A stretch of 64,000 bases of DNA, taken from Vulcanimicrobiota bacterium. GTDB lineage: Bacteria; Vulcanimicrobiota; Vulcanimicrobiia; Vulcanimicrobiales; Vulcanimicrobiaceae. This document shows, piece by piece, positions 1-64,000 of the stretch. The translations under genes and the position numbers were made by a program. The notes beneath the pieces were generated by a model. That model saw only the letters and a list, made by a program, of their open reading frames with translations. It ran no database searches and was not told the origin of the DNA. The stretch's first letter is position 1; each line of letters begins with the position of its first letter. Location of the stretch: assembly GCA_963757945.1 (NCBI GenBank), contig CAVWTN010000002.1, positions 1,606,974 to 1,670,973 of the forward strand, in the 5' to 3' direction.

Positions 1-786
1 CATCTCTGACGCGGTCGCCGGCAAGAGCGAGCGCACGGTTCTTTCGGGGCTCGTCGACCTCGATGATTAGCCGCTTTTTATGATCGGCGAAGGAGACAAC
101 GTAGGAATCGCACACGACCGCACGCGATTCCCATTCCCAGTCACTGCGCTGCACGGCATTGGCGTCGCGTAGGACGAGACGCTCCAAATCGATCTCTGAT
201 GCTGAGCGAGGCCCGAATTGTTTAGCGGTTGCTGTTAGTTGCATGCGCCTTCGCAGCCGTTCTTCATACGAAAGGCCACGTACGAACGCATCAGCGTATT
301 GGGCTTTGTCTCGCACGCTCGAGTCCGGCAACGGCATCTCGCGAACAGGGATCTGATCGTAGCGAATGGGACGCCTCCCGCCCGATTGCCCTCGATAGTG
401 ATCCTGACACCAAACGCCCACCTCTTCAAGGGGATACTCTAAGACGCCGATGCGCGCCATCACCTCCGAGAGGTCGCTTGCGACTTCTCCTTCGAGGCAG
501 ACGTACATGTTTGGATCACCGAGCAACGCGAGCCCTGGGAAAATCGGGGCGCCACAAACGTCGCAGGTCGGTCGGCCTAGCGAGATCTCGCCGCACCCGG
601 AAGCTCTCGCCGCACACTGAAAGCAATATGTTTGCTCAAGCGTTTGTGCTGCGGCCGCCATGAACTGCCGCTTGATGCGGACTGAACGGTTGAGATGCGA
701 TCGTACGGTGGCAGCTACCCGGTCGGGTACGGCCTGGCTCTCACTTTCCAGAAGAAACCTTGGCCCAAGCACGTCGTCGATGAGCA
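1..786 (-). CDS. Hypothetical Zn-ribbon protein, 5' part only (gene runs off the window start). It is absent from the ORF track because the ORF is open at the edge.
   Basis: Manual translation of the minus strand from about 786 downward gives an uninterrupted reading frame to position 1. It encodes ...MLIDDVLGPRFLLESESQAVPDRVAATVRSHLNRSVRIKRQFMAAAAQTLEQTYCFQCAARASGCGEISLGRPTCDVCGAPIFPG... with CxxC...CxxC motifs. An upstream in-frame TAG lies at about 812. Local GC is lower than the window bulk. Confidence 0.35.
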
Positions 787-1455
787 TCACGAGACGATCG
801 ACAGGGGCATCCAACTCATCGGCGAGTTCAGCTAGCTTGATCAACGTTACTATACCTTCCTATGGTCGAGGTTTGAAAGACATGGTCCGCGGGACTGAGC
901 AGTGTTGCGTCTTCGGGGGAAAACACTGATAGAGGGCATGTAGTTGCTGTAGTGCAGGTGCATAACGCGTGCGCGCATCTTTCCTGTCGGCGGAATCCGG
1001 CCTTTCCCTTGTTGGCAGCAATTCGCCAGTTTGTCGCTTCGCTGTAGATCGCGCCGTTGATCCAAAGCCGAATTGTCCGGTAACGGGAAGCCCCTTAATG
1101 GAACGCATGACACTGGGATATAGTCGCGCAGAACGGGGTGCCCGGTGACGTGCTTCACGGATCAGCTTCCTCGAGATGCCTTCGCTTGTGGCATCGATCT
1201 CCGCCATCCGTCCGCCAACTCTCCCCTATGCGTCTATATCCCCGTTCTTCCATCGGCGGCGAGTTACGGCGTCTTAGGCCGCATACGATATTCGCTCTCA
1301 CACGGCTAAGGGCGGCACTGGCTTTCGAACGTTTCAGCGGCCGTCACGGTCCGTTCACTTCTTGGGCGGGATGCAGGTCAACCGTCAATGGTGCGAGCGG
1401 CTTGGAGAAATGACGGTCAGGTGGCTGAGCGAGGTGGCCATCCGGTGGGTGAGCA

Positions 1456-3813
1456 TCAGTCGCAGACGCGATCAAGCAACCCGAGTCGAATCGCCTGGAT
1501 TGTTGAAATTGGCCGATCGTAGGCGCACAGGCGGCGGTACAGATTCACATAGGAGTTTGCGTCGAAGGTGTGTATGCCCGAGTATCCGAGGCGGAGTGCG
1601 GCGATGACCGGATCTGCGAAGTCGATGACGACTTGCCCATCGGGATAGCCGTATTGTCCGAAGAGATGCCGGGCGAGTGTGTGTCCCCAAACTTCGGACG
1701 TCGCGAAGGCGTCGAAGATGCCCTCGAGTTTATTCTCGGTGCGACTCGGATCGAGGCGCGGATCTTCGGCCGTTGAGCGGTAGTGGAGTTGGCAGTACGG
1801 GTGTGCCGAGCGTCGGCCGACGTCACCGAGGCTGAGGATGAGTGCGCCGCCGCCGGTAGCGGTTGCAAGTCCGGTGGTAGCGATGCGGAGCCCGCGATCT
1901 CGTAGTTGGCCCAGGATGCTCGTGAAATGGCGGACGGCACTGGCATCCCCGCCGCGGACGTCGAGTTCAATTTCGACTTCGCGAGCGAGTAAAACCGTCG
2001 TCGCTTCGACCATGGAGTCTTGGGCCACGAGCGCTGTCGGCATGTCGATACTCCCCAAGAGACGCACGAGTACGCTCGGACCCGAGATCGCGTTGGGAGT
2101 GACGGGTCCCACCGTGACGCGTCCGCGTCCGGCGGCACCATCGGCAAATACGTAGTAGCATTCGCCGACGCCAAGTTGCGATGGGGGGCAAAGCTGTACC
2201 GCGCTAAGCCCGCCTCGCCGCGGGTGTGGCATGAGGCGTGCAACGGCCTCGAGCGTTTCCCGTTCCGTGCTTCGGAAAAAGAGCTTGTTGCCCGTGTTCC
2301 CGAGCAGAATATTGAGCGTTGCGTCCACGTCGCTCGAATGACTGGTGTTCTGCTGCGCGAGCCGGTTCTTGATAGCCGCCAGAGACTGTGTTGCGAGGAC
2401 GCAGGTTACGCGGTAGGCGCGGCACCGGTCGAGAAACGCTTGTTCACCGCTTTCCGGGTCCGAGGTGATAAACCGTTGAAACTCGTCGCAGATGTAGAAC
2501 ATCGGGCGGTGCTTATTCGAGCGGCAGAAGGCGGCCTCAAAGTACTTGGTCTTGAGGACGCGGCCAGCCACCTCGGCTCCGGACGAACCAAGGTCTGGTG
2601 AAAAAACGATGGCGACGCCGTCCTCGACGGAGTCTCGCACCGACGCTGTCCCCGAGCTAGGAAACCAGGCTGGTGCGAGGTCCACGCATCGGTTGAGATC
2701 GGCTTCTGCCAGGTCTGTTAGGTACAGCAATGCCGTTGAGAGTTCGCTCGCGCGTTGTCCGGGAGGCGCATCTAAGAGCGACGTGAGCTTTGCGTATTCT
2801 CGTGGTTCCATCCCCAGATCCCGGCAGAGGATCGCAAAGGGTTGAAGGATTGATGGATGACTCATGATCAGATGGCAGAACGCGAGATCAACTGCGAAGA
2901 AGTTGTCCCCAACGTTAAACGCAGGCGTCATTTCGATCGCCTTTAGCGCCTCCGGCAAGGTCGCTCTGATCCGAAGGACTTCACGGAAATTGATATCGCC
3001 GAACTTAGATGCGGCTTCTCTTGCCGCAAAGATGCACGTAATGATCTGCAGTGCAGAGTTTTTCCAATACGCCTCCATGGCTCCGCGAGACTGGACGAAA
3101 GCCGGCGAGCAGAGGGAGAGGGCATACGACACGGATGCTGCGGCGCTTCGGCCTGCGAAGCCCTCGAAGAGACGAACGCGAGGCGACCCCGCTTGACCGA
3201 GCATCAGGGTCGGACGCTCCAGAGGCGCGCATTCGTCGCGAACGATCTGCTGCAACTCGTGCTTCGGATCGATAACGAGCAAGCTTGTGCGGTTGAATGC
3301 CTCACTGGCACGATAGGCCAGCGCGCTTCTCAGGAGCGGTTTGACCGCGGACACGGTTTTGCCGGAGCCCGTTTCTCCAGTGATCAGGAAGTGTCGACTC
3401 ATGATACGAGGGGAGAGCGCTTTGGCCTCGATCGCGCTCCATTCATCGATGATGAATGGGAATGACTCATCATCTTCGCTCCATTCGAGCGGGCGATAGT
3501 CCGGTCGTAAGCTCTGCGTTGCGCTGTGAGAGTTTTGGATCTCCGCTCCGCGCCAGGTAGAGTCGGCGGCCGTATCGTCGAAGTCTTCGCCGAGTTGTTC
3601 GGCGTCAATCATGCAGCGAACGTCGTCAATACGATCTCGATGGCTTGCGCGAGGTTCTCGGAGTGGGCGTCCATCTGGCTCGGGGCCGACGCATTCTTGT
3701 CGAACCTCAGCAGCATCGCGCAGTTCTTGGTCGCATTTGGGGCAGCGGATGGATCCGGGCGCGACGCGACGCTCGAGGCAGACTTCGCAGGCGAGTTGGT
3801 GGTAACGCGGCAT
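1456..3813 (-). CDS. TraG/VirD4/TrwB-like (FtsK-HerA superfamily) P-loop ATPase. It has an N-terminal CxxC...CxxC zinc ribbon and a C-terminal domain of about 170 aa that is not recognised.
   Basis: A complete 785-aa ORF. Walker A is FLITGETGSGKTVSAVKPL. Walker B/DE is LLVIDPKHEL and later MFYICDEFQRF. The motif CVLATQSLAAIKNRL resembles the coupling-protein ATQS motif. No N-terminal TM helices are present. The zinc ribbon is ACEVCLERRVAPGSIRCPKCDQE. Confidence 0.55.
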   Translation of the reverse strand: MPRYHQLACEVCLERRVAPGSIRCPKCDQELRDAAEVRQECVGPEPDGRPLREPRASHRDRIDDVRCMIDAEQLGEDFDDTAADSTWRGAEIQNSHSATQSLRPDYRPLEWSEDDESFPFIIDEWSAIEAKALSPRIMSRHFLITGETGSGKTVSAVKPLLRSALAYRASEAFNRTSLLVIDPKHELQQIVRDECAPLERPTLMLGQAGSPRVRLFEGFAGRSAAASVSYALSLCSPAFVQSRGAMEAYWKNSALQIITCIFAAREAASKFGDINFREVLRIRATLPEALKAIEMTPAFNVGDNFFAVDLAFCHLIMSHPSILQPFAILCRDLGMEPREYAKLTSLLDAPPGQRASELSTALLYLTDLAEADLNRCVDLAPAWFPSSGTASVRDSVEDGVAIVFSPDLGSSGAEVAGRVLKTKYFEAAFCRSNKHRPMFYICDEFQRFITSDPESGEQAFLDRCRAYRVTCVLATQSLAAIKNRLAQQNTSHSSDVDATLNILLGNTGNKLFFRSTERETLEAVARLMPHPRRGGLSAVQLCPPSQLGVGECYYVFADGAAGRGRVTVGPVTPNAISGPSVLVRLLGSIDMPTALVAQDSMVEATTVLLAREVEIELDVRGGDASAVRHFTSILGQLRDRGLRIATTGLATATGGGALILSLGDVGRRSAHPYCQLHYRSTAEDPRLDPSRTENKLEGIFDAFATSEVWGHTLARHLFGQYGYPDGQVVIDFADPVIAALRLGYSGIHTFDANSYVNLYRRLCAYDRPISTIQAIRLGLLDRVCD

Positions 3814-4193
3814 TGAGTCGGTTCCTTTCAGTCGCTGGCGAGAGACGTGCAGGGTCTCACGGGACTGACGGAACGGGCAGACTACGAACTCTCTTTGATT
3901 GTGTGTGGAAGAGGGAGTGCGGACGGAGGCTTAATACGCGTCGCTCCAGCTAGCTCGTGCTTCCTTTTGGCTTCGACTCTCGGGGAAAGTGCAGGGTCGA
4001 GCGGGGTAGGAAGGGGCGGCAGACCTGCTGGCGACACACGGCTCATGAGCGCACTCTTGACGCCGTTCGCTAACTTTCTCGAAGTCCTCCTGGAACCAGG
4101 AGTCTTCGCATCTCGTGCCGCCGGATTGTTCCGAGGCGCGGGCTGGATAGTTAATATATCCAGGGCTGGGCCTGGTTGTCAAGGGGCCTGGAG

Positions 4194-4398
4194 CGACCCC
4201 GTTTTGGACCGGACACGCAGCATAGCTTAAGGCCATAGGCGTAGGCCTATGCCTTGCGTATGACTATGACGGAGCGAATCGAGAATCATCACCGGCTGGA
4301 GCGGCCCCGTTTTGGACCGGACACGCGGCATAGCTTAAGGCCATAGGCGTAGGCCTATGCGTATGACTATGACGGAACGAATCGAGATCATCACCGGC
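4194..4398 (+). repeat. Tandem direct duplication (2 x about 102 bp) of the IS left terminus plus the first 14 codons of OrfA. The upstream copy is degenerate.
   Basis: 4194-4296 (tggagcgaccccgttttggaccggacacgcagcatagcttaaggccataggcgtaggcctatgcCTTGCgtatgactatgacggagcgaatcgagaAtcatcaccggc) versus 4297-4398 (same without the 5-bp and 1-bp insertions). The second copy carries the intact OrfA start ATGCGTATGACTATGACGGAA. Confidence 0.85.
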
Positions 4399-5603
4399 GT
4401 CGAGCGCCGGCGGCGCTACTCCGTGGAACAAAAGGTGCGCCTGGTCGAGGAAACCCAGCGGCCCGGAATGTCGGTCTCCCAGGTGGCGCGAATTCATGGC
4501 GTCTCCCCCAGCCTGCTCTTCCATTGGAGACGACGCATAGCCGAAGGCAGCCGCCGAGCCGTCCGCGCCGACGATGAAGTCGTCGGGGCCAACGAGGTGC
4601 GTGAGCTCAAGCGCCAAGTGCGTGAGCTCGAGCGCATGCTCGGCAAGAAGACGATGGAGAACGAGATCCTGCGCGAGGCGCTGACGCTAGCGCAGGAAAA
4701 AAAACTGCTCTCGCGCTTGCCATCGCCGCCAGCGGACGATTCCCGGTGAAGGCGATCGCCGATACGCTCGAGGTCAGCCGCTCGAATCTCATCGAGCAAA
4801 TCGCTCAGGGCCGACGATCGCGTCGGGCCTACCGTAAGGTCGAGGACGGGGAGTTGCTGGATGCGATCCGGCCGCTCGTCGACAAGCGACCGACGTACGG
4901 CTACCGTCGCATCATGGCCTTGCTCAACCGGGAACGGACCAACGCTGGGCTGCCGCGGCTCAACCACAAGCGGATCTATCGCGTCATGCGTGCCGCCAAT
5001 CTGCTCTTGCAGCCGTGCACCGGCAAGCGGATCGATCGCGTCCACGATGGCGTGGTCCAGACCCTGCGCTCCAACATGCGCTGGTGTTCCGATGGCTTTG
5101 AGATTCACTGCTGGAACGGGGAGATCGTTCGCATCGCCCTCGTCCTGGACACCTGCGATCGCGAGGTGATGGCCTGGGTGGCCAGCACCGCCGGCATCAG
5201 CGGCGAGATGGTGCGAGATTTGATGCTGCTCTCCGTCGAGCGCCGCTTCGGCGGCTACCGCACGCGCATCGGATCCAATGGCTCTCTGACAACGGTAGTG
5301 GCTACACGGCGGACGATACGATTGACTTTGCTCAGGCCGTTGGCCTCTGGTCGTGCTTCATACCCGTGCGCAGCCCTCAGTCCAACGGGATGTCGGAGGC
5401 GTTCGTCAAGACGTTCAAGCGCGACTTCGTCCGCTGCAATCCGATCCCCAACGCCGAGACGGTTCTCGGCAACCTCGACGCCTGGTTCGAAGACTATAAT
5501 ACCGTTCATCCCCACAGCGCGCTCCGGATGCTCTCGCCGCGAGAGTTCATCAGCACCAATTCATCACTCGCTGCGTTTTCCGGCTTTCATAGGGGCAACT
5601 CCA
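4297..5603 (+). mobile_element. IS3-family insertion sequence of the IS407 group, about 1.3 kb. The right end is inferred from an imperfect inverted repeat (ccggtccaaaacggggccgctcca-like versus ...ggggcaactcca). Boundaries are approximate.
   Basis: OrfA and OrfB are in -1 frame relation. An A8 slippery run lies at about 4694-4701 inside the overlap. OrfB carries the IS407-like motifs MRWCSDGFEIHCWNGE ... IQWLSDNGSGYTA ... SPQSNGMSEAFVKTFKRDF. Confidence 0.7.
4357..4749 (+). CDS. IS3-family transposase OrfA (HTH plus leucine zipper).
   Basis: MTERIEIITGVERRRRYSVEQKVRLVEETQRPGMSVSQVARIHGVSPSLLFHWRRR, followed by a leucine heptad region. It ends just after the A8 slippery site. Confidence 0.85.
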   Translation: MRMTMTERIEIITGVERRRRYSVEQKVRLVEETQRPGMSVSQVARIHGVSPSLLFHWRRRIAEGSRRAVRADDEVVGANEVRELKRQVRELERMLGKKTMENEILREALTLAQEKKLLSRLPSPPADDSR

Positions 5604-5659
5604 CCGCCCACTTAGGATGCCCTCTATTTACGATCAACAGGTGTTTACGGCTTCATTGA
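4746..5659 (+). pseudogene. IS3-family (IS407-like) transposase OrfB with a DDE integrase core. It carries a +/-1 frameshift near 5270-5290.
   Basis: Frame A (4746 ORF) holds the N-terminal part of the DDE core up to ...VERRFGGYRTR. The conserved IQWLSDNGSGYTADDTIDFAQAVGLWSCFIPVRSPQSNGMSEAFVKTFKRDF continues in another frame and matches the 5366..5659 ORF. The frame change lies at cgcatcGGATCCaatggc. Translation then runs beyond the inferred IS end to a stop at 5659. Confidence 0.75.
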
Positions 5660-6025
5660 CGCTAACAATCTCCTTCGATCAAGGTCTCATGGCGAACCTG
5701 CGGCAACGGCTTCCGCTAAAGTCTACGTTCTCGCTAGCCGATAAAGTCGCTACATGCCATTCTATTAAGCCAAGTGTCTTATGAATCGCGTGTTCTATCT
5801 ATTGCATTTATACTGCTAAGGCGAGAGCGAGGCGTCATGGACGCGCCTGCGCTTGACCCTAACACATTGCGGGCGTAACGCAATGTGACCCGCACTGCGT
5901 CGCTCACGGAGGCCAAGCAAGCGTCGTAGATGATCGATGGCTAAACCCGCACATTCCGGCGGCTTCCGATAACTCCGGCTCCCGCTCTATCACGAGATTC
6001 TATATTCACAGCAAATTGAGGCTAC

Positions 6026-6931
6026 ATGCGAGCGTCCAAGCATCTCCTAACTCTTGCCATCCTCCTGTCGATCTCCGCACTCTCCGCATGTGGCGGCGCC
6101 GGATCGACCCCCGCGGCGACGGCAACCGCAACCCCAACGGCGTCGCTTTCCGGGACGCTCATTGAATACACGTCAGGGTTGCCCTTGAGCGGATTCACCG
6201 TTACCCTCGGCACGGGGTCGGATTTCTTCACGTGCAATAGCGCACAGACGCAAGCCGTCAACGCCTGCGAGCAGGTCGCCTCCATTACCGCAACGACAAC
6301 AACGAGCCCATCGGGAGCGTTCTCGCTCTCCAATATCCCAGTCGGATCGTATCTGCTTGTCATCAAGCAAGACAGCACTTACGCAACGCTGCACCGCTGG
6401 GTTGCGCTTTCGTCTGGTCAAGCATCGCTCGGAACCGTGAAGCTCTCGGCCCTTTCGGGAGACGAGCAACGCTGGCTGGTTGACGTCAACACGAAGCGCG
6501 CGACGGTCTCGTATCCAGCATCATTTGCGAATCTCGTCATCGACGAATACGCCGAGGAACAAGCTCGTGCTGAGGCATCAGCGGTTGCTGCGGGAGCATA
6601 TTCGTATAGCGATGCCACGGAAGGCACGTTCCTCGGGCTGTACCTTAGTAGTCCGGGAGTGCGATTTTCGGGAGGGAGTGGAGTTGCAGACCTTCAACCG
6701 GCGGCTTCGGCATACGTTGCGGCAGACCAAGCGTTTTTTGCGGAAAAAGCGAATTGCCCAAATGGCAACTGGCAAACGTGTGTATGGGCCGAAAATACCG
6801 GACACTACATCGCTCTTTCTAACACACAAGACACCTGGATCGGATTGGGCGAATCCTCGACCTCATACCATTACGCCGGCGGCGGCATCCCTCTGTTTCA
6901 GTTTCGCGTGAGGCCATCCGAACGGACATAA
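6026..6931 (+). CDS. Secreted lipoprotein with a carboxypeptidase-regulatory-like/Cna-B-type beta-sandwich domain.
   Basis: Signal peptide plus lipobox MRASKHLLTLAILLSISALSAC. SGTLIEYTSGLPLSGFTVTL...SPSGAFSLSNIPVGSYLLVI is typical of CarboxypepD_reg-like domains. It is preceded by a 45%-GC AT-rich leader. The 3' end abuts or overlaps the putative left IR of the next IS. Confidence 0.55.
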   Translation: MRASKHLLTLAILLSISALSACGGAGSTPAATATATPTASLSGTLIEYTSGLPLSGFTVTLGTGSDFFTCNSAQTQAVNACEQVASITATTTTSPSGAFSLSNIPVGSYLLVIKQDSTYATLHRWVALSSGQASLGTVKLSALSGDEQRWLVDVNTKRATVSYPASFANLVIDEYAEEQARAEASAVAAGAYSYSDATEGTFLGLYLSSPGVRFSGGSGVADLQPAASAYVAADQAFFAEKANCPNGNWQTCVWAENTGHYIALSNTQDTWIGLGESSTSYHYAGGGIPLFQFRVRPSERT

Positions 6932-6958
6932 TTAGTGAGGGCGTGAAAGGTCTCACGC

Positions 6959-7360
6959 ATGCAAAGGAACCACGAATCTCCGGACCCGGAGGTTCCCGCC
7001 AAGGCAGCGCGCCGGCGGTTTTCTGCGGCCGAGAAGGCCCGCATTCTCGAGGAGTACGACCGCGCCTCGGCGATCGAGCGAGCGGCGATCTGCCGCCGGG
7101 AGCGCATCTACTCATCGCATCTCTTCCACTGGCGTAAGCAGCGCGCCGCCGGAGCGCCGCTCGACGCCAAGCGGGGGCGTAAGCCCGATCCGCAAGGCGT
7201 GGAGAACACGCGCCTGCGCAAGGAGAACGCCACCTTGGCGGAGCGCCTGGCCAAGGCTGAACGGGTGATTGACATCCAGGGAAAAGCATACGCGCTCTTG
7301 CGGTCCGTAGTCGGCGAGAGCGCGGAACAGACGGACTTGCCGCCGTCGAGAAAATCGTAA
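6959..7360 (+). CDS. IS3-family transposase OrfA.
   Basis: RRRFSAAEKARILEEYDRASAIERAAICRRERIYSSHLFHWRKQ (HTH), then a leucine zipper LRKENATLAERLAKAERVIDI. Confidence 0.8.
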   Translation: MQRNHESPDPEVPAKAARRRFSAAEKARILEEYDRASAIERAAICRRERIYSSHLFHWRKQRAAGAPLDAKRGRKPDPQGVENTRLRKENATLAERLAKAERVIDIQGKAYALLRSVVGESAEQTDLPPSRKS

Positions 7361-8526
7361 TGGATCTCGCGGCCGAGCTTGGCGAACGCGAAGCTTGCCG
7401 GCACGTTGGGCACGCGCGAGCGAGCTTTCGGCGTCGTCACGTGCTTGAGCCTCCAGCGCTCGAGGATCCGCCTGAACGAGTGAACCCTTCCTCGCGGCCC
7501 TCGCGGCAACAGCGGCGGTATCAAATACGGCAACTCACGCGAAGCGAACGCAGCGATACCCGCACGCGCCGTCCGTCATCGTTGGCGCTGAGCATGGAGG
7601 AACGTCAGATCGTCTTGGATGCGATTCATCAGCCGCGCTTCGTAGATCGCAGCGTACCGCACATCCACGCGACGCTCATGGACGAGGGGACCTATCCCTG
7701 CTCGATGGCGACGATGTATCGGGTTCTCCACAGCGTCGGCGAGGTCGGCGAACGGCGCGATCAGGCAACGCGGCCTGCACGCGTAAAGCCTGAGCTCTGC
7801 GCGACGGCGCCGCGTCAGGTGTTTGCCTGGGACATCACCAAGCTGCACGGGCCGCGGAAATGGAGCTATTTCTATCTCTACGTGATCGTCGATATCTACA
7901 GCCGCTTCGTCGTGGGTTGGATGGTCGCCGATCGCGAAAGCTCCGAGCTGGCTCGCATTCTGCTGTCGGAAACGATCCGCAAGGAAGGCGTCGACCCGGC
8001 AAAGCTGACGGTGCATTCTGATAACGGCAGCTCGATGGCCTCGAAACCCGTCGCCTTCCTCCTTGCCGATCTAGGCGTGACCAAGAGTCATTCTCGGCCT
8101 CACGTCAGCGATGATAACCCGCACATCGAGTCGCTGTTCAAGACCGTCAAGTATCAGCCGGAATTCCCAAAGACGTTTGCTAATCTCGCTGAGGCGCGCG
8201 TCTTCTGCCGCACCTTCGTGCAGTGGTACAACACGCAGCATCGCCACAGCTCGCTCGCGCTCGTATCGCCGTCAGACGTCCATCATGGCCGCGCAGGCGC
8301 GATCCTACGGCAGCGCCAGGTCGTGCTGGACGCGGCGTATGCCAAGCATCCCGAGCGATTCGTTCGCGGCGCTCCGAGAGTTCCGCAACTTCCAACCGCA
8401 TCATACATCAATCGCCCCAAAGAAACCGCAAGCGACACGCCACAACCGTCGCAGATCCAGTCTCGCGACTACAGCAACTCAGCGGAGATTGCAGCAACGA
8501 TCAAGCCACTTGAACTCAGCGCTTGA
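7360..8526 (+). CDS. IS3-family transposase OrfB (DDE integrase core). It is probably expressed as an OrfAB fusion by -1 frameshifting. The ATG at 7360 is unlikely to be the native start.
   Basis: The DDE motifs are as above. The first about 80 codons are R-rich and look like an out-of-frame artefact or the frameshift window. Confidence 0.75.
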   Translation: MDLAAELGEREACRHVGHARASFRRRHVLEPPALEDPPERVNPSSRPSRQQRRYQIRQLTRSERSDTRTRRPSSLALSMEERQIVLDAIHQPRFVDRSVPHIHATLMDEGTYPCSMATMYRVLHSVGEVGERRDQATRPARVKPELCATAPRQVFAWDITKLHGPRKWSYFYLYVIVDIYSRFVVGWMVADRESSELARILLSETIRKEGVDPAKLTVHSDNGSSMASKPVAFLLADLGVTKSHSRPHVSDDNPHIESLFKTVKYQPEFPKTFANLAEARVFCRTFVQWYNTQHRHSSLALVSPSDVHHGRAGAILRQRQVVLDAAYAKHPERFVRGAPRVPQLPTASYINRPKETASDTPQPSQIQSRDYSNSAEIAATIKPLELSA

Positions 8527-9230
8527 CAATCGAATCAAGCGCCACTAAACTCAAGGCGCCGCACACTAAATCACGCGCAGCGCGTGGTCTCATTCGAGCT
8601 GAAAGCTTCCGCATCGACTACGGCCAGCAGTGGGCCTATGCTGGCATTATCGGGCAAAACGGAACGAATGCCGGTCCAGCAATGGTCGTAAGAAGCCTCA
8701 CTAAGCATCTCTAAGCAAACCGCATGGCACGCCAACCGCCCACGCGACCGCTTGCGGCGAGGGGGGGCGTCTGGAATGACTCATTAAACTTGTGTCGCGA
8801 GGCGAGCCGGGCTGCCTCGGCGGGCAGTCAAGGAAACCGCACTCCAGTTGGTGGGACACTCTCAAAACCGCGCGCTTGGATTGGCTGGTGCGGGGCGGAA
8901 GGGCCTTCTCGATTTTGTGGATGGCAACGCCAACGGCACGGTCATGAACGAGTTGCGCGCAATCGAAAAAGTACCGATCATAAAGATGGCCCGTTCGAGA
9001 CTGAGCATCCGACGCGTAACCCGGCAGACGAGGCAACGCCGCGAGACGATTGAGTTAAGGGCAGGAGGCGGGATTGCTGCTGCGGCGGGGCGCCAAAAGC
9101 GCACACAACAGGCGCAGGGCCAACCGAGCTTGATCCACGTCGCTCCCCTAACGTCAACCTCGCCCAGCGTGCACGCGCGGTTTCACACGAATCCGCCGCC
9201 CGAAGTGCACGTGCTCCCCTATACGCGGGG

Positions 9231-10142
9231 TTAGCGGGTAGCCTGCGGCCGCCTGTGTGCTTGGCAGATCAAGCACGCGCACGTCATACGGGTGAAATGA
9301 CGAACCCCAACGGCGACTCCACGAGCGCTGTCCGCGCGCTGGAAAATCGTCCGAAAGAGTGCCGTCTCGTCGTTCTCAACGTAACGACGGAGCGCGTAGC
9401 TGCAGAGATCGGCGAGCTGAACCATCCGCGTGAGCTTACTATCGACAAAAAGGGGTGTTTCGATGATTCGAAAGATGTTGGTCCAAAGAGTCCCGTGTTG
9501 GTGAAAGTTGCGCATCATTTCGGTGTGTTTCGTAGCGACGGTTTGATTATTGTCGTGGACCAGGATTCCGAAAATCCGGTGCTCGACGTCTGGGCTCAAA
9601 TTCGCAAGGTACAGCTCGAAGCGCGAGACTACTTGCTCAAAAGCTTGCTCACCGATATCGCGCTGCATTATTGTCGGATCGAAGTGTTTCTTGTCGATGC
9701 ACTCCGCAAAAAGTCGTGCAAAGGCCCAACTCGCCACGCGTTGAGCGATCTCGTCGATAAGGCGTTTGCGCTCAGCAAGTGTAAGATGTACGTACGCTCG
9801 TGTGTGCGCATAGTTCTTCTTTTGCTGGCGATACGTTTTATTTTGCTGGGCGCGCTGAAGTTTCAGTAGGTGAGTTACGCGCTCCCGTTCAACCGCTGAT
9901 CTCCGTGTCGCAGAGTCCATTGTTTCGAAGCCGGGAATCCGCGTTTGCTCAGGATAGTCGCGCAATATCCACGCTGTATGAAGCTCTTCCTTCTCAAGGC
10001 GGTAGTGCGCTAGAACGTCCGTAATCTCACGATCCGCATCACGCCAGCTGGAGATCGGGATTGAAAGCCCCGCGAGCACAAAGTGCGAGGTATTTCCCGG
10101 GACGTCGGCCGTTCCCGATTCGTCTATATAACAGATGTACAT
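9231..10142 (-). CDS. DUF3800-family protein.
   Basis: It starts MYICYIDESGTADVPGNTSHFVLAGLSI, the hallmark YIDESG N-terminus of DUF3800. It sits in an island of about 50% GC. Confidence 0.6.
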   Translation of the reverse strand: MYICYIDESGTADVPGNTSHFVLAGLSIPISSWRDADREITDVLAHYRLEKEELHTAWILRDYPEQTRIPGFETMDSATRRSAVERERVTHLLKLQRAQQNKTYRQQKKNYAHTRAYVHLTLAERKRLIDEIAQRVASWAFARLFAECIDKKHFDPTIMQRDIGEQAFEQVVSRFELYLANLSPDVEHRIFGILVHDNNQTVATKHTEMMRNFHQHGTLWTNIFRIIETPLFVDSKLTRMVQLADLCSYALRRYVENDETALFRTIFQRADSARGVAVGVRHFTRMTCACLICQAHRRPQATR

Positions 10143-10164
10143 AGAACAGAACGCGTCAATACAA

Positions 10165-10215
10165 AAGAAAAAGCGACTGGGCTTTAGGGCTAAAAGCCCT
10201 AAGATGAGACGCTCG
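10165..10215 (-). terminator. Candidate intrinsic terminator (hairpin plus T-tract on the minus strand), downstream of the 12502<-10517 operon.
   Basis: The plus strand reads gggctttAGGGCTAaaagccc. The minus strand reads GGGCTTTtagcccTAAAGCCC followed by agtcgCTTTTTCTTTTG. Confidence 0.3.
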
Positions 10216-10516
10216 GCGACTCAACCCAGACGCACGGTAAAACGTAGCATGGGGGAAAAGCGGTGTCAACAGAGACCAACCTGGGAGAGACGAGCCTGAA
10301 GCAGCTAGGCGATTTATGTGGATACATGCCCGCCTCTGTGCCCCGCTCGGGTGAAATGACGCCGCCGATGTGCCGCGCCGACCCAGCCGGGCCATTTCGG
10401 CTTGCTAGCCGCGCGCCTCGCCACGGCGATCACTAGATCTGGCGGCGGTGGAAACGGTTGGCCACGCTTGGGAAGCCCATGCCGACCGAAGGTCCACCTA
10501 CGGCCTCGGGAAGCTA

Positions 10517-11089
10517 TCAGACGCGAGTCCGTCGTTCCCCTGGGAGCTCTTCTCGGACATGCCGTTCTTGCGCCGGTGTTTCGATTGTTTTGGGGCGCGC
10601 CTCGCGGACGGCGGTGATGGCTGCATCCGGGTTCATTCCAAGCTCCACCAGCAGCCGGGCCGCGATCATGCCGGTTCGGCCGAGGCCCGCTCGGCAGTGA
10701 ATCACGACGAGACGGCCGGCGCGTAGGCATTCGCGCGCTTCGCGGCCGACGGTTCGCCACGCTTGTTCGAATGCCGGGCCGGGCACGCCGGCATCTGGGA
10801 TCGGGAGGTGCCGCCACGGAAGGCCGCTAGTCGCAAGCACACTTGCGAAATCAGGAACGCCGAGAGCCTTGAATTCGTGCGATTCGTTGAGCGTGATCAG
10901 CAGGCACGGATCCACGCGGCGTATCACCTCGAGGTCGGCGTCGAGGTCGCGCCGCCAGCGAATGCCGTTGAAGGATAGATCGTCGGAACGCCCCGGGCAC
11001 AGCGTCATGCCGATTCGCCCGCCCGTTCCCGGCACGTCGACCATGTCGACCCTCAGCGGATGCGTAGCGCTCGTCCTAAACTCGCTCAC
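10517..11089 (-). CDS. Dual-specificity (Cys-based) protein phosphatase family protein.
   Basis: The CX5R P-loop is VVIHCRAGLGRTGMIAARLL. The size (about 190 aa) fits the DSP fold. Confidence 0.75.
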   Translation of the reverse strand: MSEFRTSATHPLRVDMVDVPGTGGRIGMTLCPGRSDDLSFNGIRWRRDLDADLEVIRRVDPCLLITLNESHEFKALGVPDFASVLATSGLPWRHLPIPDAGVPGPAFEQAWRTVGREARECLRAGRLVVIHCRAGLGRTGMIAARLLVELGMNPDAAITAVREARPKTIETPAQERHVREELPGERRTRV

Positions 11090-12041
11090 TCAAGCCCCCG
11101 CACCGTGCGCTTGCAAGCACTTCCTTGAGAACGCCGTCAAGCAGCGTCCGTGCGCTGAGCCCGTCGATCCACGCCGCGGGGAAGGCCCCCAGTCCCGAGC
11201 GAGCGCCGACGATCGCGCCGGTGATCGATGCGATCGTGTCGGTATCGCCGCCGGAGGCCGCCGCGACGCCGATCGCCGCCACCGGATCGCCGGCGAAGCA
11301 CGTCGCGATGGCATCCGCGGCGGCAACCGTTTCCCACGCGCTCATCGCCACGTTGCGCAGCCGGCTCGGCAAACGCAGCCCGGACGGCGCGAGATCGCGG
11401 TGCAAGTCGTGCCACGCTTTGACGAACGTCGCATCGACGATACCGGCGGGGACATCCAGCGACGCTTCCACGCCGTGCAGCGCGTCATGCACGATCGCCG
11501 CTTGGGCCGCGGCTGCGGCGATCGCGGCCGGATGCCCATGCGTCACGCGCGCTTGCACCGCCGCAACCTCGAGCACTGTATCGCGATCCGCGAGAAACCC
11601 GACCGGGTGGACGCGCATCGCCGTTCCGTTGCCGCCATCCTCGGGGTGACCGCACGTTGCGGGATCCGCCCCTCGCCCCAGACGCGCGAGCGAGCGCGTT
11701 GTGGCGCCGCCGGGCCCGCCGGTCCAAAACATCTCGCCGAACCGCCCGGTATGGCGATCGAGATCTTCCAGGAAGCGCTTGGCAAATAACCCGGCCGTCA
11801 ACGGCTCGCTGCTTGCAACCGCCGTTGCGACGGAAAGGGCCATCGCCGTATCGTCGGTCGGCCGGCCTGGTTCACGCGGGGACAAGAGCGAACCGGGCAT
11901 CGCTCGCAAGTATTCCCGTACGATGGGCTCACCGAGACGGCGCTCGATCGCGTCGCTATTGATCAATTCGAACGCCGACCCGAGAGCGTCGCCGATCGCG
12001 GCGCCGTACAGGCAGCCCGCGATGCGGTCGGCGCGCGTCAT
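11076..12041 (-). CDS. ADP-ribosylglycohydrolase (ARH/DraG family). The listed ORF extends to 12080.
   Basis: RIAGCLYGAAIGDALGSAFE, PTDDTAMAL, GGNGTAMRVHPVG and ASGGDTDTIASITGAIVGA are all ARH family signatures. The start at 12041 gives an ATGA overlap with the upstream gene. Confidence 0.9.
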   Translation of the reverse strand: MTRADRIAGCLYGAAIGDALGSAFELINSDAIERRLGEPIVREYLRAMPGSLLSPREPGRPTDDTAMALSVATAVASSEPLTAGLFAKRFLEDLDRHTGRFGEMFWTGGPGGATTRSLARLGRGADPATCGHPEDGGNGTAMRVHPVGFLADRDTVLEVAAVQARVTHGHPAAIAAAAAQAAIVHDALHGVEASLDVPAGIVDATFVKAWHDLHRDLAPSGLRLPSRLRNVAMSAWETVAAADAIATCFAGDPVAAIGVAAASGGDTDTIASITGAIVGARSGLGAFPAAWIDGLSARTLLDGVLKEVLASARCGGLSERV

Positions 12042-12502
12042 GCGGCTTCCGATGTTGAGAGCTTGCTCTCGAGCGCGCACAGCGTCTCGTCGCCGGAGAC
12101 GATGCGGAAGATCTTCGGATACTGTTCCTCGGCCGTCCAGTAGAAGAAGCCAAGAAGATTTCCGAGGACCGACGCGTCGAGATGCTCCGCCCGATAGTCG
12201 ATCTCAAGGACCAGGCCGTCCGGCCTGACCGCGAACTTCGCGACCATCATCGCCGTGTTCGCGCGCATCGTCGCTTCGAAGAGCTGCGCCCGCAGGCCGG
12301 CTTCCTCGGGGACGTTGCAGACGACGGTGGAGATGTGCAGCCAGTCCGCGGTCAACGCCGCGACGATGAACCATTGCCGCGTACGGCCGTGGTAGGAGAG
12401 GCCGCGGCGCACGGGATCGAGGCGAAACGATGCGAGGCCGGCTTCCTTCATCAGGGTCTTGAGCCGCGCCGAGGCTTCGGGTTGTGGATTCTTGTCTTCC
12501 AT
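12038..12502 (-). CDS. YbjN-like (putative sensory transduction regulator / T3SS-chaperone-like fold) protein.
   Basis: A 154-aa acidic protein. FRLDPVRRGLSYHGRTRQWFIVAAL...LVLEIDYRAEHLDASVLGNLLGFFYW resembles the YbjN family. It is the first gene of a three-gene minus-strand operon. Confidence 0.5.
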   Translation of the reverse strand: MEDKNPQPEASARLKTLMKEAGLASFRLDPVRRGLSYHGRTRQWFIVAALTADWLHISTVVCNVPEEAGLRAQLFEATMRANTAMMVAKFAVRPDGLVLEIDYRAEHLDASVLGNLLGFFYWTAEEQYPKIFRIVSGDETLCALESKLSTSEAA

Positions 12503-12566
12503 ACCGATAGTGTAGGTGAATGTGCACCAAGGCGTCAGTCGGTCAGTTGCCGGCCCGGGTCAGAAT

Positions 12567-13565
12567 ATGACCCACCCCCCTCGCGCCGCGCACGGGGGAA
12601 AAGTCGAGCGCTTCGTCTCGGTCATTCGCATCCTCGAGCAGGATCGCAAGATCACGAAGAAGCGCATCTACGAGTTGTTTGGCGTCAAGTCCGAGAGTTC
12701 GTTCAAGCGCATCAAAGCGCAGCTTGCGTACGCCGGGCTGCCGATCAGCTACGATCCGGACGACAAACACTTTCACGTTCCGCCGGGCGCTTCGATCGCG
12801 CGCTATGGCATCGATCCGCGCACGCGCGTGCAGCTCGCGCAAGTTCGCGCCGCGATCTCGGCGCTCGGCGGCCCGATCTCCGAAGCGCTCGACGACGTGC
12901 TGGAAGCCCTCGACGCGCGCATCGCGATCGGCGATTGGGACGGGACGGCCGTCGTCTCCTCGCGCCATCCGCAGCCGCGCGGCGGGCCGGCCTTTTTCGA
13001 AACGCTCGACCGCGCGCTTTCGGCGCTACGCGAGCATCGCTGGCTTTCGTTCACGTATAGCCGCAGCGACGGTTCCCACGCCGATCGCCGCACCGTCGCG
13101 CCGTACGCCGTGCACACGCACAACGGGCGCTATTATCTCTGGGGCTTGACGGAAGGCGAGCTGGAGCCGAAGCTCTACGTGCTCGATAGCGTGAGCGATG
13201 CGACGATCGAGGACGACACGTTCGTTCCCGATCCGGGGCTCAGTCTCGACGATGCCTTGCGCTACAGCTTCGGCACGATGATCGGCGACGGCAGCCCGCA
13301 GCGCGTCGTCGTGCGGATCGAGCCGGCGGCGGCCGCCTTCGTGCGCTGCCGCCAATGGCCGGCGGAAGTCGAAACCGCCGACGAGCCCGACGGCTCCGTG
13401 CGCCTGACGTTCGAACTCACGCGCTTCGCGGAGATCGTCGGCTGGGTCCTGAGCTTCTGCGGCGCCGCCACGATCGTCAGCCCGCCGGAGGCGCGAGCCG
13501 AGCTGCACGCGGCCGCCGTGCGCGCTGCTGAGGCGTCGGCGGACGCGATCGAGGCCCTCGGCTAG
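12567..13565 (+). CDS. WYL-domain transcriptional regulator (HTH plus WYL plus C-terminal WCX-like domain). The start is chosen at ATG 12567; the listed ORF begins at 12516.
   Basis: N-terminal wHTH is VERFVSVIRILEQDRKITKKRIYELFGVKSESSFKRIKAQL. The WYL core is HADRRTVAPYAVHTHNGRYYLWGL. It is divergent from the ARH operon, with an intergenic gap of only about 65 bp. Confidence 0.8.
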   Translation: MTHPPRAAHGGKVERFVSVIRILEQDRKITKKRIYELFGVKSESSFKRIKAQLAYAGLPISYDPDDKHFHVPPGASIARYGIDPRTRVQLAQVRAAISALGGPISEALDDVLEALDARIAIGDWDGTAVVSSRHPQPRGGPAFFETLDRALSALREHRWLSFTYSRSDGSHADRRTVAPYAVHTHNGRYYLWGLTEGELEPKLYVLDSVSDATIEDDTFVPDPGLSLDDALRYSFGTMIGDGSPQRVVVRIEPAAAAFVRCRQWPAEVETADEPDGSVRLTFELTRFAEIVGWVLSFCGAATIVSPPEARAELHAAAVRAAEASADAIEALG

Positions 13566-13876
13566 CGCACCCTTCGACGGGCTCAGGGTGACGGCGGGGG
13601 GGTGGCGCGAAGGTTGCGCCCGCCGCACTCGTCACCCCGATCTAGCCGAGCTGTGATCTCGCCGCATTCGTCACCCTGATATCTTGGCGCCGCCGGGTGT
13701 TCCCGGTGATCCGGGTCGAAGACCCGGGCCTCCGCGTCGGTGACCGCGATGCGGCGGCGGAGGCTGGCGAGTTGTTCGGGCGTGACGTGCGAGGGCGTGG
13801 GCTGGACGCGCTTCAACGCGACGCTCGTGAGGTCTGCCTCGACCGGCACGCAGCGAAGCCCGGCGATGTCATCTCG

Positions 13877-13945
13877 CCGGCTGAGTATCCAGACGTTGCC
13901 GTCGACGTCGCGCTCGTTCTCGGGAACCTTTGGCGAACGCATTGA
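13877..13945 (+). pseudogene. Short 3' remnant of a Uma2-family endonuclease paralog.
   Basis: ...PAEYPDVAVDVALVLGN* versus the C-terminus of the intact gene ...PVEFPDVAVDVALVLGES* at 16066-16125. Nucleotide identity is about 85% over about 50 bp. The upstream sequence has no Uma2 similarity. Confidence 0.3.
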
Positions 13946-13967
13946 CGCTCAGCGCGTCGGCGCATGC

Positions 13968-14312
13968 TCAATCGAGCTGGAGAAGAGTGGCGAGCTTCTT
14001 TCGCACGCGGCGCAGGGTAGCCGGGGAGATCTCCTCGGCGAAATCGGCGAAGCGGGCGCGCCAATCGAGGCTCTTGACCTGATCTGCAAGCACGACGCCG
14101 GCGATCGAGCTGCCCGCAGCGAGCGGAACCTCGAACGGATATCTCTTGCGCTGCGAGGTCACGGGCACGCCGACGGCAAGCGAGGTCTTCGCATTGTAGG
14201 CACGCGGCGACAGTACCAAGAACGGACCGCGCCCAGCCTGTTCGCGCCCGCGCTGAGGATCGAGCGAAAGCCAAACGATATGGCCCGTATCCGGAACGTA
14301 CGGTTCTACCAA
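13968..14312 (-). CDS. mazF: MazF/PemK-family type II toxin (endoribonuclease).
   Basis: PDTGHIVWLSLDPQRGREQAGRGPFLVLSPRAYN...GVVLADQVKSLDWRAR matches the PemK/MazF pattern. It overlaps the upstream antitoxin gene by 7 nt. Confidence 0.8.
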   Translation of the reverse strand: MVEPYVPDTGHIVWLSLDPQRGREQAGRGPFLVLSPRAYNAKTSLAVGVPVTSQRKRYPFEVPLAAGSSIAGVVLADQVKSLDWRARFADFAEEISPATLRRVRKKLATLLQLD

Positions 14313-14643
14313 CGTTCGAAACCGGTGAGATCATCAAAGACCGGCCCGTGGAGATTCTCCGGCGTAATCCCTTCGATCAGGTCGGCGAGCGCCCGAGAAG
14401 GTGCCTTGCGAACGTAGATCATCCCGTGACTGACCGCCATCTCGACGGCCGCTCCATCCTCGAGCTCGATGTGCTTCGCAATCGCGCTCGGAATACGGAT
14501 CGCAAGCGAATTCCCGGCTTTGAAAACGCGGGCGTCTTGAATGACAAGCGCATCGAAATCGTCGCTCGCGATCTTGACGAAGTCGCTGGCCTCCGCGCGG
14601 ACAGCGGCAGGCAACGGATACGTTGTCGCGGGCGGCTTGTTCA
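14306..14643 (-). CDS. AbrB/MazE/SpoVT-type antitoxin. The start at MNKPP is uncertain.
   Basis: VFKAGNSLAIRIPSAIAKHIELEDGAAVEMAVSHGMIYVRKA is a swapped-hairpin AbrB-type motif. It sits immediately upstream of the toxin. Confidence 0.6.
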
Positions 14644-14736
14644 TACAATGTATATACACAAGAGGATGCGGACCGTCAAGCGCCTCCACCATGAAGGTCG
14701 CGCGATGACCCAACGTCACCGGTTGCGGCGGTTCTG

Positions 14737-15342
14737 CTACGCGGTGACGGTCGCGTGCGCGGGGATGCGCAGCTTCACTTCGCCGAAGACGATCTCGGGC
14801 GGATGCGCGAGCAGGCTTCCGAGGTTCTTGTCGGCCCACGCGCGCGCCCGTTCCCGCGCGGTTTTCGCGGACTCCTCATCCGCGAACACGAGCAGCCAGG
14901 AGAGGGCTCCGTGGCCGGCGTCGATCGCGCCGTGCGCGGCGTACCCGGGCAGCTCGGCGATCGTCGGGATGTAGCCTTCGACGATCCGCTTCTTCGCTTC
15001 CTCAACCTCGCCCGGCTTCGTCGCAAGGTGCCACACGAATCCGTGGCCGGAGTGTACGTGCTCCTTGACGTCGCGGAACGCGACCGGACCTTCGCTGATC
15101 TTGGGGTGGCCGAGCTCCGTCGCTGCTTGATTCTCACGGACCCAACCCGCGGCGAGTTCGGCCCCCAGCTCGTCGTCGAAGACGCTTGCGGTGACCACGC
15201 CGTCCGGTCCGGCGTCGATCAGCGTCCACGAGACGAAGCCCCAAGCGTGGCTGATCGGGTGCATGAAGCGCTCGCGCGTATGACGGACGATCGCATCGAT
15301 CTGCCCGGGCTCGGTCTTGTAGTGTCGGACAACTCCAAACAT
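14737..15342 (-). CDS. Hypothetical protein, 201 aa, possibly with two small alpha+beta (ABM/Dabb-like) halves.
   Basis: An uninterrupted ORF with protein-like composition and high GC3. No firm family assignment. Confidence 0.45.
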   Translation of the reverse strand: MFGVVRHYKTEPGQIDAIVRHTRERFMHPISHAWGFVSWTLIDAGPDGVVTASVFDDELGAELAAGWVRENQAATELGHPKISEGPVAFRDVKEHVHSGHGFVWHLATKPGEVEEAKKRIVEGYIPTIAELPGYAAHGAIDAGHGALSWLLVFADEESAKTARERARAWADKNLGSLLAHPPEIVFGEVKLRIPAHATVTA

Positions 15343-15558
15343 CCAAAACCGCCTTTCACGCCGTGCTCACGCGGCGCTTCACGAACTTTTCGCGACCTCG
15401 CGAACCCGCCCCCGTCGGGTGGCGCCGACGCGCAGGCGATCGCCCCTCGCCGCCCTTCGGCAAGTATTTCTCGGCAAGTGGCTAGCATGACGCGATGGGC
15501 GGGTGGAGAGGCATTGACCTGCGATGCAATTCTGCCCCAAGCGAGGTATGATCCGGAC

Positions 15559-16125
15559 ATGTCTACCGCGGCCGAGCGGCTCCACCGGATTACGACGGAC
15601 ATCTACGAGCGCATGGCCGCCGGCGGCTTGTTGCCCGAGGGTGGCATCGAGCTCATCGATGGCCTCGTTGTCGAGATGAGCCCCAAAGGTGACCGGCACG
15701 CCTATGCGGTCACCCGCCTGAACGAGCTACTCGTCGACCAGCGCCGGGGGCGCTACGCCGTGTATGCCGACAGCCTGAGCCTGCGCCTCGGGCCGCGCGA
15801 CGAGCCGGAGCCCGATATCGCCCTGGCTCGGACGACCCGAAGCTATGCGCGCGAACGGCCGCGTCCCGACGAGATCGCGCTGATCGTGGAAGTCGCTGAT
15901 TCGTCCCGCGCGTTCGATCTCGGTGAGAAGCGCGCCAAGTACGCCGCCGCCGGGATTCCGGAATACTGGGTCGTCGACTTGCAACGAAACGCGGTCAACG
16001 TCTTTCGGAGTCCGCGCGGCGACCGCTACGTCGATGCGCGCGTGGCGAAATCCGGTGAGGCAATCGCTCCAGTGGAGTTTCCCGACGTCGCCGTCGACGT
16101 CGCGCTCGTGCTCGGGGAATCGTAG
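15559..16125 (+). CDS. Uma2-family (DUF820, PD-(D/E)XK) endonuclease.
   Basis: MSTAAERLHRITTDIYERMAAGGLLPEGGIELIDGLVVEMSPKGDRH ... PDIALIVEVADSSRAFDLGEKRAKYAAAGIPEYWVVD. The listed ORF 14755..16125 carries a long antisense N-terminal extension, which is rejected. Confidence 0.8.
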   Translation: MSTAAERLHRITTDIYERMAAGGLLPEGGIELIDGLVVEMSPKGDRHAYAVTRLNELLVDQRRGRYAVYADSLSLRLGPRDEPEPDIALARTTRSYARERPRPDEIALIVEVADSSRAFDLGEKRAKYAAAGIPEYWVVDLQRNAVNVFRSPRGDRYVDARVAKSGEAIAPVEFPDVAVDVALVLGES

Positions 16126-16159
16126 CGGCCGTTCGGTCGCATGGTCGCGTAACGCGCGC

Positions 16160-17056
16160 TTACTTCAGCGCTTCGATGGTCCAGCCGCTCACGTTGACGT
16201 ACGGCACGTTCTCGAGCGAGATCGAGCGGGTCTCGACGAGCGAGAGCCGTTCGAGCGCTGCGTGACGCACGCGGCCGTCGACGCTGACCGCGACCGTCAA
16301 TTGCTGGCGCGCGGTGCCGCCGCGGAAAGAGTCGCCGGCCGGCGCGGCATCGCCGCCGCCACTCTGAGGGCCGGCGCCTTCAGGCGGGCCTCCGCCGGGG
16401 AAACCGCCGCCTCCGGGAAAGCCCCCGCCGAAGCCGCCTCTGGTGTGAAAGCCGCCTTGCCGCGATCCGTCGCCGAGCGACGAGCCGCCGGCAGGCTGCT
16501 GCGCTTGAACGAGAACCTGCCCTGCACCGCGCAGGTCGTAATCTGCGCCGGATGCGTTGGTCACGGTCAGCGGGACGATGACTTCCGTTGCCGCGCGGCG
16601 CTCGCCGGGAACCGTCAGCGTTGCGCTCCAGCCGTCATGCGTCGCCGGCTCGTTTGCGAAAAGCTCCGTCAGCCGATTGATTCCTTCGATTGCGTCGCGC
16701 AAGGCGGCGTTTTGGTTCGCGCTTCGATCGTTCTTCGGAATCTCCAAACGGCCGTCGGGCGCCACGTTGAGCACCGTCAGATCGGGCGGGAGTCCGCCGT
16801 AGGAGCCGTCGAGCGCAAGCGTCGACGGCGACTTGCGCCGCAACGTGACATCGGCGACCGAGGTCTGCGGTCCGGCAAGACTCTGCGTCGTGCGCGTGAT
16901 GCGATAGTGCAGCGTCGCGCCGGTCGGCGGGATCACGGACGGCGCGTCGGCGAACGCCGGAGCGGCCCACGCCGCGGCGCAGAGCGCCGCGGCAAATGCC
17001 GCCGGCGCAGGCGAAAACGAAGCCGGCAGAAGCGCCGGCACGTGCTTGTGTCGCAT
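16160..17056 (-). CDS. Secreted hypothetical protein with a Gly-rich (GGF/GGFP) segment.
   Basis: Signal peptide MRHKHVPALLPASFSPAPAAFAAALCAAAWAAPAFA. There is a globular N-terminal region followed by a GGFHTRGGFGGGFPGGGGFPGGGPPEG low-complexity tract. The upstream part of the listed 16160..19381 ORF is antisense to the TIR-STAND gene and is rejected. Confidence 0.5.
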   Translation of the reverse strand: MRHKHVPALLPASFSPAPAAFAAALCAAAWAAPAFADAPSVIPPTGATLHYRITRTTQSLAGPQTSVADVTLRRKSPSTLALDGSYGGLPPDLTVLNVAPDGRLEIPKNDRSANQNAALRDAIEGINRLTELFANEPATHDGWSATLTVPGERRAATEVIVPLTVTNASGADYDLRGAGQVLVQAQQPAGGSSLGDGSRQGGFHTRGGFGGGFPGGGGFPGGGPPEGAGPQSGGGDAAPAGDSFRGGTARQQLTVAVSVDGRVRHAALERLSLVETRSISLENVPYVNVSGWTIEALK

Positions 17057-17128
17057 AGCGGCACTGTAAGCGCTTAGTCTTACAAGCGGCTTGGAAAGGC
17101 CGGCTCCTGCGCCTGGTATGATGGTGCC

Positions 17129-19789
17129 GTGATCTTCATCAGCCATTCCAGCCTCAATAATGAAAAAGCGATCGCCGTGCGCGATTGGCTCGTTGAGCAA
17201 GGCTGGGGGGCGTCGCGGATCTATCTCGATCTTCAGAACATCCACGCGGGCGAGCGCTGGCGCGAAGCGCTCAACGACATCGGCTCGAACTGCGAGGCGG
17301 TCATCGCGTGCCTTTCCGATGACTGGTTGCGTTCGCCCGAATGCTTGCGCGAATTCAATCAGGCCGAGGCGACCAGCAAGCCGATCTTCCCCGTCGTCGT
17401 CGCGCCGATCACCGAGCGCATCCCGCGCTTCATCACGGACCTGCAGTTCGCCGACATCAGCGACCCGGCGTTGCAGGCCGAGGGCTTCGAAAGCCTCCGG
17501 CGCGGACTCTTGGCGGCGCGCATCGTTCCGGATGACCCTTCGGCCGCTTCCGACGGAAAGTCCGCGCAGGCGCGCGCTGCCGCCCGTTTCGCCACGAACT
17601 TGCCCAAACAAGTCTCGAGCTTCGTCGGGCGCGAGAGCGTCGTCGCGGAAATCGAAACGCTGTTGCAAGACGCGCGCCTGGTCACGCTGTTCGGCGCGGG
17701 CGGCCTCGGCAAGACGCGCTGCGCTCAGGAGTTGGGCGCGCGCTTGCTGGAGCAGTTCGACGGCGGCGTGTGGTTCGTCGATCTCGCGCCCTTGCGCGAT
17801 CCGGCGCTCGTCGCAAGCGAGATCGCGACCGCGTGCGGCGTTCGCGAAGCGCCGGGAAAATCGATGCTCGACGCGCTGACCGCGCACCTGGAACGCAAAC
17901 GCACGTTGCTGCTGCTCGACAATTGCGAACACGTCGTCGCGGAGGCCGCGAAGACGGCGGCCGCGGTCCTCGCGGCCTCGGCAAACGTCAAGATCGTCGC
18001 GACGAGCCGCGAGCTCCTGAAGGTCGTGGGCGAGGCCGTCTATCAGATGCCGACGCTCGCCGTGCCGGAACGCAGCAAGCACCTCGCGCCGGAGAGCGCG
18101 CTGACGTACGGCGCCGTCGAGCTCTTCCACGATCGCGCGCGCGCCGCGAACCGCGCGTTTCGGCTGACCGCGGACAATACGCCGGTCGTCGCCGAGATCT
18201 GCGCCCGGCTCGACGGCATTCCGCTTGCGATCGAACTCGCCGCCGCGCGGATGCGGATGCTCTCGCCGAACCAACTCGCAAAGCAGCTCGACGAACGCTT
18301 TCGCGTGCTCACGGGCGGCGACCGCACGGCACTGCCGCGCCAGCAGACGATGCGGGCGCTCATCGATTGGAGCTACGATCTGCTCTCCGCGCAAGAGCAG
18401 CGGCTCTTCCGCGACATCTCGGTCTTCGCGGGCAGCTTCTCGTTTCAAACCGCCTGCGTAGTTTGCGCGAACGCCGAGACGAGCGAACTCGACGTGCTCG
18501 ACGTGCTCTCGTCGCTCGTCGACAAGTCGCTCGCGGTCGCGGAACCTTCGGATTCGGACGCGCGATGTCGCGTGCTCGAATCGATCCGCGAATACGGCCG
18601 CGAGAAATCGATCGCAGCCGGTGAGGCCGCTGATGTTTCCGGGCGCCACGCGGCGGCCTACGCGGAACTCGCCGAACGGCTCGAACGCGAGTACGAAGAG
18701 TTGCCTTACGAGCTGTGGCTCGAGCAGACCGCGAGCGAAGTCGAGAACGTGCTTGCCGCGCTCGCATGGTCGTTCGGCGGTTCGGGCGACGTGCTGGTCG
18801 GGCAGCGGCTCGCCGCGACGCTGCGCCGCGTGCTCGTCGCGTTCAGAGCCGCAGAAGCGCGCCGCTGGGTCGCGACGGCGCTCGAAGCGGTCACGCCTGC
18901 CACGCCGCAGCCGGTGATCGGACGACTCGAACTCGCCGAAGCGACGCTCGCCTCGACGATGAGCCAGGTGCGTCCGGCCCTCGCCGCGGCGCAACGCGCG
19001 CTCGCGATCTTCGAGGGGCTGCGGGACGCGCGCGGGGTCGCCAACGCCCAGCGTTGGGCGGGGCGTTCCCTCATGCTCGTCGGCGAGATCGACGAAGGCG
19101 CGGCGTTGCTCGAGCGATCCCTCGCGACGCTTCGGGGCCTGGGCTTTCGGCGCGCCGGCGGCATCTTGCGCGACCTCGGCACGGCGCGCGCGCTGAAGAC
19201 CGACGTCGCCGGGGCCCGCGTGCTCTTCGCGCAGGCGCTCGCGAGCTTCAAGGAGAGCGCCGACGACTACAACATCGCGGTGACGGCTGGGACGCTCGCC
19301 GACGCGGAGTTCCGCTGCGGCGATGCGCGGGCGGCGCTCGTCGCTGGCTTGGAAGGGCTCGAAGCGGCGCGCGCGCGGCATCTCGAGTCGAGCGTGCTCA
19401 TGTGGCTGTTGTGCAATCTGGCCGCGTTCAGCCTCGAGCTAGGGCAGTACGACGACGTGCGCGCGTACGCGCACGAACTGCTCGCGCTGCGGCTCGATGC
19501 GCCCAGCGACATCGACGTCGCGTTCGCGTTGCAGCATCTCGCGGGCGTCGCCACGCTGCGCGAGCCGCCGGAGCCCGGGAGCCTGCGGCTCGCGGCGACG
19601 CTGCTCGGCTTCGTCGATGCGCGGCTCGCGGCGCTCGGCGTCGATCGCGAATACACGGAGCAACATCTCTACGATAAGATCCAGGCTGTCTTACGCAGCG
19701 CACCGGACGAGAACGCGCACGGCGAACCCGCCAGCGCGAACGGCGCGCTCAACGAAGAGGCCGCGGTCGCGCTCGCGCTGACGATCTGA
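17129..19789 (+). CDS. TIR-NB-ARC-TPR protein (STAND NTPase with N-terminal TIR domain).
   Basis: TIR: MIFISHSSLNNEKAIAVRDWL...AVIACLSDDWLRSPECLREF. P-loop: VTLFGAGGLGKTRCAQELG. Walker B: LLLLDNCEHVV. Further NB-ARC motifs: IVATSRELL and GIPLAIELAA. The C-terminal about 350 aa hold TPR-like helical repeats. GTG start. Confidence 0.85.
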   Translation: MIFISHSSLNNEKAIAVRDWLVEQGWGASRIYLDLQNIHAGERWREALNDIGSNCEAVIACLSDDWLRSPECLREFNQAEATSKPIFPVVVAPITERIPRFITDLQFADISDPALQAEGFESLRRGLLAARIVPDDPSAASDGKSAQARAAARFATNLPKQVSSFVGRESVVAEIETLLQDARLVTLFGAGGLGKTRCAQELGARLLEQFDGGVWFVDLAPLRDPALVASEIATACGVREAPGKSMLDALTAHLERKRTLLLLDNCEHVVAEAAKTAAAVLAASANVKIVATSRELLKVVGEAVYQMPTLAVPERSKHLAPESALTYGAVELFHDRARAANRAFRLTADNTPVVAEICARLDGIPLAIELAAARMRMLSPNQLAKQLDERFRVLTGGDRTALPRQQTMRALIDWSYDLLSAQEQRLFRDISVFAGSFSFQTACVVCANAETSELDVLDVLSSLVDKSLAVAEPSDSDARCRVLESIREYGREKSIAAGEAADVSGRHAAAYAELAERLEREYEELPYELWLEQTASEVENVLAALAWSFGGSGDVLVGQRLAATLRRVLVAFRAAEARRWVATALEAVTPATPQPVIGRLELAEATLASTMSQVRPALAAAQRALAIFEGLRDARGVANAQRWAGRSLMLVGEIDEGAALLERSLATLRGLGFRRAGGILRDLGTARALKTDVAGARVLFAQALASFKESADDYNIAVTAGTLADAEFRCGDARAALVAGLEGLEAARARHLESSVLMWLLCNLAAFSLELGQYDDVRAYAHELLALRLDAPSDIDVAFALQHLAGVATLREPPEPGSLRLAATLLGFVDARLAALGVDREYTEQHLYDKIQAVLRSAPDENAHGEPASANGALNEEAAVALALTI

Positions 19790-19845
19790 CGCTTGAGACC
19801 GAGATGAACCGGGTCGCGCTCGTGCTGACGATGTAACGCGCGAGG

Positions 19846-21402
19846 TTAGTGGACCGGGATCGTATACGTCGTCGAGCGCAGCAGCGGCCCGTCCGTCTCC
19901 GTCACCGTGACGGTGCAGTTCGTACCCGAGCTGCCGCTGATCAGGTCGAATTCGACGTATGGTCCCACGGCGTGGAACAGCGCGTGCGTCGACGTTCCCG
20001 AGCTGACGGGCGGGCTCTCCTGCGGACCGCCCGGATCTTTGTAGATCGGGGGCGGCGGCGGAACGTCGCCGTTCTCGTCGGGGCCGTTGTTGACCAGACA
20101 CGAACCGGCCGACGTATCGACCGAGAAACCGCCGCAGATCGCGGGCGCGATGCACGTGCCCGGGACCGCCGTATAGGTCGCGTCGTCCGCGACGAGCAGT
20201 TCCACCGCGTGATGCGCCGGCACCGACGTCGCGGACGGAGCGGGCGACGCCGCAGGGTTGGCGTTGCTGTTGCAGTTGGTGCCGCTCGCCGCGGCGACGC
20301 AGAGCTGCAAATCGGCGACGTTCCCGACGATCACGTTTTGAATCACCGGCACGGTGAATGACGGCGTGACGCACGTCGTCGTTCCGCTCGCCGCGCAGAG
20401 CTGTTCGGACGACGGCCCGTCGAGACCGATGAAGACGCGGTCCGGCGCCGGAGCCCCGACCGTGAACGTGACGGTCGGCGCACCGAACAAGACCGATGCC
20501 GAATCGACGGTGCCGAGCTGGCAATAGAACGACGGAATGCCGAGGATGACGGCGCCGCTCAGCGCCGGAGCGAGCACGTGCCCGACATATGCGGGGAAGC
20601 ACGCCGAGGAGAACATCGTGCCGCCGCCGCCGGTGTTCGCGTAATTCACCACGAGGCTCGACGGCAGCGTCGGCGCGTTCGAGGTGAGCACCGTGTTCGA
20701 TCCGGGGACGATCGGCAAGCCGACTTCGCTCGTCGAATCCTCGGGGATGATGCTGATCTCGGTCTTCGTACGCGGCGGCAGCGTGATGCTCGCAACGTCG
20801 GAGGTGAACGTGATCGAATGCCCGGATGCCGTGACGTCGCCGATCTTCAGCGACGAGACGGTCGCCGGTACGGGCTTCAGTTGAAAGAAGCTCACGCCGA
20901 AGAGCGTTCCGTCGACGCTGCATGGGACGTGCGCGGAGAAACCATCGACGCGCAGCGTGATCGGAAAGGGGAACGGGTTGTACAGCGGAATCGCAAACGT
21001 CGCCGGGCACGTGCGAGGATGATTCCATTGCGCGTGCAGCGACCCGCCCGAAGCAACGGAACCTTGAGGCTGACGGACGCCCAGCAGCAGCTTCGTGCCG
21101 GCCGGCACGTTCGTCGCGTGCACGGTCAGGTTCGCGCTGTACCCGCCCGCCAGCGGGATCGCAAAGGAGCTCGGCCTCGCGGAGAGCGCGGCGCTGACCG
21201 TGGCCTCGCCGCTCTCCGGGCCGGCGGCCGGGTCGACCTGCGGCTGTTGCGCCGGCACGGCGGCCGGCTGCTGCACCGGAGCGGCCGGCTGCGCGGGCAG
21301 CATGGCGCTGGGCTGCTGCATCGAGCTCTGACCGCTACAAGCCCCGAGTGCGAGCGCAATCGACATCAGCGCCGATAGTCCGAGCAAGCGAATAGCGGAC
21401 AT
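19846..21402 (-). CDS. Secreted lipoprotein with a Pro/Gln-rich linker and a Thr/Ser/Gly-rich beta domain.
   Basis: MSAIRLLGLSALMSIALALGACSG signal plus lipobox. The linker is QPAAPVQQPAAVPAQQPQVD. Confidence 0.55.
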   Translation of the reverse strand: MSAIRLLGLSALMSIALALGACSGQSSMQQPSAMLPAQPAAPVQQPAAVPAQQPQVDPAAGPESGEATVSAALSARPSSFAIPLAGGYSANLTVHATNVPAGTKLLLGVRQPQGSVASGGSLHAQWNHPRTCPATFAIPLYNPFPFPITLRVDGFSAHVPCSVDGTLFGVSFFQLKPVPATVSSLKIGDVTASGHSITFTSDVASITLPPRTKTEISIIPEDSTSEVGLPIVPGSNTVLTSNAPTLPSSLVVNYANTGGGGTMFSSACFPAYVGHVLAPALSGAVILGIPSFYCQLGTVDSASVLFGAPTVTFTVGAPAPDRVFIGLDGPSSEQLCAASGTTTCVTPSFTVPVIQNVIVGNVADLQLCVAAASGTNCNSNANPAASPAPSATSVPAHHAVELLVADDATYTAVPGTCIAPAICGGFSVDTSAGSCLVNNGPDENGDVPPPPPIYKDPGGPQESPPVSSGTSTHALFHAVGPYVEFDLISGSSGTNCTVTVTETDGPLLRSTTYTIPVH

Positions 21403-21625
21403 GGAGAGCCTCCAGCCGTTAGGTGTTCGAGCGCGATTCCTGAGGAGCGCCTAAATCGCCTCCGCGAGCCGAGTAGGCCTTTTGGCCCGCGCCCTTCTCT
21501 CGAAGGCTGGGCAAGTCTACGGCCGCCCGAGGATCGTCGCCGCCGAACGCGGTGCTCCTGAGAGCGTCTAACGGCGTGGTATGCTTTGCGCCTTACGTCT
21601 GTCCGCATGCTTGCAGAGGATGTGA

Positions 21626-23248
21626 TTGGTGAAGTTGGCGTCTGGAATTCCACTGCTCATCGGCGTCAGCGGCCATCGGCACTTGGGGGGCGGCGAGAAC
21701 GTCGCCGAGGTCCGCGCGCGCGTCGAGCGGTTCTTCGAGATGCTGCGGCGGCAATATCCGAACACGGAGCTGGTGCTCTACAGCGGCCTCGCGCGCGGAG
21801 CCGATCAGCTCGCTGCCGAGGTCGCGCTCGCGCGCGGGATCGCGCTCGTGGCCGTGCTTCCGATGCCGCGGGAACTGTACGAGGAAGAGTTTCCCGGCCC
21901 CGAATTGCCCCGCTTTCGCGAGATCCTCGCGCAGGCCGAGCGAGTCGTCGAACTCCCGTTGCTCTCGGGCACGACGCCCGAGGACATTCGCTCCGATCCC
22001 GGCAGAGCGGGCCTAGCGGCGCAAGAGCAATACGCGGCGCTGAGCGACTTCCTGGCCGTTCGCACGCAATTGCTGCTCGCGCTCTGGAACGGCGTTCAGA
22101 GCACGGCGCTCGGCGGCACCGCGTGGACGATCCGAGCGAAGCTCAGCGGAAGGCTGCGCGCCGATGCCGAGCGTTTGGATCCGATCGACTTGGGGCTCGT
22201 GTACGTAGTTCCCGCCGCGGGCGAGGCGCCGTCGACCGCGCCGTTACCGCGCGAAGGTTTCGTCGCCGGAGATACGATCGAACCGTACCTCGCAGCGCTG
22301 CGCGACATCGACGTCTACAACGCGCATCTCGAGGATTCGGCGCGGCGGCCGGACGCATTGGCGGAGGCTCGCGACACCGCCGACGCGCTCGCGGTTCGCT
22401 ATCACCGGATGCTCGCGCGTACGCGGAACATCCTCGCGCTCTTGGTGTTGACGCTGGTGCTGATGTTCGGCATCTATTCGGAACTCGCGCGCACGCCTCT
22501 CGTATTGTTGATCTATCTCGCGACGCTGGTCGTCGGCGCAGGCATTTGGACCTGGCAACGCCGCGCTCATATCGAAAAGCGCTTCTTCGAGTATCGGGCG
22601 CTGGCCGAAGCGCTGCGCATCCAGCACGTGTGGTTATCGAGCGGCCTGCCGCATTCCGTCGAAGACTCGTATCTGCGCAAGCACGCGGGCGAACTGCACT
22701 GGATCCGCTTGGTGCTGCGTGGGTACGCGACCGATAGCGACATCGTCGCCGCGCTCGCCGTGCGCCGCGCGGCCCGGCCGGTTCCGGGGCGGCCCGAGGA
22801 TTATCCCGCGGCGCGTCAGTGGATCGTGGAACAATCCGCCTACTTTCAAAGCGGCGCCGTGCGCAGAACGCGCGCCGTCAAACGCTTGCGCTCGTTGGCG
22901 CGCATTCTCTACGGCGCGGGCGTCGTAGCGGCGGCCGGAACGGCCGTTGCCGGCTATCTGGAAGCGGCGCCCGCCATCGAGCATGCCTTGGTGTTCGCGA
23001 TGGCCGTCGCGCCGGCGTCTGCCGGCATCATCCTTTCATGGATCGAGCAGACGGGTATCGAAGACGAGGCCCGTCAAACGACACGGATGGCACGACTGTT
23101 CGAAAGCGCCCGGCTCGATTGGGAAGCGCATCCGACGCTGCGTACCGCGCTGATGAGCGAACTCGGCAAAGAAGCCGTCTACGAAAACGCCGATTGGCTC
23201 CTGATGCACCGCTCCCGCCCACTGGAAGCCCCGCTGAGCCCGGGGTGA
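21626..23248 (+). CDS. SLOG (LOG/DprA-like Rossmann) domain protein fused to a C-terminal multi-TM (SLATT/DUF4231-like) region.
   Basis: N-terminus: LLIGVSGHRHLGG...ELVLYSGLARGADQLAAEVALARGIALVAVLPMP (compare DprA SGLArGIDaaAH and the LOG GGGxGLMG...GGxVxGViP pattern). Predicted TM helices are NILALLVLTLVLMFGIY, PLVLLIYLATLVVGAGIWTW, ARILYGAGVVAAAGTAVAGYL and ALVFAMAVAPASAGIILSWI. Confidence 0.55.
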   Translation: MVKLASGIPLLIGVSGHRHLGGGENVAEVRARVERFFEMLRRQYPNTELVLYSGLARGADQLAAEVALARGIALVAVLPMPRELYEEEFPGPELPRFREILAQAERVVELPLLSGTTPEDIRSDPGRAGLAAQEQYAALSDFLAVRTQLLLALWNGVQSTALGGTAWTIRAKLSGRLRADAERLDPIDLGLVYVVPAAGEAPSTAPLPREGFVAGDTIEPYLAALRDIDVYNAHLEDSARRPDALAEARDTADALAVRYHRMLARTRNILALLVLTLVLMFGIYSELARTPLVLLIYLATLVVGAGIWTWQRRAHIEKRFFEYRALAEALRIQHVWLSSGLPHSVEDSYLRKHAGELHWIRLVLRGYATDSDIVAALAVRRAARPVPGRPEDYPAARQWIVEQSAYFQSGAVRRTRAVKRLRSLARILYGAGVVAAAGTAVAGYLEAAPAIEHALVFAMAVAPASAGIILSWIEQTGIEDEARQTTRMARLFESARLDWEAHPTLRTALMSELGKEAVYENADWLLMHRSRPLEAPLSPG

Positions 23249-23254
23249 GGAGCC

Positions 23255-23416
23255 CTACTCGGGCGCCTTCAGCACTCTTTCCAGGTCGGCGAGGTACGCT
23301 TGGACCTCCGGGTCGTCGGGGTCCGCAAGCGCCTTGACGGCCATGTACTGCTTTGCAAGCAACGCCTTGTATCCGGGCTTATCGCGCGTGTCCGGGTTCG
23401 GCTCTTTATCGTCCAT
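23255..23416 (-). CDS. Small hypothetical protein (53 aa). It is below the ORF-track cutoff.
   Basis: MDDKEPNPDTRDKPGYKALLAKQYMAVKALADPDDPEVQAYLADLERVLKAPE. A GAGG-like SD lies about 8 nt upstream. Confidence 0.25.
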   Translation of the reverse strand: MDDKEPNPDTRDKPGYKALLAKQYMAVKALADPDDPEVQAYLADLERVLKAPE

Positions 23417-23790
23417 CAGCTTGTGCCTCGTTTCAGACCGCGATGCCGGGCTCGGCTGCGATCGTCACTCTCATGATGCCGCGTCGCGACGGCAGTCACA
23501 CCGGTATGCCGCGCTGAAGGCGATCGAGCGGGGAACGGCCTTGCAGGTGAGGCAATCTTGCGGTATGAGCGAACAGCCCGAGCGAAAGATTGACGGCGCG
23601 CGCTCGTGCTTCAACAAGAACGGGTCGCCGAAGGCCGCGTTCGTAACGAAGAAGCTTGCGGAGCGAGCGATTCCGCGAACGAGCGTGCGCTTGGCGGCGT
23701 ATCCATGCGCTCAGCACGGCTGGCATCTCGGACACCGTTAGCGGTGTCGCACCGGGCATCGCGCAGCGCCCTCCGCCATGAGCCATCAAA

Positions 23791-24867
23791 GTGAAGGAGC
23801 AGGTGAGCGGGAAGGCGCACGTTGCCGCCGCCCTTCGGTGGCAGAGCGACGCGCACGTGGAGCCGGCGGCGGTTCTCGCGGCAGCGATCGGGATGGCGGG
23901 ACCGGTCGCGGCGGGCGTCGCGACGGGACACTTGCCGCTCGGCCTGACGGCGGCGGTCGGGGGGCTCGCCGTCGGCGGCGCGAGCGTAGGGCCGAGCGCA
24001 AATGCGCAGGCACGCGATGTGGGCGCGTCGCTCGCGCCGATAGGCTTGGCGGCGGTCGTGGCGGCCGCGATCGCCGGGCGCGGGCCTGTCATGGATGCGT
24101 TGCTCGTGCTCACCGCATGCACGGCGGCGACGGCCGGCGGGTACAGCCGGCCGATGGCCGCTGCTGCAACGCGCTTCATTCTGTTCTCGATCGTGGCCAT
24201 CAACGTTGCCGGCGCCGCTCCGGACCGCGTCGGGCTGCCGATCCTCATCGTGGCGGGCGCGCTGTGGGCCGCGTTCGCGAACCTCGCGCTCGGCGGTCTG
24301 GCGCGGGCTCTCGGCCGCGCCGGGCCTGCGGTAGGCGATGCTTCGACGGCGACCGCTGCCCAGAAATTCGCGCGGTGGAGGAGGACGCTGACCGGCCTAG
24401 CGGGCTGGCAATACCCGCTGAGGCTCGGGATCTGCTTGACGATCGCCGGCGCGGTGCGCTCGCTTTGGCCGGAGCATCACCTGTATTGGATCGCGCTCAC
24501 CGCCGCGCTCCTCTGCGAGCGGAGAGTCGAGGCGCTTCCGATCAAGACGACGCAACGCGCATTCGGCACGGCGATCGGCGTGATGGTCGCGTACGCGTTC
24601 GTTGCGTTCAACCTCTCCGCATGGAGCTTGGCCGCGACGATCGGCGTCCTCGCGGGTCTGCGCTCGCTGCTGCGCGCGAGGAACTATCTCGCGTACGCGA
24701 TTGCGATGACTCCGCTGATCATCTTGATCATGGACGCGGGGCGGCCGCTCGGCATCGACGTGCTGATCGACCGTCTGACGGCAACCCTCATCGGCGCGGG
24801 GTTGGTGCTCCTCGTCAACGCCGCGGTTGGCCCAGCTTTGCGCAATGAGCACAGTGCGCGTCGATGA
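23791..24867 (+). CDS. Integral membrane protein, FUSC/YccS-like (aromatic acid exporter family).
   Basis: About 10 hydrophobic helices rich in A/G/L. The minus-strand ORF 23496..24248 is antisense and rejected. Confidence 0.5.
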   Translation: MKEQVSGKAHVAAALRWQSDAHVEPAAVLAAAIGMAGPVAAGVATGHLPLGLTAAVGGLAVGGASVGPSANAQARDVGASLAPIGLAAVVAAAIAGRGPVMDALLVLTACTAATAGGYSRPMAAAATRFILFSIVAINVAGAAPDRVGLPILIVAGALWAAFANLALGGLARALGRAGPAVGDASTATAAQKFARWRRTLTGLAGWQYPLRLGICLTIAGAVRSLWPEHHLYWIALTAALLCERRVEALPIKTTQRAFGTAIGVMVAYAFVAFNLSAWSLAATIGVLAGLRSLLRARNYLAYAIAMTPLIILIMDAGRPLGIDVLIDRLTATLIGAGLVLLVNAAVGPALRNEHSARR

Positions 24868-24912
24868 GGCGGCACACGCCGTTCGCGACGGCGCGGCAAA
24901 CGATCGCGGCGT

Positions 24913-25278
24913 TCACACGTTAGGGCGTGCTGCCGGGATGTAGCTGGTGCAATCGCACTCCAAGCACCGGCCGAGGGGCGGGCGTTCGAAATCTTCCGGA
25001 AGCAGCGCGATGTCGGCTGGATCGAATCTCCCCGGAAAGACGAAGGCCTGTTTTGAATTCGGCACTGGGCAGGCGTGCTGATGCTGGCTCGCGGCGTGCT
25101 CGCACGTGCAGAGAAACGCCAGCGTCTCGTCGGTTCGGGACCCTTGGCAATGAACGCAGTGCCACGATTTCCGCACGACGGGGTTTACCGTCCAGCGGCC
25201 GCCGCAACTCGGGCAAATCACATCAATCGGTCCCATGGGCGTACCGTACCAGGTGGCCCTGCCAAGCGTGTGACGCAC
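24913..25278 (-). CDS. Cys-rich hypothetical protein (zinc-ribbon-like). The start is uncertain.
   Basis: ICPSCGGRWTVNPVVRKSWHCVHCQGS...CTCEHAASQHQHACP...CLECDC. Confidence 0.35.
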   Translation of the reverse strand: MRHTLGRATWYGTPMGPIDVICPSCGGRWTVNPVVRKSWHCVHCQGSRTDETLAFLCTCEHAASQHQHACPVPNSKQAFVFPGRFDPADIALLPEDFERPPLGRCLECDCTSYIPAARPNV

Positions 25279-25392
25279 CGTTGCGGCACGATCGTCCCGT
25301 GAGGCTGCGCAGGGAATACTCGTACGGCTCTCTCAAGAATTCATGGCCGCATCGCATCAAATCGCCGGCGCGTCCACTCTCAAGCAGGAGCA

Positions 25393-25926
25393 ATGCCGCA
25401 AAGTCGCATCGTTCAATTTTTCGAGGGAACCGGCCGCGACGGCTCCGGCCGCCTCCTCGCGGACGTCCTGAAGTTCGATGACGCTCGTCTCGAGCAAGTG
25501 CACGACTATATCCAGTGGCTGTTCCCGCTGCCGGAACCGAGCGGAGCGAATCCGCTCGCTCCGACTCTGAGCGGCGAGGACGTCGCGGCCTTTCTCGCGC
25601 GACCGGACCTGCGGGCGGTGCTGCGTGAGGGCTTCCTCCGCATGCTGGCGTTCTACGGATTTGCTTACGATGGAGGCGCGATCGCGCCGGGTGCGTTTTT
25701 CTGGAAGCGCAAGACCGTTTGGCTGAGTAGCTGGAACCACAACCACTTGCGGCTGACGCGCATCCTGCGATCGACCCGGCTCCTCGGCCTCGAGGACGAG
25801 AGTCGAGCGTTGTTCCAATGCCTGACGACCGTTTACGAGAGCGCCGAGCACCGCGGGCACGATCACATATCGCCGGAGACCTACCGCTACTGGCAAGCCG
25901 CAGCCCAAGGCCTCGCGCTGCCATAG
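25393..25926 (+). CDS. OGFr-N-like (opioid growth factor receptor conserved region) domain protein.
   Basis: HDYIQWLFPLPEPSGANPLAPTL and the surrounding pattern are typical of bacterial OGFr_N homologs. Confidence 0.55.
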   Translation: MPQSRIVQFFEGTGRDGSGRLLADVLKFDDARLEQVHDYIQWLFPLPEPSGANPLAPTLSGEDVAAFLARPDLRAVLREGFLRMLAFYGFAYDGGAIAPGAFFWKRKTVWLSSWNHNHLRLTRILRSTRLLGLEDESRALFQCLTTVYESAEHRGHDHISPETYRYWQAAAQGLALP

Positions 25927-25971
25927 TCCCACGCCCGGTCCCTCGGCACGCCGGCCCTTCGACAAGATGAG

Positions 25972-27222
25972 ATGAGAAGGCCGGTCTCCAATCGGGATCG
26001 CTTCTGTAACGAAGCCCCGGACGCACTCGAGGTGCAAGGAAGGAGACCGACCTTCATGACCAAGCATACCAAAGCCCAAGGAAAAGCCAAGTCCCCGACC
26101 CCGAACTCGCCGACGATGAGAACAGGAGTCTCCTACCAAGCAAGCAAGGCCGACGCTGCCGGGTCTTCCGGGCGCCTGACGATCGGGCTGGATTTAGGCG
26201 ATCGTTCCACGGCGTACTGCATGCTCGACGCTGACGGACAGATCTTGGCCGAGGGAAAGTTCAAGACGGTGCGGGCGGCGATCGATCAACAGTTCGGCCG
26301 CCTTGCGCCGGCACGCATTGCGTTGGAAGCCGGCACGCACTCCGGATGGATCAGCCGTTTGATCGAATCGCACGGTCATGACGTGATCGTCGCCAACCCC
26401 CGCGAGGTGCGCAAGATCTACCAGAACGACCGCAAGAACGACCGCAACGACGCGCGGATTCTGGCACGCTTAGCCCGTGTCGATCCGCAGTTGCTCGCGC
26501 CCATTCACCACCGTGATGCGAAGATGCAGGCCGACCTTGCGACCATCCGAACTCGGGACACGCTTGTGGCGGCGCGGACCAAGTGCGTCAACGCGATGCG
26601 CGGTCTGGTGAAGTCGCTAGGCGGGCGACTGCCCAAGTGCAGCACCGAAAGCTTTTGCAAGCGTGTCGGCGCAGCTATCCCGGCGGATCTGGAAACGGCT
26701 TTGCGCCCCCTGATCGTAACCATCCAGACCCTCAACGAGCAGATCCGCGGCTGTGACAAGCAGATCGAGACGCTCGCGGAGCAAACCTATCCTCAGACGG
26801 CACTGCTGCGCCAGGTCGGCAGCGTCGGGGCGCTTACGTCCACAGCGTTTATCCTCACGATCGCCGACGAAAAACGCTTCACGAAGAGCCGCGAGGTCGG
26901 TCCCTTTTTGGGATTGGTTCCCCGACAAGACGATTCCGGCGAGCGCAGCTCACAACTACGCATCACCAAGACCGGTAACGCCTACCTGCGACGACTCTTG
27001 GTTGGAAGCGCCCAGTACATCTTGGGGCCTTTCGGACCCGACACCGACCTCCGTCGCTACGGTGAACGGCTGATGCAGCGCGGCGGCAAGAACGCCAAGA
27101 AGCGCGCTGTCGTCGCGGTGGCGCGCAAACTTGCCGTGCTCTTGCACCGGCTGTGGGTCACCGGCGAAGCATACGAGCCCCTGCGCAACTCCAAGCATCC
27201 GGAGCCGATGGAAGCGGCGTAA
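25972..27222 (+). mobile_element. IS110-family insertion sequence. The ends are not defined, as IS110 elements lack classical IRs.
   Basis: Contains the IS110 transposase gene. Confidence 0.6.
26056..27222 (+). CDS. IS110-family transposase (DEDD).
   Basis: LTIGLDLGDRSTAYCMLD, N-terminal RuvC-like DEDD start. The C-terminal region reads ...RLLVGSAQYILGPFGPDTDLRRYGERLMQRGGKNAKKRAVVAVARKLAVLLHRLW. An AGGAG SD lies upstream of ATG 26056. Confidence 0.85.
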   Translation: MTKHTKAQGKAKSPTPNSPTMRTGVSYQASKADAAGSSGRLTIGLDLGDRSTAYCMLDADGQILAEGKFKTVRAAIDQQFGRLAPARIALEAGTHSGWISRLIESHGHDVIVANPREVRKIYQNDRKNDRNDARILARLARVDPQLLAPIHHRDAKMQADLATIRTRDTLVAARTKCVNAMRGLVKSLGGRLPKCSTESFCKRVGAAIPADLETALRPLIVTIQTLNEQIRGCDKQIETLAEQTYPQTALLRQVGSVGALTSTAFILTIADEKRFTKSREVGPFLGLVPRQDDSGERSSQLRITKTGNAYLRRLLVGSAQYILGPFGPDTDLRRYGERLMQRGGKNAKKRAVVAVARKLAVLLHRLWVTGEAYEPLRNSKHPEPMEAA

Positions 27223-27684
27223 GGCAAGCCCTTTAACGAAATACGATACCAACGAGGTCGGCTGCAAGCGGAGCAACGACGTTTCAATGACCGCCGCGTT
27301 CGGGTGACTGCGCCCTGAGCACTGGTCCATCGAGGCCGCGTGACAAGATGGCAGCACCCACCTTTCCGAGGAACCTCAACAGGCACAGAGCCCCACAGCG
27401 GCTCGTCAAAAGTGCGGATGGAAGCAGGGCGAAAGGGCGGCACGAGGGCATTGAAGACGCGCTAACCACCCCGTAATCTTGACAACGACCGGCCTTCTCA
27501 TGGAAGCTCAGGTTGACAGTGGCGGCGCGTGTGGTGCGTGGCGCAGCGAACGCGCGTCATAGGCGAAGCGAAAATAGGCCGCTTTGCTCAGTCGTGTGCA
27601 CAAGATTTCCAAGGTGCGGGCCTTCGATTCGAGTGAACTCAAAGGTTGAACGCACTCTGAAGTCATCAAACGATCGGACCTCTG

Positions 27685-28533
27685 ATGCTGAGATTCTTGA
27701 GATACATCGCGTGTATTGCGGCGGTGCTTTTCGCGGTGGCTGCCTTGCCCGCCGGCGCATCCTCGCCTGGAACGAGGATTGACTTTACCTCGCTCGATAC
27801 AAGCCGGCCGTACCACATTTCGGGAACGCTGTACCTGCCGGCGAAAACATCGAGCCCTGTGCCTGCAGTCGTGATGATTCACGGGACGGGCGGAATCGAT
27901 TCGCGCGGAGCGTTCTATCGCGACCCGATCCTCAACGCGGGGATCGCGATCTTTGAAGTCGACTTCAAGACCGGCATCTACCGCGGCACGATCGATCGGC
28001 CGAAGCAAGCAACGCTCCAGCCGATGGCGTTTGCAGCATTGAAAGAGCTGCGAAAGCTCCCAGCCATCGACCCGAACCGAATCGGCATCATGGGGTTTTC
28101 CATGGGGGGGCACGTCACGGTCGAGACCGCCCTGGAAAGCAACCGTAAAATGTGGCTGGGAGACGACAAGGGCTTCATCGCCCACGCCGCCTTTTATCCG
28201 GTGAGCAAAGAGTTCATCGATCGCCTCAATGACAACGGTGCCGCGTTGACCGGGGCGCCGATGATCGTCTTTTATGGAACGGCTGACTGCTATGGTGAGG
28301 GCACGGCAGTTCCCGAACTGAAGCGGGTTCTCGCGCAGAAGTTCAATTTCGATCTGACGACCGTTGAATACCCCGGCGCCACGCACGGGTTCAATCGCAA
28401 CGAGCCTTCGATCAGCTACTTCGACCCAGCCGCCGAGCATCACCGGGGCTACATGGAGTGGAATGCGGATGCATCAAACGATTCCGTGCCCCGCCTCGTC
28501 GCCTTCCTACGTCAGGCGCTAGCCGTCAAGTAG
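27685..28533 (+). CDS. Secreted dienelactone-hydrolase-like alpha/beta hydrolase.
   Basis: Signal peptide MLRFLRYIACIAAVLFAVAALPAGA. Nucleophile elbow GFSMGGH, and ...VEYPGATHGF. Confidence 0.7.
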   Translation: MLRFLRYIACIAAVLFAVAALPAGASSPGTRIDFTSLDTSRPYHISGTLYLPAKTSSPVPAVVMIHGTGGIDSRGAFYRDPILNAGIAIFEVDFKTGIYRGTIDRPKQATLQPMAFAALKELRKLPAIDPNRIGIMGFSMGGHVTVETALESNRKMWLGDDKGFIAHAAFYPVSKEFIDRLNDNGAALTGAPMIVFYGTADCYGEGTAVPELKRVLAQKFNFDLTTVEYPGATHGFNRNEPSISYFDPAAEHHRGYMEWNADASNDSVPRLVAFLRQALAVK

Positions 28534-28572
28534 GTCTCGTCTTCGTCGCGCGACCGAGCGAACGCCGCCGCG

Positions 28573-30555
28573 TCAGGCGCCGGCGGCGTCCGCTCGGCCG
28601 CCGCCGATCTCCGCCGGGCATCCGGCACCGTTCGTCCAGACGACGACGCCCTTCGGCATGTTCCCGGTGGCCGCGCGCAGGATGCCGGCGACCGGCGATT
28701 GCGGGTCGCGGATCGTGATGACCAGCGTGTGGACCGCGCGCGTCAGCGGGATCATCAGCCAGCGGCGCGCGACCGTCGCCGGATCGCCGTGCTGTTCGTC
28801 GGGATGGAAGTTCGGATGGCGCAACCTGTTCGCGTAGAAATCGTCGAGATCGAGCGCAAGTGCGATCCAGCCTTCCAGCCCGCGGCACGAATCGTACTGG
28901 ACGATCCGCCACAGATCCTTATCGGTGGGGGCCGTCCCGCGGGTTCCGGGATCGCTTGCATCCCATGCGCGTCCGCCTGCGGCCGCGACGACGTCGGCGA
29001 AGCGCGCGTGGCGCCGGCCGCCCGCCTCTTGCATGATATTCGAATGCGGCACGCACACCAGGCAATCGACCGGATCGGCGTTGCCCTCCCGCGCGGACGC
29101 GGCGATCGCCCGCACGAGTTCCGGCGAGGCGACGTTGTCGCCGACGGCGATGATGATGCGTCCGCCGGGCAGATCGTCGCGAGGTTCGACATGCCAGCGC
29201 TCGAAGCCGGCCGCATCGGCGACGGCGTTCGCGAACAGCGCGACGTTGCGCTGCATGCGTAGTGAGTCCCCGAGCATCCGATTCACGCGCTCTTTGCTCG
29301 GGATCCCCGTCAGCCAATCGCACGGCGTTTGGCGCCGGACGAGCTGGTCGATCCCATCGGCGATCGTGATCCGGCAATGCCCGAAGAGGCGGAGCAAAAA
29401 GTCGCGCTCCGCGTCGGTCCAATCTTGCGCCTCGTCGATGAAGACGTGATCCCAGTCGAAGCGCGGCGGATCGCTCGCGCGCAGCAGGCTCGCCCATTCG
29501 CCGTCCGGGCCGCCGGCGAGCTTCGCGGTCGCCTCGCGCAGCGTGTCGTCGAGCTTCGCGAAGGCGATCGCGCCCTCGGGCGTCAACGGGATCTCGAACT
29601 CGAGCCCTCGGAGCGCGGCTAATAGGAACTCGGTCATCGTCTCGACGTGCAGGCGCGTTCCGAGGAGTGCCGGCTGATCGAGTGTGGTCCGCAGCAGATG
29701 CTCGATGTCGCCGCGCAGCGCGCGGTGGAACGTGAGCACGAGAACGCGCTCGCCGCGCATCGTCGCGAGTTCGCCGGCGAGGAGCGCGAGCACCGTCGTC
29801 TTGCCGCTCCCGCCGCGCCCCGCGAGCCGGATGAGTTTGCTGCCCGCCGATGCGGCGAGGTCTTTCACGAACTTTTGGCCGGCCTCATCCCGCGCGAAGC
29901 GTTCGCTACGGGCCTTGTCGCGCGAGCTGATCGCGCGGCGATTGAGCAGCAGCGCGCGAACGGCACGCACCCCTTCGCGCGTGCGCTCGTTGCCGGCTTC
30001 GGAGAGCACGTCGTGCTGCTGCGCGGCCGCGTCGAGCAGCTCGAACCAGCCCGCTTCGTGGCCGAGGACGCTGGAGCCGATCCCTTCGAGCGCGACTTCG
30101 TCGACTTCGGTCAGCCAGCCCAGGGCATGCACGAAGAGGCCGCCGCAGCCGTACCGCGCCGCGAACGTCTTGAGCGATTTCGCCGCATCGTCCGCTTGCG
30201 ATGCGACGCTCCGCCCTTCGAGGTGCGTCCCGTACCTCGCGAAGATCTGGTTTCCGATTCGTTCGAAACGCAGGCTGTCGAGCTGCTTGATCTCGATAGC
30301 GAGCAGGGCGCACTGGACGTGTCCGGGCGGCGACATCGTGCCGTCGCGACGCTTCACCGGCGGGATGCGGCGCGGGCTCGCAAGGTCGATCGCCACGACG
30401 ACGTCGATGTCGGCGGGCGTGCGGACCCCGACGAGGATGTCGATACGGTCCGTCTTGCTCGCCGCGACGTCGGGCCAGAGTTGCCGGATCTGCGCGACGA
30501 GCCGCTCGGCGACGGGCGTTTCGTTCTGCGGGGAGATGATGGTTAGGTCGATCAT
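28573..30555 (-). CDS. NERD-like nuclease domain fused to an SF1 (UvrD/AAA_11-12-like) helicase.
   Basis: N-terminus: IDILVGVRTPADIDVVVAIDL...VQCALLAIEIKQL (NERD/PD-(D/E)XK-like E-x-K). Walker A: IRLAGRGGSGKTTVLALL. Walker B/DEAQ: HVFIDEAQDWTDAE. C-terminal helicase motifs: ...VHTLVITIRD. Confidence 0.75.
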   Translation of the reverse strand: MIDLTIISPQNETPVAERLVAQIRQLWPDVAASKTDRIDILVGVRTPADIDVVVAIDLASPRRIPPVKRRDGTMSPPGHVQCALLAIEIKQLDSLRFERIGNQIFARYGTHLEGRSVASQADDAAKSLKTFAARYGCGGLFVHALGWLTEVDEVALEGIGSSVLGHEAGWFELLDAAAQQHDVLSEAGNERTREGVRAVRALLLNRRAISSRDKARSERFARDEAGQKFVKDLAASAGSKLIRLAGRGGSGKTTVLALLAGELATMRGERVLVLTFHRALRGDIEHLLRTTLDQPALLGTRLHVETMTEFLLAALRGLEFEIPLTPEGAIAFAKLDDTLREATAKLAGGPDGEWASLLRASDPPRFDWDHVFIDEAQDWTDAERDFLLRLFGHCRITIADGIDQLVRRQTPCDWLTGIPSKERVNRMLGDSLRMQRNVALFANAVADAAGFERWHVEPRDDLPGGRIIIAVGDNVASPELVRAIAASAREGNADPVDCLVCVPHSNIMQEAGGRRHARFADVVAAAGGRAWDASDPGTRGTAPTDKDLWRIVQYDSCRGLEGWIALALDLDDFYANRLRHPNFHPDEQHGDPATVARRWLMIPLTRAVHTLVITIRDPQSPVAGILRAATGNMPKGVVVWTNGAGCPAEIGGGRADAAGA

Positions 30556-30684
30556 GGCGGAGAGGCTCTTTTTCCAGGTGCTTTCTTGCGGGGGCGTCCA
30601 CCTTTGCGACCGTTCCCGCGTCGCGCGGGGCCGCGTCCTTCGAGAAGCTCAGGATGACGACAAGCTCAGGATGACGAGGGTGAC

Positions 30685-31479
30685 TTGACTTATCTGCCTA
30701 TAGCATATATGCTTGGTGTAGATAAGGAGGCCCGCAACGTGTCCAGAGCCGCTGATGAGCGAAGGTTCCTCGCCGCATACGATCCGTCCGCGTTCGAGCG
30801 CCCCTCGGTCACCGTCGACGTCGTGTTGCTCTCGATCGTCGATGACCGGCTGGCGACGCTGCTGGTGCAGCGCACCGAGCATCCTGATAAGGGCCTGTGG
30901 GCGCTCCCGGGCGGCTTCGTCCGCATGAAAGAGTCGCTCGATGCCGCGGCGGAGCGCGTGCTGCGCGAGAAGGCCGGGGTCCGGAATATCTTCCTCGAGC
31001 AGCTCTACACGTTCGGCAACCCCAAGCGCGATCCGCGCACGCGCGTCATCAGCGTCGCCTACTACGCCCTCGTCGACGAACGCCGGCTCGCCGCGCGCAG
31101 CGTGCGCGAGAGCCGCATCGCGCGGATCGTCGTGCCCTGGGAAGGCGAAACGGGCGGCCCGGTTGCGCTCGAGTCCGTCGACGGCGCCGCGCTTCCGATC
31201 GCGTTCGATCATGCCGAGATCGCAGGCACGGCCGTCAAGCGCATTCGCGGCAAGCTCGATTACGCGCCGATCGGTTACGAACTGCTGCCGGCGGCCTTCA
31301 CGCTCCTCGATTTGCAGCGCGTGCACGAAACCGTGATCGGCCGCAAGCTCAATAAGGATTCGTTCCGCCGCCGCATGCTCGCGAGCGGCCCGCTCGAGCC
31401 GACCGGCGCCTCCCAAGAGGACGTCGGGCACCGGCCCGCCGCGCTGTATCGCTTTCTCCGAAATCCGGCCAACCCATAA
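30685..31479 (+). CDS. Nudix hydrolase with a C-terminal winged-helix domain (NrtR-like ADP-ribose-responsive regulator architecture).
   Basis: Nudix box GGFVRMKESLDAAAERVLREKAGV. The C-terminal about 90 aa (KLDYAPIGYELLPAAFTLLDLQRVHETVIGRKLNKDSFRRRM) resemble the NrtR wHTH. Confidence 0.7.
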   Translation: MTYLPIAYMLGVDKEARNVSRAADERRFLAAYDPSAFERPSVTVDVVLLSIVDDRLATLLVQRTEHPDKGLWALPGGFVRMKESLDAAAERVLREKAGVRNIFLEQLYTFGNPKRDPRTRVISVAYYALVDERRLAARSVRESRIARIVVPWEGETGGPVALESVDGAALPIAFDHAEIAGTAVKRIRGKLDYAPIGYELLPAAFTLLDLQRVHETVIGRKLNKDSFRRRMLASGPLEPTGASQEDVGHRPAALYRFLRNPANP

Positions 31480-31489
31480 GGAGGGACCC

Positions 31490-32512
31490 ATGGCAGAGAT
31501 TCGTCGTTATCCCATCGTGAGCCACGCGCGCGTCGACGCGAGCGCACACGTGCTCCACTATCGCAACGCGCGCCTGATGCGCAGCGGGCGAGGCCTCTCG
31601 CTGTGGTTCCTCCCGCTTTCCGACAGCATCGCGGAGATCCCCGTGGACGATCGCGAGCTCACGCTCGTCATTCACGCGAAGTCCGCCGATTTCCAGGAGG
31701 TGACGGCGCAAGGCGTGCTCACGTATCGCGCGGCAGATCCCGAGCGTACCGCCGAGCGCATCGACTTCTCGCTCGATCTTGCGAGCGGCACGCACGCGAA
31801 GCAGCCGCTCGAGCGCATCGAGCTGATGCTCTCGCAGCTCGCCCAGGAATTCGCGAGCGACTACGTCGCGCGCACCGCGATCCGCGACGTCCTCAAGGAG
31901 GGCCTCGTTCGGCTGCGAGAACGCGTCGAGGCCGGGCTTGCCGCCGACGAGCATCTGCGCGAGATGGGGCTCACGGTTTCTTCCGTGCGCATCGCCGCCG
32001 TGCGGCCGTCGGCCGACCTCGAGAAGGCGATCGAAGCGCCGACTCGCGAGAGCATCAAGCAACAGGCCGATGAAGCCGGCTTCGCACGGCGCGCCTCCGC
32101 CGTCGACAAGGAGCGCGCGATCGCGGAGAACGAGCTGAGCAATCGCATCGAACTCGCGAAACGTCAAGAGATGCTCCTCGAGCAAGAGGGGCAGAACGCG
32201 CGGCGCAAGGCGCTCGACGAGGCGGAAGCCGAGCGAATCGCGGCGGACGCCGCAGCCGCCCGGTTACGGACCGATGCGGAGGCGCAAGCCGCGCGGGAGC
32301 GCGCGGTCGGCGCGGCGCGCAATGAGACCGAGCGCGCTCGCCTGGATGCCTACCGCGGCGTCGCCCCCAGCGTGCTGCTCGGTCTTGCGGCCCAAGAGTT
32401 CGCCGGAAAGATCGAGACGATCGAGCACCTGAACCTCACGCCCGACTTGCTCTCGCCGATGCTCGCCACGCTCGTCGGAGCGGCGACGACGCGTCTCGAA
32501 GGCGGAGAGTAG
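31490..32512 (+). CDS. SPFH/band-7 (flotillin/stomatin-like) domain protein with a long C-terminal coiled coil.
   Basis: SPFH core LSLWFLPLSDSIAEIPVDDRELTLVIHAKSADFQEVTAQGVLTYR..., then an E/A/R-rich coiled coil. Confidence 0.7.
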   Translation: MAEIRRYPIVSHARVDASAHVLHYRNARLMRSGRGLSLWFLPLSDSIAEIPVDDRELTLVIHAKSADFQEVTAQGVLTYRAADPERTAERIDFSLDLASGTHAKQPLERIELMLSQLAQEFASDYVARTAIRDVLKEGLVRLRERVEAGLAADEHLREMGLTVSSVRIAAVRPSADLEKAIEAPTRESIKQQADEAGFARRASAVDKERAIAENELSNRIELAKRQEMLLEQEGQNARRKALDEAEAERIAADAAAARLRTDAEAQAARERAVGAARNETERARLDAYRGVAPSVLLGLAAQEFAGKIETIEHLNLTPDLLSPMLATLVGAATTRLEGGE

Positions 32513-32518
32513 ACGCCG

Positions 32519-33454
32519 ATGCCCGCGCTCATCCCGCGCGTGGTCCTGGTCACGCGTCCGTCGGAGTACGAGTCGCTGCTGGCGCGTTACGGGACGCGCG
32601 CGCAGGCTCGCTTCACGCTCGAATCGATCGGGCAGCGCATGGCGCCGATCGAGGAGCGGCACGAGAAACTCCGCGCCGCGATCGATGAGGTCTCGCGAGC
32701 GGTGCCGCGCGAATGGCGCAGGGTGCGCCTGGACCGAGCCGAGCTCGATCGCTTCATCTTCGAGCCTGATGATATCGTCGTGCCGGTCGGCCAAGACGGG
32801 CTCGTCGCCAACGTCGCCAAGTATCTGCGCGATCAGCGCGTCGTCGGCATCAATCCCGATCCGGGCTCGTATGAGGGCGTGCTCGTGCGTAACGCGCCCG
32901 CGCATGCGGGCGCGGTGATCGCCGCGGCGTTCGCCGGCAGCGGCGTCACCGAACAGCGGACGATGGCCGAGGCGACGCTCGACGACGGGCAACGCGTCCT
33001 CGCGCTCAACGAAATCTTCGTCGGCCACCGCAGCCATCAATCCGCGCGCTATCGCCTGCGCATCGGCGAGCGCGAGGAGCGTCAATCCTCCTCCGGCCTC
33101 ATCGTCGCGACGGGGACCGGCGGCACCGGCTGGGCACGCTCGATCAAGGCGGAGCGGCACTCCGAGCTCGAGCTGCCCGCGCCCTGCGATCCGGCGCTCG
33201 CGGTCTTCGTGCGCGAAGCGTTTCCAGGGAGCAGCTTCGCGACGTCGCTGACGGAGGCGATCGTCAGCGATGCGGGAGTCGTGGAGGTCGTCTCCGAGAT
33301 GAGCGATGACGGCGTGGTCTTCGGCGACGGCATCGAGGAAGATCGCATCGTCTTCAGCTGGGGCTCTCGGCTGCGCGTTCGCGTCGCCTCCCGGCAGCTG
33401 CGCCTGGTCGTCGGCCAAGTGCCCGCCAACGTTCCGATGGTTGCGAGCCGATAG
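32519..33454 (+). CDS. NAD kinase-like (ATP-NAD/diacylglycerol kinase fold) protein.
   Basis: DIVVPVGQDGLVANV (GGDG-like), ALNEIFVG (NE/D motif) and SGLIVATGTGGTGWARS (conserved C-terminal glycine loop). Confidence 0.6.
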   Translation: MPALIPRVVLVTRPSEYESLLARYGTRAQARFTLESIGQRMAPIEERHEKLRAAIDEVSRAVPREWRRVRLDRAELDRFIFEPDDIVVPVGQDGLVANVAKYLRDQRVVGINPDPGSYEGVLVRNAPAHAGAVIAAAFAGSGVTEQRTMAEATLDDGQRVLALNEIFVGHRSHQSARYRLRIGEREERQSSSGLIVATGTGGTGWARSIKAERHSELELPAPCDPALAVFVREAFPGSSFATSLTEAIVSDAGVVEVVSEMSDDGVVFGDGIEEDRIVFSWGSRLRVRVASRQLRLVVGQVPANVPMVASR

Positions 33455-33467
33455 AACGGAAAGATTG

Positions 33468-34025
33468 ATGATTCCCGCCGGATACATGCGCAAGAAGGTG
33501 AGCGCGCGACCGGAAGCCCTGAAGGCTGCCGGCGTCCTGGACGTCTACTCGATCAGCTCGCACGTCTCGAGCAATTTTGACGACTACGTCGACCTCTGGA
33601 AGCATAACGCGCATTGGCTGTTCGACTCGCCGGAGATCTTGCTGGAGGCGGCTCGGGCCAAAGGCACCGGCATCGGAGAGACGCGGCTCTTCTATTACGA
33701 AATCTACGAGCGCGAGTATCACGAAGAGGACCGGACGTGGCGCGACTACGCGCCGAACTGGTCGCTCGACACGGCCGTCCGCATCCCGGGCGAGAGGAAA
33801 CTCGAGGGATACGACGTCGCCACGTTTTGGGCGCGAGCCGGCGCGGAGTGTTCTCCTCTCTCGTGCAACGCGCTGGCGCTGGAGATTCCCGTGAACGAGC
33901 ATTGCCTCTTGGAGTCACTCGCAACGGCGATCTCGCTCCTCGAGCAAGGCCGATTCGACCGTTCGGAGCCGGGACCGTTTCGGATATTCGCGGTGTACTC
34001 CGTACCCGAGACGCTCCAGGAATAG
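33468..34025 (+). CDS. Hypothetical protein, last gene of the Nudix/SPFH/NADK-like operon.
   Basis: An internal start at MIPAGYMRKK. Protein-like composition. No family recognised. Confidence 0.4.
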   Translation: MIPAGYMRKKVSARPEALKAAGVLDVYSISSHVSSNFDDYVDLWKHNAHWLFDSPEILLEAARAKGTGIGETRLFYYEIYEREYHEEDRTWRDYAPNWSLDTAVRIPGERKLEGYDVATFWARAGAECSPLSCNALALEIPVNEHCLLESLATAISLLEQGRFDRSEPGPFRIFAVYSVPETLQE

Positions 34026-34029
34026 TCTC

Positions 34030-34329
34030 TTACGATGCTTTCGCCCGCGCAAGCTCCTCTCGGACGACCGCGCGGAGGCGCTCCTCAACAGGCATGGCCT
34101 CGCGAATGACGGCAGAGCGCAGCGCCTCGTTGATGGCAGTCTGGTAGCCGCGCCCGTCGCGTTCCGCGGCGTCGCGAAATGCATCGAGTACGTCGGTATC
34201 GATGTAGATTGTAATGCGCGTCTTGCCGGGATTCGAAAGTACCGCGCCGCGCTTGGCGGCGCGGAAGTCAAACGCCGGACTTTTCACATGGCTACCGACC
34301 TTCCTCATACGGTCTCCTTTCGCTAGCAC
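34030..34329 (-). CDS. brnA: BrnA antitoxin (RHH/CopG-like).
   Basis: KTRITIYIDTDVLDAFRDAAERDGRGYQTAINEALRSAV is the BrnA signature. It lies immediately downstream of, and overlapping, brnT. Confidence 0.75.
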   Translation of the reverse strand: MLAKGDRMRKVGSHVKSPAFDFRAAKRGAVLSNPGKTRITIYIDTDVLDAFRDAAERDGRGYQTAINEALRSAVIREAMPVEERLRAVVREELARAKAS

Positions 34330-34570
34330 GAGCCCGGCGTGCCGATACCAGGCGCACGATCTCTGCTATGTCAGGGTACGTGTAGACGACTACTAAGACG
34401 CGGCCTTCAAGCTGGCGCCCGATCGTGACAAAGCGCTGCTCCCCGTGGCGACGATCCTCAATCGTAAGTGCATCGGGGTCATCCAGTACCGTAGCAGCGT
34501 CGGAGAACCGGACGCCGTGCTTGCGAAAGTTCTCGCGCGCCTTTGCAGGGTCCCAAACTACCAGATACAT
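34292..34570 (-). CDS. brnT: BrnT toxin (RelE-fold ribonuclease).
   Basis: MYLVVWDPAKARENFRKHGVRFSDAATVLDDPDALTIEDRRHGEQRFVTIGRQLEGRVLVVVYT...VRLVSARRA. The listed ORF has an N-terminal extension. Confidence 0.75.
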   Translation of the reverse strand: MYLVVWDPAKARENFRKHGVRFSDAATVLDDPDALTIEDRRHGEQRFVTIGRQLEGRVLVVVYTYPDIAEIVRLVSARRARASERRPYEEGR

Positions 34571-34884
34571 ATAGTATGCATATTCTCTGGCCTTTGTCCA
34601 GGCCGGCTCCGCCTCTGAGCCAATCGCGACGCACGACGATCCCGCTATGCGCGGGAAGGCCATCACCGGCGCAGCGGAAGGTGAGAACGAACTCGGCGTC
34701 CTCGATCGCCGCGCGATAGCGTGCGCGGCGAAATGTCAAACGCTTGGCATGGCTCCGAGTGATAATCTGCCGATACAAGCTTGGTGACGGCGGGAACCAA
34801 ACGCAAGGTCACAACCGCATGCCGCTTATTGCGGCGGCGCGGTGATTGTTTCACATCACTTGACACGGAGCGTCTTTCAGTTAC

Positions 34885-35541
34885 ATGACCATGAACAGCA
34901 ACCCGGCATCCAGACGTGCGCATTGCGCGAAGCGGTTTGCGATCAAAGGGGCAAGCCAGATTATCGCCGCGATCCTCATGCTGTCCTCAACGGCGAGCGC
35001 GAAGGACACGGCAAACCCTCAGCCGTCGCCGCTACTGCCGCCGGCCTCAAGTGCGGCTTCGGATACTCCCGGCGCAACGATCGTGTTCGTGCCCCGGGGG
35101 AAGGAAATAGTCGTGCGCACGGTTGCAGGCTACAACAGCTACTCTGCTAAGACCGGCGCAAAGATCAGATTTGAAGTCGTTAATGACGTCATCGTCAACG
35201 GCTTTGCGATCGCAAAGGCTGGAGATGCGGCCGAAGGTACCGTTCAAGAGGCGCAGCAGGGTGACGAGGGCGGCTATTACGGCATCGGCTGGAAGGCGGC
35301 TAATCTCCGAGTTTCGGTCGACGAGATCTACAATTTCTGCGGCGACACGATCCATGTGACCTTCGACCGAAGCGAGTATCGCCGCCGCCAAGGCCTCTTT
35401 GGCAGCAACAAAGACGTGCAGATCATCAAAGGCCAGATGTATGTTCCGCTGACGGATCGGGCGCAAAAGGTCTGCGCTGAACCCTCGACAGACCTGGAGG
35501 AACCCATCCCCGTGCAAGCCCTGCGCACCGCAGACCACTAG
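34885..35541 (+). CDS. Secreted hypothetical protein.
   Basis: Signal-like ASQIIAAILMLSSTASA with beta-rich composition. The overlapping minus ORF 35047..35697 has an artefact-like composition. Confidence 0.4.
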   Translation: MTMNSNPASRRAHCAKRFAIKGASQIIAAILMLSSTASAKDTANPQPSPLLPPASSAASDTPGATIVFVPRGKEIVVRTVAGYNSYSAKTGAKIRFEVVNDVIVNGFAIAKAGDAAEGTVQEAQQGDEGGYYGIGWKAANLRVSVDEIYNFCGDTIHVTFDRSEYRRRQGLFGSNKDVQIIKGQMYVPLTDRAQKVCAEPSTDLEEPIPVQALRTADH

Positions 35542-35816
35542 CGGCCGCGTCGGCCTCGACAGGTCGCTAGTGGCCGCGGCTTTGCTCGACGTCCGCGTCG
35601 TCACCGTATATCTAGATCGGATGTGCTCCGTCGAGCTCGACTTCGCATCCCTTGACGAGTGGCGTACAAATAGTCCCGGCGGTCCAAGATACCCCACGAA
35701 CGATCGTCATCCGCGTCACACGGTTGTCGCGCGCATCGGGTACGTTCTCGTTGCGCCCAACCGGGACGCATGATGACGGCCACTTATGTCGTGGCACTAT
35801 TTTCCATTGTTTGAGG

Positions 35817-36281
35817 ATGCTGATGTTCAAGAAACTACTCGTCGGCGCGGTCGCGTCTCTATCAATCGTAGCGCTTTCCGCCTGCGGAGGCGGGGGCTCA
35901 TCGCCGACTCCGCAGCCGGTCACCAAGGTGTACCTTCGGATCAATATGAACGACGTGCCGGTCGCGAGCACCGATACGCTCTGGGCCGGTCTCTACAAGA
36001 ACGGCAAGACGACGGTGGCCTACTTGGGGCCGACGCCGAGCGGCAGCGTCACGTACCCGCTCGATGGCGCGGGCGGGGGCGGCTGGGCCGACCAACTCGC
36101 CGTCTTAGATGAAGACGCCAACGCGAATGAAATCGCCGGCGCCGTCATCAACAACCTCTCGATTCCGATGACGTCGAACGACGGGACGTACACCATCGTG
36201 TTCAACCTGCATAGAGGGCAGACGGTGTCGTCCACGTTCAAGCGCAGCGCCGCGACGATTGTGAAAAAGCTCACGCTCTAG
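35817..36281 (+). CDS. Small lipoprotein.
   Basis: MLMFKKLLVGAVASLSIVALSACGGGGS lipobox. The listed ORF 35652 has an upstream extension. Confidence 0.5.
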   Translation: MLMFKKLLVGAVASLSIVALSACGGGGSSPTPQPVTKVYLRINMNDVPVASTDTLWAGLYKNGKTTVAYLGPTPSGSVTYPLDGAGGGGWADQLAVLDEDANANEIAGAVINNLSIPMTSNDGTYTIVFNLHRGQTVSSTFKRSAATIVKKLTL

Positions 36282-36304
36282 CCGCGGCTCGTGTCGAGGG
36301 CAAT

Positions 36305-36335
36305 GGGGCCCCGCTTCGGCGGGGCCCCATTGATT
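36305..36335. terminator. Bidirectional intrinsic terminator hairpin between convergent genes.
   Basis: GGGGCCCCGC-ttcg-GCGGGGCCCC, a perfect 10-bp GC stem with a tetraloop, followed by attgatt. Confidence 0.5.
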
Positions 36336-36343
36336 CGCAGCGC

Positions 36344-36898
36344 CTACGATGCCGCGGGCGCGCTCAGCAGCGCGATGCTCGTGACGCTCTTGACCCAGCG
36401 AGGGTGGCGCTTATCGTCGGGGACGACGACTCGGAATGGACCCGTGGCGCCGAGCGGCGCGCCGTCTTGAGTGTCCGCGAGCAAAACGAGACGATCCGAC
36501 ATGCCCGCGTCGAGTTCCGCGAGCGAGAAGACCACGCGATAGCCGTCGCTTGCGGAGACGAGCGCGTAGAGCGTCAGCGCAGCAGCGCCCTCGAGCGCGC
36601 TCCCGCTCGGTGCGCCGGCGCGCTGCAGGATCGCGTCGAGCGGCACCCCGCCGTACACTCGCTCCGGACCTTGCTTTCCGGTGACGCGCGCGGTCGCTCT
36701 GGGCATCGCGAGCAGATCGGCCCGGCCCAGCACCAGGGGCTTGGGGATCGCACCGGTGATCGCAAGCTCCCCCGTCCCGGGCTCCGCGGGCGGGGCGGCA
36801 GCGGGGGCCGCGGTCGCGGTGCCGGCGGCTCCTGCCGTGGCGAGCGCGCCCGACACGAGTGCGAGCATGGTGCTGCGAGAAATCGCGGGCGAGGGCAT
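36344..36898 (-). CDS. Molybdopterin-binding oxidoreductase-like (sulfite-oxidase-fold, YuiH-like) domain protein, exported.
   Basis: N-terminal signal-like MPSPAISRSTMLALVSGALATAGAAG. ...VYGGVPLDAILQRAG...TLYALVSASDGYRVVFSLAELD...FRVVVPDDKRHPRWVKSVTSI resembles Oxidored_molyb. Confidence 0.4.
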   Translation of the reverse strand: MPSPAISRSTMLALVSGALATAGAAGTATAAPAAAPPAEPGTGELAITGAIPKPLVLGRADLLAMPRATARVTGKQGPERVYGGVPLDAILQRAGAPSGSALEGAAALTLYALVSASDGYRVVFSLAELDAGMSDRLVLLADTQDGAPLGATGPFRVVVPDDKRHPRWVKSVTSIALLSAPAAS

Positions 36899-37261
36899 GA
36901 TGCGCGGGGTCCCTTCTGTGAGCGAGGGCGTCTGCAATCCTGAGCCGCCCGGAGCCACGCGGCAAGCCGGGCTAACGGAATGTTAGGATAGTTTGCGGCA
37001 TACCCCAACAGTACTCCGTGGGAACTCCGCTACGCACTATGCACGTGTCGAAGCGAAGCCCCGTCGTCTCGACCCTTGCGCCGCTACGAGGCGCACCTAC
37101 ATCGAATGCGGCTTCCGCTGCGAGCACATCCGCGCGGCAGGCGGTGTTTGCGCGCCTTTACGTGAAATTAGCGTCGGTCAAGCCCGATACGGACGGAGAG
37201 CGATGGCTAGGCTTACGGTAACCGCAGTCCGGCACGGCCTCGAGCGCGAGGCCGGCATCCG

Positions 37262-37633
37262 ATGACCGGCGATCAGCATGCCGGTGCGAGTTCGCTCGGC
37301 GTCATCCGCTACAACAAGCTCGTGCGGGACCGCATCCCGGAGATCGTCGCCCAGAGCGGGCTCACCGCCGTTACGCGCGCGCTGAACGACGAGGAGTTCG
37401 TGGCCGCACTGCGCGCCAAGATCTCCGAAGAGGCGTCGGAACTGGCCGATGCTCCCGAGGAAGAGATCGCGGAGGAAATCGCCGATCTCCAAGAAGTGAT
37501 CCTCGCGCTGCTCGCCGCGCTGCGGCTCTCGCCGGACGAGATCGAGCGCGTCCGCCGGGAACGGGCCGAAGCTCGCGGAGCGTTTGCGACGCGGACGTTC
37601 CTGGTCGAAACGCGCCCGCCCGAGAAGAGCTGA
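37262..37633 (+). CDS. MazG/HisE-like nucleoside triphosphate pyrophosphohydrolase (all-alpha NTP-PPase).
   Basis: VIRYNKLVRDRIPEIVAQSG...EEASELADAPEEEIAEEIADLQEVILAL. Confidence 0.6.
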   Translation: MTGDQHAGASSLGVIRYNKLVRDRIPEIVAQSGLTAVTRALNDEEFVAALRAKISEEASELADAPEEEIAEEIADLQEVILALLAALRLSPDEIERVRRERAEARGAFATRTFLVETRPPEKS

Positions 37634-37683
37634 GCGCAGCCGCGCAACGGTGAGCATCCGGCCCGCGGCGAACGCCGTCGGCG

Positions 37684-38550
37684 GTGCTGAATCCATACGC
37701 GCAAGCCTGCGAGGGGATCCGCTCGCTGATCGCTCGCGATGCGGCCGATCCGTCGCTCGCGCGGACGGGGATCCCGCGTTTCTACGAGCACGGCGCAGCA
37801 GTGGAACATGCGGTCGTTCTGTTCCACGGGTTCACGAACTGCCCGGAGCAATTCGACCAGCTCGCGCAGCGGTTCCACGAGCTGGGCTGCAACGTGTACG
37901 TGCCGCGGATCCCGCGCCACGGCCACAAGGATCGGCTCACGCGCGATCTCGCGAAGCTCACGGACGCGGAGTTGCAGGCTTCGGCGACGCAAGCATACCA
38001 GTTCGCGCGCAGCCTCGGCTCCCGCGTGAGCGCTCTGGGCCTTTCGCTCGGCGGCTCGCTCGTGCTCTGGCTCGCGCAAACGCAACCGATCGACTTAGCG
38101 GTGCCGATCGCACCGTTTCTGATGCCGATCGCGATCCCGGAGGCGATCGGGATGCCGGTGATGCGCGTGCTCGCCTTCCTGCCGGACATGTATTGGTGGT
38201 GGGACCCGCGCGTGAAGGAGAAGTGTCAACCGGACTACGCCTATCCGGGATTCCCGACGCACGGCCTCACGCAGTGCATCTTTGCCGGCAACTCGGTCAT
38301 CGAGCGCGCCGCGAACGAAAAGCCGCTCGCGCGGCGCTGCACGCTCGTCACGAACCGCAACGAGAGCGCCGTGAACAACGGCGTCGCGCGCACGCTCCTG
38401 GCGCACTGGCGGCGCGCCGGCGCAAGCTACACGGAGTTCGAACTAAGCAATCTCGGGCCGCCGCGCCACGACATCATCGACCCGGCGACCTTCCCGCAAG
38501 CGCGAACGCTCGTCTATCCCAAACTCGAAGAACTCGTTCTCCGAACCTAG
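37684..38550 (+). CDS. Alpha/beta hydrolase (esterase/lipase-like).
   Basis: HAVVLFHGFTNCPEQF, nucleophile elbow GLSLGGS. Confidence 0.7.
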   Translation: MLNPYAQACEGIRSLIARDAADPSLARTGIPRFYEHGAAVEHAVVLFHGFTNCPEQFDQLAQRFHELGCNVYVPRIPRHGHKDRLTRDLAKLTDAELQASATQAYQFARSLGSRVSALGLSLGGSLVLWLAQTQPIDLAVPIAPFLMPIAIPEAIGMPVMRVLAFLPDMYWWWDPRVKEKCQPDYAYPGFPTHGLTQCIFAGNSVIERAANEKPLARRCTLVTNRNESAVNNGVARTLLAHWRRAGASYTEFELSNLGPPRHDIIDPATFPQARTLVYPKLEELVLRT

Positions 38551-38604
38551 AGAACGCTCCACGTGGGAGCGGGGCGCAACGGCGCGAAGAACGCGGGACG
38601 AGCC

Positions 38605-39084
38605 ATGGAAGAGATTCGCATTCGCAAAGCGGGCATCGGTGACTTGGCCAGCATTCTGCACCATCGCCGCGCGTTGTTCGAAGAGATGGGAGAACCGGCG
38701 GCCCTGCTCGACCGGATGGAGCAGCTTTCGTCGGATTATTTCAGCGAAGCGTTGGTGGCAGGCACTTATCAAGCCTGGCTCGGTGAGACGGCGAGCGGTC
38801 AGATCGCGGGCGGCGCCGGCGTCGTGGTCGATGCGGCGCCCGGCGTTCCCGGCGAAGAGCGCGCGCAGCGCGTGTACATCCGTAACCTCTACATCGAGCC
38901 CGCGTTTCGCCGCGCCGGCGTAGCGACGCGGATCATGGAAGCGATGATCGAATGGTGTCGCGCGGAAGGCTTCGGCTTTGTCTCGTTGCACGCGACGAAG
39001 CTCGGCCGTCCCCTGTACGAGGCGCTTGGTTTCAAACCAACGACGGAGCTGCGCCTGAAACTGCGGCCTCGAGCTCGCGGATAG
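38605..39084 (+). CDS. GNAT family N-acetyltransferase (paralog 1).
   Basis: MEEIRIRKAGIGDLASILHHRRALFEEMGEP...RRAGVATRIMEAMIEWCRAEGFGFVSLHATKLGRPLYEALGF (acetyl-CoA motif A). Confidence 0.8.
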   Translation: MEEIRIRKAGIGDLASILHHRRALFEEMGEPAALLDRMEQLSSDYFSEALVAGTYQAWLGETASGQIAGGAGVVVDAAPGVPGEERAQRVYIRNLYIEPAFRRAGVATRIMEAMIEWCRAEGFGFVSLHATKLGRPLYEALGFKPTTELRLKLRPRARG

Positions 39085-39153
39085 AACGTCATTGAAACCT
39101 GCGCCGCTGCGGTGGAAGCGCGCCGCCGCGGAGCGAACGATGCCCGTGCAGCC

Positions 39154-39639
39154 ATGGATGAAATACGCATTCGCAAAGCCGGCATCGAGGATCTCGCGAG
39201 CATCCTGCACCATCGTCGCGCGATGTTCGAGGAAATGGGCGAGCCCGCGGCGCTGCTGGACCGGATCGACGCGGCGTCGCTCGAGTATTTTCGCGTCGCG
39301 CTGACGTCGGGATCGTATCAAGCGTGGGTGGCCGAGACCGCGCACGGCGACGTCGCCGGCGGAGGAGGCGTCCTCATTTCGGAATGGCCGGGGTTCCCGG
39401 GCGAAGGCCGCCCGCGCCGCGCGACGATCCTCAACGTTTATACCGAACCGAAGGCGCGGCGCCGCGGCGTGGCGAGGCGGCTCATGGAGACGATGATCGC
39501 GTGGTGCCGGGCGGAAGGCTTCGGCGCCGTGTCCTTACACGCGAGTTCCTTCGGGCGGCCGCTCTACGAAGCGCTCGGTTTCGAAGCGACGAACGAGATG
39601 CGCTTAAAGCTCGACGATCCGCGCGAGGATTGGGAATAG
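39154..39639 (+). CDS. GNAT family N-acetyltransferase (paralog 2, tandem duplicate).
   Basis: MDEIRIRKAGIEDLASILHHRRAMFEEMGEP...RRRGVARRLMETMIAWCRAEGFGAVSLHASSFGRPLYEALGF. About 60% aa identity to the upstream copy. Confidence 0.8.
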   Translation: MDEIRIRKAGIEDLASILHHRRAMFEEMGEPAALLDRIDAASLEYFRVALTSGSYQAWVAETAHGDVAGGGGVLISEWPGFPGEGRPRRATILNVYTEPKARRRGVARRLMETMIAWCRAEGFGAVSLHASSFGRPLYEALGFEATNEMRLKLDDPREDWE

Positions 39640-39676
39640 GGGAGACATCGGCGCGACGCGCGCGAGGGAGGCCCCT

Positions 39677-39880
39677 GTGTCGACGACGACCATCGTCATC
39701 ATCGTGCTCGTTCTGTTACTCCTCGGCGGCGGCGGAGGTTACGGCTATTACACGACTCGCGCGTCGACGGGCGGCCTGGTACGCACCGCGACCTTCAACC
39801 CGACGTACGGGATCGGCGGTACGATCGTCACGTTGATCCTGCTCTGGGTGTTGCTGCACTATTTCTTCCACTTCATCTGA
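39677..39880 (+). CDS. Small hydrophobic Gly-rich membrane peptide (67 aa).
   Basis: MSTTTIVIIVLVLLLLGGGGGYGYYTT...GGTIVTLILLWVLLHYFFHFI, two predicted TM segments. Lower GC. Confidence 0.35.
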   Translation: MSTTTIVIIVLVLLLLGGGGGYGYYTTRASTGGLVRTATFNPTYGIGGTIVTLILLWVLLHYFFHFI

Positions 39881-39895
39881 GCAGACGCGCGTCCG

Positions 39896-40264
39896 TCAGG
39901 AAGCGGGTTGCGGCGTGAGCGCCGCTTCGATCGCTGCGATTGCGGCGTTCGGGTCGGCGACTTCGATGACGAGCTTCGCGTAGTTCTCGTCATGCAGGCG
40001 GATCGCGATGGCGCGTTCCGGGTTGTGGACGTCCCAGAAGACGCGCCCTTCGCTTTCGAAGAACGTGCCGGCCGTGATCACGCCCGGAATGTTCGTCCCC
40101 GGTGCGCGCAAGCCGTGAAACCAGCGGGCGGCTTCAGCGGCGGCGCCCTCGACGTTCGCGATATGAACGAGCGGCACGCGTAACTCGCTCTTGAACGCGA
40201 GCACTTGATCGAACCCTTCCACGCGCACGATCAGATCGGGCGCGGCGATCTCGATGGTCGTCAT
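39896..40264 (-). CDS. Hypothetical protein.
   Basis: MTTIEIAAPDLIVRVEGFDQVLAF... A 4-nt overlap with the upstream oxidoreductase gene suggests translational coupling. Confidence 0.45.
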   Translation of the reverse strand: MTTIEIAAPDLIVRVEGFDQVLAFKSELRVPLVHIANVEGAAAEAARWFHGLRAPGTNIPGVITAGTFFESEGRVFWDVHNPERAIAIRLHDENYAKLVIEVADPNAAIAAIEAALTPQPAS

Positions 40265-40929
40265 GCGCTCACCGCGCGCCATTCCGGCGAGCGTTCTCGT
40301 TGCGCTTGCCCGAGCGCGCTGCGCACGCCCTCCGCGTCGTAATCCTTGCCGTACACCGGCGTGCCCGGTTGCTGGCGCCAGGATTCGTCCAGACCGCCGG
40401 CATCGACGCCGTCAAAGCCGATCTCATCGAGCAGCCGAATCACGACGGCCTTCGCCGCGGCGTCGTCACCGGCGACCGGAAGCGCGATGCGCCCCGGGGC
40501 GCCGGCGGGCTGCCCTTTATCCAGCAAGTGCTGCGCGTAAATGTTGTTGAACGCCTTGACGACCGGGCGCCCCAACTGCTGCGCGACCCAGCGGCTCTCC
40601 GCCGTCCCCGATTCGATGCCGGCGATCAGCCCGTCACGCTGTTGCGGATAATAGTTGCCCGTGTCGACCACGACGACGCCGGCCGGCACGCCTTCGAACA
40701 GGCCGGCCGGTAACGCCGGAATGTTCTTCTGCGGGATCGTCACGATGACGACGTCCTGGCCGCGCGCCGCTTGCTCGACCGAGACCGCGTGCGCGCCGGT
40801 TTCCCGAGCGAGGCCCGCAAGCGACTCGGGCCCGCGCGAATTCGCGACGGAGACCTCGTGGCCGGCGCCGCGAAAGCGGCGGGTGAGATTTGCGCCGATG
40901 TTGCCGGCGCCGATGATGCCGATCTTCAT
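40261..40929 (-). CDS. NADP-dependent oxidoreductase, F420-dependent NADP reductase / ProC-like Rossmann family.
   Basis: MKIGIIGAGNIGANLTRRFRGAGHEVSVANSRGPE (GxGxxG), NADP_oxidoreductase_coenzyme_F420-dependent-like pattern. Confidence 0.7.
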   Translation of the reverse strand: MKIGIIGAGNIGANLTRRFRGAGHEVSVANSRGPESLAGLARETGAHAVSVEQAARGQDVVIVTIPQKNIPALPAGLFEGVPAGVVVVDTGNYYPQQRDGLIAGIESGTAESRWVAQQLGRPVVKAFNNIYAQHLLDKGQPAGAPGRIALPVAGDDAAAKAVVIRLLDEIGFDGVDAGGLDESWRQQPGTPVYGKDYDAEGVRSALGQAQRERSPEWRAVSA

Positions 40930-41008
40930 GGATGTTCCCCTTGACGATAGGTGCCCGATAGTGAAGACCCACGTTCGCCCTGCGCGGAGGCATCGCGGAC
41001 GCTCGATT

Positions 41009-41710
41009 TCACGCGATGCGCGTCCAGGGCGCCCGCGAGCCGGAACTGCGAAACGCGAAGGCGCTCGTCACGGCCAGAAACACCGCCGCCAGGGCGAGCG
41101 GCGGGACGATCCCATAGCGAACTTCGAGCGCGGCGCCGATGGCCGCGCCGCCGAACATGGCAAGCGCGGAGACGATGCGCCGCAGCGGGCGCGGATTTGA
41201 ACCGCCGGCGAGTTTCGAATCGGCGGAGAGGCCGGTCAGCGTCATCGTCAGCACGGTCGTGGTCAGATCCGGCACCGCGAGACGCCGTACCGAGGCGTTT
41301 TGCACGCCCATCGCGGCGCCGAGCAGAAAGATGACCGCGTTCGCGGACGCGGCGAGCGCGCCGCCTTCGGCCGCGAGGACGGTCGCGACCACGACGAGCC
41401 CGATCTTCCAGGATGCCGCTACGGCGAGCAGCCGGCCGCGGTGGGAGGCGGCGTTCGCGAGGCGCCCGCCGCCGAGCGCGCCGAGCAAGAAGCCGCCGAG
41501 TGCGATCGACGAGGGCGCCGCGGTGAACCCGCTGCCGCTCGTCATGGCGAAGCCGAGAAAGACGATGTTGCCCGTCATGTTCGCGACGAAGACCCGCCCG
41601 AGCCCGAGATAGCTCACCGCGTCCACCAGGCCCGTGACGAGCGTCAAGAGCAGGAGGAACGGGACGAGCGGCCCGTCGCGCGCGTCCCGGCTGTTGGCAC
41701 CGATGTTCAT
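41009..41710 (-). CDS. DUF1275 (YoaK-like) membrane protein.
   Basis: LLLLTLVTGLVDAVSYLGLGRVFVANMTGNIVFLGFAMTSG, a characteristic DUF1275 N-terminal motif. Confidence 0.65.
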   Translation of the reverse strand: MNIGANSRDARDGPLVPFLLLLTLVTGLVDAVSYLGLGRVFVANMTGNIVFLGFAMTSGSGFTAAPSSIALGGFLLGALGGGRLANAASHRGRLLAVAASWKIGLVVVATVLAAEGGALAASANAVIFLLGAAMGVQNASVRRLAVPDLTTTVLTMTLTGLSADSKLAGGSNPRPLRRIVSALAMFGGAAIGAALEVRYGIVPPLALAAVFLAVTSAFAFRSSGSRAPWTRIA

Positions 41711-41756
41711 GCTTGCTCCTTGCGCAACTGCGTGCGCTCGAAACAAGGAACCCCGT

Positions 41757-43139
41757 TTAGATTGACAAGCGCTTCAGTTCGCTTTGGGCGCCGTCGTACT
41801 CGATGAACGATTTCGGGCAGATCGCGAGCGCCGACTTGAGCGCGGTCCCGGCGCCGGCCTTTTGCTCGTGCAGCAAGTACCACTCGCCGGTGTAGAAAGC
41901 GGCCTCGCATTTCTGATCGGAATTCGTGGCGGCCGCAGCGGCCGCTTGGGTCGTCCGCGTGCCCGCGAACAGCGCGATCACCGGATACGGCCACTTCGTC
42001 TGGTCGAGCGCCTTCGCGCCCGATTGCAAGGTCGCCAGCGCCGTGGGGCTCTTGGAGCGGGCCTGCGAGAGGTAGCGCCAGAGCACGGGGTAGGCTTCGG
42101 TCGGATCGAGCTTGACGGCGGTCGTGAAATCGGCGGCCGCGTCGGTGAAGCGCCCGGTGTCGAAGTGCGCGTAGCCGCGGCCGCGCACGGCGGTCACGTG
42201 ATTGGGATCCAGCCGCAGCGCGCTATCGTAGTCCGCGATCGCATGCTCGAAATCGCCGCTGTGCCGGTACGCGTTGCCTCGATTGTTGAACGCCTTCGTG
42301 TAGTTCGGATTGATGCGCAGCGCTTCCGTGTAATCGCCGATCGCATGCCCGTAGTCGTTCTTGTTGGCATAGCTGATGCCGCGATTGTAATAGGCGTCCG
42401 CGTCGCTCGGGTTGAGGCGAATCGCTTCGCTGTAATCAGCGATCGCGCTGTCGTACTTCTTCGCATCGTCATAGGCGATCCCGCGCTGATTGAAGAGATA
42501 CGCCGTGCCCGGGCTCGTCGCGATGGCGGCGGTGTAGTCCGCGATCGCATGCTCGGTATCGTCCTTCGCTTCGTAGGTGCGGCCGCGGCCGTAGAGGGCG
42601 TTCGTATAATTCGGATTCAAGCGGATCGCTTCGTTGAAGTCGGCCAGCGCCTGATCGTAGTTGCCTTTCGTCCTGTACGTGTTGCCGCGGTTGTAGAAGG
42701 CGATCGAGTCCGTCGGGTCGAGCCGGATCGCTTCGTTGTAATCGGCCAGAGCGCGGTCGTAATCGGCCTTGTGCTTGTAGGCGTTGCCGCGGTTATTGAA
42801 GGCGTCCTCGTACGTCGGGACGAGGCCGATCGCGGAGGTGTAATCCGTGATCGCCTGGTCGTAGTTGCCCATCTCGAAGTACGTGTTGCCGCGGTCGTAG
42901 AACGCGATGCTGACGTTCTTCTGAGATTCCGTGCCCGAGGTGATCAGCGCGGTGCACGCGGCGATCTCCACGTCGTTGGAATACTGATTGTTGCGGTTGA
43001 CGCATTGCGCCCATTGATCGCTCGACGTCTGAGCGAACGCCGCCCGCCCGGCGAAGACGGCGGCGAGCGCGACGGCGATCCCCGCTGCTCGTAATATGTG
43101 GCGGTTGCGACGAGAGGCCGGACAAAGGGGCTCGTTCAT
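41757..43139 (-). CDS. Secreted tetratricopeptide-repeat protein (about 11 TPR units).
   Basis: Signal peptide, then repeated ...AIADY(T/S)EAIRLNPNY(T/A)...YNRG..Y......A.. units. Confidence 0.8.
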   Translation of the reverse strand: MNEPLCPASRRNRHILRAAGIAVALAAVFAGRAAFAQTSSDQWAQCVNRNNQYSNDVEIAACTALITSGTESQKNVSIAFYDRGNTYFEMGNYDQAITDYTSAIGLVPTYEDAFNNRGNAYKHKADYDRALADYNEAIRLDPTDSIAFYNRGNTYRTKGNYDQALADFNEAIRLNPNYTNALYGRGRTYEAKDDTEHAIADYTAAIATSPGTAYLFNQRGIAYDDAKKYDSAIADYSEAIRLNPSDADAYYNRGISYANKNDYGHAIGDYTEALRINPNYTKAFNNRGNAYRHSGDFEHAIADYDSALRLDPNHVTAVRGRGYAHFDTGRFTDAAADFTTAVKLDPTEAYPVLWRYLSQARSKSPTALATLQSGAKALDQTKWPYPVIALFAGTRTTQAAAAAATNSDQKCEAAFYTGEWYLLHEQKAGAGTALKSALAICPKSFIEYDGAQSELKRLSI

Positions 43140-43233
43140 TGGTGCTCCTGCGTCGAGGCGGACGAGAACAGCTTTCAGTACTTAGTATTCGGCAAGAAGC
43201 CGCTTCATTTGAACGCGTTTGAACGCGCGCGCC

Positions 43234-45457
43234 TCAGAGAATCCCGGCGGCTTTGAGCCCCGCTTGGATCTCGGCGGCCGAAGACGCACCCTTGCGCACG
43301 AAGACGGCCGGCGCCGAGAGGGGCGCCGGCATCCGCTGCCAGGCGCCTTCTCTCCCGGCATCCTTGCCGGTCCAAAGATCGACCCATTCGCTTTCTTGCG
43401 GGAAATAGACCGAGACCGTCGCGGCGCCGCGATCCAGGACCGGCGCGACCAGCAGATCGGGGCCGAGCAAGAACTGATACCGCAAGCCGTACGTCTCCGG
43501 GTCGTTCGGAAAATGCAGGAACGGGTGCCGCACGACGGGGTGTCCGTGCCGGGCCGCTTCCTCGACGAGCCGCTTGCGATACGGCGCGAGCCCCCGGTAG
43601 ACGGTCGCGAAGCGCTTGAAGTGCGCCAGCAGTTCGTCGTCCCCGTCGACCTGCGCGCTGATCGCGGGGTCGAGGCCCTCGTGCGTGCGCAGGACGCTCG
43701 TGAACGCGTTGAGTTCGACCCAGCGCATCAACAGCTCTCGCGAGCGCGCGATCAGCGGGAACTTCTTGCCGGCGAACGTCTTGCTGAGCGCGACGTACCC
43801 GCCGGTGTCGCTGTGCAGCAGGCTGAAGCCCGAGATGCCTCCCGAGAGCAGGCCGACGACCGCCGTCTTGATGCCGTCGAATTCGTCCCAATCTTGGAGC
43901 TGATCGCCGAGCCAAAACAGCGTCGCATACGAGGGGCTCTGCGTGAACCCGGAACGGTTGAAGAACACGATGTCGTCTCCGCGGCCGGCCTCTTCGATCG
44001 CCTCCCGGTTCACGCGCGCCCATTCGACGGGGTAGCGATTGTGCCAGGCGGTGGGCCCGGCGGGCGCGGCGATCGTTCCGTCAAACGGCAGCGCCTCGCC
44101 GAAATCCGCCATCCAGCCGGATGCCGCAGCCTTTCCGATCAGCTCGTTCTTGATGACGTCCTTGATCCAGGTGCGCGCGTCGGCGTTGCTCAGATCGAGG
44201 AGGGCCGCGGAAAAGTCCGTGTTCGTGATCGCGTACGGCGTGCCGTCGGCCTTCCGCACGAGGAAACCGCGCTGCTGGGCTTCCGTATAGAGCGCGTCGT
44301 GGCCGGGGGCGCCGGTCAAGAACGGGTTGATGTAGACGAGCATCCGCGCGTCGCGCCGTTTCAAACGATCGACGATCTCTTGCCAGTGCGGATAGAAGCT
44401 CTCGTCGAGCCGCCAGTTCCACCACAGTCTGTTTCCCGGCGGAGGTCTCGCGCACGCCGGTCCAATCCTGGATCCAAAGGCCGGCGAGCGGAACCCCGGC
44501 GGCTTCGAGCCGCTCGAGCTTCGCGCGGACGACGTCCGTGCCGCCTTGCACGGAGACGATCGCGCCGTTGTGGATCCAATCGGGGAGCGCGCGCATCCGC
44601 CCGGCATAGTCGCTGTACGCCTCGATCAGCTCGAGCGGGCTTTCCCCGTAGAGGATGCGCCCCGACATGCCCCCGGAATGCACTTTGATCTCCATGCGGC
44701 CGCGGCGCCGCAGATCGAACGTGCTGTATTCCGTGTTCTCGAGGAACAGCGAGCGCAGGGCGCTGGAGAGAAAGTGCGGCGCCGGAGCTTCGGTGACGTA
44801 GGGCGTTCCGCCGCCGCGGTTCGCATACCGGTCGACGAGTTGCGTGACGATCGGCTGACCGCGCCCCACGCCGTGCTCCTGCACGAGGATCGGCAGCAGC
44901 GCCCCCCGCTGATTGAAATACGTGAGCTGCTCGCCGAACCCGAAGAAGCCCTCGCCGGGCGCGGTGACGATGCGCAAGCAGATCCGGTCGATCGGCGCGG
45001 CGTTCTGCCCTTCGCAGGCGATCCGGAAGCGCAAGTGCCGCGCCGAGAGCGCGGTGAACGCCAAACTGAAGGCGACGCGCTCGCGCCGCGCCCGGAGCTG
45101 CCCGAGAACGATCGCCCGCCCGGGTTCGATATGGATCGACTCGATCTCCGGCCGATCGTACTGCGCGCTCACGCTATCGTGGATCGAGTACGAACCCTCC
45201 GGCGTACCGAACGCGGCGATCTCGGCCTGGCCGATCTGCGCCGCGATGAAGTTGCCGTCGCCGGGCGTCTCCCAGAGAACGCGGCCGGGGCTGCGCTGAT
45301 GCCGCACGCGCAAGACGTTGCCGCTGCGTTCCAAGATGAACGCGCCGACGGAATAGCGCTCGTCCGGGCCGTGCGCTCGCGCGCGCGCGGAGCGCACGGA
45401 CGCCGCCGCAACGAGCGCGGCGGCCCCGGCCGCGACGACGAAACGCCGCCGCTTCAC
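43234..45457 (-). pseudogene. Glycoside hydrolase family 31 (alpha-glucosidase/alpha-xylosidase-like) gene split by a frameshift near 44400-44440.
   Basis: N-terminal part (45457..~44430): TAT-like signal MKRRRFVVAAGAAALVAAAS and ...GLWIQDWTGVRETSAG. The C-terminal part continues in another frame: NRLWWNWRLDESFYPHWQEIV...YINPF...WMADFGE...SDTGGY. The junction lies at gccgggaaacagactgtggtggaactgg. Confidence 0.7.
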
Positions 45458-45608
45458 CTACGTGACCGCGACGTTCTGAGAGCCATCCGCCACCGCTCCA
45501 ACCGGCGCATCCTGAGCCTATGACCAAGGCCGCCGTGCGGCCGTTGCGGGCTTGCAGGTTCCTGGATGCATGGGTATAGTGGGGGGAAGTGGGCTAAAGT
45601 GGAGCAGG

Positions 45609-46067
45609 GTGGAGGATTTGGGTCAGGCGCGGTTTGTCGGTCGCTCCGAGCATTCCCTCGATGAGAAGGGACGGCTCGTCGTGCCCTCGCGCTTTCGCGA
45701 CCGCCTCGGCCAACGCTTTTACGTGACGATCGGGATCCCCGAAGGCTACCTCTCCCTCTACCCGGAGGACGCCTGGGAGGATGAGGTCGGCAAGCGGCTC
45801 GACGCGGCGCCGCTGACCGACGAGACCTACGAGCGCAACGAAAACTTCCTGCGCTACGTGATGCAGCATACCGAGGAAGCCTCGCTCGACGGCCAGGGAC
45901 GCTTCGTGATCCCGCCGGCGCTGCGGGCCTTCGCGGGGATCGAGCGCGACGTCGTCGCGATCGGGTACAACCGGCGGATCGAGCTCTGGGCGAAGGACCG
46001 CCTGGGCGACGTCGCCCCGACGCCCGCCGAGGCGCGCGCGACCAAGATCGCCATAGGACTCAAATAG
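45609..46067 (+). CDS. mraZ: Transcriptional regulator MraZ.
   Basis: Duplicated MraZ motifs FVGRSEHSLDEKGRLVVPSRFRDRL and ...ASLDGQGRFVIPPALRAFAGI. GTG start in frame. First gene of the dcw cluster. Confidence 0.85.
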   Translation: MEDLGQARFVGRSEHSLDEKGRLVVPSRFRDRLGQRFYVTIGIPEGYLSLYPEDAWEDEVGKRLDAAPLTDETYERNENFLRYVMQHTEEASLDGQGRFVIPPALRAFAGIERDVVAIGYNRRIELWAKDRLGDVAPTPAEARATKIAIGLK

Positions 46068-46068
46068 T

Positions 46069-46959
46069 GTGCTGGGCAGCGATGCCGGCACTGCCGGCCA
46101 CGTCCCCGTCTTGCTTGCCGAGACCCTTGCGGGCCTCGCGCCGCGTCCGGCCGGCCTCTACGTCGACGCGACGTTCGGCGCCGGCGGTCATAGCCGTGCC
46201 CTTCTCGCTGCACTCGGCCCCGGCGGACGCGTGCTCGCGCTCGATCGCGACCCCCACGCCCGGCTGCTCCCCGGCGACGAGCCCGGGCTCGAACTCGTCG
46301 CGGCGAATTTCGCGGACCTCGCGACCGTCCTCGACGAGCGGGGGATCGACCTCGTCGACGGGGTGCTCTTCGATTTCGGCGTCTCGTCGATGCAATTCGA
46401 CGAGCCCTCGCGCGGCTTCTCGCTCGCGGCGGACGGACCGCTCGATATGCGCATGACGCCCACGAGCGGCCAGAGCGCCTACGAGTTCCTCGCGACCAGC
46501 GACGAGCGGCAGATCGCCGACGCGATCTTCCTCTATGGAGAGGAGCGCGCCGCGCGCCGGATCGCGCGTGCGATCGTCGCCGCGCGCGAGGCCGGGAAGC
46601 TGCCGGAGCGGACGCTCGAACTCGCGCGCCTGGTCGCGGGCGTCGTGCACGTGCGCGGCAAGCGCGAGCGGATCCATCCCGCGACGCGCACGTTCCAGGC
46701 GCTCCGCATCGCCGTCAACGACGAACTCGGCTCGATCGAGCGCGGGCTCGATGCCGCGATCGCGCGCACGCGCCCCGGCGGGCGCATCGCGGCGATCTCC
46801 TTTCACTCGCTCGAGGACCGTATCGTGAAGCAGCGTTTTCGTTCCGACGAGCGCGTCGCCGCGCTCGCCAAGAAACCGATCGTCGCCGGCGACGAGGAAC
46901 TCGCGCGCAACCCGCGCGCACGCAGCGCGAAGCTGCGGATTGCGGAGCGTCTAGCATGA
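46069..46959 (+). CDS. rsmH: 16S rRNA (cytosine1402-N4)-methyltransferase RsmH (MraW).
   Basis: GHVPVLLAETLAGL...YVDATFGAGGHSRALL...AISFHSLEDRIVK. Confidence 0.9.
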   Translation: MLGSDAGTAGHVPVLLAETLAGLAPRPAGLYVDATFGAGGHSRALLAALGPGGRVLALDRDPHARLLPGDEPGLELVAANFADLATVLDERGIDLVDGVLFDFGVSSMQFDEPSRGFSLAADGPLDMRMTPTSGQSAYEFLATSDERQIADAIFLYGEERAARRIARAIVAAREAGKLPERTLELARLVAGVVHVRGKRERIHPATRTFQALRIAVNDELGSIERGLDAAIARTRPGGRIAAISFHSLEDRIVKQRFRSDERVAALAKKPIVAGDEELARNPRARSAKLRIAERLA

Positions 46960-47387
46960 TCGCCCATCAACTTCCCGCCCAAGACACTCCCCGGCTGCGC
47001 GTCGGGACCCGCTCGGCCCGCACGGCGACCGAGCTGCGGCGCGGGCGCATCCGGCGCAGCCGCTACGCCGACGTCATGCGCATCGCGATCTTCACGGCGC
47101 TCGCCACGATCGTCGGGCTCGGCTATCTGCTGCTGGTAGCGAACATCACGCGCATGCATTACGAAACCTCGCGCGCTCAAGCGCAACGTGCGGCGCTGCA
47201 AGAGGAGACGCAGCGGCTCGACGATGAGATCGCGCGCCTTTCCTCGCGCGAGCGTCTCGCGGTGCTCGCGACGCACTTGGGCATGAAGGAATCCGCGGCG
47301 TTCAGCGTCGTGCAACTGCCGCAGCCGGTGGTCGCGCGCTCGGGGCGCCTCCCGATCCTGTCTTCGATCGCCGGCTGGGGGCGTTAA
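46956..47387 (+). CDS. ftsL: Cell division protein FtsL-like (single TM plus coiled coil).
   Basis: TM IAIFTALATIVGLGYLLLVANI followed by the coiled coil QAQRAALQEETQRLDDEIARL. Position between rsmH and ftsI. ATGA overlap with rsmH. Confidence 0.7.
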   Translation: MIAHQLPAQDTPRLRVGTRSARTATELRRGRIRRSRYADVMRIAIFTALATIVGLGYLLLVANITRMHYETSRAQAQRAALQEETQRLDDEIARLSSRERLAVLATHLGMKESAAFSVVQLPQPVVARSGRLPILSSIAGWGR

Positions 47388-47388
47388 G

Positions 47389-49161
47389 TTGACGGGTGGC
47401 CGGCCGGCGCGCGCCCTCGCGCGCGTTGCAGCGGCCCGCGCCCGCGCGCTGTTCTGGATCGCGGCCACGCTCGCGCTCTTCCTGGTGTGGCGGCTCTTCG
47501 CGATTCAAGTGATCGATGGGCCCAAGCTCGCGCATCAAGCGGACCTGCAGCATCGCGAAACCTCGCACGTGATCCCGCGGCGCGGCACGATCTACGATCG
47601 CGACGGCGTTGCGCTCGTGCGCTCGCTCCCCTCGCAAAGCATCTATGCCGACACGCCGGAAGTCGGGAATCCCGGCTTGACCGCGCGCGCGCTCGCTCCG
47701 GTTTTGGGGCGTTCCGCCGACAGCCTCCTCGCGCAATTGGAAGACGTTCCGGCGTACGAGTTGCTCGCGCGCAAAGTGCCGCGCGACGTCGCGCTGCGCG
47801 TGCACGCGCTGAACCTGCCGGGGATCCGCGTCGATCCGGAGTTCTCCGGCGTGCGCTACGTCGTCTCCGGGCGGCTCGCGTCCACCGCGATCGGCTTCAC
47901 CGGCACGGACGAGAACGGCCTCGAGGGGATCGAGTACGCCTACGATTCGCTCCTGCGCGGAACGCCCGGCAAGGTCGCGGTCGAGACCGATAACGGCGGT
48001 GGCACGATGCCCTTCGCGCAGCCGCGCATCGAGAAAGCGTCCAAGGCCGGGCACAGCCTGCAGCTCACGCTCGATTCTTCCTTGCAGTTCAGCTGCGAGC
48101 AAGTGCTGCGCGAGACGGTTCGGAAGTACTCCGCGCGCAGCGGGACCGCGATCGTGATGGACCCGCGGACCGGCGAGATCCTCGCGCTGGCCAACGTGCC
48201 GGATTACGATCTGCGCGATTTCCGCCACGCCTCGCCCGACGCGCGGCGCGACCGCGCGGTGATGGACGTGTACGAGCCCGGCTCGACGTTCAAGCTGTTC
48301 ACCGCGGCGGCGGCGCTGGAAAAGGGCATCTCGCCGAAGGCGCGCTTCCCGGCGCGCGATACGCTCGCGATCGGCGGCCGCGTGATCCACAACGCGGAAG
48401 ACGGCTTCATGGCCGGGACCGGCGGGACCGAATCGATCGAAGACATCATCGCGTACTCGCACAACGTGGGCGCGGCGGAACTGGGGATCGCGACGGGGCG
48501 CAGCGCGCTCTACAAGACGATTCGCGCGTTCGGCTTCGGCGAGAAGACGAACTCCGGCTTGCCGGGCGAGAGCGCCGGGATCGTGCCCGCGCCCGAGGAT
48601 TGGAGCGGCACGTCGCTGCCGACGATCTCGTTCGGGCACGGCATCTCGACGACGCCGCTCGGTTTGGTGCGCGCGTACGCCGCGATCGCAAACGGCGGGA
48701 TCCTCGTGCGCCCGCGGATCCTCGCCGCGATCCTGGATGCGGACGGACACGTCGTCTATCGTTACGGTCCGGAGATCGAGCGGCGCGCGATCTCGGAACG
48801 CACCGCGGCGCAGCTGCGCAAGTACTTGCGCGCCGTCGTCGTGCGCGGGACCGGGAATCCGACCGCGCGCGTCGCCGGTTACACGACCGCGGGCAAGACC
48901 GGAACGGCGCAGGTCGCCGAAAACGGCCGCTACCTCTCGGGCGCCTACGTCGCGTCCTTCGTCGGAATGATCCCCGCCGAAGTGCCGAAGTTCGTGATCC
49001 TCGTGAAGATCGAGCGGCCGCGCGGCGCGATCTACGGCAGCGTGGTCGCGGCGCCCGCGTTCGCGAAGATCGCGCGCGCGGCGATGTTGAACGCGGGCGT
49101 CCTGCCCGCGGAAACCTCTCGCTTGGTTCGGGCCGGCCCCGCGTCGAAGCGAGAGTTATGA
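47389..49161 (+). CDS. ftsI: Peptidoglycan D,D-transpeptidase FtsI (class B PBP).
   Basis: SxxK: GSTFKLFTAAAALEKG. SHN: YSHNVGAA. KTGT: GKTGTAQ. N-terminal TM anchor. Confidence 0.9.
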   Translation: MTGGRPARALARVAAARARALFWIAATLALFLVWRLFAIQVIDGPKLAHQADLQHRETSHVIPRRGTIYDRDGVALVRSLPSQSIYADTPEVGNPGLTARALAPVLGRSADSLLAQLEDVPAYELLARKVPRDVALRVHALNLPGIRVDPEFSGVRYVVSGRLASTAIGFTGTDENGLEGIEYAYDSLLRGTPGKVAVETDNGGGTMPFAQPRIEKASKAGHSLQLTLDSSLQFSCEQVLRETVRKYSARSGTAIVMDPRTGEILALANVPDYDLRDFRHASPDARRDRAVMDVYEPGSTFKLFTAAAALEKGISPKARFPARDTLAIGGRVIHNAEDGFMAGTGGTESIEDIIAYSHNVGAAELGIATGRSALYKTIRAFGFGEKTNSGLPGESAGIVPAPEDWSGTSLPTISFGHGISTTPLGLVRAYAAIANGGILVRPRILAAILDADGHVVYRYGPEIERRAISERTAAQLRKYLRAVVVRGTGNPTARVAGYTTAGKTGTAQVAENGRYLSGAYVASFVGMIPAEVPKFVILVKIERPRGAIYGSVVAAPAFAKIARAAMLNAGVLPAETSRLVRAGPASKREL

Positions 49162-50645
49162 ACGGTGCGTCCCTTACAATGAGCGTCGCTCGGTTAGTTG
49201 AAAACCTCGACGGCGCCCGGATCGTCGGCCCTGCAGATCGGACGGTCGAATCGATCGTGCACGATTCGCGCGCCGCGCGGCCCGGGAGCGCGTACGTCGC
49301 GGTGCCCGGCACGCGCGTCGACGGCCACGCGTTCGTCGCCGAAGCGCTCGCCGCGGGCGCCTCGACGATCGTGATCGACGCGGCCCACGCGGCGCTCGCC
49401 GAAGCCGCCGGCGCCGCGTATACGGCGGTCATCGTCCCGGAAACGACGCCCGCGCTCTCGCGCCTGGCCGCGACGTTCTACTCGAACCCCTCGGCGGCGC
49501 TCGACGTCATCGGCATCACCGGCACGAACGGCAAGACGACGACGGCCGCGCTCGTCGCCGCGCTGCTCGACGGCGCCGGCATCGCGGCGGGCCGCATCGG
49601 CACGCTCGGCGCGGAGTTCGGCGGCCACGAATGGCCGCTCGCGAACACGACCCCGCTCGCGCTCGAACTGCAGGCGCTGCTCGCGGAGATGCGGGGGCTC
49701 GGCGCGCGCGCCGTCGCGATGGAGGTCAGCTCGCACGCGCTCGCGCTCGAGCGCGTCGCCGACGTGCGCTTCGCGTGCGCCGTGCTGACGAACGTCACGC
49801 GCGACCACCTCGATTTTCACGGTTCCTTCGAAGCGTACGCCGCGGCGAAGCGGCAGCTCTTCGAGATGGCGCCCTTCGCGATCCTCAATCGCGACGATCC
49901 CAGCGGTGCGGCCTGGGCCCGCAGCCTCTCGCGGGAGCGCTGCGCGACCTACGGGCTCGATACGGTCGCCGACGTGCATGCCGAACGCCTGGAGGTCAGC
50001 GCGCGCGGCAGCGCGTTCGTCGTGGACGGGCAGCGCTTCGTGATCCGCTTGCCCGGCCGCTTCAACGTCGCGAACGCGCTTGCCGCGATCTGCGTCGCGC
50101 GCCGCTTCGGCATCGAGGACCGCGAGAGCGCGCACGTCTTGGCGGCGTTCGAGCGCGTGCCGGGGCGGATGGAGCATTTCGGCGGCGACGACGTCGACGT
50201 GATCGTCGATTACGCGCACACGCCCGACGCGCTCGCGAACGTGCTGCACGCCGCGCGCGACGCCGGCAGCGGCCGGGTGATCGTGGTGTTCGGCTGCGGC
50301 GGCGACCGCGATCGCGGCAAGCGCCCGGAGATGGGCCGCATCGCGCACGAACTCGCGGACCGCGCGATCGTCACGAGCGACAATCCGCGCGGCGAGGAAC
50401 CGCTCGAGATCATCGGCGAGATCCTTGCCGGGATCCCGCCCTCCGCGCGGATCGCGGTCGAGCCGGATAGGCGCAGCGCGATCCGCTTGGCGATCGCGGA
50501 GGCCGGGCCGGGCGACGTGGTCGTGATCGCGGGTAAGGGGCACGAGACCTACCAGATCGCGGGCGCGCAGCGCTTGCACTTCGACGATCGCGAAGAAGCG
50601 GCGGCGGCCTTGCGCGAGCGCGCTCGCGCCGGGGGGGCGGCATGA
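49158..50645 (+). CDS. murE: UDP-N-acetylmuramoyl-L-alanyl-D-glutamate--2,6-diaminopimelate ligase MurE (DNPR motif, meso-DAP type).
   Basis: IGITGTNGKTTT, ...VTSDNPRGEEP. ATGA overlap with ftsI. The listed ORF 48600 has an upstream extension. Confidence 0.9.
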   Translation: MNGASLTMSVARLVENLDGARIVGPADRTVESIVHDSRAARPGSAYVAVPGTRVDGHAFVAEALAAGASTIVIDAAHAALAEAAGAAYTAVIVPETTPALSRLAATFYSNPSAALDVIGITGTNGKTTTAALVAALLDGAGIAAGRIGTLGAEFGGHEWPLANTTPLALELQALLAEMRGLGARAVAMEVSSHALALERVADVRFACAVLTNVTRDHLDFHGSFEAYAAAKRQLFEMAPFAILNRDDPSGAAWARSLSRERCATYGLDTVADVHAERLEVSARGSAFVVDGQRFVIRLPGRFNVANALAAICVARRFGIEDRESAHVLAAFERVPGRMEHFGGDDVDVIVDYAHTPDALANVLHAARDAGSGRVIVVFGCGGDRDRGKRPEMGRIAHELADRAIVTSDNPRGEEPLEIIGEILAGIPPSARIAVEPDRRSAIRLAIAEAGPGDVVVIAGKGHETYQIAGAQRLHFDDREEAAAALRERARAGGAA

Positions 50646-52018
50646 GCGTCGCGACGATGGCGGCGCTCTCCGCGAGCGGAGCGCGCACGCTCGCGCCCGA
50701 GCGGCTGCCGCAGACGCTGCGCATCTCGACGGATACGCGCACGCTGCAGCCGGGCGAGTCGTTCCTCGCGCTGCAGGGCCCGAACTACGACGGCCACAGC
50801 TTCGTGCGCGCGGCGCTCGAGCGCGGCGCGCTCGCGCTCGTCGTCTCCGATCCGAGCGTCGTCCCCGCGGGCGTTCCGGCGCTCGTCGTCGCCGATACGA
50901 ACGCGGCGTACCGCGCGTTCGCCGCGACCGCCCGGCGCGCGCTGCGCGCTCGCGTCGTCGCGATCACCGGCAGCACCGGCAAGACGACGACGAAATCGCT
51001 GCTCGCGCAGTTGCTCGATCGCGCGGGCCTGGGGCGCGTCGCCGCCACGCCCGCGAACGAGAACAACGAGATCGGCGTCAGCAAGCTCTTCCTCTCGCTC
51101 GACGATCGCACGGAGATCGTCGTCGCCGAATTCGGCTGCCGCCGGTACGGCGATATCGAACCGCTCGTGGAGATCGCGCGGCCGGACATCGCGCTCCTCA
51201 CGAACGTCGGCGATGCGCACTTGGAGATCATGGGCTCGCGCGAGCGCCTGATCGAAACGAAGTTCGGCATCTTCGCGAGCGGCGCGCTTCCGATCCTCAA
51301 CGCCGCCGACGAGGTCTCGCGCGAGCGTTACGGCGTGCTCGCGCGCGAGCCGCGCTGGTTCGCCGCGCTCGACGCCGTCGCGGGCGATCTGCCCGCGGGG
51401 CACGTCACGCTGGTCGCGGCCGATCGCGTCCACGTGCGCGACACGGACGGCACGGTGGAACGGCCGCTCGACGTGCGCTTGCCCGGCGCGCACAATCTCG
51501 CGAACCTCGCGGCCGCGTTCGCGGCGGCGCTGGCGCTGGGCGCGGATCTTGGGACGCTCTGCGGGATCGTGCCGAGCCTCGCGCTCCCTTCGGGGCGCTA
51601 CGAGCGCTCGCAGATCGACGGCTTCGAGATCATCTTCGACGCGTACAACGCATCGATGGCGGGGACGCTCGCGACGCTCGGCTCGTTCGCCGAAGAACGC
51701 GCCGAGCGCAGGATCGCGGTGCTCGCGAGCATGGCGGAGCTCGGCGACGATGCGCCGCGCATGCACGAGCGCGTCGGTCAAGCCGCCGCGGGCGCCGGGC
51801 TCGAGCTGCTGCTGGTCGGCGGCGAATTCGCGGATTCGCTCGCGCGCGGCGCGCGGGGCGCGGGCTTCGTCGACGAGCGGATCATCCGCTTCGAGGACAA
51901 CGCGCAGGCGGCCCGGGCGCTGCGCGACCGGGCGAAGCCGGGCGACCTGATCCTCTTCAAGGGTTCGCGGATGTATCGCCTCGAGGAGATCGTCCGTGCT
52001 TTGCGCGACGGTGGCTGA
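50642..52018 (+). CDS. murF: UDP-N-acetylmuramoyl-tripeptide--D-alanyl-D-alanine ligase MurF.
   Basis: ITGSTGKTTTK and the Mur ligase central and C-terminal domains. ATGA overlap with murE. Confidence 0.9.
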   Translation: MSVATMAALSASGARTLAPERLPQTLRISTDTRTLQPGESFLALQGPNYDGHSFVRAALERGALALVVSDPSVVPAGVPALVVADTNAAYRAFAATARRALRARVVAITGSTGKTTTKSLLAQLLDRAGLGRVAATPANENNEIGVSKLFLSLDDRTEIVVAEFGCRRYGDIEPLVEIARPDIALLTNVGDAHLEIMGSRERLIETKFGIFASGALPILNAADEVSRERYGVLAREPRWFAALDAVAGDLPAGHVTLVAADRVHVRDTDGTVERPLDVRLPGAHNLANLAAAFAAALALGADLGTLCGIVPSLALPSGRYERSQIDGFEIIFDAYNASMAGTLATLGSFAEERAERRIAVLASMAELGDDAPRMHERVGQAAAGAGLELLLVGGEFADSLARGARGAGFVDERIIRFEDNAQAARALRDRAKPGDLILFKGSRMYRLEEIVRALRDGG

Positions 52019-52742
52019 GCGCGTGGGGGGGTTCGCGGTGCGGGTGGTCGGCGCGCCGCTCGATGGGCCCAGCACCGAGCGCGGCGTCGTCGCGCTGCCC
52101 GTGCGCACGCGCCTGATCGAGCGTGGCGACGATATCGCCGAGCTCGTGGCCGCGGCCGTGAAGGGGATCGCGCAGCCGGGCGACGTCGTCGCGGTCGCCG
52201 AGACGGCGGTCGCGATCGCGCAGGGGCGCCTGATCCCCGCCGAGACCGTGCGGCCCGGAAAGCTCGCGCTGTTCCTCGCGCCGCGCGCGGGTGCGGCCTC
52301 GACCGTCAATCAGCCCGAATCGCTGCAGATCGTCATCGACAAGGTCGGCGCGCCGAAGGTCGTGATCGCGGCGCTGCTGCAGGTGGTTGGGCGCTTCATC
52401 GGCGTGCGCGGCGGTTTCTATCGCGTGCTCGGCGAGACGATCGCGGAGATCGACGGCTACACGGGAACGCTCCCGCCGTACGAAACGACGATCGTGCTTG
52501 GGCCCGAGGCCCCCGACCGCATCGCGAGCGAGATCGCCAAGCGTCTCGGCACGCACGCGCTGATCGTGGACGCGAACGATCTGGGCATCGCGAAGATCCT
52601 GGGCGCCTCGCCGGGCGTCTCGCGCGCGAACGCGGAAGCCGCCTTGCGCCACAATCCGCACGGGAACGGCGACGAACAGACGCCGATCGTCGTGCTGAAA
52701 TGGCGCGGCACGGGGCCGAGCCCGCTCGGGCGCGCCGCATGA
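51996..52742 (+). CDS. CofE / F420-0:gamma-glutamyl ligase-like domain protein, inserted between murF and mraY. The start is uncertain.
   Basis: ...RLIERGDDIAELVAAAVKGIAQPGDVVAVAETAVAIAQGRLIPAE...IVIDKVGAPKVVIAALL...GTHALIVDANDLG resembles the F420_ligase (CofE) fold. Overlaps murF (23 nt) and mraY (ATGA). Confidence 0.4.
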   Translation: MLCATVAERVGGFAVRVVGAPLDGPSTERGVVALPVRTRLIERGDDIAELVAAAVKGIAQPGDVVAVAETAVAIAQGRLIPAETVRPGKLALFLAPRAGAASTVNQPESLQIVIDKVGAPKVVIAALLQVVGRFIGVRGGFYRVLGETIAEIDGYTGTLPPYETTIVLGPEAPDRIASEIAKRLGTHALIVDANDLGIAKILGASPGVSRANAEAALRHNPHGNGDEQTPIVVLKWRGTGPSPLGRAA

Positions 52743-53692
52743 GCGCCACCCCGTTCGTGCTCTTCGCGCTCGTCCTGTCCGGCACGCTCGCGCTCGGCGG
52801 TCCGCTGATCGCAGCGCTGCGCGCGCTCGCCGTCCGCCAGACGGCCTACGAGGACGCGCCGAAGTCGCACGCGAGCAAGAGCGGCACGCCCACGATGGGC
52901 GGCCTGCTGTTCCTGTTCGGCTTGCTCGCGGCGCTCGCCGTGCGGCACGACGCCGCGACGGTCGCGCTCGCCGTCTTGGGCCTGGGCTGCGGGGCGATCG
53001 GCTTCTTCGACGACTACTCGGCGATCAAGCACGGCCGCAATCGCGGGCTGCGCGCGCGCGAGAAGTTCGCGCTGACCGCGCTCGTGGGCATCCTGTTCCT
53101 GTTTCTCGTGCGCGGCGAGCCGGCCGCGGCGAACTCGACGTTGCTGACGCTCGGCGGCACCGGGCTCGCGGCGCCCAGCTACGTCTGGTATCCGCTCGCG
53201 CTGCTCGCGATCCTCGCCACGATCCATGCCGTGAACCTCACCGACGGGCTCGACGGACTCGCGGCAGGAACGATCCTGCCGCCGCTCGCCGTGTTCGCAT
53301 GGCTCGGCTGGCGCGTCGGGAACGAAGGGGTAGTCCTCGTCGATCTCGCAACGGCCGCCGCGGTCCTGGGGTTTCTGGCATACAATCGGCATCCCGCGAA
53401 GGTGTTCATGGGCGATACGGGGTCCCTCGCGCTCGGCGGGATTCTGGCCGGGAGCGCCATCCTCACGGGATCCCTGCTCGTTCTCCCCTTGATCGGTGGC
53501 GTATTCTTAGCGGAAACGCTTTCGGTGATCATTCAAGTCGCATACTTCAAACGTACGCGGAAACGGATCTTTCGAATGAGCCCTCTCCACCATCATTTCG
53601 AACTGGGCGGCTGGCCCGAGACGACGGTGACGGCGCGGTTCTGGACGGCGTCGGCGTTGCTCTCGCTCGCCGGCGCGGTGCTCGTACGATGA
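52739..53692 (+). CDS. mraY: Phospho-N-acetylmuramoyl-pentapeptide-transferase MraY.
   Basis: Polytopic. ...TMGGLLFLF...NAVNLTDGLDGLAAG...HHHFE. Confidence 0.9.
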   Translation: MSATPFVLFALVLSGTLALGGPLIAALRALAVRQTAYEDAPKSHASKSGTPTMGGLLFLFGLLAALAVRHDAATVALAVLGLGCGAIGFFDDYSAIKHGRNRGLRAREKFALTALVGILFLFLVRGEPAAANSTLLTLGGTGLAAPSYVWYPLALLAILATIHAVNLTDGLDGLAAGTILPPLAVFAWLGWRVGNEGVVLVDLATAAAVLGFLAYNRHPAKVFMGDTGSLALGGILAGSAILTGSLLVLPLIGGVFLAETLSVIIQVAYFKRTRKRIFRMSPLHHHFELGGWPETTVTARFWTASALLSLAGAVLVR

Positions 53693-55095
53693 CGCCGCAG
53701 GCATCGGGGACGTTCGACGCGCGCGAACGAGCGCTCGTCATTGGTCTCGGGCGCAGCGGCCTCGCGAGCGCCGCCGTGCTGCGCGAGCGCGGGGCGACCG
53801 TCATCGCGACCGACGATAAGCCGCGCGAAGAGCTCGCCGCGGCCCTGGCGACGCTCGCTCAGATCGGCGTGCGCTACGTTCCCCCCGAAGCGCTCGAGGC
53901 GGAGTTCGCCACGCTGACCTCGGCCGTGCTCTCGCCCGGGATCCCGTTGACGAACGCGCTCGTGCGGCGCGTCCAGGCGGCTCGCATCTCGGTCTACAGC
54001 GAGATCGAAGTGGCCTACCGCATCTCCCGCGCGCCGATCGTCGCGCTGACCGGCACGAAGGGCAAGTCGACGACGACCGCGCTGATCGGCGCGCTGTTCC
54101 GCAGCGCCGGCTTCACGACGTACGTGGGCGGGAACATCGGCAACCCGCTGATCCGGGAGACGGCGCTGGCGGGGCCGGAATCCTGGGTGATCGCCGAGGT
54201 CAGCTCGTTCCAGCTCGAATCGATCCGTTCGTTCAAGCCGCGCATCTCGGTGCTGATCAACATCTCGCCGGATCACTTGGACCGCTATCACTCGATGGAC
54301 GAGTACACCGAAGCGAAGTTCCGCATCTTCGCGAACCAAGGCCCGGGCGACACGTTCGTCGGGAACCTGGACGACCCGGTCATCGCGGCGCTCGGCGAGG
54401 GCGATGCCGCCAAGCGTCTGCGGGCGCGCGTCCTCTGGTTCGCGCGCAAGGCGCCGCGCGGCGCGACGCTCTACGTGCGCAACGAGCGCATCGTGTACGC
54501 GCCGCCGAGCGGCGACCCGCGCCCGATCGAGATCATGCCCGTCTCGGAGATCCCGCTGCTCGGCGCGCACAACGTCGACAACGTGCTCGCCGCCGTGCTG
54601 GCCGGCCTCGCCGCGGACTTGAATCCCGAGGCGATCCGGCGGGGCGTGCGCGAGTTCAGCGCGCTCGCGCACCGGCTGCAACTCGTGGCCCAGATCGAGG
54701 GCGTGCGCTACATCGATGACTCCAAGGCGACCAATCCCGGCGCCGTGATCGCGGCGCTGCGCGCGTTCGACGCGCCGATCGTGTTGATCGCGGGCGGCAA
54801 GTCGAAAGGGACGGATTTCGGCGCGCTCGGCGTCGTCGCGTCGGAACGCGCGAAGGCGGTCATCGTGATCGGCGAAGCCGCCGACGAGATCGCGAGCACC
54901 GTCGCGCGCGACAAGGTCCGGCGCGCGGCCTCGATGGCCGAAGCCGTGCAGATCGCGCGGGATCTCGCCCAGCCGGGCGACGTCGTCCTGCTCTCGCCGG
55001 GCTGCGCCTCGTTCGACATGTTCGCATCGGCCGAAGCGCGCGGCGACGAGTTCGCGCGCGCGGTCGCTCCCGCGGAGGCGGCGCATGGCGCCTGA
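53689..55095 (+). CDS. murD: UDP-N-acetylmuramoylalanine--D-glutamate ligase MurD.
   Basis: LVIGLGRSGLASAAVL, ALTGTKGKSTTTALI. ATGA overlap with mraY. Confidence 0.9.
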   Translation: MTPQASGTFDARERALVIGLGRSGLASAAVLRERGATVIATDDKPREELAAALATLAQIGVRYVPPEALEAEFATLTSAVLSPGIPLTNALVRRVQAARISVYSEIEVAYRISRAPIVALTGTKGKSTTTALIGALFRSAGFTTYVGGNIGNPLIRETALAGPESWVIAEVSSFQLESIRSFKPRISVLINISPDHLDRYHSMDEYTEAKFRIFANQGPGDTFVGNLDDPVIAALGEGDAAKRLRARVLWFARKAPRGATLYVRNERIVYAPPSGDPRPIEIMPVSEIPLLGAHNVDNVLAAVLAGLAADLNPEAIRRGVREFSALAHRLQLVAQIEGVRYIDDSKATNPGAVIAALRAFDAPIVLIAGGKSKGTDFGALGVVASERAKAVIVIGEAADEIASTVARDKVRRAASMAEAVQIARDLAQPGDVVLLSPGCASFDMFASAEARGDEFARAVAPAEAAHGA

Positions 55096-56200
55096 CGAGG
55101 CGCCGCTGCGCGCCCCGGATAGCGTGCTCGTGGCCGTCACGGCGGCGCTGATCGCGATCGGCCTCGCGATGGTCTTCAGCGCGTCGAGCGTCACCGCGTA
55201 CATGGACTATCACGACTCGACGTATTTTCTGAAGCGTCAGATCGTGTGGCTGCTCATCGGCGGGCTCGCCGCGTTCGCGGCGTTTCGTTGCGATTACCGG
55301 CGGCTGCGCTCGCTCGCGCCGTTCTTCTTGCTCGCGAGCATCGTCGGCTGCGCGCTCGTCTTCGTGCCGCACGTCGGGATCGTCGCGAACGGAGCGCGGC
55401 GCTGGCTCGGCGGCGGCACGCTCGGCTTTCAGCCTTCGGAATTCACGAAGCTCACGCTCGTGCTCTATCTCGCCTCGGCGCTCGCCTCGAAGGGCGTGCG
55501 CATCCGCTCGCTCACGCAGGGGCTCTTCCCGCTCTGCTTCGTGACCGGGATCCTCGTGTTGCTCGTGATCCTGGAGCCGGACGTCGGAACGGCGAGCCTG
55601 CTCGCGTTCACGGCGGCGGCGATGCTGTTTGCCGCGGGCGCGCGGATCGTGCATCTGATCGCGATCGGCGTGGTGATGTTTCCGCCCATCGTGTGGTACG
55701 TCTGCGCGAGCACCTACCGGCGCAACCGCATCCTCGCGTTCATCGATCCGTGGAAGGATGCGCAGAACACGGGGTTCCACATCGTGCAGTCGCTGCTGGC
55801 GCTGGGCAGCGGCGGCCCGCTGGGCTTGGGTTTGGGCTTCTCGCGGCAGAAGTTCGCCTACTTGCCCGAACAATACACGGACTTCATCTTCGCGATCCTC
55901 GGCGAGGAACTCGGGCTGATCGGAACCGTGACCGTCATCGTGCTCTTCGTGTTGTTCGCGTACCGCGCGGTGAAGATCGCGCTCGGCGCGCCGGACCGCT
56001 TCGGATTCTTCCTCGCGATCGGCTGCATGTCCACGATCGTGATCCAAGCGCTGATCAACGTGGGCGTCGTCACCTCGTCGTGGCCCGTGACGGGCGTCCC
56101 GCTGCCGTTCATTTCTTTCGGAGGGAGTTCGCTCGTGGTGAGCTTGGTCGCCGTCGCGCTGCTCGTGAACATCGGCCGCCACCCGCGCGTCGTCACGTGA
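55085..56200 (+). CDS. ftsW: Peptidoglycan glycosyltransferase FtsW (SEDS family).
   Basis: 10-TM SEDS pattern ...FQPSEFTKL...DFIFAILGEELG...PFISFGGSS. Confidence 0.9.
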   Translation: MAPDEAPLRAPDSVLVAVTAALIAIGLAMVFSASSVTAYMDYHDSTYFLKRQIVWLLIGGLAAFAAFRCDYRRLRSLAPFFLLASIVGCALVFVPHVGIVANGARRWLGGGTLGFQPSEFTKLTLVLYLASALASKGVRIRSLTQGLFPLCFVTGILVLLVILEPDVGTASLLAFTAAAMLFAAGARIVHLIAIGVVMFPPIVWYVCASTYRRNRILAFIDPWKDAQNTGFHIVQSLLALGSGGPLGLGLGFSRQKFAYLPEQYTDFIFAILGEELGLIGTVTVIVLFVLFAYRAVKIALGAPDRFGFFLAIGCMSTIVIQALINVGVVTSSWPVTGVPLPFISFGGSSLVVSLVAVALLVNIGRHPRVVT

Positions 56201-57306
56201 GGCTCCTGTTGACCGGCGGCGGGACCGGCGGGCACATCTACCCGGCGCTGGCGATCGCCGAGATGTTGCGCGCCGAGCCGCGGGCGCAGCCCTTCACCGT
56301 GCAGTTCGTCGGCACGCGGGACCGGCTCGAGGCGACGCTCGTCCCCGATGCGGGCGTGCCGATCGCGTTCGTGCGCAGCCGGCCGCTCGTGCGCAGGATC
56401 TCGCCCGCGTTCTTCGGCACGCTCGTGCAGAATGCGATCGGCGTCGTGCAGGCCTGCGCGACGATCGCGCGCTTGAAGCCCGATTGCGCGATCGCGACGG
56501 GCGGCTACGTCGCATTCCCGGTCGTGATCGCGACGCGCATGCTGCGAGCGCTCGGCATCGTGCGCGCGCGCATCGCGCTCGTCGAACCAAACGCGCGCGC
56601 CGGGCTCACGAACCGCATCCTGGCGCCGCTCGTCGACGAGATCTGGTACGGCTATGCGGGCCTGGGCGAGCAGAGCGCCAAGACGTTCGTCACCGGGACG
56701 CCCGTTCGGCCCTCGTTCCTGGACTCGGTCGGCAAAGCGGAGGCCCGGACCGCCTTGGGCCTGGATCCGGCCCGCACGACGATCTTCGTGATGGGCGGCA
56801 GCCAGGGCGCGCAGCGCCTGAATCTGGCGGTCGCGGCGATGCTCGCGGACGGCCTGCTGCCCGCGGACTGGCAGATCGTGCACGTGACGGGCCCGACCGA
56901 CGTGATCCCGCGGCAGCTCGCGCCGGAACTCGCGGGGCGCGTCGTGATGCGCCCCTACCTCGAGGACCCGCGCGCCGCCTACGCGGCCGCCGACGTGATC
57001 GTCTCGCGGGCCGGCGCCTCGACGCTCGCGGAGATCGCGGCCACCGGGACGCCCGCGCTGCTCGTGCCCTACCCCTTCGCTTCGAACGACCACCAGACGC
57101 TCAACGCGGAGGTCTTCGTGCGGGCCGGTGCCGCCCGCCTTATCCGCGACCAGGAGATCGACGGCCGCCGCCTGCTGGCGGAGCTGAAGGCGGTCCTGGA
57201 GCCGGCCACGCTCGCCGCGATGCACCGTGCGGCCCAGGCGCTGGCCCCGCGGGACCTGCGCGGCACGATCGTCTCGCGGGCGCTGGCGCTTGCGGGGCGC
57301 GGGTGA
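56197..57306 (+). CDS. murG: UDP-N-acetylglucosamine--N-acetylmuramyl-(pentapeptide) pyrophosphoryl-undecaprenol N-acetylglucosamine transferase MurG.
   Basis: LLTGGGTGGHIYPALAIAEML. GTGA overlap with ftsW. Confidence 0.9.
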   Translation: MRLLLTGGGTGGHIYPALAIAEMLRAEPRAQPFTVQFVGTRDRLEATLVPDAGVPIAFVRSRPLVRRISPAFFGTLVQNAIGVVQACATIARLKPDCAIATGGYVAFPVVIATRMLRALGIVRARIALVEPNARAGLTNRILAPLVDEIWYGYAGLGEQSAKTFVTGTPVRPSFLDSVGKAEARTALGLDPARTTIFVMGGSQGAQRLNLAVAAMLADGLLPADWQIVHVTGPTDVIPRQLAPELAGRVVMRPYLEDPRAAYAAADVIVSRAGASTLAEIAATGTPALLVPYPFASNDHQTLNAEVFVRAGAARLIRDQEIDGRRLLAELKAVLEPATLAAMHRAAQALAPRDLRGTIVSRALALAGRG

Positions 57307-57313
57307 TCCTGCC

Positions 57314-58732
57314 ATGAGGTACGAAGAGCGCATCCCCGTGGGGCAAGCATCGACCGTGCACTTCGTCGGGATCAGCGGGATCGGCATGAGCGCGCTCGCG
57401 CGGGTCCTGCTCCAGCGGGGCGAGCGCGTCACCGGCTCGAGCGACCGGGCGACCGCGCTGACGGACCGTCTGCGCGCCGAGGGCGCCAAAGTCACGATCG
57501 GCCACTCGGCCGCGAACCTGGGCGACGCCACGCGGGTCATCGTCAGCAGCGCGATCTCCGAGGAGAACCCGGAGCTGATGGCCGCGCGCGCGGCGGGCCT
57601 GGACGTGCTGCGCCGCGGGACGCTGCTCGCCGAGCTGATGGCGCCCAAGCGCGGGATCGCGATCGCCGGAACGCACGGCAAGACGACGACGACGGCAATG
57701 ACCGCCTGCGTCTTGGAGGCGGGCGGGATCGACCCGACGGTCGTCGTGGGCGGCGAGCGCGTCGACACCGGGACGAACGCGCGCGTCGGCGCCAGCGACT
57801 GGTTCCTCTCCGAAAGCGACGAATCGGATCGCTCGTTCTTGGAATTGCGGCCCCAGATCGCGGTCCTCACGAACGTCGAGAACGACCACATCGATTCCGA
57901 CGCGGAACTGCCCTCGCTGCTGGCGGCATTCGCCGCGTTCCTGGATCGCGTACCCGCGGAGGGGCTCGTCCTCATCGGCAACGACGACCGGCGCGCGGCC
58001 GCGATCGGCGTGCGGGAGCGCGCCGCGCGCACGCTGACCTTTGGTTTCGGGGCGGCGGACATCGTCGCGAGCGCGCGCCGCTTCGCGGATTTCGGCTCGC
58101 TCTCGCGGATCACGGCGAACGGCAGCGTGCTCGGCGAGCTGCGCCTGCGCGTCCCCGGCGAGATCAACATCCTCAACGCGCTCCCGGCGATCGCGATCGG
58201 CCTCGAACTCGGGGTGCCGTTCACGACGGCGGCCGAGGCGCTCGAGGAGTTCCACGGCGTGCGGCGGCGCTTCGAGATCCTCGCGCGCTCGCCGCGCATG
58301 ACGGTCGTCGAGGATTACGCGCACCATCCGACCGCGGTCGCCGCGACGATCGCGGCCGCGCGCGCCGATTTCCCCGGGCCGATCGTCGTGGCGTTTCAGC
58401 CGCATCGCTTCACGCGCACGCGCTACCTGGCCGATGAATTCGCGCGCGCGCTGCGCGGCGCCGATCGCGTCGTGCTGACGGAGGTGTACGCCGCCTCCGA
58501 ACGGCCGTTGCCGGGCGTCTCCGCGCGTTCGATCGGCGAGCCGCTGCGCGCGCTCGGCGGCGACGTGCACTACGTGGCGCGGCCGGAGGAGCTGCCCGAA
58601 TGCCTGCTCGCGACCGCGCCGCCGGGCGCGCTCGTGCTGATGCTCGGCGCGGGTTCGATCACGACGGCCGCCGCGCGCTTGGGACGAGAAGTGCGGGCCT
58701 CGGCGGCCGCGGCGGGAGCGCTGGCGGGATGA
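57314..58732 (+). CDS. murC: UDP-N-acetylmuramate--L-alanine ligase MurC.
   Basis: VHFVGISGIGMSALA, IAGTHGKTTTTAM. Confidence 0.9.
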   Translation: MRYEERIPVGQASTVHFVGISGIGMSALARVLLQRGERVTGSSDRATALTDRLRAEGAKVTIGHSAANLGDATRVIVSSAISEENPELMAARAAGLDVLRRGTLLAELMAPKRGIAIAGTHGKTTTTAMTACVLEAGGIDPTVVVGGERVDTGTNARVGASDWFLSESDESDRSFLELRPQIAVLTNVENDHIDSDAELPSLLAAFAAFLDRVPAEGLVLIGNDDRRAAAIGVRERAARTLTFGFGAADIVASARRFADFGSLSRITANGSVLGELRLRVPGEINILNALPAIAIGLELGVPFTTAAEALEEFHGVRRRFEILARSPRMTVVEDYAHHPTAVAATIAAARADFPGPIVVAFQPHRFTRTRYLADEFARALRGADRVVLTEVYAASERPLPGVSARSIGEPLRALGGDVHYVARPEELPECLLATAPPGALVLMLGAGSITTAAARLGREVRASAAAAGALAG

Positions 58733-59685
58733 ACGCGCTCGAGCCCAGCGAACTGCGCTCCGTCCTCGGCGCGCCGGAGCGGGCGCGCTTGAGCGAGATC
58801 TTCGGCGAGCGCGTGCGCTTCGACGAACCGCTCGCGCCGTACACGTCCTGGAAGCTCGGAGGCCCGGCCGATGCCTTCGCGCTGGTCGAACGTGCGAGCG
58901 AACTCGAGGCGCTGCTGGAACTCGTCCGCAAACGGCGCCTGCCCTGGTTCGTCCTTGGGAGCGGCTCGAATCTGCTCGTCGGCGACGGCGGGATCCGCGG
59001 CGTCACGCTGCGCCTGTGCGGCGAATACGCGGCGCTCCAGTTCCGCGAGGGCGACGGCGAGGCGGCCGAGGTCGTGGTCGAGGCGGGCGCCTCGGCGAGC
59101 ATGTCGCTGCTGACGGCGCAGGCCGCTTCGCGCGGCGCGGTCGGGATCGCGTCGCTGGCCGGGATCCCCGGCAGCGTCGGCGGCGCGCTGCGCATGAACG
59201 CGGGGACCGATCGCGAGATCGGCGAGTTCGTGCGCGACGTCTGGGTGCAGACTCCGGCGAAGCCCGCGGCCCATCGCGTGACGATGCAATATTTCTACCG
59301 GCACACGACGCTCGCGCGCGACGCGGTCGTCGCGCGCGTCACGCTCGGCTTCGAACGCGGCGATCCGGCGGCGGTGCGCGCCGACATGCAGCAGCGCCTC
59401 GTGCGCCGCAAGAACCGTCAACCGCTGCAATACCCGAACGCCGGCTCGTGCTTTCGCAATCCGCCGGGGCACCGGGCCGGGCAATTGATCGAAGCCGTGG
59501 GCGCGAAGGGCTGGCGCATCGGTGGGGCGGAAGTCTCGGAATTGCACGCCAACTTCATCGTGAATCGGGACGGCGCAACGGCTGCCGACGTTGCTTCGCT
59601 GCTGGCAAAGGTACGGCGTGCGGTTGCGGATCAACACGGAATCGAGCTCGAGCTCGAGGTGCACTTTGTCGGAGTATTCACGTGA
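58729..59685 (+). CDS. murB: UDP-N-acetylenolpyruvoylglucosamine reductase MurB.
   Basis: PYTSWKLGGPADAF...GSGSNLLV (FAD-binding PCMH) ...NAGSCFRNP. ATGA overlap with murC. Confidence 0.9.
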   Translation: MNALEPSELRSVLGAPERARLSEIFGERVRFDEPLAPYTSWKLGGPADAFALVERASELEALLELVRKRRLPWFVLGSGSNLLVGDGGIRGVTLRLCGEYAALQFREGDGEAAEVVVEAGASASMSLLTAQAASRGAVGIASLAGIPGSVGGALRMNAGTDREIGEFVRDVWVQTPAKPAAHRVTMQYFYRHTTLARDAVVARVTLGFERGDPAAVRADMQQRLVRRKNRQPLQYPNAGSCFRNPPGHRAGQLIEAVGAKGWRIGGAEVSELHANFIVNRDGATAADVASLLAKVRRAVADQHGIELELEVHFVGVFT

Positions 59686-60620
59686 GTGAGAAAGCGCGCG
59701 TCGCCGTCGTGATGGGCGGGCCGAGTTCCGAACGCGAGGTTTCGATCGCCAGCGGCCAAGGCGTCATGCAAGCGCTGCTCGCGCTTGGTTACGAAGCGCG
59801 CTCGATCGATTTCGACGAGCGCTTCATCGACGCGCTGCGCGCGTTCGTGCCGGACGTCGTCTTCAACGCGCTGCATGGTCCCGGCGGCGAAGACGGGCGC
59901 ATTCAAGGGATCCTCGATTGGCTCGGCATTCCGTACACCGGGAGCGATCTGCGCTCGTGCGCGCTCGCGATGGACAAGCATCTGACGAAGAAGTTGATCT
60001 CCGCCGAAGGCTTGCCGACCGCGGCGTGGGACGTCTTCGACTTGAGCGGCGGCACGTTGCCGCTGTTGCCCGGCTCGCTGAATCTTCCGCTCGTGGTGAA
60101 ACCGCGCGATGAAGGTTCGAGTGCCGGCGTCACGATCGTGCGCACGCACGAAGAATGGTCGAACGCGATGATCGCGAGCGCCGCGCGCACGACGAACGTG
60201 ATGGCCGAGGAATTCGTCGCCGGTCGCGAGTTTTCGTGCGGCGTTTTCTTCGAGCAACCGCTGCCGATCGTCGAGATCGAAGCGAACGCAGAATTCTACA
60301 CCTACGATGCGAAGTATAAACCCGGCGGAAGCCGGCACACGGTCCCCGCGCGGCTCGATCACGATCTGACCGCGCGCTTGCAGACGCTCGCTCTTTCGGT
60401 GCACCGTCTGATCGGTTTGCGCGACTATTCGCGAACCGACATCATCGTCACGAAAGAGGGGCGCCCGTACATTCTCGAGGTGAACGCCCTGCCGGGCCTC
60501 ACTCCGGCGAGCTTGTTTCCCGAGGAGTGCGCGGCGGCTGGGATCCCGTTCGAAGCGTTGATCGACCGCCTGGTGCGCGCCGCGGTCGAGCGTGGCCAGG
60601 CGGTCGCCGCCGTTCCGTGA
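59682..60620 (+). CDS. ddl: D-alanine--D-alanine ligase Ddl.
   Basis: VAVVMGGPSSEREVSIASG, HGPGGEDGRIQGILDWLGIPYTGS, ...EVNALPGLT. GTGA overlap with murB. Confidence 0.9.
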   Translation: MSEKARVAVVMGGPSSEREVSIASGQGVMQALLALGYEARSIDFDERFIDALRAFVPDVVFNALHGPGGEDGRIQGILDWLGIPYTGSDLRSCALAMDKHLTKKLISAEGLPTAAWDVFDLSGGTLPLLPGSLNLPLVVKPRDEGSSAGVTIVRTHEEWSNAMIASAARTTNVMAEEFVAGREFSCGVFFEQPLPIVEIEANAEFYTYDAKYKPGGSRHTVPARLDHDLTARLQTLALSVHRLIGLRDYSRTDIIVTKEGRPYILEVNALPGLTPASLFPEECAAAGIPFEALIDRLVRAAVERGQAVAAVP

Positions 60621-60758
60621 TCGCTGCCGGGTTAGTGGCTCCTACGTGCCGGCAGAGGCGGGCCGGGCGCGCGACGCTTGCCTCGGTAGCACGTCACCCG
60701 CTATGACCTTAGTCGAAGTGCATGATATTAATCGGCTATATGCGAAAGTCGCGAGGCT

Positions 60759-61949
60759 ATGTCACATACGGGAACGGTAGTCGATCGGGGCCTAGAAGGC
60801 GTCATTGTCGGCTCCACCGAGCTGAGCAATGTCGAGGGCCTCGAAGGCAGGCTGACCTATCGCGGGTACGACATCCACGATCTCGCGACGAACGCGACGT
60901 TTGAGGAGATCTGCTACCTTCTGCTCTTCGGCGCGCTCCCGAACAAGCATCAGCTTGAAGATTTGAAGGTCCGGCTCTCGGCGAACCGGATGCTGCCGAA
61001 GCCGCTGCTCGAAACGATGGCGCACATCCCGAAATCGGCGTGGCCGATGGACGTGCTGCGCACGATGATTTCGGCGTTGGCCTTGTACACGCCGCACTCC
61101 GAGGAGGGCGCCCACCCTTCGAACCCGCGCACGGCGATCCACCTCGTTGCGAAGACTCCGACAATCGTCGCAGCGTGGGACCGCATGCGCAACGATCTCC
61201 CGCCGATCGAACCGCTCCCGAACCTCTCGACGGCCGCCAACTTCCTTTACATGCGCAGCGGCAAGCTCCCGATCAAGGAAGCCGAGGACGCGCTCGACAC
61301 CTACCTCGTGCTGCTGGCGGACCATTCGTACAACGCTTCGACGTTCGCGGCGCGCGTGTGCGCCTCGACGCACGCCGACATCTTCGCCGCGGCGACCTCC
61401 GCGGTCGCCACGCTCGAAGGCGACTTGCACGGTGGGGCGCCCGGCAAGGTGATGTCGATGCTGCTCGAGATCGGCAAGCCGGAACGCGCCGAATCGTACG
61501 TGCGCGAATTGCTCGCGCGCGGCCAGCGCATCATGGGCATGGGCCATCGCGAATATAAGGTTCGCGACCCGCGCGCGCAGCATCTCGAAGAGATGGCCAA
61601 GGCGCTCGGCGAGGCCTCCGATCCGAAATGGTACAACATCGCGCGCGCGCTCGAGGACGCCTCGAACAAGGTCCTGCAAGAGGAAAAGCCCGACAAGCGC
61701 ATTTACGCGAACGTCGAGTTCTACACCGCGCCGACGCTCTACAGCCTCGGCATTCCGGCGGATGAGTTCACCTGTATGTTCGCCTGCGGCCGCATGGCCG
61801 GTTGGACGGCGCACATCCTCGAGCAACTCGCCGACAACCGCTTGATTCGCCCGCAGGCACGCTACGATGGCCCGCCGGTGATGCCGTACGTCCCGATCGG
61901 ACAGCGCGGGCGTTCGGCGCCGAACAAGAACGGCAGCTCGAACGCGTGA
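60759..61949 (+). CDS. gltA: Citrate synthase.
   Basis: GMGHREYKVRDPRA (citrate synthase signature region) and the overall fold. Confidence 0.9.
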   Translation: MSHTGTVVDRGLEGVIVGSTELSNVEGLEGRLTYRGYDIHDLATNATFEEICYLLLFGALPNKHQLEDLKVRLSANRMLPKPLLETMAHIPKSAWPMDVLRTMISALALYTPHSEEGAHPSNPRTAIHLVAKTPTIVAAWDRMRNDLPPIEPLPNLSTAANFLYMRSGKLPIKEAEDALDTYLVLLADHSYNASTFAARVCASTHADIFAAATSAVATLEGDLHGGAPGKVMSMLLEIGKPERAESYVRELLARGQRIMGMGHREYKVRDPRAQHLEEMAKALGEASDPKWYNIARALEDASNKVLQEEKPDKRIYANVEFYTAPTLYSLGIPADEFTCMFACGRMAGWTAHILEQLADNRLIRPQARYDGPPVMPYVPIGQRGRSAPNKNGSSNA

Positions 61950-62548
61950 GCGAAGGCCAATCCGCCGGCGCGCGCCGCGCGACGGTTTCGCGGACGACGA
62001 AAGAGACGCGCATCGAACTGACGCTCGATCTCGAGGGCGGCCCCGCCGAGATCGAGACCGACGTGAAGTTCCTCGATCACATGCTCGAAGCGTTCGCGAA
62101 GCATTCGGGCGTCGGCCTGAAACTGCGCGCGAGCGGCGACGGCCTGGATAACCACCATCTCGTCGAAGACGTCGGGATCGCGCTCGGCCAAGCGATCCAC
62201 GCGGCGCTCGGCGACAAGAACGGGATCGTCCGCTTCGGCTCGCTCGCCGTTCCGCTCGACGACGCGCTCGTGCTCGGCAGCGTCGATCTCTCGGGCCGCG
62301 CCTACTTGAATTTCGCGGTGAAGTTCGGCGTCGAGGATCTCGCCGATCTCAAGACGGAGCTCGTGCCGCATTTCTTCCACTCGCTCGCCGAGCACGGCCG
62401 CTTCAACCTGCATCTCGTGCAGCTGGCAGGCGCGAACTCGCACCATCTGTGCGAAGCCGCGTTCAAGGCGTTCGCGCGCTCGTTCGCGCAGGCGAAAACC
62501 CGCACCGGCGACGCCGGCGTCCCCTCAACCAAAGGCGTCCTCGCCTAA
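61946..62548 (+). CDS. hisB: Imidazoleglycerol-phosphate dehydratase HisB.
   Basis: RTTKETRIELTLDLEGG...DNHHLVEDVGIALGQA...HFFHSLAEHGRFNLH. GTGA overlap with gltA. Confidence 0.85.
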   Translation: MSEGQSAGARRATVSRTTKETRIELTLDLEGGPAEIETDVKFLDHMLEAFAKHSGVGLKLRASGDGLDNHHLVEDVGIALGQAIHAALGDKNGIVRFGSLAVPLDDALVLGSVDLSGRAYLNFAVKFGVEDLADLKTELVPHFFHSLAEHGRFNLHLVQLAGANSHHLCEAAFKAFARSFAQAKTRTGDAGVPSTKGVLA

Positions 62549-62630
62549 ACTCCCCCTTCGAAAGGCTCATCCTTCGACGGGCACAGGCTGACAACGGCGC
62601 CCCGTCAGGCCGAGCTTGTCGAAGGGCGCG

Positions 62631-63878
62631 TCAGACGGTGCCTGTCGAAGGGCGGATTCGGTAGATCTTGCCGGCGGAGTCGTCGGCGACGAAGAGGCTG
62701 CCGTTCGGGCCGACCGCGATGCCGGTCGGCGTTCCGATGCGGTTGCCGCTCGCATCCTGGAAGCCGCTGAAAAACTCGCTCCATTGCGCGGTCGGGTCGT
62801 TCCAGTTGACGGCTCGCAGGGGCGTATCGCCGGCCAGGGGGACGAACGCGACGTGCGGCCCGACGATGCGGACGCCCGAGGCGTTCGTGTGCCACGAGCC
62901 GTGCGCCGAGACGAACGCTCCGCCGCGGTAGCCGGTTGGGAAGGCATAGGCGCCGGGCGTGCTCGCCGGATAGAACGCCGCACCGATCAGCGTCGAGTAG
63001 GCCGGAAACACGACGGCGGGCGCGATCGTCTTCGAGCAGTCGGCGCCGGCGGTGTAGGCATGCTGGTCCTCCTCGCAATCGGGCCAGCCGTAATCCGCGA
63101 TCGCCGCGTGCCGCGTGACCGAGTCGAAGATCTCGTAAGGGTGGCCCTGCGGCAAGCTATCCTGGCCCGCGACCCCGGCCCAGAGCGTGCCGGTCCCCGG
63201 ATCGATCGCGAGCGCGATCGCGTTGCGGATGCGCTGCGCGATCGGCGTCAGATTCTCGCCGCTCGGGCCCATGCTGAAGATGCGCGCGCGCGTCGGATCC
63301 GTTTCGACGCATGCGTTGCACGACGAGCCGACGCTCGCGTAGAGCGTTCCGCCGCCGAAGGCGACCGAGGTCGTCGAATGGCCGCCCGCGCCGCGGGTGC
63401 GAAACGAGGCGATCTTCACCGGCGCCGCTTTGGCGACTTGGTCGCCGGTAGTGTATGCGATCTTGTAAACGCCGAACTGCGTGCCGACGTAGATCGCGCC
63501 GGGGCCCACCGCGACGCCGGCCGCCGGCGAATCCGGAAGCGTCGCAAACGTCTGCGGGGCGCCCGCTAGGCCCGGAGCGTCCGCGTTCGGCACGATCGCA
63601 AGCGTCGATCCGCCGGTGCCGACCAGCAGATCGCCGTTCGGCGTGAACGAGAGTTCGCGCGCGTTCCCGACGCTCGCGACCACGCTTGCCGTAAAGCCGT
63701 TGGGCACCGTCAGCGCCGGATCCGCGGGCGAGGGAATCACGTCGGGATTTGACGGCGAGGCCGTTGCGCCGGGCCCGCCGCCGTTACCGCCGGAGAGCGA
63801 CGACGCGCCGGAGCCGGAGTTGCCGCCGCACGCAGCCAGCAGCAACAGCACCAGCGCCGCAGCGGGAAAAACGTTCAT
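62631..63878 (-). CDS. PQQ-dependent sugar (glucose/sorbosone) dehydrogenase-like beta-propeller lipoprotein.
   Basis: Lipobox LLLLAACGG and a Gly/Ser linker, then a GSDH-like propeller (...HGSWHTN..., ...GIAVGPNGSLFVADD...). Confidence 0.7.
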   Translation of the reverse strand: MNVFPAAALVLLLLAACGGNSGSGASSLSGGNGGGPGATASPSNPDVIPSPADPALTVPNGFTASVVASVGNARELSFTPNGDLLVGTGGSTLAIVPNADAPGLAGAPQTFATLPDSPAAGVAVGPGAIYVGTQFGVYKIAYTTGDQVAKAAPVKIASFRTRGAGGHSTTSVAFGGGTLYASVGSSCNACVETDPTRARIFSMGPSGENLTPIAQRIRNAIALAIDPGTGTLWAGVAGQDSLPQGHPYEIFDSVTRHAAIADYGWPDCEEDQHAYTAGADCSKTIAPAVVFPAYSTLIGAAFYPASTPGAYAFPTGYRGGAFVSAHGSWHTNASGVRIVGPHVAFVPLAGDTPLRAVNWNDPTAQWSEFFSGFQDASGNRIGTPTGIAVGPNGSLFVADDSAGKIYRIRPSTGTV

Positions 63879-64000
63879 TCGAGCATCCGCCATTTCAACA
63901 ACGGCATACCCGCTTTGAACCCGAAATTGAACCTTTAGTGCCAAAGAGTGTGCCGTTGCACGGGCGAAGCCCCAAGGTCATGAAACACGGGACGCTCGCC

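Follow-up and report, generated by a model that had tools for sequence, protein, structure and literature searches.

What does a WYL-domain regulator control when it stands back to back with genes for an ADP-ribose hydrolase, a phosphatase and a small chaperone-like protein, and do these genes form a system that has been described before? The four genes lie in a 64,000-nucleotide stretch of DNA (the window), where open reading frames (ORFs) were found as the first-pass annotation had placed them and Pfam domain calls agree with its assignments. Three are on the minus strand. The first operon gene (12038–12502; 154 aa) encodes a YbjN/T3SS-chaperone-like protein of the TY-chaperone superfamily, the second (11076–12041; 321 aa) an ADP-ribosylglycohydrolase (ARH, or ARG), and the last (10517–11089; 190 aa) a Cys-based dual-specificity phosphatase (DSP) of the rhodanese-phosphatase superfamily. 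The plus strand carries a wHTH-WYL-WCX one-component transcription factor (12516–13565), which has 349 aa if it starts at GTG 12516 or 332 aa if it starts at ATG 12567. The divergent control region (12503–12566) is in part probably WYL coding sequence. The ORF map also agrees with the earlier description of an operon with overlapping junctions, divergent from the regulator; the overlaps are 4 nt between the chaperone-like gene and the ARH and 14 nt between the ARH and the DSP.

The gene starts deserve comment. We placed the ARH start at ATG 12041 rather than GTG 12080, since this ATG forms an ATGA overlap with the stop codon of the upstream gene, an identical 321-aa protein is present in the database, and the lengths of homologues agree. 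The DSP start at GTG 11089, which overlaps the ARH stop by 14 nt, is supported by the N-terminal residues T6, S7, and P11, invariant in 19 homologues; the public gene call, at 175 aa, is too short at the N terminus. The intergenic gap, first given as about 65 bp, is indeed 64 bp if ATG 12567 is taken as the WYL start. However, homologous WYL regulators begin further upstream and have in common an N-terminal G-P-G-Q-N that is encoded in frame in the window. The gene therefore probably starts at GTG 12516 or 12522, which would shrink the gap to only 13–19 bp.

The ARH matches the Pfam family ADP_ribosyl_GH (PF03747; 2e-54). E25, T62-D63-D64-T65, and D266-T267-D268-T269, which make up the binuclear metal site, are invariant in 29 homologues; with this two-metal site intact, the enzyme is catalytically competent as judged by its motifs. 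Among solved structures, MJ1187, Tri1, the Thermus ARH, ARH3, and DraG are about equally distant (90–112 bits). Tri1, DraG, and ARH3, which share the fold and the binuclear-metal catalytic motifs with the window ARH, all remove ADP-ribose from a macromolecular acceptor. Unlike Tri1 and DraG, the window ARH has no cognate transferase (Tre1 or DraT) nearby and does not reach the equivalog cutoffs. We rejected assignment to the Tri1 equivalog (NF041672, 60 bits where 490 is required; neither an effector nor T6SS genes nearby) and to the DraG equivalog (TIGR02662, 75 bits where 337 is required). The possibility raised in the first-pass annotation, that the ARH is a DraG-type nitrogenase regulator in a nif context, thus does not hold, as there were no nif or draT genes among the Pfam-annotated ORFs between 1456 and 24867 or in related loci. 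Pfam matches to ART, DarT, DraT, or SIR2 were likewise absent from the window ORFs scanned between 1456 and 24867 and from the annotated related loci. Three nearby ORFs (13583–13942, 14737–15342, and 19846–21402) have no Pfam match and could hide a novel transferase.

The DSP matches Tc-R-P (2e-10) and also CDKN3, PTP-SAK, and DSPc; Tc-R-P, its best Pfam family, is annotated as a phosphatase of polymorphic toxin systems. Among solved sequences, small protein phosphatases come closest (25xa, SsoPTP 2i6i, DUSP23, CDKN3/KAP, and PRL), and the polynucleotide 5′-phosphatase 1yn9 is also among the PDB matches. The P-loop H131-C132-x2-G135-L-G-R138-T139-G140, the general-acid D99, and Q174 are invariant in 19 homologues. 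The catalytic motifs are complete, with the HCx5R(T) loop and the general-acid Asp intact in the sequence. A Cys-phosphatase is unable to split the pyrophosphate of ADP-ribose, so that what the enzyme does beside an ARH is not self-evident. The DSP is also met in contexts other than ARH; at locus L109, a homologue abuts a gene for an SF1 helicase-nuclease.

YbjN is a better-scoring match for the chaperone-like protein than the TY-Chap1 model, and a top structural match is DR_1245, a Deinococcus protein that reportedly interacts with DdrB as an adaptor to a DNA-binding partner. Conservation of its sequence is unusually strong and includes Arg, Trp, and Cys residues that never vary, a hint that the chaperone-like protein recognizes a particular ligand or partner instead of binding peptides in general. 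Unlike the class I type III secretion chaperones and YbjN family members it resembles (SicP, YscB, CesT, AmyR, and DR_1245), it has no type III secretion system in its context in the window. Related genes also occur in loci that lack an ARH, where they adjoin genes for a UvrD/PD-(D/E)XK helicase-nuclease and a WYL regulator (L096), lie downstream of RmuC (L097), or lie beside Uma2 and a Schlafen-type helicase (L095). The chaperone-like gene accompanies the regulator as often as it accompanies the enzymes.

The regulator matches the Pfam families WYL (8e-12) and WCX (5e-14) and PADLOC WYL models (5e-26). Searched against the PDB, its family profile retrieved PafBC (6sj9, 1e-17) and DriD (7u02, 7tzv, and 8tp8, ~1e-16; 8TP8 was confirmed to be DriD) and nothing else at E ≤ 1. 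It aligns with DriD over its full length, the wHTH included, and shares the wHTH/helical linker/WYL/WCX architecture of the activators DriD (Caulobacter) and PafBC (Actinobacteria). Of the DriD residues, Y168, R178, Y192, R204, and W206 in the core of the WYL domain are retained or show conservative substitutions, whereas R176, K202, R207, Y240, and R288 are not conserved and identity is low. In all, only 5 of the 10 DriD residues that contact single-stranded DNA (ssDNA), as defined previously (PMC9186387), are conserved or conservatively replaced. Single-stranded DNA is also the ligand of PafBC and CapW, according to two further reports (PMC11804915; PMC11662680). Two differences from DriD and PafBC stand out: the window contains neither a DriD box (CGAC-N7-GTCG) nor a RecA-NDp-type element, and in place of recA or didA, the genes that would be regulated encode ADP-ribose and phosphate hydrolases.

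A consensus scanner found no canonical promoter in the divergent region. On the minus strand we identified a candidate sigma-70-type promoter, consisting of a −35 element CTGACG (12538–12533), an 18-nt spacer, and a −10 element TACACT (12514–12509); these blocks are kept in six loci whose regulators are 57–100% identical. Only 6 nt separate the −10 element from the operon ATG, a spacing which implies that the operon mRNA is leaderless, as it appears to be. The palindrome-like TGACCCGGGTCR at 12551–12562 was not called an operator, since it is not significant in the window and also coincides with the G-P-G-Q codons of the likely N-terminal extension of the regulator. Promoters of the window class have an ordinary −35, no clear operator, and no DriD-like site. 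A second group of loci carries GTGCCA-N6-TGGCA before the chaperone-like gene, at a constant distance of 11 nt from a TAnnnT −10 box, and DriD-activated promoters have the same operator-to-−10 layout (PMC13004042, section 13). The sign of regulation is ambiguous from the sequence: the fair −35 (CTGACG) fits repression, while the sequence relatives of the regulator are activators.

To ask whether the genes belong together, we compared 16 non-redundant loci containing a close ARH homologue with 74 control loci containing distant ARHs. The WYL regulator was present in 13 of the 16 but none of the 74, and the chaperone-like gene in 12 and none, respectively; a DSP was adjacent or fused to the ARH in 8 of the 16 and in 3 of the 74. 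Moreover, 19 of the best 120 ARH homologues are DSP-ARH fusion proteins. The association of the four genes is far beyond chance. Identical four-gene layouts occur in other genomes (L087/L088 and L106), and the parts are found together across many unrelated genomic settings, fused or with the genes in one order or the other. Variants include WYL-VWA-...-DSP::ARH with the fused enzymes adjoining McrBC (L084), VWA-WYL with an ARH and a convergent DSP (L089), and a Nudix/NrtR regulator with DSP, ARH, and an HD_4 gene (L107). Uma2 proteins of the restriction endonuclease (REase) fold are neighbors both at L085 and in the window, and HD_4 alarmone-type hydrolases recur as neighbors at L002, L089, and L107. 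The earlier concern that homologues might be independently scattered can therefore be set aside. The idea of the operon genes as a trio survives as linkage but not as an obligatory unit, since of the 16 close-ARH loci 12 carry the YbjN-like gene but just 8 a DSP, and both genes are met in other contexts as well. In the window, the genes sit in a mobile, defense-rich region that also contains IS3 copies, MazEF, Uma2, and the gene for a TIR-NB-ARC-TPR protein.

The first-pass annotation had held that this is not a described system. That proved incorrect, as the locus corresponds part for part to the "ARG-centric" conflict systems defined by Iyer, Burroughs, Anantharaman, and Aravind (2022; Viruses 14:1977; PMC9503650, section 3.8, Fig. 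7). These comprise an ARH that lacks a partner ADP-ribosyltransferase or sirtuin, a one-component regulator with a WYL or Nudix sensor, a peptide-binding chaperone (TY-Chap1–3, vWA, or SseB), and a phosphatase, usually of the rhodanese-phosphatase superfamily, that is adjacent or fused; their role, predicted from genome comparison, is to undo ADP-ribose tags set by viruses and so protect against phage (PMC9503650). From phyletic patterns, the authors argued that ARG domains prefer macromolecular adducts; in their account Nudix/NrtR regulators sense ADP-ribose, and they proposed that the WYL domain senses ADP-ribose-type ligands and that the regulator is a repressor (PMC9503650). The window has an apparently intact ARH to which neither an ART nor a sirtuin is seen to be coupled, a one-component regulator of the HTH-WYL type (with Nudix/NrtR in its place in the relative L107), an adjacent Cys phosphatase of the same superfamily that is fused in the homologues counted above, and a TY-chaperone-superfamily gene. 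The variable vWA, REase (Uma2 and McrBC), and HD partners of its relatives and the location in variable, defense-rich regions also agree. The biochemistry suggested earlier, de-ADP-ribosylation combined with a phosphatase acting on an ADP-ribose-related phosphate, is essentially the published prediction.

The locus differs from that description in three respects. The lineages named as examples in the paper are actinobacteria, planctomycetes, and diverse proteobacteria, and Eremiobacterota, the probable lineage here, are not among them; the window chaperone-like protein is nearer to YbjN than to the TY-Chap1 model; and later work, with the sequence relatives of the regulator, points to ssDNA and possible activation, where the paper has an ADP-ribose-type ligand and a repressor. 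The relatives we found are named Candidatus Velthaea, Baltobacteraceae, and Vulcanimicrobiaceae. By its gene content, the locus is a new member of this computationally predicted kind, probably from Eremiobacterota. Among PADLOC-DB v2 models, the DSP, the ARH, and the chaperone-like protein had no match, and the only matches of the regulator were to generic WYL and Cas3c-WYL models. We found no experimental study of any ARG-centric system member in the literature. New here, at the level of sequence, are the apparent kinship of the regulator with DriD and PafBC, the ARH-less chaperone-like loci near repair and helicase genes, and the apparent leaderless promoter.

The best explanation overall, in which we place middling confidence, is that the four genes are an ARG-centric system member in which de-ADP-ribosylation is gated by the regulator. 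The regulator would hold the operon in check until a nucleic-acid-type ligand binds. This ligand would most likely be ssDNA arising in phage attack or DNA damage, since the closest solved relatives, DriD and PafBC, sense ssDNA, as do the WYL repressors CapW and BrxR. The ARH would then cut ADP-ribose from host macromolecules modified by a non-self enzyme, such as an ADP-ribosyltransferase of a phage or competitor, and the phosphatase would strip a phosphomonoester from that target or from the product formed. Candidates for what it acts on are a phospho-protein, a nucleic-acid end, and a remnant of the phosphoribosyl or ADP-ribose-phosphate type. The chaperone-like protein may bind the modified target or the ARH itself.

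Could the locus instead be a branch of the DNA-damage response? Here the DriD/PafBC-like regulator would bind ssDNA produced by damage and induce enzymes that clean nucleic acids, with the ARH taking ADP-ribose off the bases or phosphorylated ends of DNA or RNA, the phosphatase trimming terminal phosphates, and the chaperone-like protein serving as an adaptor to a DNA-binding partner. PafBC and DriD are the only solved structures matched by the regulator family, and all characterized wHTH-WYL-WCX factors are reported to sense ssDNA; yet defense regulators such as CapW use ssDNA sensing too. The ARH-less chaperone-like genes lie near repair or helicase genes (L095, L096, and L097), a DSP homologue abuts the helicase-nuclease gene at L109, and DR_1245 is a top structural match of the chaperone-like protein, but no canonical repair gene is conserved beside the ARH, and many neighbors (McrBC, MazEF, DpnI, Uma2, and TIR-STAND) are typical of defense or mobile islands. 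Similarly, the presence of 1yn9 among the DSP matches must be set against best matches that are protein phosphatases, and the DriD-type layout in the second group of loci (PMC13004042) against the normal −35 and missing DriD-like site of the window class. We consider this explanation unlikely, if worth keeping in mind. Somewhat less likely still is a nucleic-acid "de-modification" unit triggered by ssDNA, in which a DriD/PafBC-like sensor would turn on the ARH and Cys-phosphatase to strip adducts (ADP-ribose, phosphoribose, or phosphate) from DNA or RNA, and the YbjN-like adaptor would be common to other ssDNA-induced cassettes (UvrD-nuclease, RmuC, and Schlafen-type helicase). If true, this would constitute bacterial reversal of externally inflicted nucleic-acid ADP-ribosylation, distinct from DarG and from the protein-centered 2022 model.

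Two other explanations appear poorer. In one, which we judge improbable, the enzymes would degrade small molecules (cADPR isomers, ADPR-phosphates, or 2′-phospho-ADPR) and so reset or tune NAD-derived immune signaling or detoxify by-products. A phosphomonoesterase would be chemically sensible on ADPR-phosphates, HD_4 alarmone-type hydrolases recur nearby (L002, L089, and L107), and an ADP-ribose-sensing Nudix/NrtR replaces WYL in some versions (L107; PMC9503650). Genes for a TIR-NB-ARC-TPR protein (17129–19789) and a SLOG-like protein (21626–23248) also lie within 10 kb; however, both are missing from every related locus examined, so that their proximity looks coincidental, and neither a TIR gene nor a cyclase that would generate a signal is conserved alongside the module. 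The clearing of cADPR-type signals, one of the activities first envisaged, thus lacks specific support. The peptide-binding chaperone-like and vWA partners point to macromolecular targets, as does the preference of ARG domains (PMC9503650). In the other, to which we give very little credence, the ARH would be an orphan immunity protein against ADP-ribosylating toxins of competitors, like Tri1, or the hydrolase of an endogenous switch, like DraG or DarG. Although the nearest solved ARHs include Tri1 (6dre) and DraG, their equivalog cutoffs are far from reached (60 against 490 and 75 against 337). The best Pfam family of the DSP has its polymorphic-toxin annotation, and ARH-type DarG3 antitoxins have been described (PMC13069673), but this ARH is unpaired with a toxin gene, and no T6SS, Tre1, DraT, DarT, or nif genes occur in the Pfam-annotated ORFs between 1456 and 24867 or in related loci.

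Rather than a new type of system, the locus offers a clean and minimal ARG-centric example of four genes, with the catalytic motifs of both enzymes intact; gene fusions in homologues tie the ARH to the phosphatase. As the source lineage is uncultured, homologues in cultivable Proteobacteria or Actinobacteria would be better experimental entry points. ARG-centric systems are the main published candidate for how bacteria answer ADP-ribosylation by phages and competitors, and the relatives of the regulator suggest that the trigger of such a system is more likely to be ssDNA than ADP-ribose.

The window holds all four ORFs where the first-pass annotation had placed them. On the minus strand, the dual-specificity phosphatase (DSP) gene occupies 10517-11089 and encodes a 190-aa protein that matches Pfam Tc-R-P (2e-10) and also CDKN3, PTP-SAK, and DSPc; the ADP-ribosylglycohydrolase (ARH) gene begins at ATG 12041 and encodes 321 aa (Pfam ADP_ribosyl_GH, 2e-54); and the chaperone-like ORF, at 12038-12502, encodes 154 aa with a weak Pfam YbjN match that, at 18.7 bits, falls short of the gathering score. 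The regulator, which contains Pfam WYL and WCX domains, lies on the plus strand and ends at 13565.

To gather related loci (designated L001 and so on), we used exact-protein look-ups, a scan of species-representative genomes with an ARH profile, and a search of metagenomes for the chaperone-like family, which yielded 15 loci. Each locus was then searched for the four proteins by profile HMM. The ARH-profile scan found a close homologue of the window ARH in only six of 80 loci, and the distant ones served as controls. Among 16 non-redundant loci with a close ARH, 13 had a WYL regulator within about 5 kb and 12 had a chaperone-like gene, compared to 0 of 74 controls in each case; a DSP was adjacent or fused in 8/16 and in 3/74, respectively. 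Both phosphatase and ARH domains occur in a single polypeptide in 19 of the best 120 ARH homologues. The same four-gene layout with overlapping junctions is present in L087/L088 and in L106, where the other neighbors are unrelated. Gene order varies: ARH precedes DSP in the window, L087, and L106, while DSP precedes ARH in L004-L006, L060, L080, and L107, as well as in L084, the one fusion examined for domain order. From the conserved neighborhood, the fusions, and these counts, we conclude that the four genes are functionally linked and that the grouping is real, not the chance proximity of independently scattered genes that the first-pass annotation had named as its refutation.

The grouping corresponds to a published class; in calling the trio undescribed, the first-pass annotation was wrong. 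In section 3.8 of their survey, Iyer, Burroughs, Anantharaman, and Aravind (Viruses, 2022; PMC9503650) define ARG-centric systems, whose core is an ARG (ARH) domain without a coupled ADP-ribosyltransferase or sirtuin. More than 42% of these systems contain a one-component regulator with a WYL or Nudix sensor, and more than 55% contain a phosphatase, usually of the rhodanese-phosphatase superfamily, that is fused or encoded by an adjacent gene (PMC9503650). They also encode a predicted peptide-binding chaperone, which may be vWA, SseB, or a member of TY-Chap1-3, families first defined in that paper, where TY-Chap1 is united with type III secretion chaperones and YbjN (PMC9503650). Variable extras include REase-fold nucleases, helicases, Macro, NADAR, HD, and calcineurin-like phosphatases (PMC9503650). 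The window locus has every one of the structural features of the class. Across 19 members of our chaperone-like family, Pfam matched YbjN in 10, TY-Chap1 in seven, and CesT in five. The variable parts recur in the related loci as well: L084 encodes vWA and a DSP-ARH fusion beside McrBC; L089, a vWA-WYL protein with ARH and DSP; L107, a Nudix/NrtR regulator, DSP-ARH, and an HD_4 gene; and in L085, Uma2 adjoins ARH. The proposed role of the class, reversal of ADP-ribosylation imposed by viral enzymes (PMC9503650), is the same biochemical idea that the first-pass annotation put forward. The locus is a further member of a class described computationally; a literature search found no published experimental test of any member. 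PADLOC has no model for the DSP, ARH, or chaperone-like proteins. Relatives of the source genome (Candidatus Velthaea, Baltobacteraceae, and Vulcanimicrobiaceae) are labeled Eremiobacterota.

Both enzymes look active, as their motifs are intact. Across 29 aligned ARH homologues, E25, T62-D63-D64-T65, and D266-T267-D268-T269 are invariant; we take these residues to hold two metal ions, as in ARH3 and DraG. Invariant residues among 19 DSP homologues include the general acid D99, the P-loop H131-C132-R-A-G135-L-G-R138-T139-G140, and Q174. The nearest solved relatives of the DSP are small protein phosphatases, and the polynucleotide 5′-phosphatase BVP was also matched. The ARH scored below the equivalog cutoffs for both DraG (75 bits vs 337) and Tri1 (60 bits vs 490), and no nif, draT, T6SS, Tre1, or DarT genes were present among the Pfam-annotated ORFs of window positions 1456-24867. 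On this score and within the ORFs annotated there, the alternative that the ARH is a DraG-type nitrogenase regulator in a nif context can be set aside.

We also examined the start codons. The ARH gene begins at ATG 12041, not GTG 12080: plus-strand positions 12038-12041 read TCAT, such that the ARH start and the stop of the upstream gene form an ATGA overlap. An identical 321-aa protein is in the public database and homologues range from 317 to 323 aa, while a 334-aa version with the wrong start codon had no exact database match. The DSP gene starts at GTG 11089, overlapping the ARH stop by 14 nt, and this start is supported by three residues that do not vary among the 19 homologues, T6, S7, and P11. 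The public DSP gene call (P0139, 175 aa) begins at an internal Met; because the 15 missing residues include these three, it truncates the conserved N terminus. Many standalone DSP homologues carry the JGI name "ADP-ribosyl-[dinitrogen reductase] hydrolase," an annotation that seems to have been transferred to them from DSP-ARH fusions. The overlaps within the operon are consistent with coupled translation.

The divergent gap, previously put at about 65 bp, is probably much shorter. The 64-bp figure requires a regulator start at ATG 12567. Regulator homologues in L085, L087, and L106 start farther upstream, with a (G/D)-P-(G/V)-Q-(N/K) stretch, and the window encodes a stretch of this type in frame, 5′ of 12567. 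These features point to GTG 12516 or 12522 as the probable true start, which would leave 13-19 bp. A palindrome-like sequence beside ATG 12567, TGACCCGGGTCR, was considered as a WYL operator and rejected. It was not enriched in the window (three matches vs 2.05 expected), and it coincides with the codons of the G-P-G-Q stretch kept in the upstream-starting homologues, so we treat it as probable coding sequence. Differences between loci in this region include changes at third codon positions.

A consensus promoter and terminator scan of 10300-13800 found nothing, and our promoter proposal comes solely from conservation across loci. Six loci share a -35 CTGACG, a 17-18 nt spacer, a TAnAnT-type -10 (TACACT in the window operon), 6 nt, and ATG; the spacing between -10 and ATG predicts a leaderless operon transcript. 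In a second group of loci, whose regulators are only 20-26% identical to that of the window, the chaperone-like gene is preceded by GTGCCA-N6-TGGCA, always 11 nt from a TAnnnT box. In L084, L089, L009, L093-L096, L098, and L099, the sequence ahead of the chaperone-like gene reads GTGCCA-N6-T(G/A)GCA, 11 nt, TAnnnT, about 6 nt, and the start codon, even where no WYL gene is adjacent. The arrangement resembles that of DriD-activated promoters, in which the site covers the -35 position and its distance from the -10 box is constant (PMC13004042).

The window regulator can be aligned from end to end with Caulobacter DriD, whose PDB entry 8tp8 is identified as such in PMC10853764. When a profile of eight members of the regulator family was compared to the PDB, PafBC (6sj9, 1e-17) and DriD (about 1e-16) were the only matches at E<=1. 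DriD binds single-stranded DNA (ssDNA) through contact residues that have been described (PMC9186387), and PafBC and the defense repressor CapW are likewise reported to be ssDNA binders (PMC11804915, PMC11662680). We mapped the DriD contacts listed in PMC9186387 onto the alignment. Y168, R178, and Y192 are conserved as Y164, R175, and Y190 in the window regulator; R204 is conservatively replaced by K202, and the aromatic W206 is kept as Y204. R176, K202, R207, Y240, and R288 of DriD are not conserved. The retention of 5 of 10 contacts is suggestive only. The ARG-centric proposal casts the regulator as a repressor whose WYL domain detects ADP-ribose-type molecules (PMC9503650); the reports of ssDNA binding by DriD, PafBC, and CapW came later. 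The window regulator could be an activator or a repressor, and its sequence favors neither.

One mechanism would accommodate these features. The regulator may respond to ssDNA or a related nucleic-acid cue arising from phage attack or DNA damage. No local transferase was detected near the system. The ARH would act on ADP-ribose adducts that a foreign transferase has made, hydrolyzing their ribosyl linkage, and the chaperone-like protein would bind the target or the ARH. The DSP would take off a phosphomonoester. Since it cannot cleave the pyrophosphate of ADP-ribose, candidate substrates are a phosphoribosyl remnant left after pyrophosphatase action, ADP-ribose-phosphate, a phosphoprotein, or a nucleic-acid terminal phosphate exposed by de-ADP-ribosylation.

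A nucleic-acid-centered, ssDNA-induced role for the module is a less probable but serious alternative. Such a role would fit three loci in which the chaperone-like gene occurs without ARH: L096 (4939-7481), where it follows genes for a UvrD/PD-(D/E)XK helicase-nuclease and a WYL protein; L097 (853-3092), where it is downstream of RmuC; and L095 (4950-9408), where Uma2 and a Schlafen-type helicase flank it. It would also fit L109 (1461-5561), in which a DSP homologue 73% identical to that of the window abuts a 1,179-aa RNase_H_2 and SF1 helicase gene. L109 is on the same contig as L002, which has WYL, chaperone-like, and ARH genes without DSP, and where an asparagine-synthase-like gene (657 aa) follows ARH in place of the DSP. 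In L108 (6001-8719), a DSP homologue lies beside a TCAD9/APH gene. The occurrence of chaperone-like and DSP genes in these other contexts indicates that the parts are shuffled as modules. In L096, the chaperone-like gene is followed by a 368-aa protein lacking a Pfam match. We favor reversal of foreign ADP-ribosylation as the role of the intact locus.

The system lies in a mobile, defense-rich stretch. Just upstream are two IS3-type elements with HTH_Tnp_1 and rve ORFs, at 4357-5615, where the integrase match is weaker and possibly truncated, and at 6959-8526. GC content is about 58%-61% across 1-10 kb and about 66% over the system. A 785-aa HerA/FtsK/TraG-like ATPase (1456-3813) and a 540-aa protein with a weak N-terminal SLOG (YAcAr/DprA-like) match (21626-23248) fit a mobile or defense island. 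A DUF3800 gene (9231-10142, 303 aa), on the same strand as the DSP and 374 bp downstream, was rejected as a fifth operon gene given this gap, its lower GC content, and its absence from all related loci; it is probably unrelated. On the other side are a toxin-antitoxin pair, MazF and MazE (13968-14312 and ORF 14306-14839), a long ORF (14755-16125) ending in a C-terminal Uma2 (REase-fold) domain, and an 886-aa TIR-NB-ARC-TPR STAND protein (17129-19789). Only MazEF (L085) and Uma2, which also adjoins the module in L085 and L095, recur with it in other genomes. The window MazF shares 79% identity with a MazF in L085/L086, where its distance to the same system is about 3 kb. MazEF was rejected as a functional partner, as it recurs only in L085 at that distance; its recurrence could reflect shared island ancestry rather than a functional link. 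The TIR-STAND and SLOG genes, which are absent from every related locus, were likewise rejected. ORFs at 13583-13942 (119 aa), 14737-15342 (201 aa), and 19846-21402 (518 aa) have no Pfam match and show coding-like GC3 bias. A minus-strand ORF at 16160-19381 (1,073 aa), which is Arg/Ala-rich and overlaps the TIR-STAND gene, is almost certainly a high-GC artifact.

To a specialist, the locus is unsurprising. It is useful as a clean, minimal example of an ARG-centric system, and it supports naming ssDNA instead of ADP-ribose as the proposed trigger of this class.

Follow-up and report, generated by a model that had tools for sequence, protein, structure and literature searches.

The closest described relatives of the locus discussed here are the Thoeris antiviral signalling systems, in which a messenger made by a TIR protein activates a separate effector. 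In type I Thoeris, which pairs the TIR protein ThsB with the SIR2-SLOG protein ThsA, 3'cADPR is sensed by the SLOG domain of ThsA, and in type VII canonical cADPR activates a SLATT effector, ThsH (Yirmiya et al. 2025, bioRxiv 10.64898/2025.12.03.692087). In type II, a TM-Macro effector responds to His-ADPR. The configuration 'TIR + SLOG and 4TM' has already been listed as putative and unvalidated (Yirmiya et al. 2025, Tables S1 and S2), and neither of two 'SLOG and 4TM' operons tried in E. coli conferred protection (Table S2). That survey discarded TIRs on Avs/STAND proteins, since they were treated as NAD+-depleting effectors and not as signal makers. Because of that listing, the novelty of our locus is lower than the initial annotation assumed: the pairing of TIR with SLOG-4TM is not categorically new. 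What is new is the variant, with a STAND module attached to the TIR.

We analysed a stretch of 64,000 nucleotides of Vulcanimicrobiota DNA (the window), in which such a pair belongs to a three-gene cassette of 6.1 kb: a TIR-STAND-TPR gene (17129..19789), a lipoprotein-like gene (19846..21402) and a SLOG-4TM gene (21626..23248). The lipoprotein-like gene is on the − strand; all other genes and domains given below are on the + strand. Both ORFs on which the initial annotation was built are present at its coordinates, with a codon-position GC bias typical of real genes (GC3 of 0.85 for TIR-STAND and 0.80 for SLOG-4TM; GC of the sequence is 67%). The pairing recurs in many bacteria and may be regarded as a putative branch of Thoeris.

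The first gene encodes a protein of 886 aa, a predicted sensor and signal synthase, whose exact sequence is present in a public collection. It has Pfam matches to TIR_2, NB-ARC, AAA_22 and TPR_12 and aligns over its full length with orthologues from loci L001, L003 and L005. The TIR domain occupies aa 1-134 (17129..17530; TIR_2 1.8e-16, aa 2-122). Its residue E75 (codon 17351-17353) is invariant across 19 TIRs linked to the SLOG-4TM effector family (alignment A3). The family profile places E75 opposite the Glu in 'WTEYE' of AbTIR, which we take to be the catalytic E208, and opposite its counterpart in the TIR domains of Cat1 and TLR. On these alignments the window TIR keeps the catalytic glutamate, on which the initial annotation's reading depended. 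Next comes a STAND NTPase of the NB-ARC type (aa 161-417, 17609..18379), identified by its profile matches and Walker motifs. The Pfam matches to NB-ARC (1.1e-8; 35 bits, above the cut-off of 23.5) and AAA_22 (2.9e-10) span aa 175-417, nSTAND1 also matches (7.9e-5), and Walker A (GAGGLGKT, aa 189-196, 17693-17716) and Walker B (LLLLDNCEH, aa 260-268) are invariant in alignment A4. The C-terminal helical/TPR region (about aa 500-886, 18626..19786) is the presumed ligand-sensing arm. There the TPR_12 match (aa 637-708, 4.8e-5) lies under its Pfam cut-off, and PDB profile matches are to the TPR proteins LGN/Pins (profile positions 618-755). For the TIR-NB-ARC part, the best PDB sequence match is Roq1.

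The SLOG-4TM gene, a predicted signal-gated membrane effector, encodes 540 aa from TTG, or 539 aa from GTG at 21629. A model, fold search and hydropathy bear out the SLOG fold and the TM helices attributed to it. Its N-terminal part (aa 1-215, 21626..22270) belongs to the YpsA clade of the SLOG superfamily, having the Rossmannoid SLOG fold and carrying the GxD/E signature; the invariant residues are those of GxxGHR (G13, H17), GLAxGAD (G58, D60), WxG (W154, G156) and GGT (163-165). As in Thoeris generally, the effector neighbouring the TIR gene carries a putative small-molecule sensor domain. Two TM hairpins follow, aa 268-288 with 291-311 (22427..22558; supported by Kyte-Doolittle windows of at least 1.6 and by long modelled helices) and aa 427-445 with 453-473 (22904..23044; hydropathy, with a SLATT_1-like region at aa 400-501), with a helical domain, roughly 115 aa long, in the middle. 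The four TM helices of the initial annotation therefore stand as two hairpins, but not as a single 2TM SLATT unit. The window protein matches SLATT_1 under the cut-offs of both Pfam (E 0.016, 15.7 bits, cut-off 26.3) and NCBIfam (0.0025), and among 13 family members DUF4231 is matched by nine (best 3.1e-7), SLATT_1 by five and SLATT_3 by three. In Pfam searches no SIR2 domain was found; the SLOG domain is followed by the four TM helices and helical bundles. The effector belongs to a very large family, with 12,422 clusters, and 3,836 when counted at E<=1e-30.

The three genes form a discrete cassette (17127..23249, limits common to Eremiobacterota relatives), since DNA homology to the Eremiobacterota genome of L001 begins at 17127 and ends at 23249 with unrelated flanks: in blastn of the window against L001, matches of 78-82% identity cover 17127-17572 and 17591-23249, and neither flank shows homology. 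The part of the window in which the cassette lies is accessory DNA that also holds IS elements, a MazF toxin, a WYL regulator and further STAND genes. A distance of 1.8 kb, occupied by a gene on the opposite strand, separates the TIR-STAND-TPR and SLOG-4TM genes; here they do not form an operon and are not co-transcribed. That intervening gene encodes 518 aa. Its product begins with the signal peptide MSAIRLLGLSALMSIALALGAC, which includes a lipobox-like cysteine, and matched no Pfam or NCBIfam family. The initial annotation called it convergent, which holds relative to the TIR gene; from the SLOG gene it is divergent. Only L001 and L003 have orthologues at this position (73-74% identity), and L005 has no such gene between the pair. 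We regard the gene as a probable lineage-specific passenger or accessory.

The pairing is kept in relatives whose effectors are 79%, 78% and 53% identical to that of the window, bearing out the co-localisation of homologues on which the initial annotation relied. The pair sits in three unrelated flanking contexts (the window, L001/L003, and L005). Given also that homology ends exactly at the cassette borders, the linkage survives relocation. More widely, among 80 species-level effector loci a partner gene lies within 5 kb in 47 (TIR in 41, DUF4062 in six); it is within 700 bp in 35 of these and on the same strand in 43. TIR/DUF4062 genes reach a density of 0.81 per 10 kb close to the effector versus 0.046 farther off, about a 17-fold difference. 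Distant effector homologues adjoin TIR proteins of other architectures; taken together, the partner TIRs comprise TIR only, TIR-TPR, TIR-WD40, TIR-PDZ-Sel1, CHASE2-TIR and TIR-STAND-TPR, so that the TIR head is common and the sensor varied. The start of a TIR-only partner of 224 aa overlaps the effector gene; such overlap of stop and start codons is seen often, across phyla. On a Caballeronia plasmid, a SLOG-DUF4231 gene adjoins a TIR gene. Hence TIR and effector genes are conserved together across genomes, as in Thoeris generally. In the remaining 33 of the 80 loci (about 40%), neither a TIR nor a DUF4062 gene occurs within 5 kb, and the genes directly adjacent are housekeeping ones such as those for FBPase and MazG. 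Some 'orphan' loci, for example L080, are cut contigs. L135, a TIR-STAND-TPR relative of 33% identity, has no SLOG-4TM gene within 8 kb.

Where did a TIR domain on such a scaffold come from? Class III cyclase-STAND-TPR signalling ATPases share the order output-NTPase-TPR and are 33-48% identical in the STAND-TPR part. The N-terminus of these scaffold relatives is normally a class III nucleotide cyclase and/or HTH domain, and only one of 80 carries a TIR. In L001/L003, the closest relatives, the TIR precedes a cyclase lacking one metal-binding Asp and the NRVAR Arg, and in the window protein the cyclase is entirely gone, with the TIR in its place. Since the scaffold normally bears a cyclase or HTH and the closest relatives combine TIR with a decayed cyclase, the TIR appears, on comparison of these sequences, to have taken over the place of a second-messenger synthase. 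The TIR head of L005 is 38-44% identical to small TIR partners of other phyla and only 25% to the window TIR, while the two STAND-TPR scaffolds are 42% identical; heads were thus exchanged, with scaffold and partner kept.

How does the cassette compare with the systems named above? It resembles type I Thoeris in having a TIR signal maker and a SLOG-sensing effector, but it is without the SIR2 NADase, its output is a membrane module and its TIR is fused to STAND. Nor is there the generic small ThsB-like TIR in one operon with the effector; the TIR-NB-ARC-TPR protein is large and separated by the gap noted above. Like types VII and II, it would employ a membrane-spanning effector activated by a TIR-made messenger; its sensor, though, is SLOG rather than a SLATT cytoplasmic face or a Macro domain, and its effector has two TM hairpins split by the helical domain. 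To the listed 'TIR + SLOG and 4TM' it is likened by architecture, SLOG plus four TM helices adjoining a TIR gene. Both operons tried in E. coli have TIRs with the window TIR's invariant Glu and its S..C..E context, but these are ordinary ThsB-like proteins, whereas the window TIR sits on an NB-ARC-TPR scaffold outside a common operon. Their scores with the partner-TIR profile, 36-39 bits, do not exceed those of type III TIRs, and searches seeded with them reached no locus with a SLOG-4TM effector. The order of N-terminal TIR, STAND NTPase and C-terminal repeat sensor is that of Avs/AVAST-like and other bacterial TIR-STAND proteins and of plant TIR-NB-LRR (TNL) receptors. Unlike Avs/AVAST, our scaffold comes from the cyclase/HTH-NB-ARC-TPR family; PADLOC on both window proteins matched no Thoeris (ThsA, ThsB) or Avs model, its only hits being SAVED-TIR, mad8 and SpbK at E 8e-4 or weaker. 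In the plant pathway, as proposed here, a separate downstream protein reads the TIR-made small molecule, EDS1 with a helper NLR in plants and the SLOG-TM protein here. TRPM2-type channels, gated by ADP-ribose, also join a cytoplasmic SLOG-fold domain (MHR1/2) to a membrane permeation module. This is an analogy only, as the TM architecture is unrelated, TRPM2 is eukaryotic and it is a weak, non-significant Foldseek match (rank 47).

We consider it fairly probable that the cassette works as a two-component signalling system akin to Thoeris, in which a STAND-gated TIR signal is read by the SLOG-4TM membrane effector. A ligand, presumably a phage or stress cue, would bind the TPR arm, leading to ATP-dependent STAND oligomerisation. 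This would gather the N-terminal TIR domains, which could then convert NAD+ to an ADP-ribose-derived messenger. The messenger would bind the cytoplasmic YpsA-like SLOG domain of the adjacent four-TM protein, and the SLATT/DUF4231-like hairpins might open or assemble into a membrane-permeabilising structure, causing the infected cell to stop growing or die. The domains, the catalytic Glu and the linkage support the Thoeris variant of the initial annotation, and from them we infer the mechanism. Counting against it are the failure of the two 'SLOG and 4TM' operons to defend E. coli, the 33 unlinked loci, the lack of an operon in the window, the partnerless L135, the lack of a PADLOC model, the SLATT matches below Pfam cut-offs and the fact that bacterial TIR-STAND proteins have so far been described as depleting NAD+ rather than making signals.

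Some of these same points would suit two independent genes. TIR-STAND-TPR would then be a self-contained, Avs-like abortive-infection protein that depletes NAD+ once its STAND module oligomerises, and SLOG-4TM, with an unrelated role, a mere neighbour in an accessory island. TIR-STAND proteins are conventionally taken as NADase effectors, which is why the preprint left out Avs TIRs, and the separate transcription of the two genes, with a third lying between, L135 and the effector loci without TIR all agree. Independent genes would hardly be expected to stay together in three genomic contexts with homology stopping exactly at the cassette borders, or to show the 17-fold TIR enrichment with overlapping codons across phyla, and no Avs model was matched; we therefore judge their independence quite improbable. 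An enzymatic SLOG domain seems very improbable indeed: a LOG-like N-glycosidase or processing enzyme that makes, matures or degrades a nucleotide signal, with the TM part a mere anchor. Yet some SLOG clades consist of enzymes, LOG for one, the fold search also matched LOG structures, and the invariant GxxGHR, GxD and GGT motifs could be catalytic.

On another reading, a STAND/TPR-regulated TIR would produce an NAD-derived second messenger that gates a membrane channel in housekeeping or stress signalling, for example ion homeostasis, dormancy or development, rather than immunity. The usual outputs of the scaffold family, cyclase or HTH, are typical of signal transduction, partner TIRs bear CHASE2, PDZ, WD40 and TPR modules, the effector family is very large with many genes in conserved housekeeping neighbourhoods, and two tested operons gave no phage defence. 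Even so, we find such a role unlikely, as the window cassette lies in an accessory stretch, has moved between contexts, and recalls tested TIR-plus-SLOG or TIR-plus-SLATT modules that are anti-phage. Since the only tested representatives of this architecture failed in E. coli, native-like hosts or the STAND-controlled version may be needed.

Returning to Thoeris-like signalling, a more specific suggestion can be made, and we make it only tentatively. The cassette may be to bacteria what the TNL pathway is to plants, with an NLR-like TIR-NB-ARC-TPR receptor that emits an NAD-derived molecule instead of killing by NAD+ depletion, and a linked SLOG-gated four-TM protein that reads the molecule and permeabilises the membrane. 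Such a receptor would have arisen by TIR replacing a cyclase head, the TIR-cyclase-STAND intermediates of L001/L003 recording the swap. The apparent swap on a conserved scaffold is independent evolutionary evidence for these TIRs as messenger synthases. If correct, the cassette joins two usually separate lines of immunity, STAND/NLR-like receptors and Thoeris-type TIR signalling, and would be a prokaryotic case of TNL logic, in which a TIR-NLR makes the messenger and a separate membrane protein executes. It also offers a concrete entry point to a very large, uncharacterised effector family of thousands of clusters at 50% identity.

The cassette region has a G+C content of 66-69% and shadow ORFs are abundant in it; three ORFs carry a codon-position bias of the coding type. 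These are the TIR-STAND-TPR gene (17129-19789, plus strand, 886 aa), a lipoprotein-like gene (19846-21402, minus strand, 518 aa) and the SLOG-4TM gene (21626-23248, plus strand, 540 aa). Over most of its length, the long antisense ORF 16160-19381 is an Arg-rich shadow; the final ~300 codons belong to a distinct secreted protein upstream of the cassette. A scan of 16900-23500 gave no promoters or terminators beyond the shuffled expectation, and neither tRNA genes nor direct repeats were found at the cassette flanks.

In the TIR-STAND-TPR protein, Pfam places TIR_2 at aa 2-122 (1.8e-16), NB-ARC and AAA_22 at aa 175-417, and a sub-threshold TPR_12 match. Both Walker motifs, A (GAGGLGKT) and B (LLLLDNCEH), are intact, and they do not vary across orthologues. 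The single sequence had no matches in a sequence search of the PDB; such matches were obtained solely when a profile was used, of either the TIR domain or the entire TIR-STAND family. A profile of the 19 TIR domains genetically linked to the effector (SLOG-4TM) family matches many solved TIRs (Cat1, AbTIR, TLRs, Roq1 and SARM1). F3, L21 and E75 are the sole invariant positions in the alignment of these 19 domains, and in the profile E75 aligns with the Glu of 'WTEYE' in AbTIR, the catalytic E208. The catalytic glutamate expected by the initial annotation is therefore present in the window TIR.

Single-sequence matches of the SLOG-4TM protein are weak (YAcAr 2.6e-5, DprA 5.7e-4, SLATT_1 0.016; PADLOC ShosA 1.3e-5), and a sequence search of the PDB with the SLOG-domain profile gave no matches. 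Its AlphaFold2 model, computed from 13 homologues, is confident (pLDDT 80, pTM 0.76), and the top Foldseek matches of the model in the PDB are DprA, ShosA, the Moco carrier protein and LOG. Together with four hydrophobic helices, this bears out the SLOG fold and TM helices first proposed from sequence. The helices form two tight hairpins (aa 268-311 and aa 427-473), with a basic, conserved helical segment of ~115 aa between them and further conserved helices C-terminal to the second. Since there is no signal peptide, and by the positive-inside rule, we infer a cytoplasmic location for the C-terminus, the SLOG domain and the segment between the hairpins. The SLOG motifs GxxGHR, GLAxGAD, WxG and GGT are invariant across the family, and in the YpsA clade GxD/E is the signature substrate-binding motif (PMC6459960). 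DUF4231 matches occur in 9 of 13 family members, SLATT_1 in five and SLATT_3 in three. An internal duplication giving two hairpins was rejected (hhalign probability 0.7%). Two relatives, P0028 (836 aa) and P0099 (811 aa), have two tandem SLOG domains N-terminal to the 4TM module. Relatives of the C-terminal membrane/helical module only are encoded on two IMG/VR 'viral' contigs of 72 and 53 kb (L174, 1-750; L175, 6300-9098); the L175 protein has 932 aa, a weak DUF4231 match and an N-terminal 530 aa without family assignment.

Close homologues of the effector are P0005 (79% identity; locus L001, on the same contig as L011, in an Eremiobacterota MAG) and P0006 (78%; L003, a metagenome contig). 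Both loci share the gene order TIR-STAND, minus-strand gene of 514-522 aa, effector, in surroundings (UvrC-SurE-PHO4 ... pyridoxal-decarboxylase) that differ from those of the window. The pair recurs in a third genomic context in L005, where a divergent TIR-STAND-TPR gene lies 75 bp from effector P0008 (53%). DNA homology between the window and L001 (blastn) is confined to 17127-23249, and the coordinates of the initial annotation therefore match the limits of a mobile unit of three genes. No family assignment was found for the lipoprotein-like gene, which is kept in the closest relatives only; for this reason it was rejected as a conserved third component and is not treated as core. A megablast search of 17000-23400 against plasmids gave no match, and tblastn matches of the effector to plasmids are limited to the SLOG domain. 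One of these matches, on Caballeronia sp. SBC2 plasmid pSBC2-4 (L092, NZ_CP049320.1 20529-33061), is a cultured, annotated case of the wider TIR + SLOG-SLATT theme: the gene for a 577-aa SLOG-DUF4231 protein adjoins that for a 539-aa TIR protein, and the locus also encodes a WD40 protein and, upstream, a TPR protein annotated with a cyclase GO term.

The surroundings in the window are accessory in character. Upstream lie a TraD/TraG-like coupling protein (1456-3813), two IS3-type elements (4357-5615, 6959-8526) and three mutually overlapping minus-strand genes for a dual-specificity phosphatase of polymorphic-toxin type (10517-11089), an ADP-ribosylglycohydrolase (11076-12080, 2.3e-54) and a YbjN-like protein (12038-12502). 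This trio, divergent from a WYL-WCX regulator (12516-13565, plus strand), could be an ADP-ribosylation-reversal module. A MazF toxin (13968-14312) follows. A 91-nt direct repeat (75% identity), probably a paralogue remnant, has one copy (13834-13924) inside a 119-aa minus-strand gene (13583-13942) and the other (16026-16116) in the poorly coding 15342-16160. Downstream are a FUSC-like membrane protein (23791-24867), an OGFr_N protein (25393-25926) and an IS110 transposase (25972-27222); directly past the latter two, 5 kb from the cassette, is a second STAND-like ATPase (28573-30555, minus strand; nSTAND_NTPase5 below cut-off, weak PADLOC matches to PifA and NERD+UvrD). None of the window's accessory genes, the trio included, stands alongside the cassette in L001, L003 or L005, and they are therefore not counted as its parts.

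Linkage to TIR genes extends across the effector family, which has at least 532 relatives in GTDB species representatives. A collection of 1.84 billion representatives at 50% identity holds 12,422 clusters of the family at E<=1e-3, of which 3,836 pass E<=1e-30. ORFs called in the best 80 species loci were compared with two profiles, one for DUF4062 and an iterated one for TIR. A partner lies within 5 kb of the effector in 47 of the 80 (TIR 41, DUF4062 6), within 700 bp in 35 of the 47 and on the same strand in 43. Partner density is 0.81 per 10 kb inside 5 kb and 0.046 per 10 kb outside, and a partner is present in 33 of the 50 loci whose flanks each extend for at least 3 kb. Partner architectures comprise a 224-aa TIR, TIR-TPR, TIR-WD40, TPR-TIR, CHASE2-TIR, SIR2-TIR, TIR-STAND-TPR and DUF4062-NACHT/nSTAND1-TPR. 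Metagenome loci are concordant, with a lone TIR, a TIR-PDZ-Sel1 gene that runs into the start of the effector gene, or ThsB_TIR-TPR together with a small gene and the effector. Co-localisation of the two genes, on which the initial reading depended, thus holds in the close relatives, and TIR partners of other architectures extend it to most of the loci covered. The other 33 loci have no recurrent partner, their neighbours being housekeeping genes; in at least one of them, L080, the contig ends inside the likely TIR gene. No TIR-effector fusions (Rosetta-stone evidence) occur among the top 150 representatives, where the long proteins are tandem SLOG-SLOG-4TM.

Several variants deserve mention. 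Two same-strand three-gene arrays (L067 3695-11707, L081 2370-10123) encode DUF4062-nSTAND1-TPR (~1,250 aa), a ~700-aa protein of no Pfam family (35% identity between the loci) and SLOG-4TM, with DUF4062 in place of TIR as a putative nucleotide-processing head. In TIR-less Kapaibacterium-type loci (L026 2952-6882, L028 2545-6252, L046 11681-15369), downstream of SLOG-4TM lie a convergent gene of 370-385 aa without family assignment and one for a TPR-CHAT (caspase-like) protein. Gammaproteobacterial operons have small genes of 108-225 aa and no Pfam family between TIR-TPR and SLOG-4TM, in several lineage-specific families (L009 9324-10001; L059 2892-3497, L063 3733-4410; L061 3702-4094, L057 9602-9928; L086 3012-3404, L080 1880-2341, L069 9297-9686). 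They are candidates for a third component in this subtype.

A metagenome scan with the TIR-STAND alignment gave 592 relatives, nearly all of which match solely from residue ~130-156 on, in the STAND-TPR part (the scaffold), and their N-termini are a class III nucleotide cyclase, an XRE-type HTH, or both. The sole TIR-bearing scaffold relative in that scan, L135 (7956-12813), lacks any SLOG-4TM gene within 8 kb, and at its 3' end it overlaps with a convergent gene for a 706-aa GloVer-repeat ('choice-of-anchor') secreted protein. The TIR-STAND gene is followed in L005 by a gene of 949 aa that matches NHL repeats faintly and in the window by the lipoprotein gene; these secreted beta-rich neighbours may be a coincidence. 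In the closest TIR-STAND relatives, L001 (4995-8213) and L003 (4943-8161), a 186-aa class III cyclase-like insert, absent from the window and L005 proteins in the alignment, stands between TIR and NTPase. Compared with cyclase-STAND relatives, its first metal-binding Asp is Asn (LFTNIEGS vs LF[ST]DIEGST) and the Arg of NRVARL is Ala, both residues having catalytic roles in class III cyclases. We read the insert as decayed, judging by these substitutions, and the TIR-cyclase-STAND form looks like an intermediate stage in the evolutionary replacement of a cyclase head by TIR. Identity of the TIR head in L005 is 38-44% to small TIR partners of other phyla and 25% to the window head; the two scaffolds are 42% identical. 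Such comparisons suggest that TIR heads were grafted onto a STAND sensor, later replacing its second-messenger synthase head.

What might the cassette do? The two genes are as initially described, and the Thoeris-like interpretation survives every computational test proposed with it. The most likely mechanism, which we favour with some confidence, is that a STAND-gated TIR would signal to a SLOG-gated membrane effector. If instead the TIR-STAND protein were an autonomous Avs-like NADase, SLOG-4TM would be an unrelated neighbour of it. The head swap suggested above would fit messenger making better than pure NAD+ depletion. We consider such an NADase quite improbable. That the cassette is a signalling module outside immunity seems unlikely. 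An enzymatic role for the SLOG domain strikes us as very unlikely.

In the preprint of Yirmiya et al. (bioRxiv 10.64898/2025.12.03.692087), whose analysis leaves out TIRs carried by Avs proteins, Thoeris is divided into types I-XI, and 29 putative configurations are set out. In type I, SLOG senses 3'cADPR; type III combines a SLOG effector with several TIRs; type VII uses canonical cADPR and a SLATT effector. From comparative genomics, SLATT had been predicted before to be a membrane effector regulated by ADPr derivatives, and TIR-SLOG systems had been noted (PMC9503650, PMC7159879, with reference to Burroughs et al. 2015). Two operons, one of Streptomyces sp. GKU 895 and one of Ca. Nitrospira nitrosa COMA1, appear in Table S2 of the preprint as 'SLOG and 4TM', with 'No' as the result of defence tests in E. 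coli; their TIRs are labelled '4TM SLOG' in its Table S1. Searching with the Nitrospira nitrosa TIR gave short contigs only (best 64% identity), with no effector at the one locus inspected, and the Streptomyces TIR gave no matches. The window pair resembles this type by architecture and is therefore, in that sense, of an already predicted, still putative kind. Unlike the listed type, its TIR is STAND-controlled and its genes are not in an operon; these are the new elements of the pair.

Follow-up and report, generated by a model that had tools for sequence, protein, structure and literature searches.

Is a bacterial protein that combines an N-terminal TIR domain, an NB-ARC NTPase and a C-terminal array of TPR-like repeats a terminal effector, or does it make a signal for another protein? 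This question is raised by a gene in a 64,000-nucleotide stretch of DNA from a Vulcanimicrobiota bacterium (hereafter, the window). The TIR-NB-ARC-TPR (STAND) gene (17129..19789, plus strand) begins with a GTG codon and, as delineated by translation of the ORF and Pfam domain searches, encodes 886 amino acids (aa) without interruption. The ORF reaches the last residue of its homologs, all NTPase and TIR motifs are intact, and the GC content at third codon positions (0.85, vs 0.48 at second positions) is usual for real genes, with a window GC content of 65-70%. An identical 886-aa protein (P0001), encoded on a 2.5-Mb contig, is present in public collections. Just downstream of the gene, there is a 33-nt copy of its 3' end, that is, a short duplication. 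The tripartite TIR, NB-ARC and TPR architecture that had been predicted from the sequence is borne out by Pfam, by the family profile and by the fold of an AlphaFold2 model.

A TIR domain with a predicted catalytic-type glutamate

The TIR domain (aa 2-122; 17132..17494, plus strand) matches Pfam TIR_2 with an E-value of 1.8e-16 and 61.1 bits (cut-off 28), and the strings IFISHSS and DDWLRSPECLREF, quoted in the original prediction, are both found in the translation. Searched with the PDB as the target, the full single sequence had no match, and the TIR sequence alone yielded only marginal matches to MyD88. The AlphaFold2 model of aa 1-160 (pLDDT 80) was more informative: all 35 Foldseek matches to the PDB at E<=1e-3 are TIR domains, including those of SPARTA TIR-APAZ, MyD88, SpbK, ThsB, BtpA, RPS4 and AbTir, so that the N-terminus has a TIR fold rather than a non-TIR, flavodoxin-like one. 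The best structural matches are the SPARTA TIR-APAZ domains, which deplete NAD+.

Glu75, in a C-L-x-E motif (CLREF; codon GAA at 17351..17353, plus strand, read directly from the sequence), is invariant across an alignment of 17 TIR relatives (A6), down to 21% identity. Given the known S-x-W-C-L-x-E-L motif of enzymatic TIRs, we take this residue to occupy the position of the catalytic glutamate in NADase TIRs; as predicted from the motif, Glu75 is a catalytic-type residue of the TIR domain.

An AfsR-type chassis with TPR-like repeats

The TIR domain is followed by an NB-ARC or AfsR-like NTPase module delineated with Pfam and the family profile (aa 157-500, including a winged helix at aa ~419-492; 17597..18628, plus strand). 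Pfam NB-ARC matches aa 175-417 with 35.0 bits (cut-off 23.5), and AAA_22 scores 41 bits. The P-loop, or Walker A motif, GAGGLGKT (aa 189-196; 17693..17716, plus strand) and the Walker B motif LLLLD (aa 260-264; 17906..17920, plus strand), which lies within LLLLDNCEHV (aa 260-269), are found in the translation where the original prediction had placed an NB-ARC domain, and both are nearly invariant in the family: G189, G191, G192, G194, K195 and T196 in the former, and D264, N265, C266, E267 and H268 in and next to the latter, are each at least 90% conserved among 120 homologs. Solved structures matching the chassis were obtained only with the family profile, not with the single sequence; the closest to the NTPase module is AfsR (NOD chains 8k60, E 2e-17, and 8jke, E 2e-16).

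The TPR-like alpha-helical repeat region, the putative sensor, spans aa ~500-860 (~360 aa; 18626..19708, plus strand) and was delineated with the family profile. For the single sequence, TPR_12 remains below the cut-off (23.9 vs 30.1 bits). The earlier estimate of about 350 aa of TPR-like repeats is nevertheless upheld at the profile level because the family profile, over aa ~600-800, matches the solved TPR proteins Pins/LGN and kinesin light chain (E 3e-14 to 1e-6). No LRR repeats were detected in the STAND protein with Pfam or with the family profile, and the NCBIfam search yielded only far-sub-threshold partial matches, to HaaT, FxSxx_TPR and FxsC.

No DNA-binding output domain was found in the Pfam search, as had been predicted; this covers both the N-terminal SARP domain (Trans_reg_C and BTAD) and any C-terminal helix-turn-helix that would make the protein a transcription factor. 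The sole helix-turn-helix family on record is PF25872 HTH_77, which is carried by nearly all family members among the matches listed, including the identical protein P0001, and is therefore interpreted as the winged helix that belongs to the NTPase module; a weak match to WHD_ROQ1 (aa 419-492) falls at the same winged-helix position. The missing DNA-binding domain had been taken to argue against an AfsR/MalT-type regulator, but the chassis itself is AfsR-type by the profile comparison, the family includes SARP and HTH variants, and only the output differs.

Loss of the cyclase in a cyclase-dominated family

The STAND protein has 7999 homologs from Eremiobacterota, most of which carry an N-terminal class III nucleotide cyclase; other outputs in the family are SARP, HTH (HTH-XRE) and GAF, with SARP present only in some members (P0074, P0081, P0084). 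With AfsR as the nearest solved NTPase and such a family around it, the chassis belongs to the AfsR, or signal-transduction, type. Over aa 150-886, the window protein is 45-78% identical to more than 100 members among the matches listed, and in a neighbor-joining tree its clade is nested inside cyclase-only clades.

The closest relatives are TIR-cyclase-NTPase-TPR proteins. Identity to one of these, P0002, is 78-79% both before and after a precise gap of cyclase size: P0002 residues ~158-341 are missing from the window protein, with both flanks kept in frame, and positions 10448-11020 of the corresponding locus (L001) have no counterpart in the window, where no cyclase HMM match was found anywhere in the 64 kb. 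Alignment of both DNA and protein places the scar (junction at ~17572/17594) in a low-confidence linker (aa 125-156; 17501..17596, plus strand), where pLDDT drops below 50 (aa 143-159). In P0002 and P0003, the cyclase is present but apparently dead: both the metal-binding Asp is replaced by Asn and the transition-state Arg by Ala, a combination that no other of the 120 members shows. By comparison of these sequences, the window protein is the product of a precise in-frame deletion of the cyclase from a TIR-cyclase-STAND ancestor. The same comparison shows the order of events, in which a cyclase-NTPase-TPR protein of Eremiobacterota gained an N-terminal TIR domain, the cyclase decayed in the closest relatives, and it was cleanly deleted in the window lineage. 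The TIR-cyclase relatives P0004 and P0037 retain an apparently intact cyclase and, accordingly, TIR has not simply replaced the cyclase everywhere; TIR-STANDs that lack the cyclase have appeared repeatedly, in at least three clades. The output swap can be seen at three stages, with the cyclase beside TIR apparently live, dead or gone altogether.

A three-gene cassette in a variable genomic setting

The STAND gene belongs to a three-gene cassette (17128..23248), the sole stretch of the window common to the sister genome OY968762.1. In blastn and tblastx comparisons of L001 and L004 with the window, similarity is limited to 17128-23248, and both flanks are unrelated. The distant TIR-cyclase-STAND protein P0037 adjoins the same three gene families in a rearranged order.

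The second gene (19846..21402, minus strand), convergent with the STAND gene, encodes a predicted 518-aa lipoprotein with a signal peptide, the lipobox LGAC and a Pro/Ala linker; no Pfam family matched this protein. Its homologs adjoin TIR versions of the chassis (L001, 74% identity; L086, 62%; L002, 41%; L087, 40%) as well as cyclase-only versions (L088, 69%; L089, 61%) and, judging by these neighborhoods, the predicted lipoprotein is a conserved partner of the chassis, whatever the output.

The third gene (21626..23248, plus strand) encodes a 540-aa SLOG-domain membrane protein in which a YpsA/DprA-like SLOG domain (aa ~9-215) precedes a helical part that contains two hydrophobic hairpins (aa 269-310 and 427-473). 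By sequence, both the SLOG and the SLATT assignments are below the Pfam cut-offs (SLATT_1, E 0.016, and DUF4231, E 1.2, are both weak), and the SLOG fold rests on the predicted model. Weak SLATT_3/DUF4231 matches recur in relatives, and one relative encoded on a plasmid exceeds the DUF4231 cut-off (30.9 vs 24.7 bits); no solved SLATT-like structure was found to match. The partner is thus predicted, largely from the model, to be a four-TM, SLATT-like membrane protein with a DprA/YpsA-like ligand-sensing SLOG domain. The SLOG membrane family, with ~4,000 clusters at E<=1e-30, appears to be large and uncharacterized; no TIR fused to a SLOG membrane protein was found, and the long members P0148 and P0254 lack TIR. 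The STAND and SLOG membrane genes of the window do not form one operon given that the convergent lipoprotein gene lies between them.

Insertion sequence (IS) elements and variable cargo adjoin the cassette, which has different flanks in sister genomes; other loci of the chassis family are set among housekeeping genes. The upstream 17 kb are variable and IS-rich, and encode a WYL regulator, a Uma2 nuclease (candidate PDC-S03) and a protein with a weak HerA/mad8 match; no complete known defense system is present there. The upstream ADP-ribosylglycohydrolase, phosphatase and WYL genes were considered as TIR partners and rejected because they are absent from all other loci, and the sister genome has unrelated genes in this place; likewise rejected was a 298-aa secreted protein (16160-17056) encoded divergently from the TIR gene, which is not conserved elsewhere. 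A search for a mobile-element boundary of the cassette revealed neither tRNA genes nor convincing repeats at the flanks, and the promoter and terminator scan performed no better than on shuffled sequences.

In searches with PADLOC defense models, neither the STAND protein nor the SLOG membrane protein gave anything beyond weak domain matches; those of the STAND protein are to generic TIR or ATPase parts (SAVED_TIR, mad8, spbK). No PADLOC-DB v2 Avs HMM matched. Of the proposed Avs-like or plant NLR-like logic, therefore, the general NLR-like design stands, with TIR, NB-ARC and TPR all in place, and Avs membership is rejected.

Linkage of the TIR and SLOG membrane protein genes

Within the chassis family, a SLOG membrane gene is found within 4 kb in five of the eight TIR versions vs none of the 81 non-TIR versions (Fisher p ~1e-6, a value that overstates the evidence because the five positive loci come from no more than about three independent lineages). 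At locus L084, a cyclase-less TIR-STAND gene lies only 75 bp from the SLOG membrane gene; three of the eight TIR-STAND loci contain no such gene within the available DNA. At a non-TIR STAND locus, L094, the SLOG membrane gene lies 7 kb from an HTH-XRE-type STAND gene and, accordingly, was not counted as adjacent.

Viewed from the partner side, a TIR domain starts within 3 kb in 39 of 80 SLOG membrane loci, which come from many phyla, and at 3-10 kb in only three more. TIR counts are to be read as lower bounds, as one divergent TIR, that of P0115 (L003), escaped the hand-built HMM. TIR is the dominant neighbor of the family across phyla, and the neighboring TIR genes are diverse, encompassing TIR alone, TIR-TPR, TIR-WD40, SIR2-TIR and DUF4062-NACHT-TPR. 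The same pairing occurs on a RefSeq plasmid, and at one locus (L030) three TIR genes are located near the SLOG membrane gene. An environmental input is suggested by ~15 gammaproteobacterial loci in which the gene for a Tll0287-like haem sensor with HAMP immediately precedes TIR and the SLOG membrane gene. Nearby TIRs are missing from half of the SLOG membrane loci, which are set among housekeeping genes, and no other signal-making enzymes were found beside these TIR-less SLOG membrane genes. Phage carriage of the partner family amounts to 4 marginal matches in 2.9 million viral contigs. The conserved linkage to the SLOG membrane protein suggests that the TIR domain makes a signal rather than kills; thus, the TIR is probably not the terminal effector that it had been thought to be.

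A possible signaling pathway and its alternatives

In the reading that we prefer, the STAND protein would act as a cytoplasmic switch: a ligand would bind the TPR-like repeats, the ligand-bound AfsR/NB-ARC-type NTPase would swap its nucleotide and oligomerize, and the oligomers would gather the N-terminal TIRs into active NAD+-consuming enzymes. Most likely, the TIR would make an ADP-ribose-derived signal rather than merely drain NAD+, and this signal may be read by the partner, a four-TM, SLATT-like membrane protein, through its YpsA-like SLOG domain, with the result that membrane permeability would be altered. This would amount to Thoeris-like wiring in which an NLR-type protein stands in for the small ThsB sensor, a proposal that we hold in even balance. 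Counted against it are the three TIR-STAND loci and the half of the SLOG loci in which the respective partner is missing, the fact that TIR is not simply a cyclase substitute, the non-operon layout, the sub-cut-off SLOG and SLATT scores, the lack of a PADLOC model, and the prevailing view of STAND-fused TIRs as NAD+ depleters. As for the role of the system, we only tentatively lean toward conflict or abortive infection. Also on the speculative side is the further proposal that we are dealing with an NLR-type receptor of bacteria that is not itself lethal, in which ligand recognition leads, via a TIR-made small molecule, to gating of a separate SLOG/SLATT-like membrane protein. Such a system would be a prokaryotic counterpart of the plant succession from TNL to small molecule to helper channel, built by swapping a cyclic-nucleotide output for TIR on one STAND chassis.

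The foremost alternative, which we consider rather doubtful, is stand-alone, Avs-like abortive infection, whereby a ligand would trigger STAND oligomerization, the clustered TIRs would deplete NAD+ and growth would stop, with the SLOG membrane neighbor being unrelated or redundant. The protein has the architecture of TIR-STAND and Avs proteins together with a catalytic-type Glu, its best structural matches are the NAD+-depleting SPARTA domains, the Thoeris survey regards STAND-fused TIRs as NAD+ depleters, and the SLOG gene is missing from three of the eight TIR-STAND loci. However, apart from the failure of all PADLOC Avs models, this scenario fits poorly with a three-gene cassette that is kept in differing contexts and rearranged orders, with the association of SLOG membrane genes with TIR rather than cyclase versions of the chassis, and with the predominance of TIR next to the SLOG family across phyla.

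Less probable still is a variant of the Thoeris-like wiring itself, namely, a non-immune, physiological pathway in Eremiobacterota whose second messenger would be a nucleotide made by the TIR in place of cAMP or cGMP as the STAND output, perhaps, for envelope monitoring via the lipoprotein. In its favor, the chassis family is very large and serves signal transduction, its outputs being cyclase, SARP, HTH-XRE and GAF, and the lipoprotein is kept regardless of the output; the haem sensor in the ~15 gammaproteobacterial loci, the weak PADLOC context and the near absence of the partner family from viral contigs point in the same direction. Set against these observations are the IS elements, variable cargo and differing flanks around the cassette, which are typical of defense or mobile cargo, the phage protection conferred by tested TIR + SLOG/SLATT operons, and the fast shuffling of N-terminal outputs that is typical of conflict systems.

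A TIR without catalytic activity that, like the one in MyD88, serves only for assembly or as an adaptor, aiding STAND oligomerization or recruiting another protein, appears highly improbable. MyD88 does rank at the top of both the sequence and the structure matches of this TIR, along with others, and the pLDDT of the model falls at aa 31-50, the BB-loop region, but MyD88 carries Gln where the invariant Glu75 aligns, and an HMM search of the 64-kb window detected no second TIR protein to pair with. Least credible of all is the idea that the gene is a decaying allele turning into a pseudogene after cyclase loss removed its original output: this allele has indeed lost the cyclase, the closest relatives have a catalytically damaged one, and the 3' end of the gene is duplicated, but the ORF is full length with intact NTPase and TIR motifs and strong codon bias, the deletion is precisely in frame, and cyclase-less TIR-STANDs are recurrent.

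Implications

If the cassette works according to the preferred, Thoeris-like reading, NLR-type sensors can also feed Thoeris-like signaling, and the catalog of such systems widens, with a simple bacterial model becoming available for the way in which plant TNL immunity links receptor, small molecule and channel. Should the novel wiring be confirmed, TIR-derived nucleotides could work beside cAMP as second messengers of general use in Eremiobacterota. Close relatives within the chassis family have the cyclase only, TIR plus an intact or a dead cyclase, or TIR only, a natural experiment in output replacement that bears on the interconversion of defense and non-defense STAND clades. The SLOG membrane family, for its part, gains a clear, testable partner.

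Comparison with known systems

With the AfsR/SARP regulators and the class III cyclase-ATPase-TPR proteins, the window protein shares a homologous NTPase-TPR chassis (E 2e-17 to the AfsR NOD; 45-78% identity to cyclase-fused relatives), but it lacks both SARP/BTAD and cyclase, and the output is TIR. The Avs/AVAST proteins and other TIR-STANDs (TIR-AP-ATPase) resemble it in combining TIR, a STAND NTPase and a C-terminal TPR-like sensor on one polypeptide, with ligand-induced oligomerization expected, but it matches no PADLOC Avs model, its AfsR-like chassis comes from a cyclase-dominated family, and its genomic partner is a SLOG membrane protein encoded separately.

The Thoeris systems provide a parallel for this linkage. 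Type I Thoeris consists of the ThsB TIR protein and a SIR2-SLOG protein, and type VII of TIR and a SLATT effector, with cADPR as the signal; in the TIR + SLOG (types I and III) and TIR + SLATT (type VII) systems, a TIR-made signal acts on the effector, and the TIR + SLOG/SLATT operons tested to date protect against phages. YpsA-clade SLOG domains have been implicated in cADPR sensing, and SLATT is a predicted nucleotide-gated pore. STAND-fused TIRs were treated as NAD+-depleting effectors in the Thoeris survey and left out of the systematic search for TIR signaling systems. In the window, likewise, a TIR gene is linked to a gene for a predicted SLOG-fold ligand domain joined to a SLATT-like membrane module; however, the TIR here belongs to a protein of 886 aa and of the NLR type, not to a small ThsB, the genes do not share one direction, and a lipoprotein gene is the third conserved member. 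Type III Thoeris (van den Berg 2024) is described as comprising several TIRs and an effector with an SMF/DprA-type SLOG domain; the SLOG domain of the window partner is predicted to be DprA/YpsA-like, but the window has a single TIR gene.

The plant TIR-NLRs ROQ1 and RPP1 have the same order of TIR, NB-ARC and repeats, with weak similarity in NB-ARC and WHD_ROQ1. Their repeats are LRR whereas those of the window protein are TPR-like, and they signal through EDS1 to helper-NLR channels whereas the window contains no EDS1-like or helper-NLR components. If the Thoeris-like explanation holds, a deeper parallel would exist, in that a receptor would produce a TIR-made small molecule acting on a separate membrane-permeabilizing protein; the resemblance is one of logic, not of shared descent of the whole pathway.

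Domain architecture of the TIR-STAND protein

The gene at 17129-19789 (+) is an uninterrupted ORF with a GTG start that encodes 886 aa; its codon bias (GC3 0.85, GC2 0.48) matches that of genuine genes in the window, which has 65-70% GC. An identical protein (P0001), encoded on a 2.5-Mb contig, is already publicly available. Pfam searches identified a TIR_2 domain (aa 2-122; E 1.8e-16 and 61 bits, where the cut-off is 28), an NB-ARC domain (aa 175-417; 35 bits against 23.5), a match to AAA_22 (41 bits), a weak match to a ROQ1-type winged helix (aa 419-492), and a TPR_12 match slightly below the cut-off. The TPR-like repeats are supported at the profile level: a profile of 120 homologs matches the solved structures of Pins/LGN and kinesin light chain, with E-values down to 3e-14. 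For the AlphaFold2 model of aa 1-160 (pLDDT 80), the PDB matches are TIR domains only. Glu75, in a motif resembling the C-L-x-E of enzymatic TIRs, is invariant in 17 relatives, down to 21% identity; in MyD88, a non-enzymatic TIR, the aligned residue is Gln.

The tripartite architecture of the original prediction thus stands, and the motifs it quoted occur in the protein and are near-invariant across the family. Neither of the alternatives checked, a non-TIR, flavodoxin-like N-terminus and a C-terminal HTH, applies: the predicted fold is that of a TIR domain and, as had been proposed, Pfam detected no DNA-binding output domain in the protein.

A chassis derived from a cyclase signaling family

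The suggested Avs-like identity did not hold. A PADLOC search with the window protein yielded no Avs match, and an NCBIfam search returned nothing close to the cut-offs. Rather than being an Avs, the protein is built on a chassis, the NTPase-TPR module, that derives from a cyclase signaling family. The homology search retrieved 7999 relatives, almost all from Eremiobacterota metagenome-assembled genomes; the great majority of these contain an N-terminal class III adenylate/guanylate cyclase, which in a few is replaced by SARP, GAF or HTH-XRE, and TIR is a minority N-terminus. TIR, cyclase, NTPase and TPR are combined in P0002, P0003 and P0004 (71-78% identical), whereas P0005 and P0115 are TIR-only; a second TIR clade includes both TIR-only (P0014, P0021) and TIR-cyclase (P0028, P0037) members. 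A rough neighbor-joining tree based on the NTPase-TPR module places the query clade inside cyclase-only clades. The best solved NTPase match of the family profile is AfsR (E 2e-17), so that the earlier argument against an AfsR-type regulator is borne out for the missing DNA-binding output but not for the NTPase. One chassis relative (L094, 6956-11252) has an HTH-XRE N-terminus (HTH_31, 44 bits) and is followed by a fusion of a cNMP-binding domain with a pyridine-nucleotide disulfide oxidoreductase; DNA-binding and cyclic-nucleotide themes thus meet within the same family.

The window protein is 79% identical to P0002 over the TIR domain and 78% over aa 149-886, and lacks residues ~158-341 of P0002, which are exactly the cyclase domain; at the DNA level, positions 10448-11020 of the related locus L001 are missing, with the reading frame preserved. 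Among 120 family members, the change of the metal-binding Asp to Asn and that of the transition-state Arg to Ala each occur only in P0002 and P0003. Because of this gap and of the confinement of the substitutions to these two proteins, the sequences indicate that TIR gain was followed by cyclase decay and then by cyclase deletion. TIR versions without the cyclase also recur in other clades.

A three-gene cassette and its surroundings

Between the window and the sister genome ('Candidatus Eremiobacteraeota bacterium MFD01689.bin.1.72', OY968762.1), similarity is confined, within the entire 64 kb, to 17128-23248, with unrelated flanks on both sides. This cassette comprises the STAND gene, a convergent gene for a predicted 518-aa lipoprotein (19846-21402, -), and a gene for a 540-aa protein (21626-23248, +). 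The same three families are linked at the P0004 locus and, with their order changed, beside the distant TIR-cyclase-STAND P0037; in L084, only 75 bp, with no lipoprotein gene between, separate a cyclase-less TIR-STAND from the 540-aa homolog. The cyclase-only P0006 and P0007 are accompanied by the lipoprotein gene but not by the 540-aa gene. The lipoproteins (here and at L088 5327-6871 and L089 5234-6784; 514-518 aa, 40-74% identity) belong to no Pfam family and adjoin chassis with either TIR or cyclase output. The 56-nt spacer preceding the stop of the lipoprotein gene contains a second copy of the last eight codons and the stop of the STAND gene; this 33-nt direct repeat (19765-19797 and 19812-19844; 85% identity) may be a recombination scar at the gene boundary.

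The 17 kb upstream of the cassette are variable and IS-rich. Positions 1-10200, with GC of 0.58-0.61 compared to 0.65-0.72 elsewhere, probably represent horizontally acquired cargo, including a HerA/FtsK-like ATPase (1456-3813; weak PADLOC mad8/HerA), two IS3-type transposase pairs (4357-5615 and 6959-8526), and a DUF3800 gene (9231-10142). An ADP-ribose-processing module (10517-13565) lies 5 kb from the TIR gene and does not recur at other TIR-STAND loci; it consists of a DSP-type phosphatase (Tc-R-P/PTP-SAK; 10517-11089, -), an ADP-ribosylglycohydrolase (11076-12080, -), a YbjN-like gene (12038-12502, -), and a divergent WYL-WCX regulator (12516-13565). A Uma2-family endonuclease occupies the C-terminal part of the ORF at 14755-16125 (Pfam 117 bits; PADLOC candidate PDC-S03, E 3e-17); this ORF probably extends beyond the true gene, and an overlapping ORF (14737-15342, -) has better codon bias.

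Linkage of TIR domains with SLOG membrane proteins

The 540-aa partner is a predicted SLOG-domain membrane protein. On its own, the sequence gives a sub-threshold match to YAcAr (24.4 against 28.2 bits) and weak matches to DprA, ShosA, SLATT_1 and DUF4231; two hydrophobic hairpins occur in its helical C-terminal half. Weak SLATT_3/DUF4231 matches recur among its relatives, and in one, from a Caballeronia plasmid, DUF4231 exceeds the cut-off. The family (4086 clusters at E<=1e-30) spans many phyla and is nearly absent from viral contigs.

Among 80 loci from species-representative genomes, a TIR domain starts within 3 kb of the SLOG membrane gene in 39 (within 1 kb in 24), almost always on the same strand, and at 3-10 kb in only 3 more. 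The Pfam-confirmed TIR_2 neighbors are TIR alone, TIR-TM-TPR, TIR-TPR, TIR-WD40, SIR2-TIR, and one DUF4062-NACHT-TPR; the two kinds of gene are likewise paired in the RefSeq annotation of plasmid pSBC2-4. At loci without a TIR, housekeeping genes are the neighbors.

Conversely, 5 of the 8 TIR versions of the chassis, about three independent lineages only, have a SLOG membrane gene no more than 4 kb away, compared to 0 of the 81 non-TIR versions (0/47 when only those with 4 kb or more of flanking sequence are counted; Fisher p 1e-6 to 2e-5). The three TIR-STAND loci without the partner fit the main alternative, a self-sufficient Avs-like protein that depletes NAD+, which is the usual reading of STAND-fused TIRs; for the window protein we consider it less likely than the signaling scheme below.

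Several loci show related arrangements. In a three-gene operon of Steroidobacteraceae-like genomes (L015, 8404-11617; also L006, L014, L019, L023, L024, L068 and others), a 289-aa Tll0287-like c-type heme sensor with HAMP and no output domain precedes a 226-aa TIR protein and the SLOG membrane protein, which suggests that a sensor of redox state or gas in the membrane drives TIR signaling there. L030 (5312-12315) contains three tandem TIR_2 genes 2 kb downstream of the SLOG membrane gene, which matches type III Thoeris as published (several TIRs and a SLOG effector). The B. subtilis plasmid pBS72 (L091, 3629-5483) encodes a type IV-Thoeris-like operon of a TIR protein and a caspase-family protein; an extra 162-aa ORF in this operon specifies a protein similar to the partner's SLOG domain (27% identity, E 2e-6). 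In the Caballeronia plasmid pSBC2-4 (L090, 1-1680), a TPR protein annotated 'cyclic nucleotide biosynthetic process' lies two genes upstream of a SLOG/DUF4231, TIR and WD40 group, another cyclase-TPR protein near a TIR-SLOG pair.

Possible mechanism, role and relation to known systems

The scheme that we favor, with about even chances of being correct, is a relay from TPR sensor through NTPase and TIR signal to the membrane partner. Ligand binding by the TPR sensor would cause oligomerization of the NTPase; the clustered TIRs would consume NAD+ and produce an ADPR-derived signal, to be bound by the YpsA-like SLOG domain of the partner, whose SLATT-like membrane module would alter permeability. 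This wiring is proposed because of the established TIR signaling of Thoeris types I, III and VII, and the predictions of the Aravind group for YpsA-clade SLOG and SLATT domains; the same group described cyclases and TIRs as alternative second-messenger generators on STAND-like proteins. The variable context and domain shuffling suggest a role in defense; the cyclase-signaling ancestry, the ever-present lipoprotein, and the Tll0287-like heme sensor-HAMP genes upstream of the TIR and SLOG membrane genes in gammaproteobacteria suggest a physiological pathway.

Avs, SARP regulators, cyclase-STANDs and plant TNLs each have a defining feature that the window protein lacks. A recent STAND survey notes that defense and non-defense clades are interspersed, as this family illustrates in a concrete case; Avs-type TIRs were explicitly removed from a systematic survey of Thoeris systems. 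TIR-STAND proteins and TIR systems with SLOG/SLATT are both already known kinds; new are their combination, with an NLR-type TIR protein as the proposed sensor and signal generator of a Thoeris-like module, its AfsR/cyclase-type chassis, and the stepwise replacement of its output.
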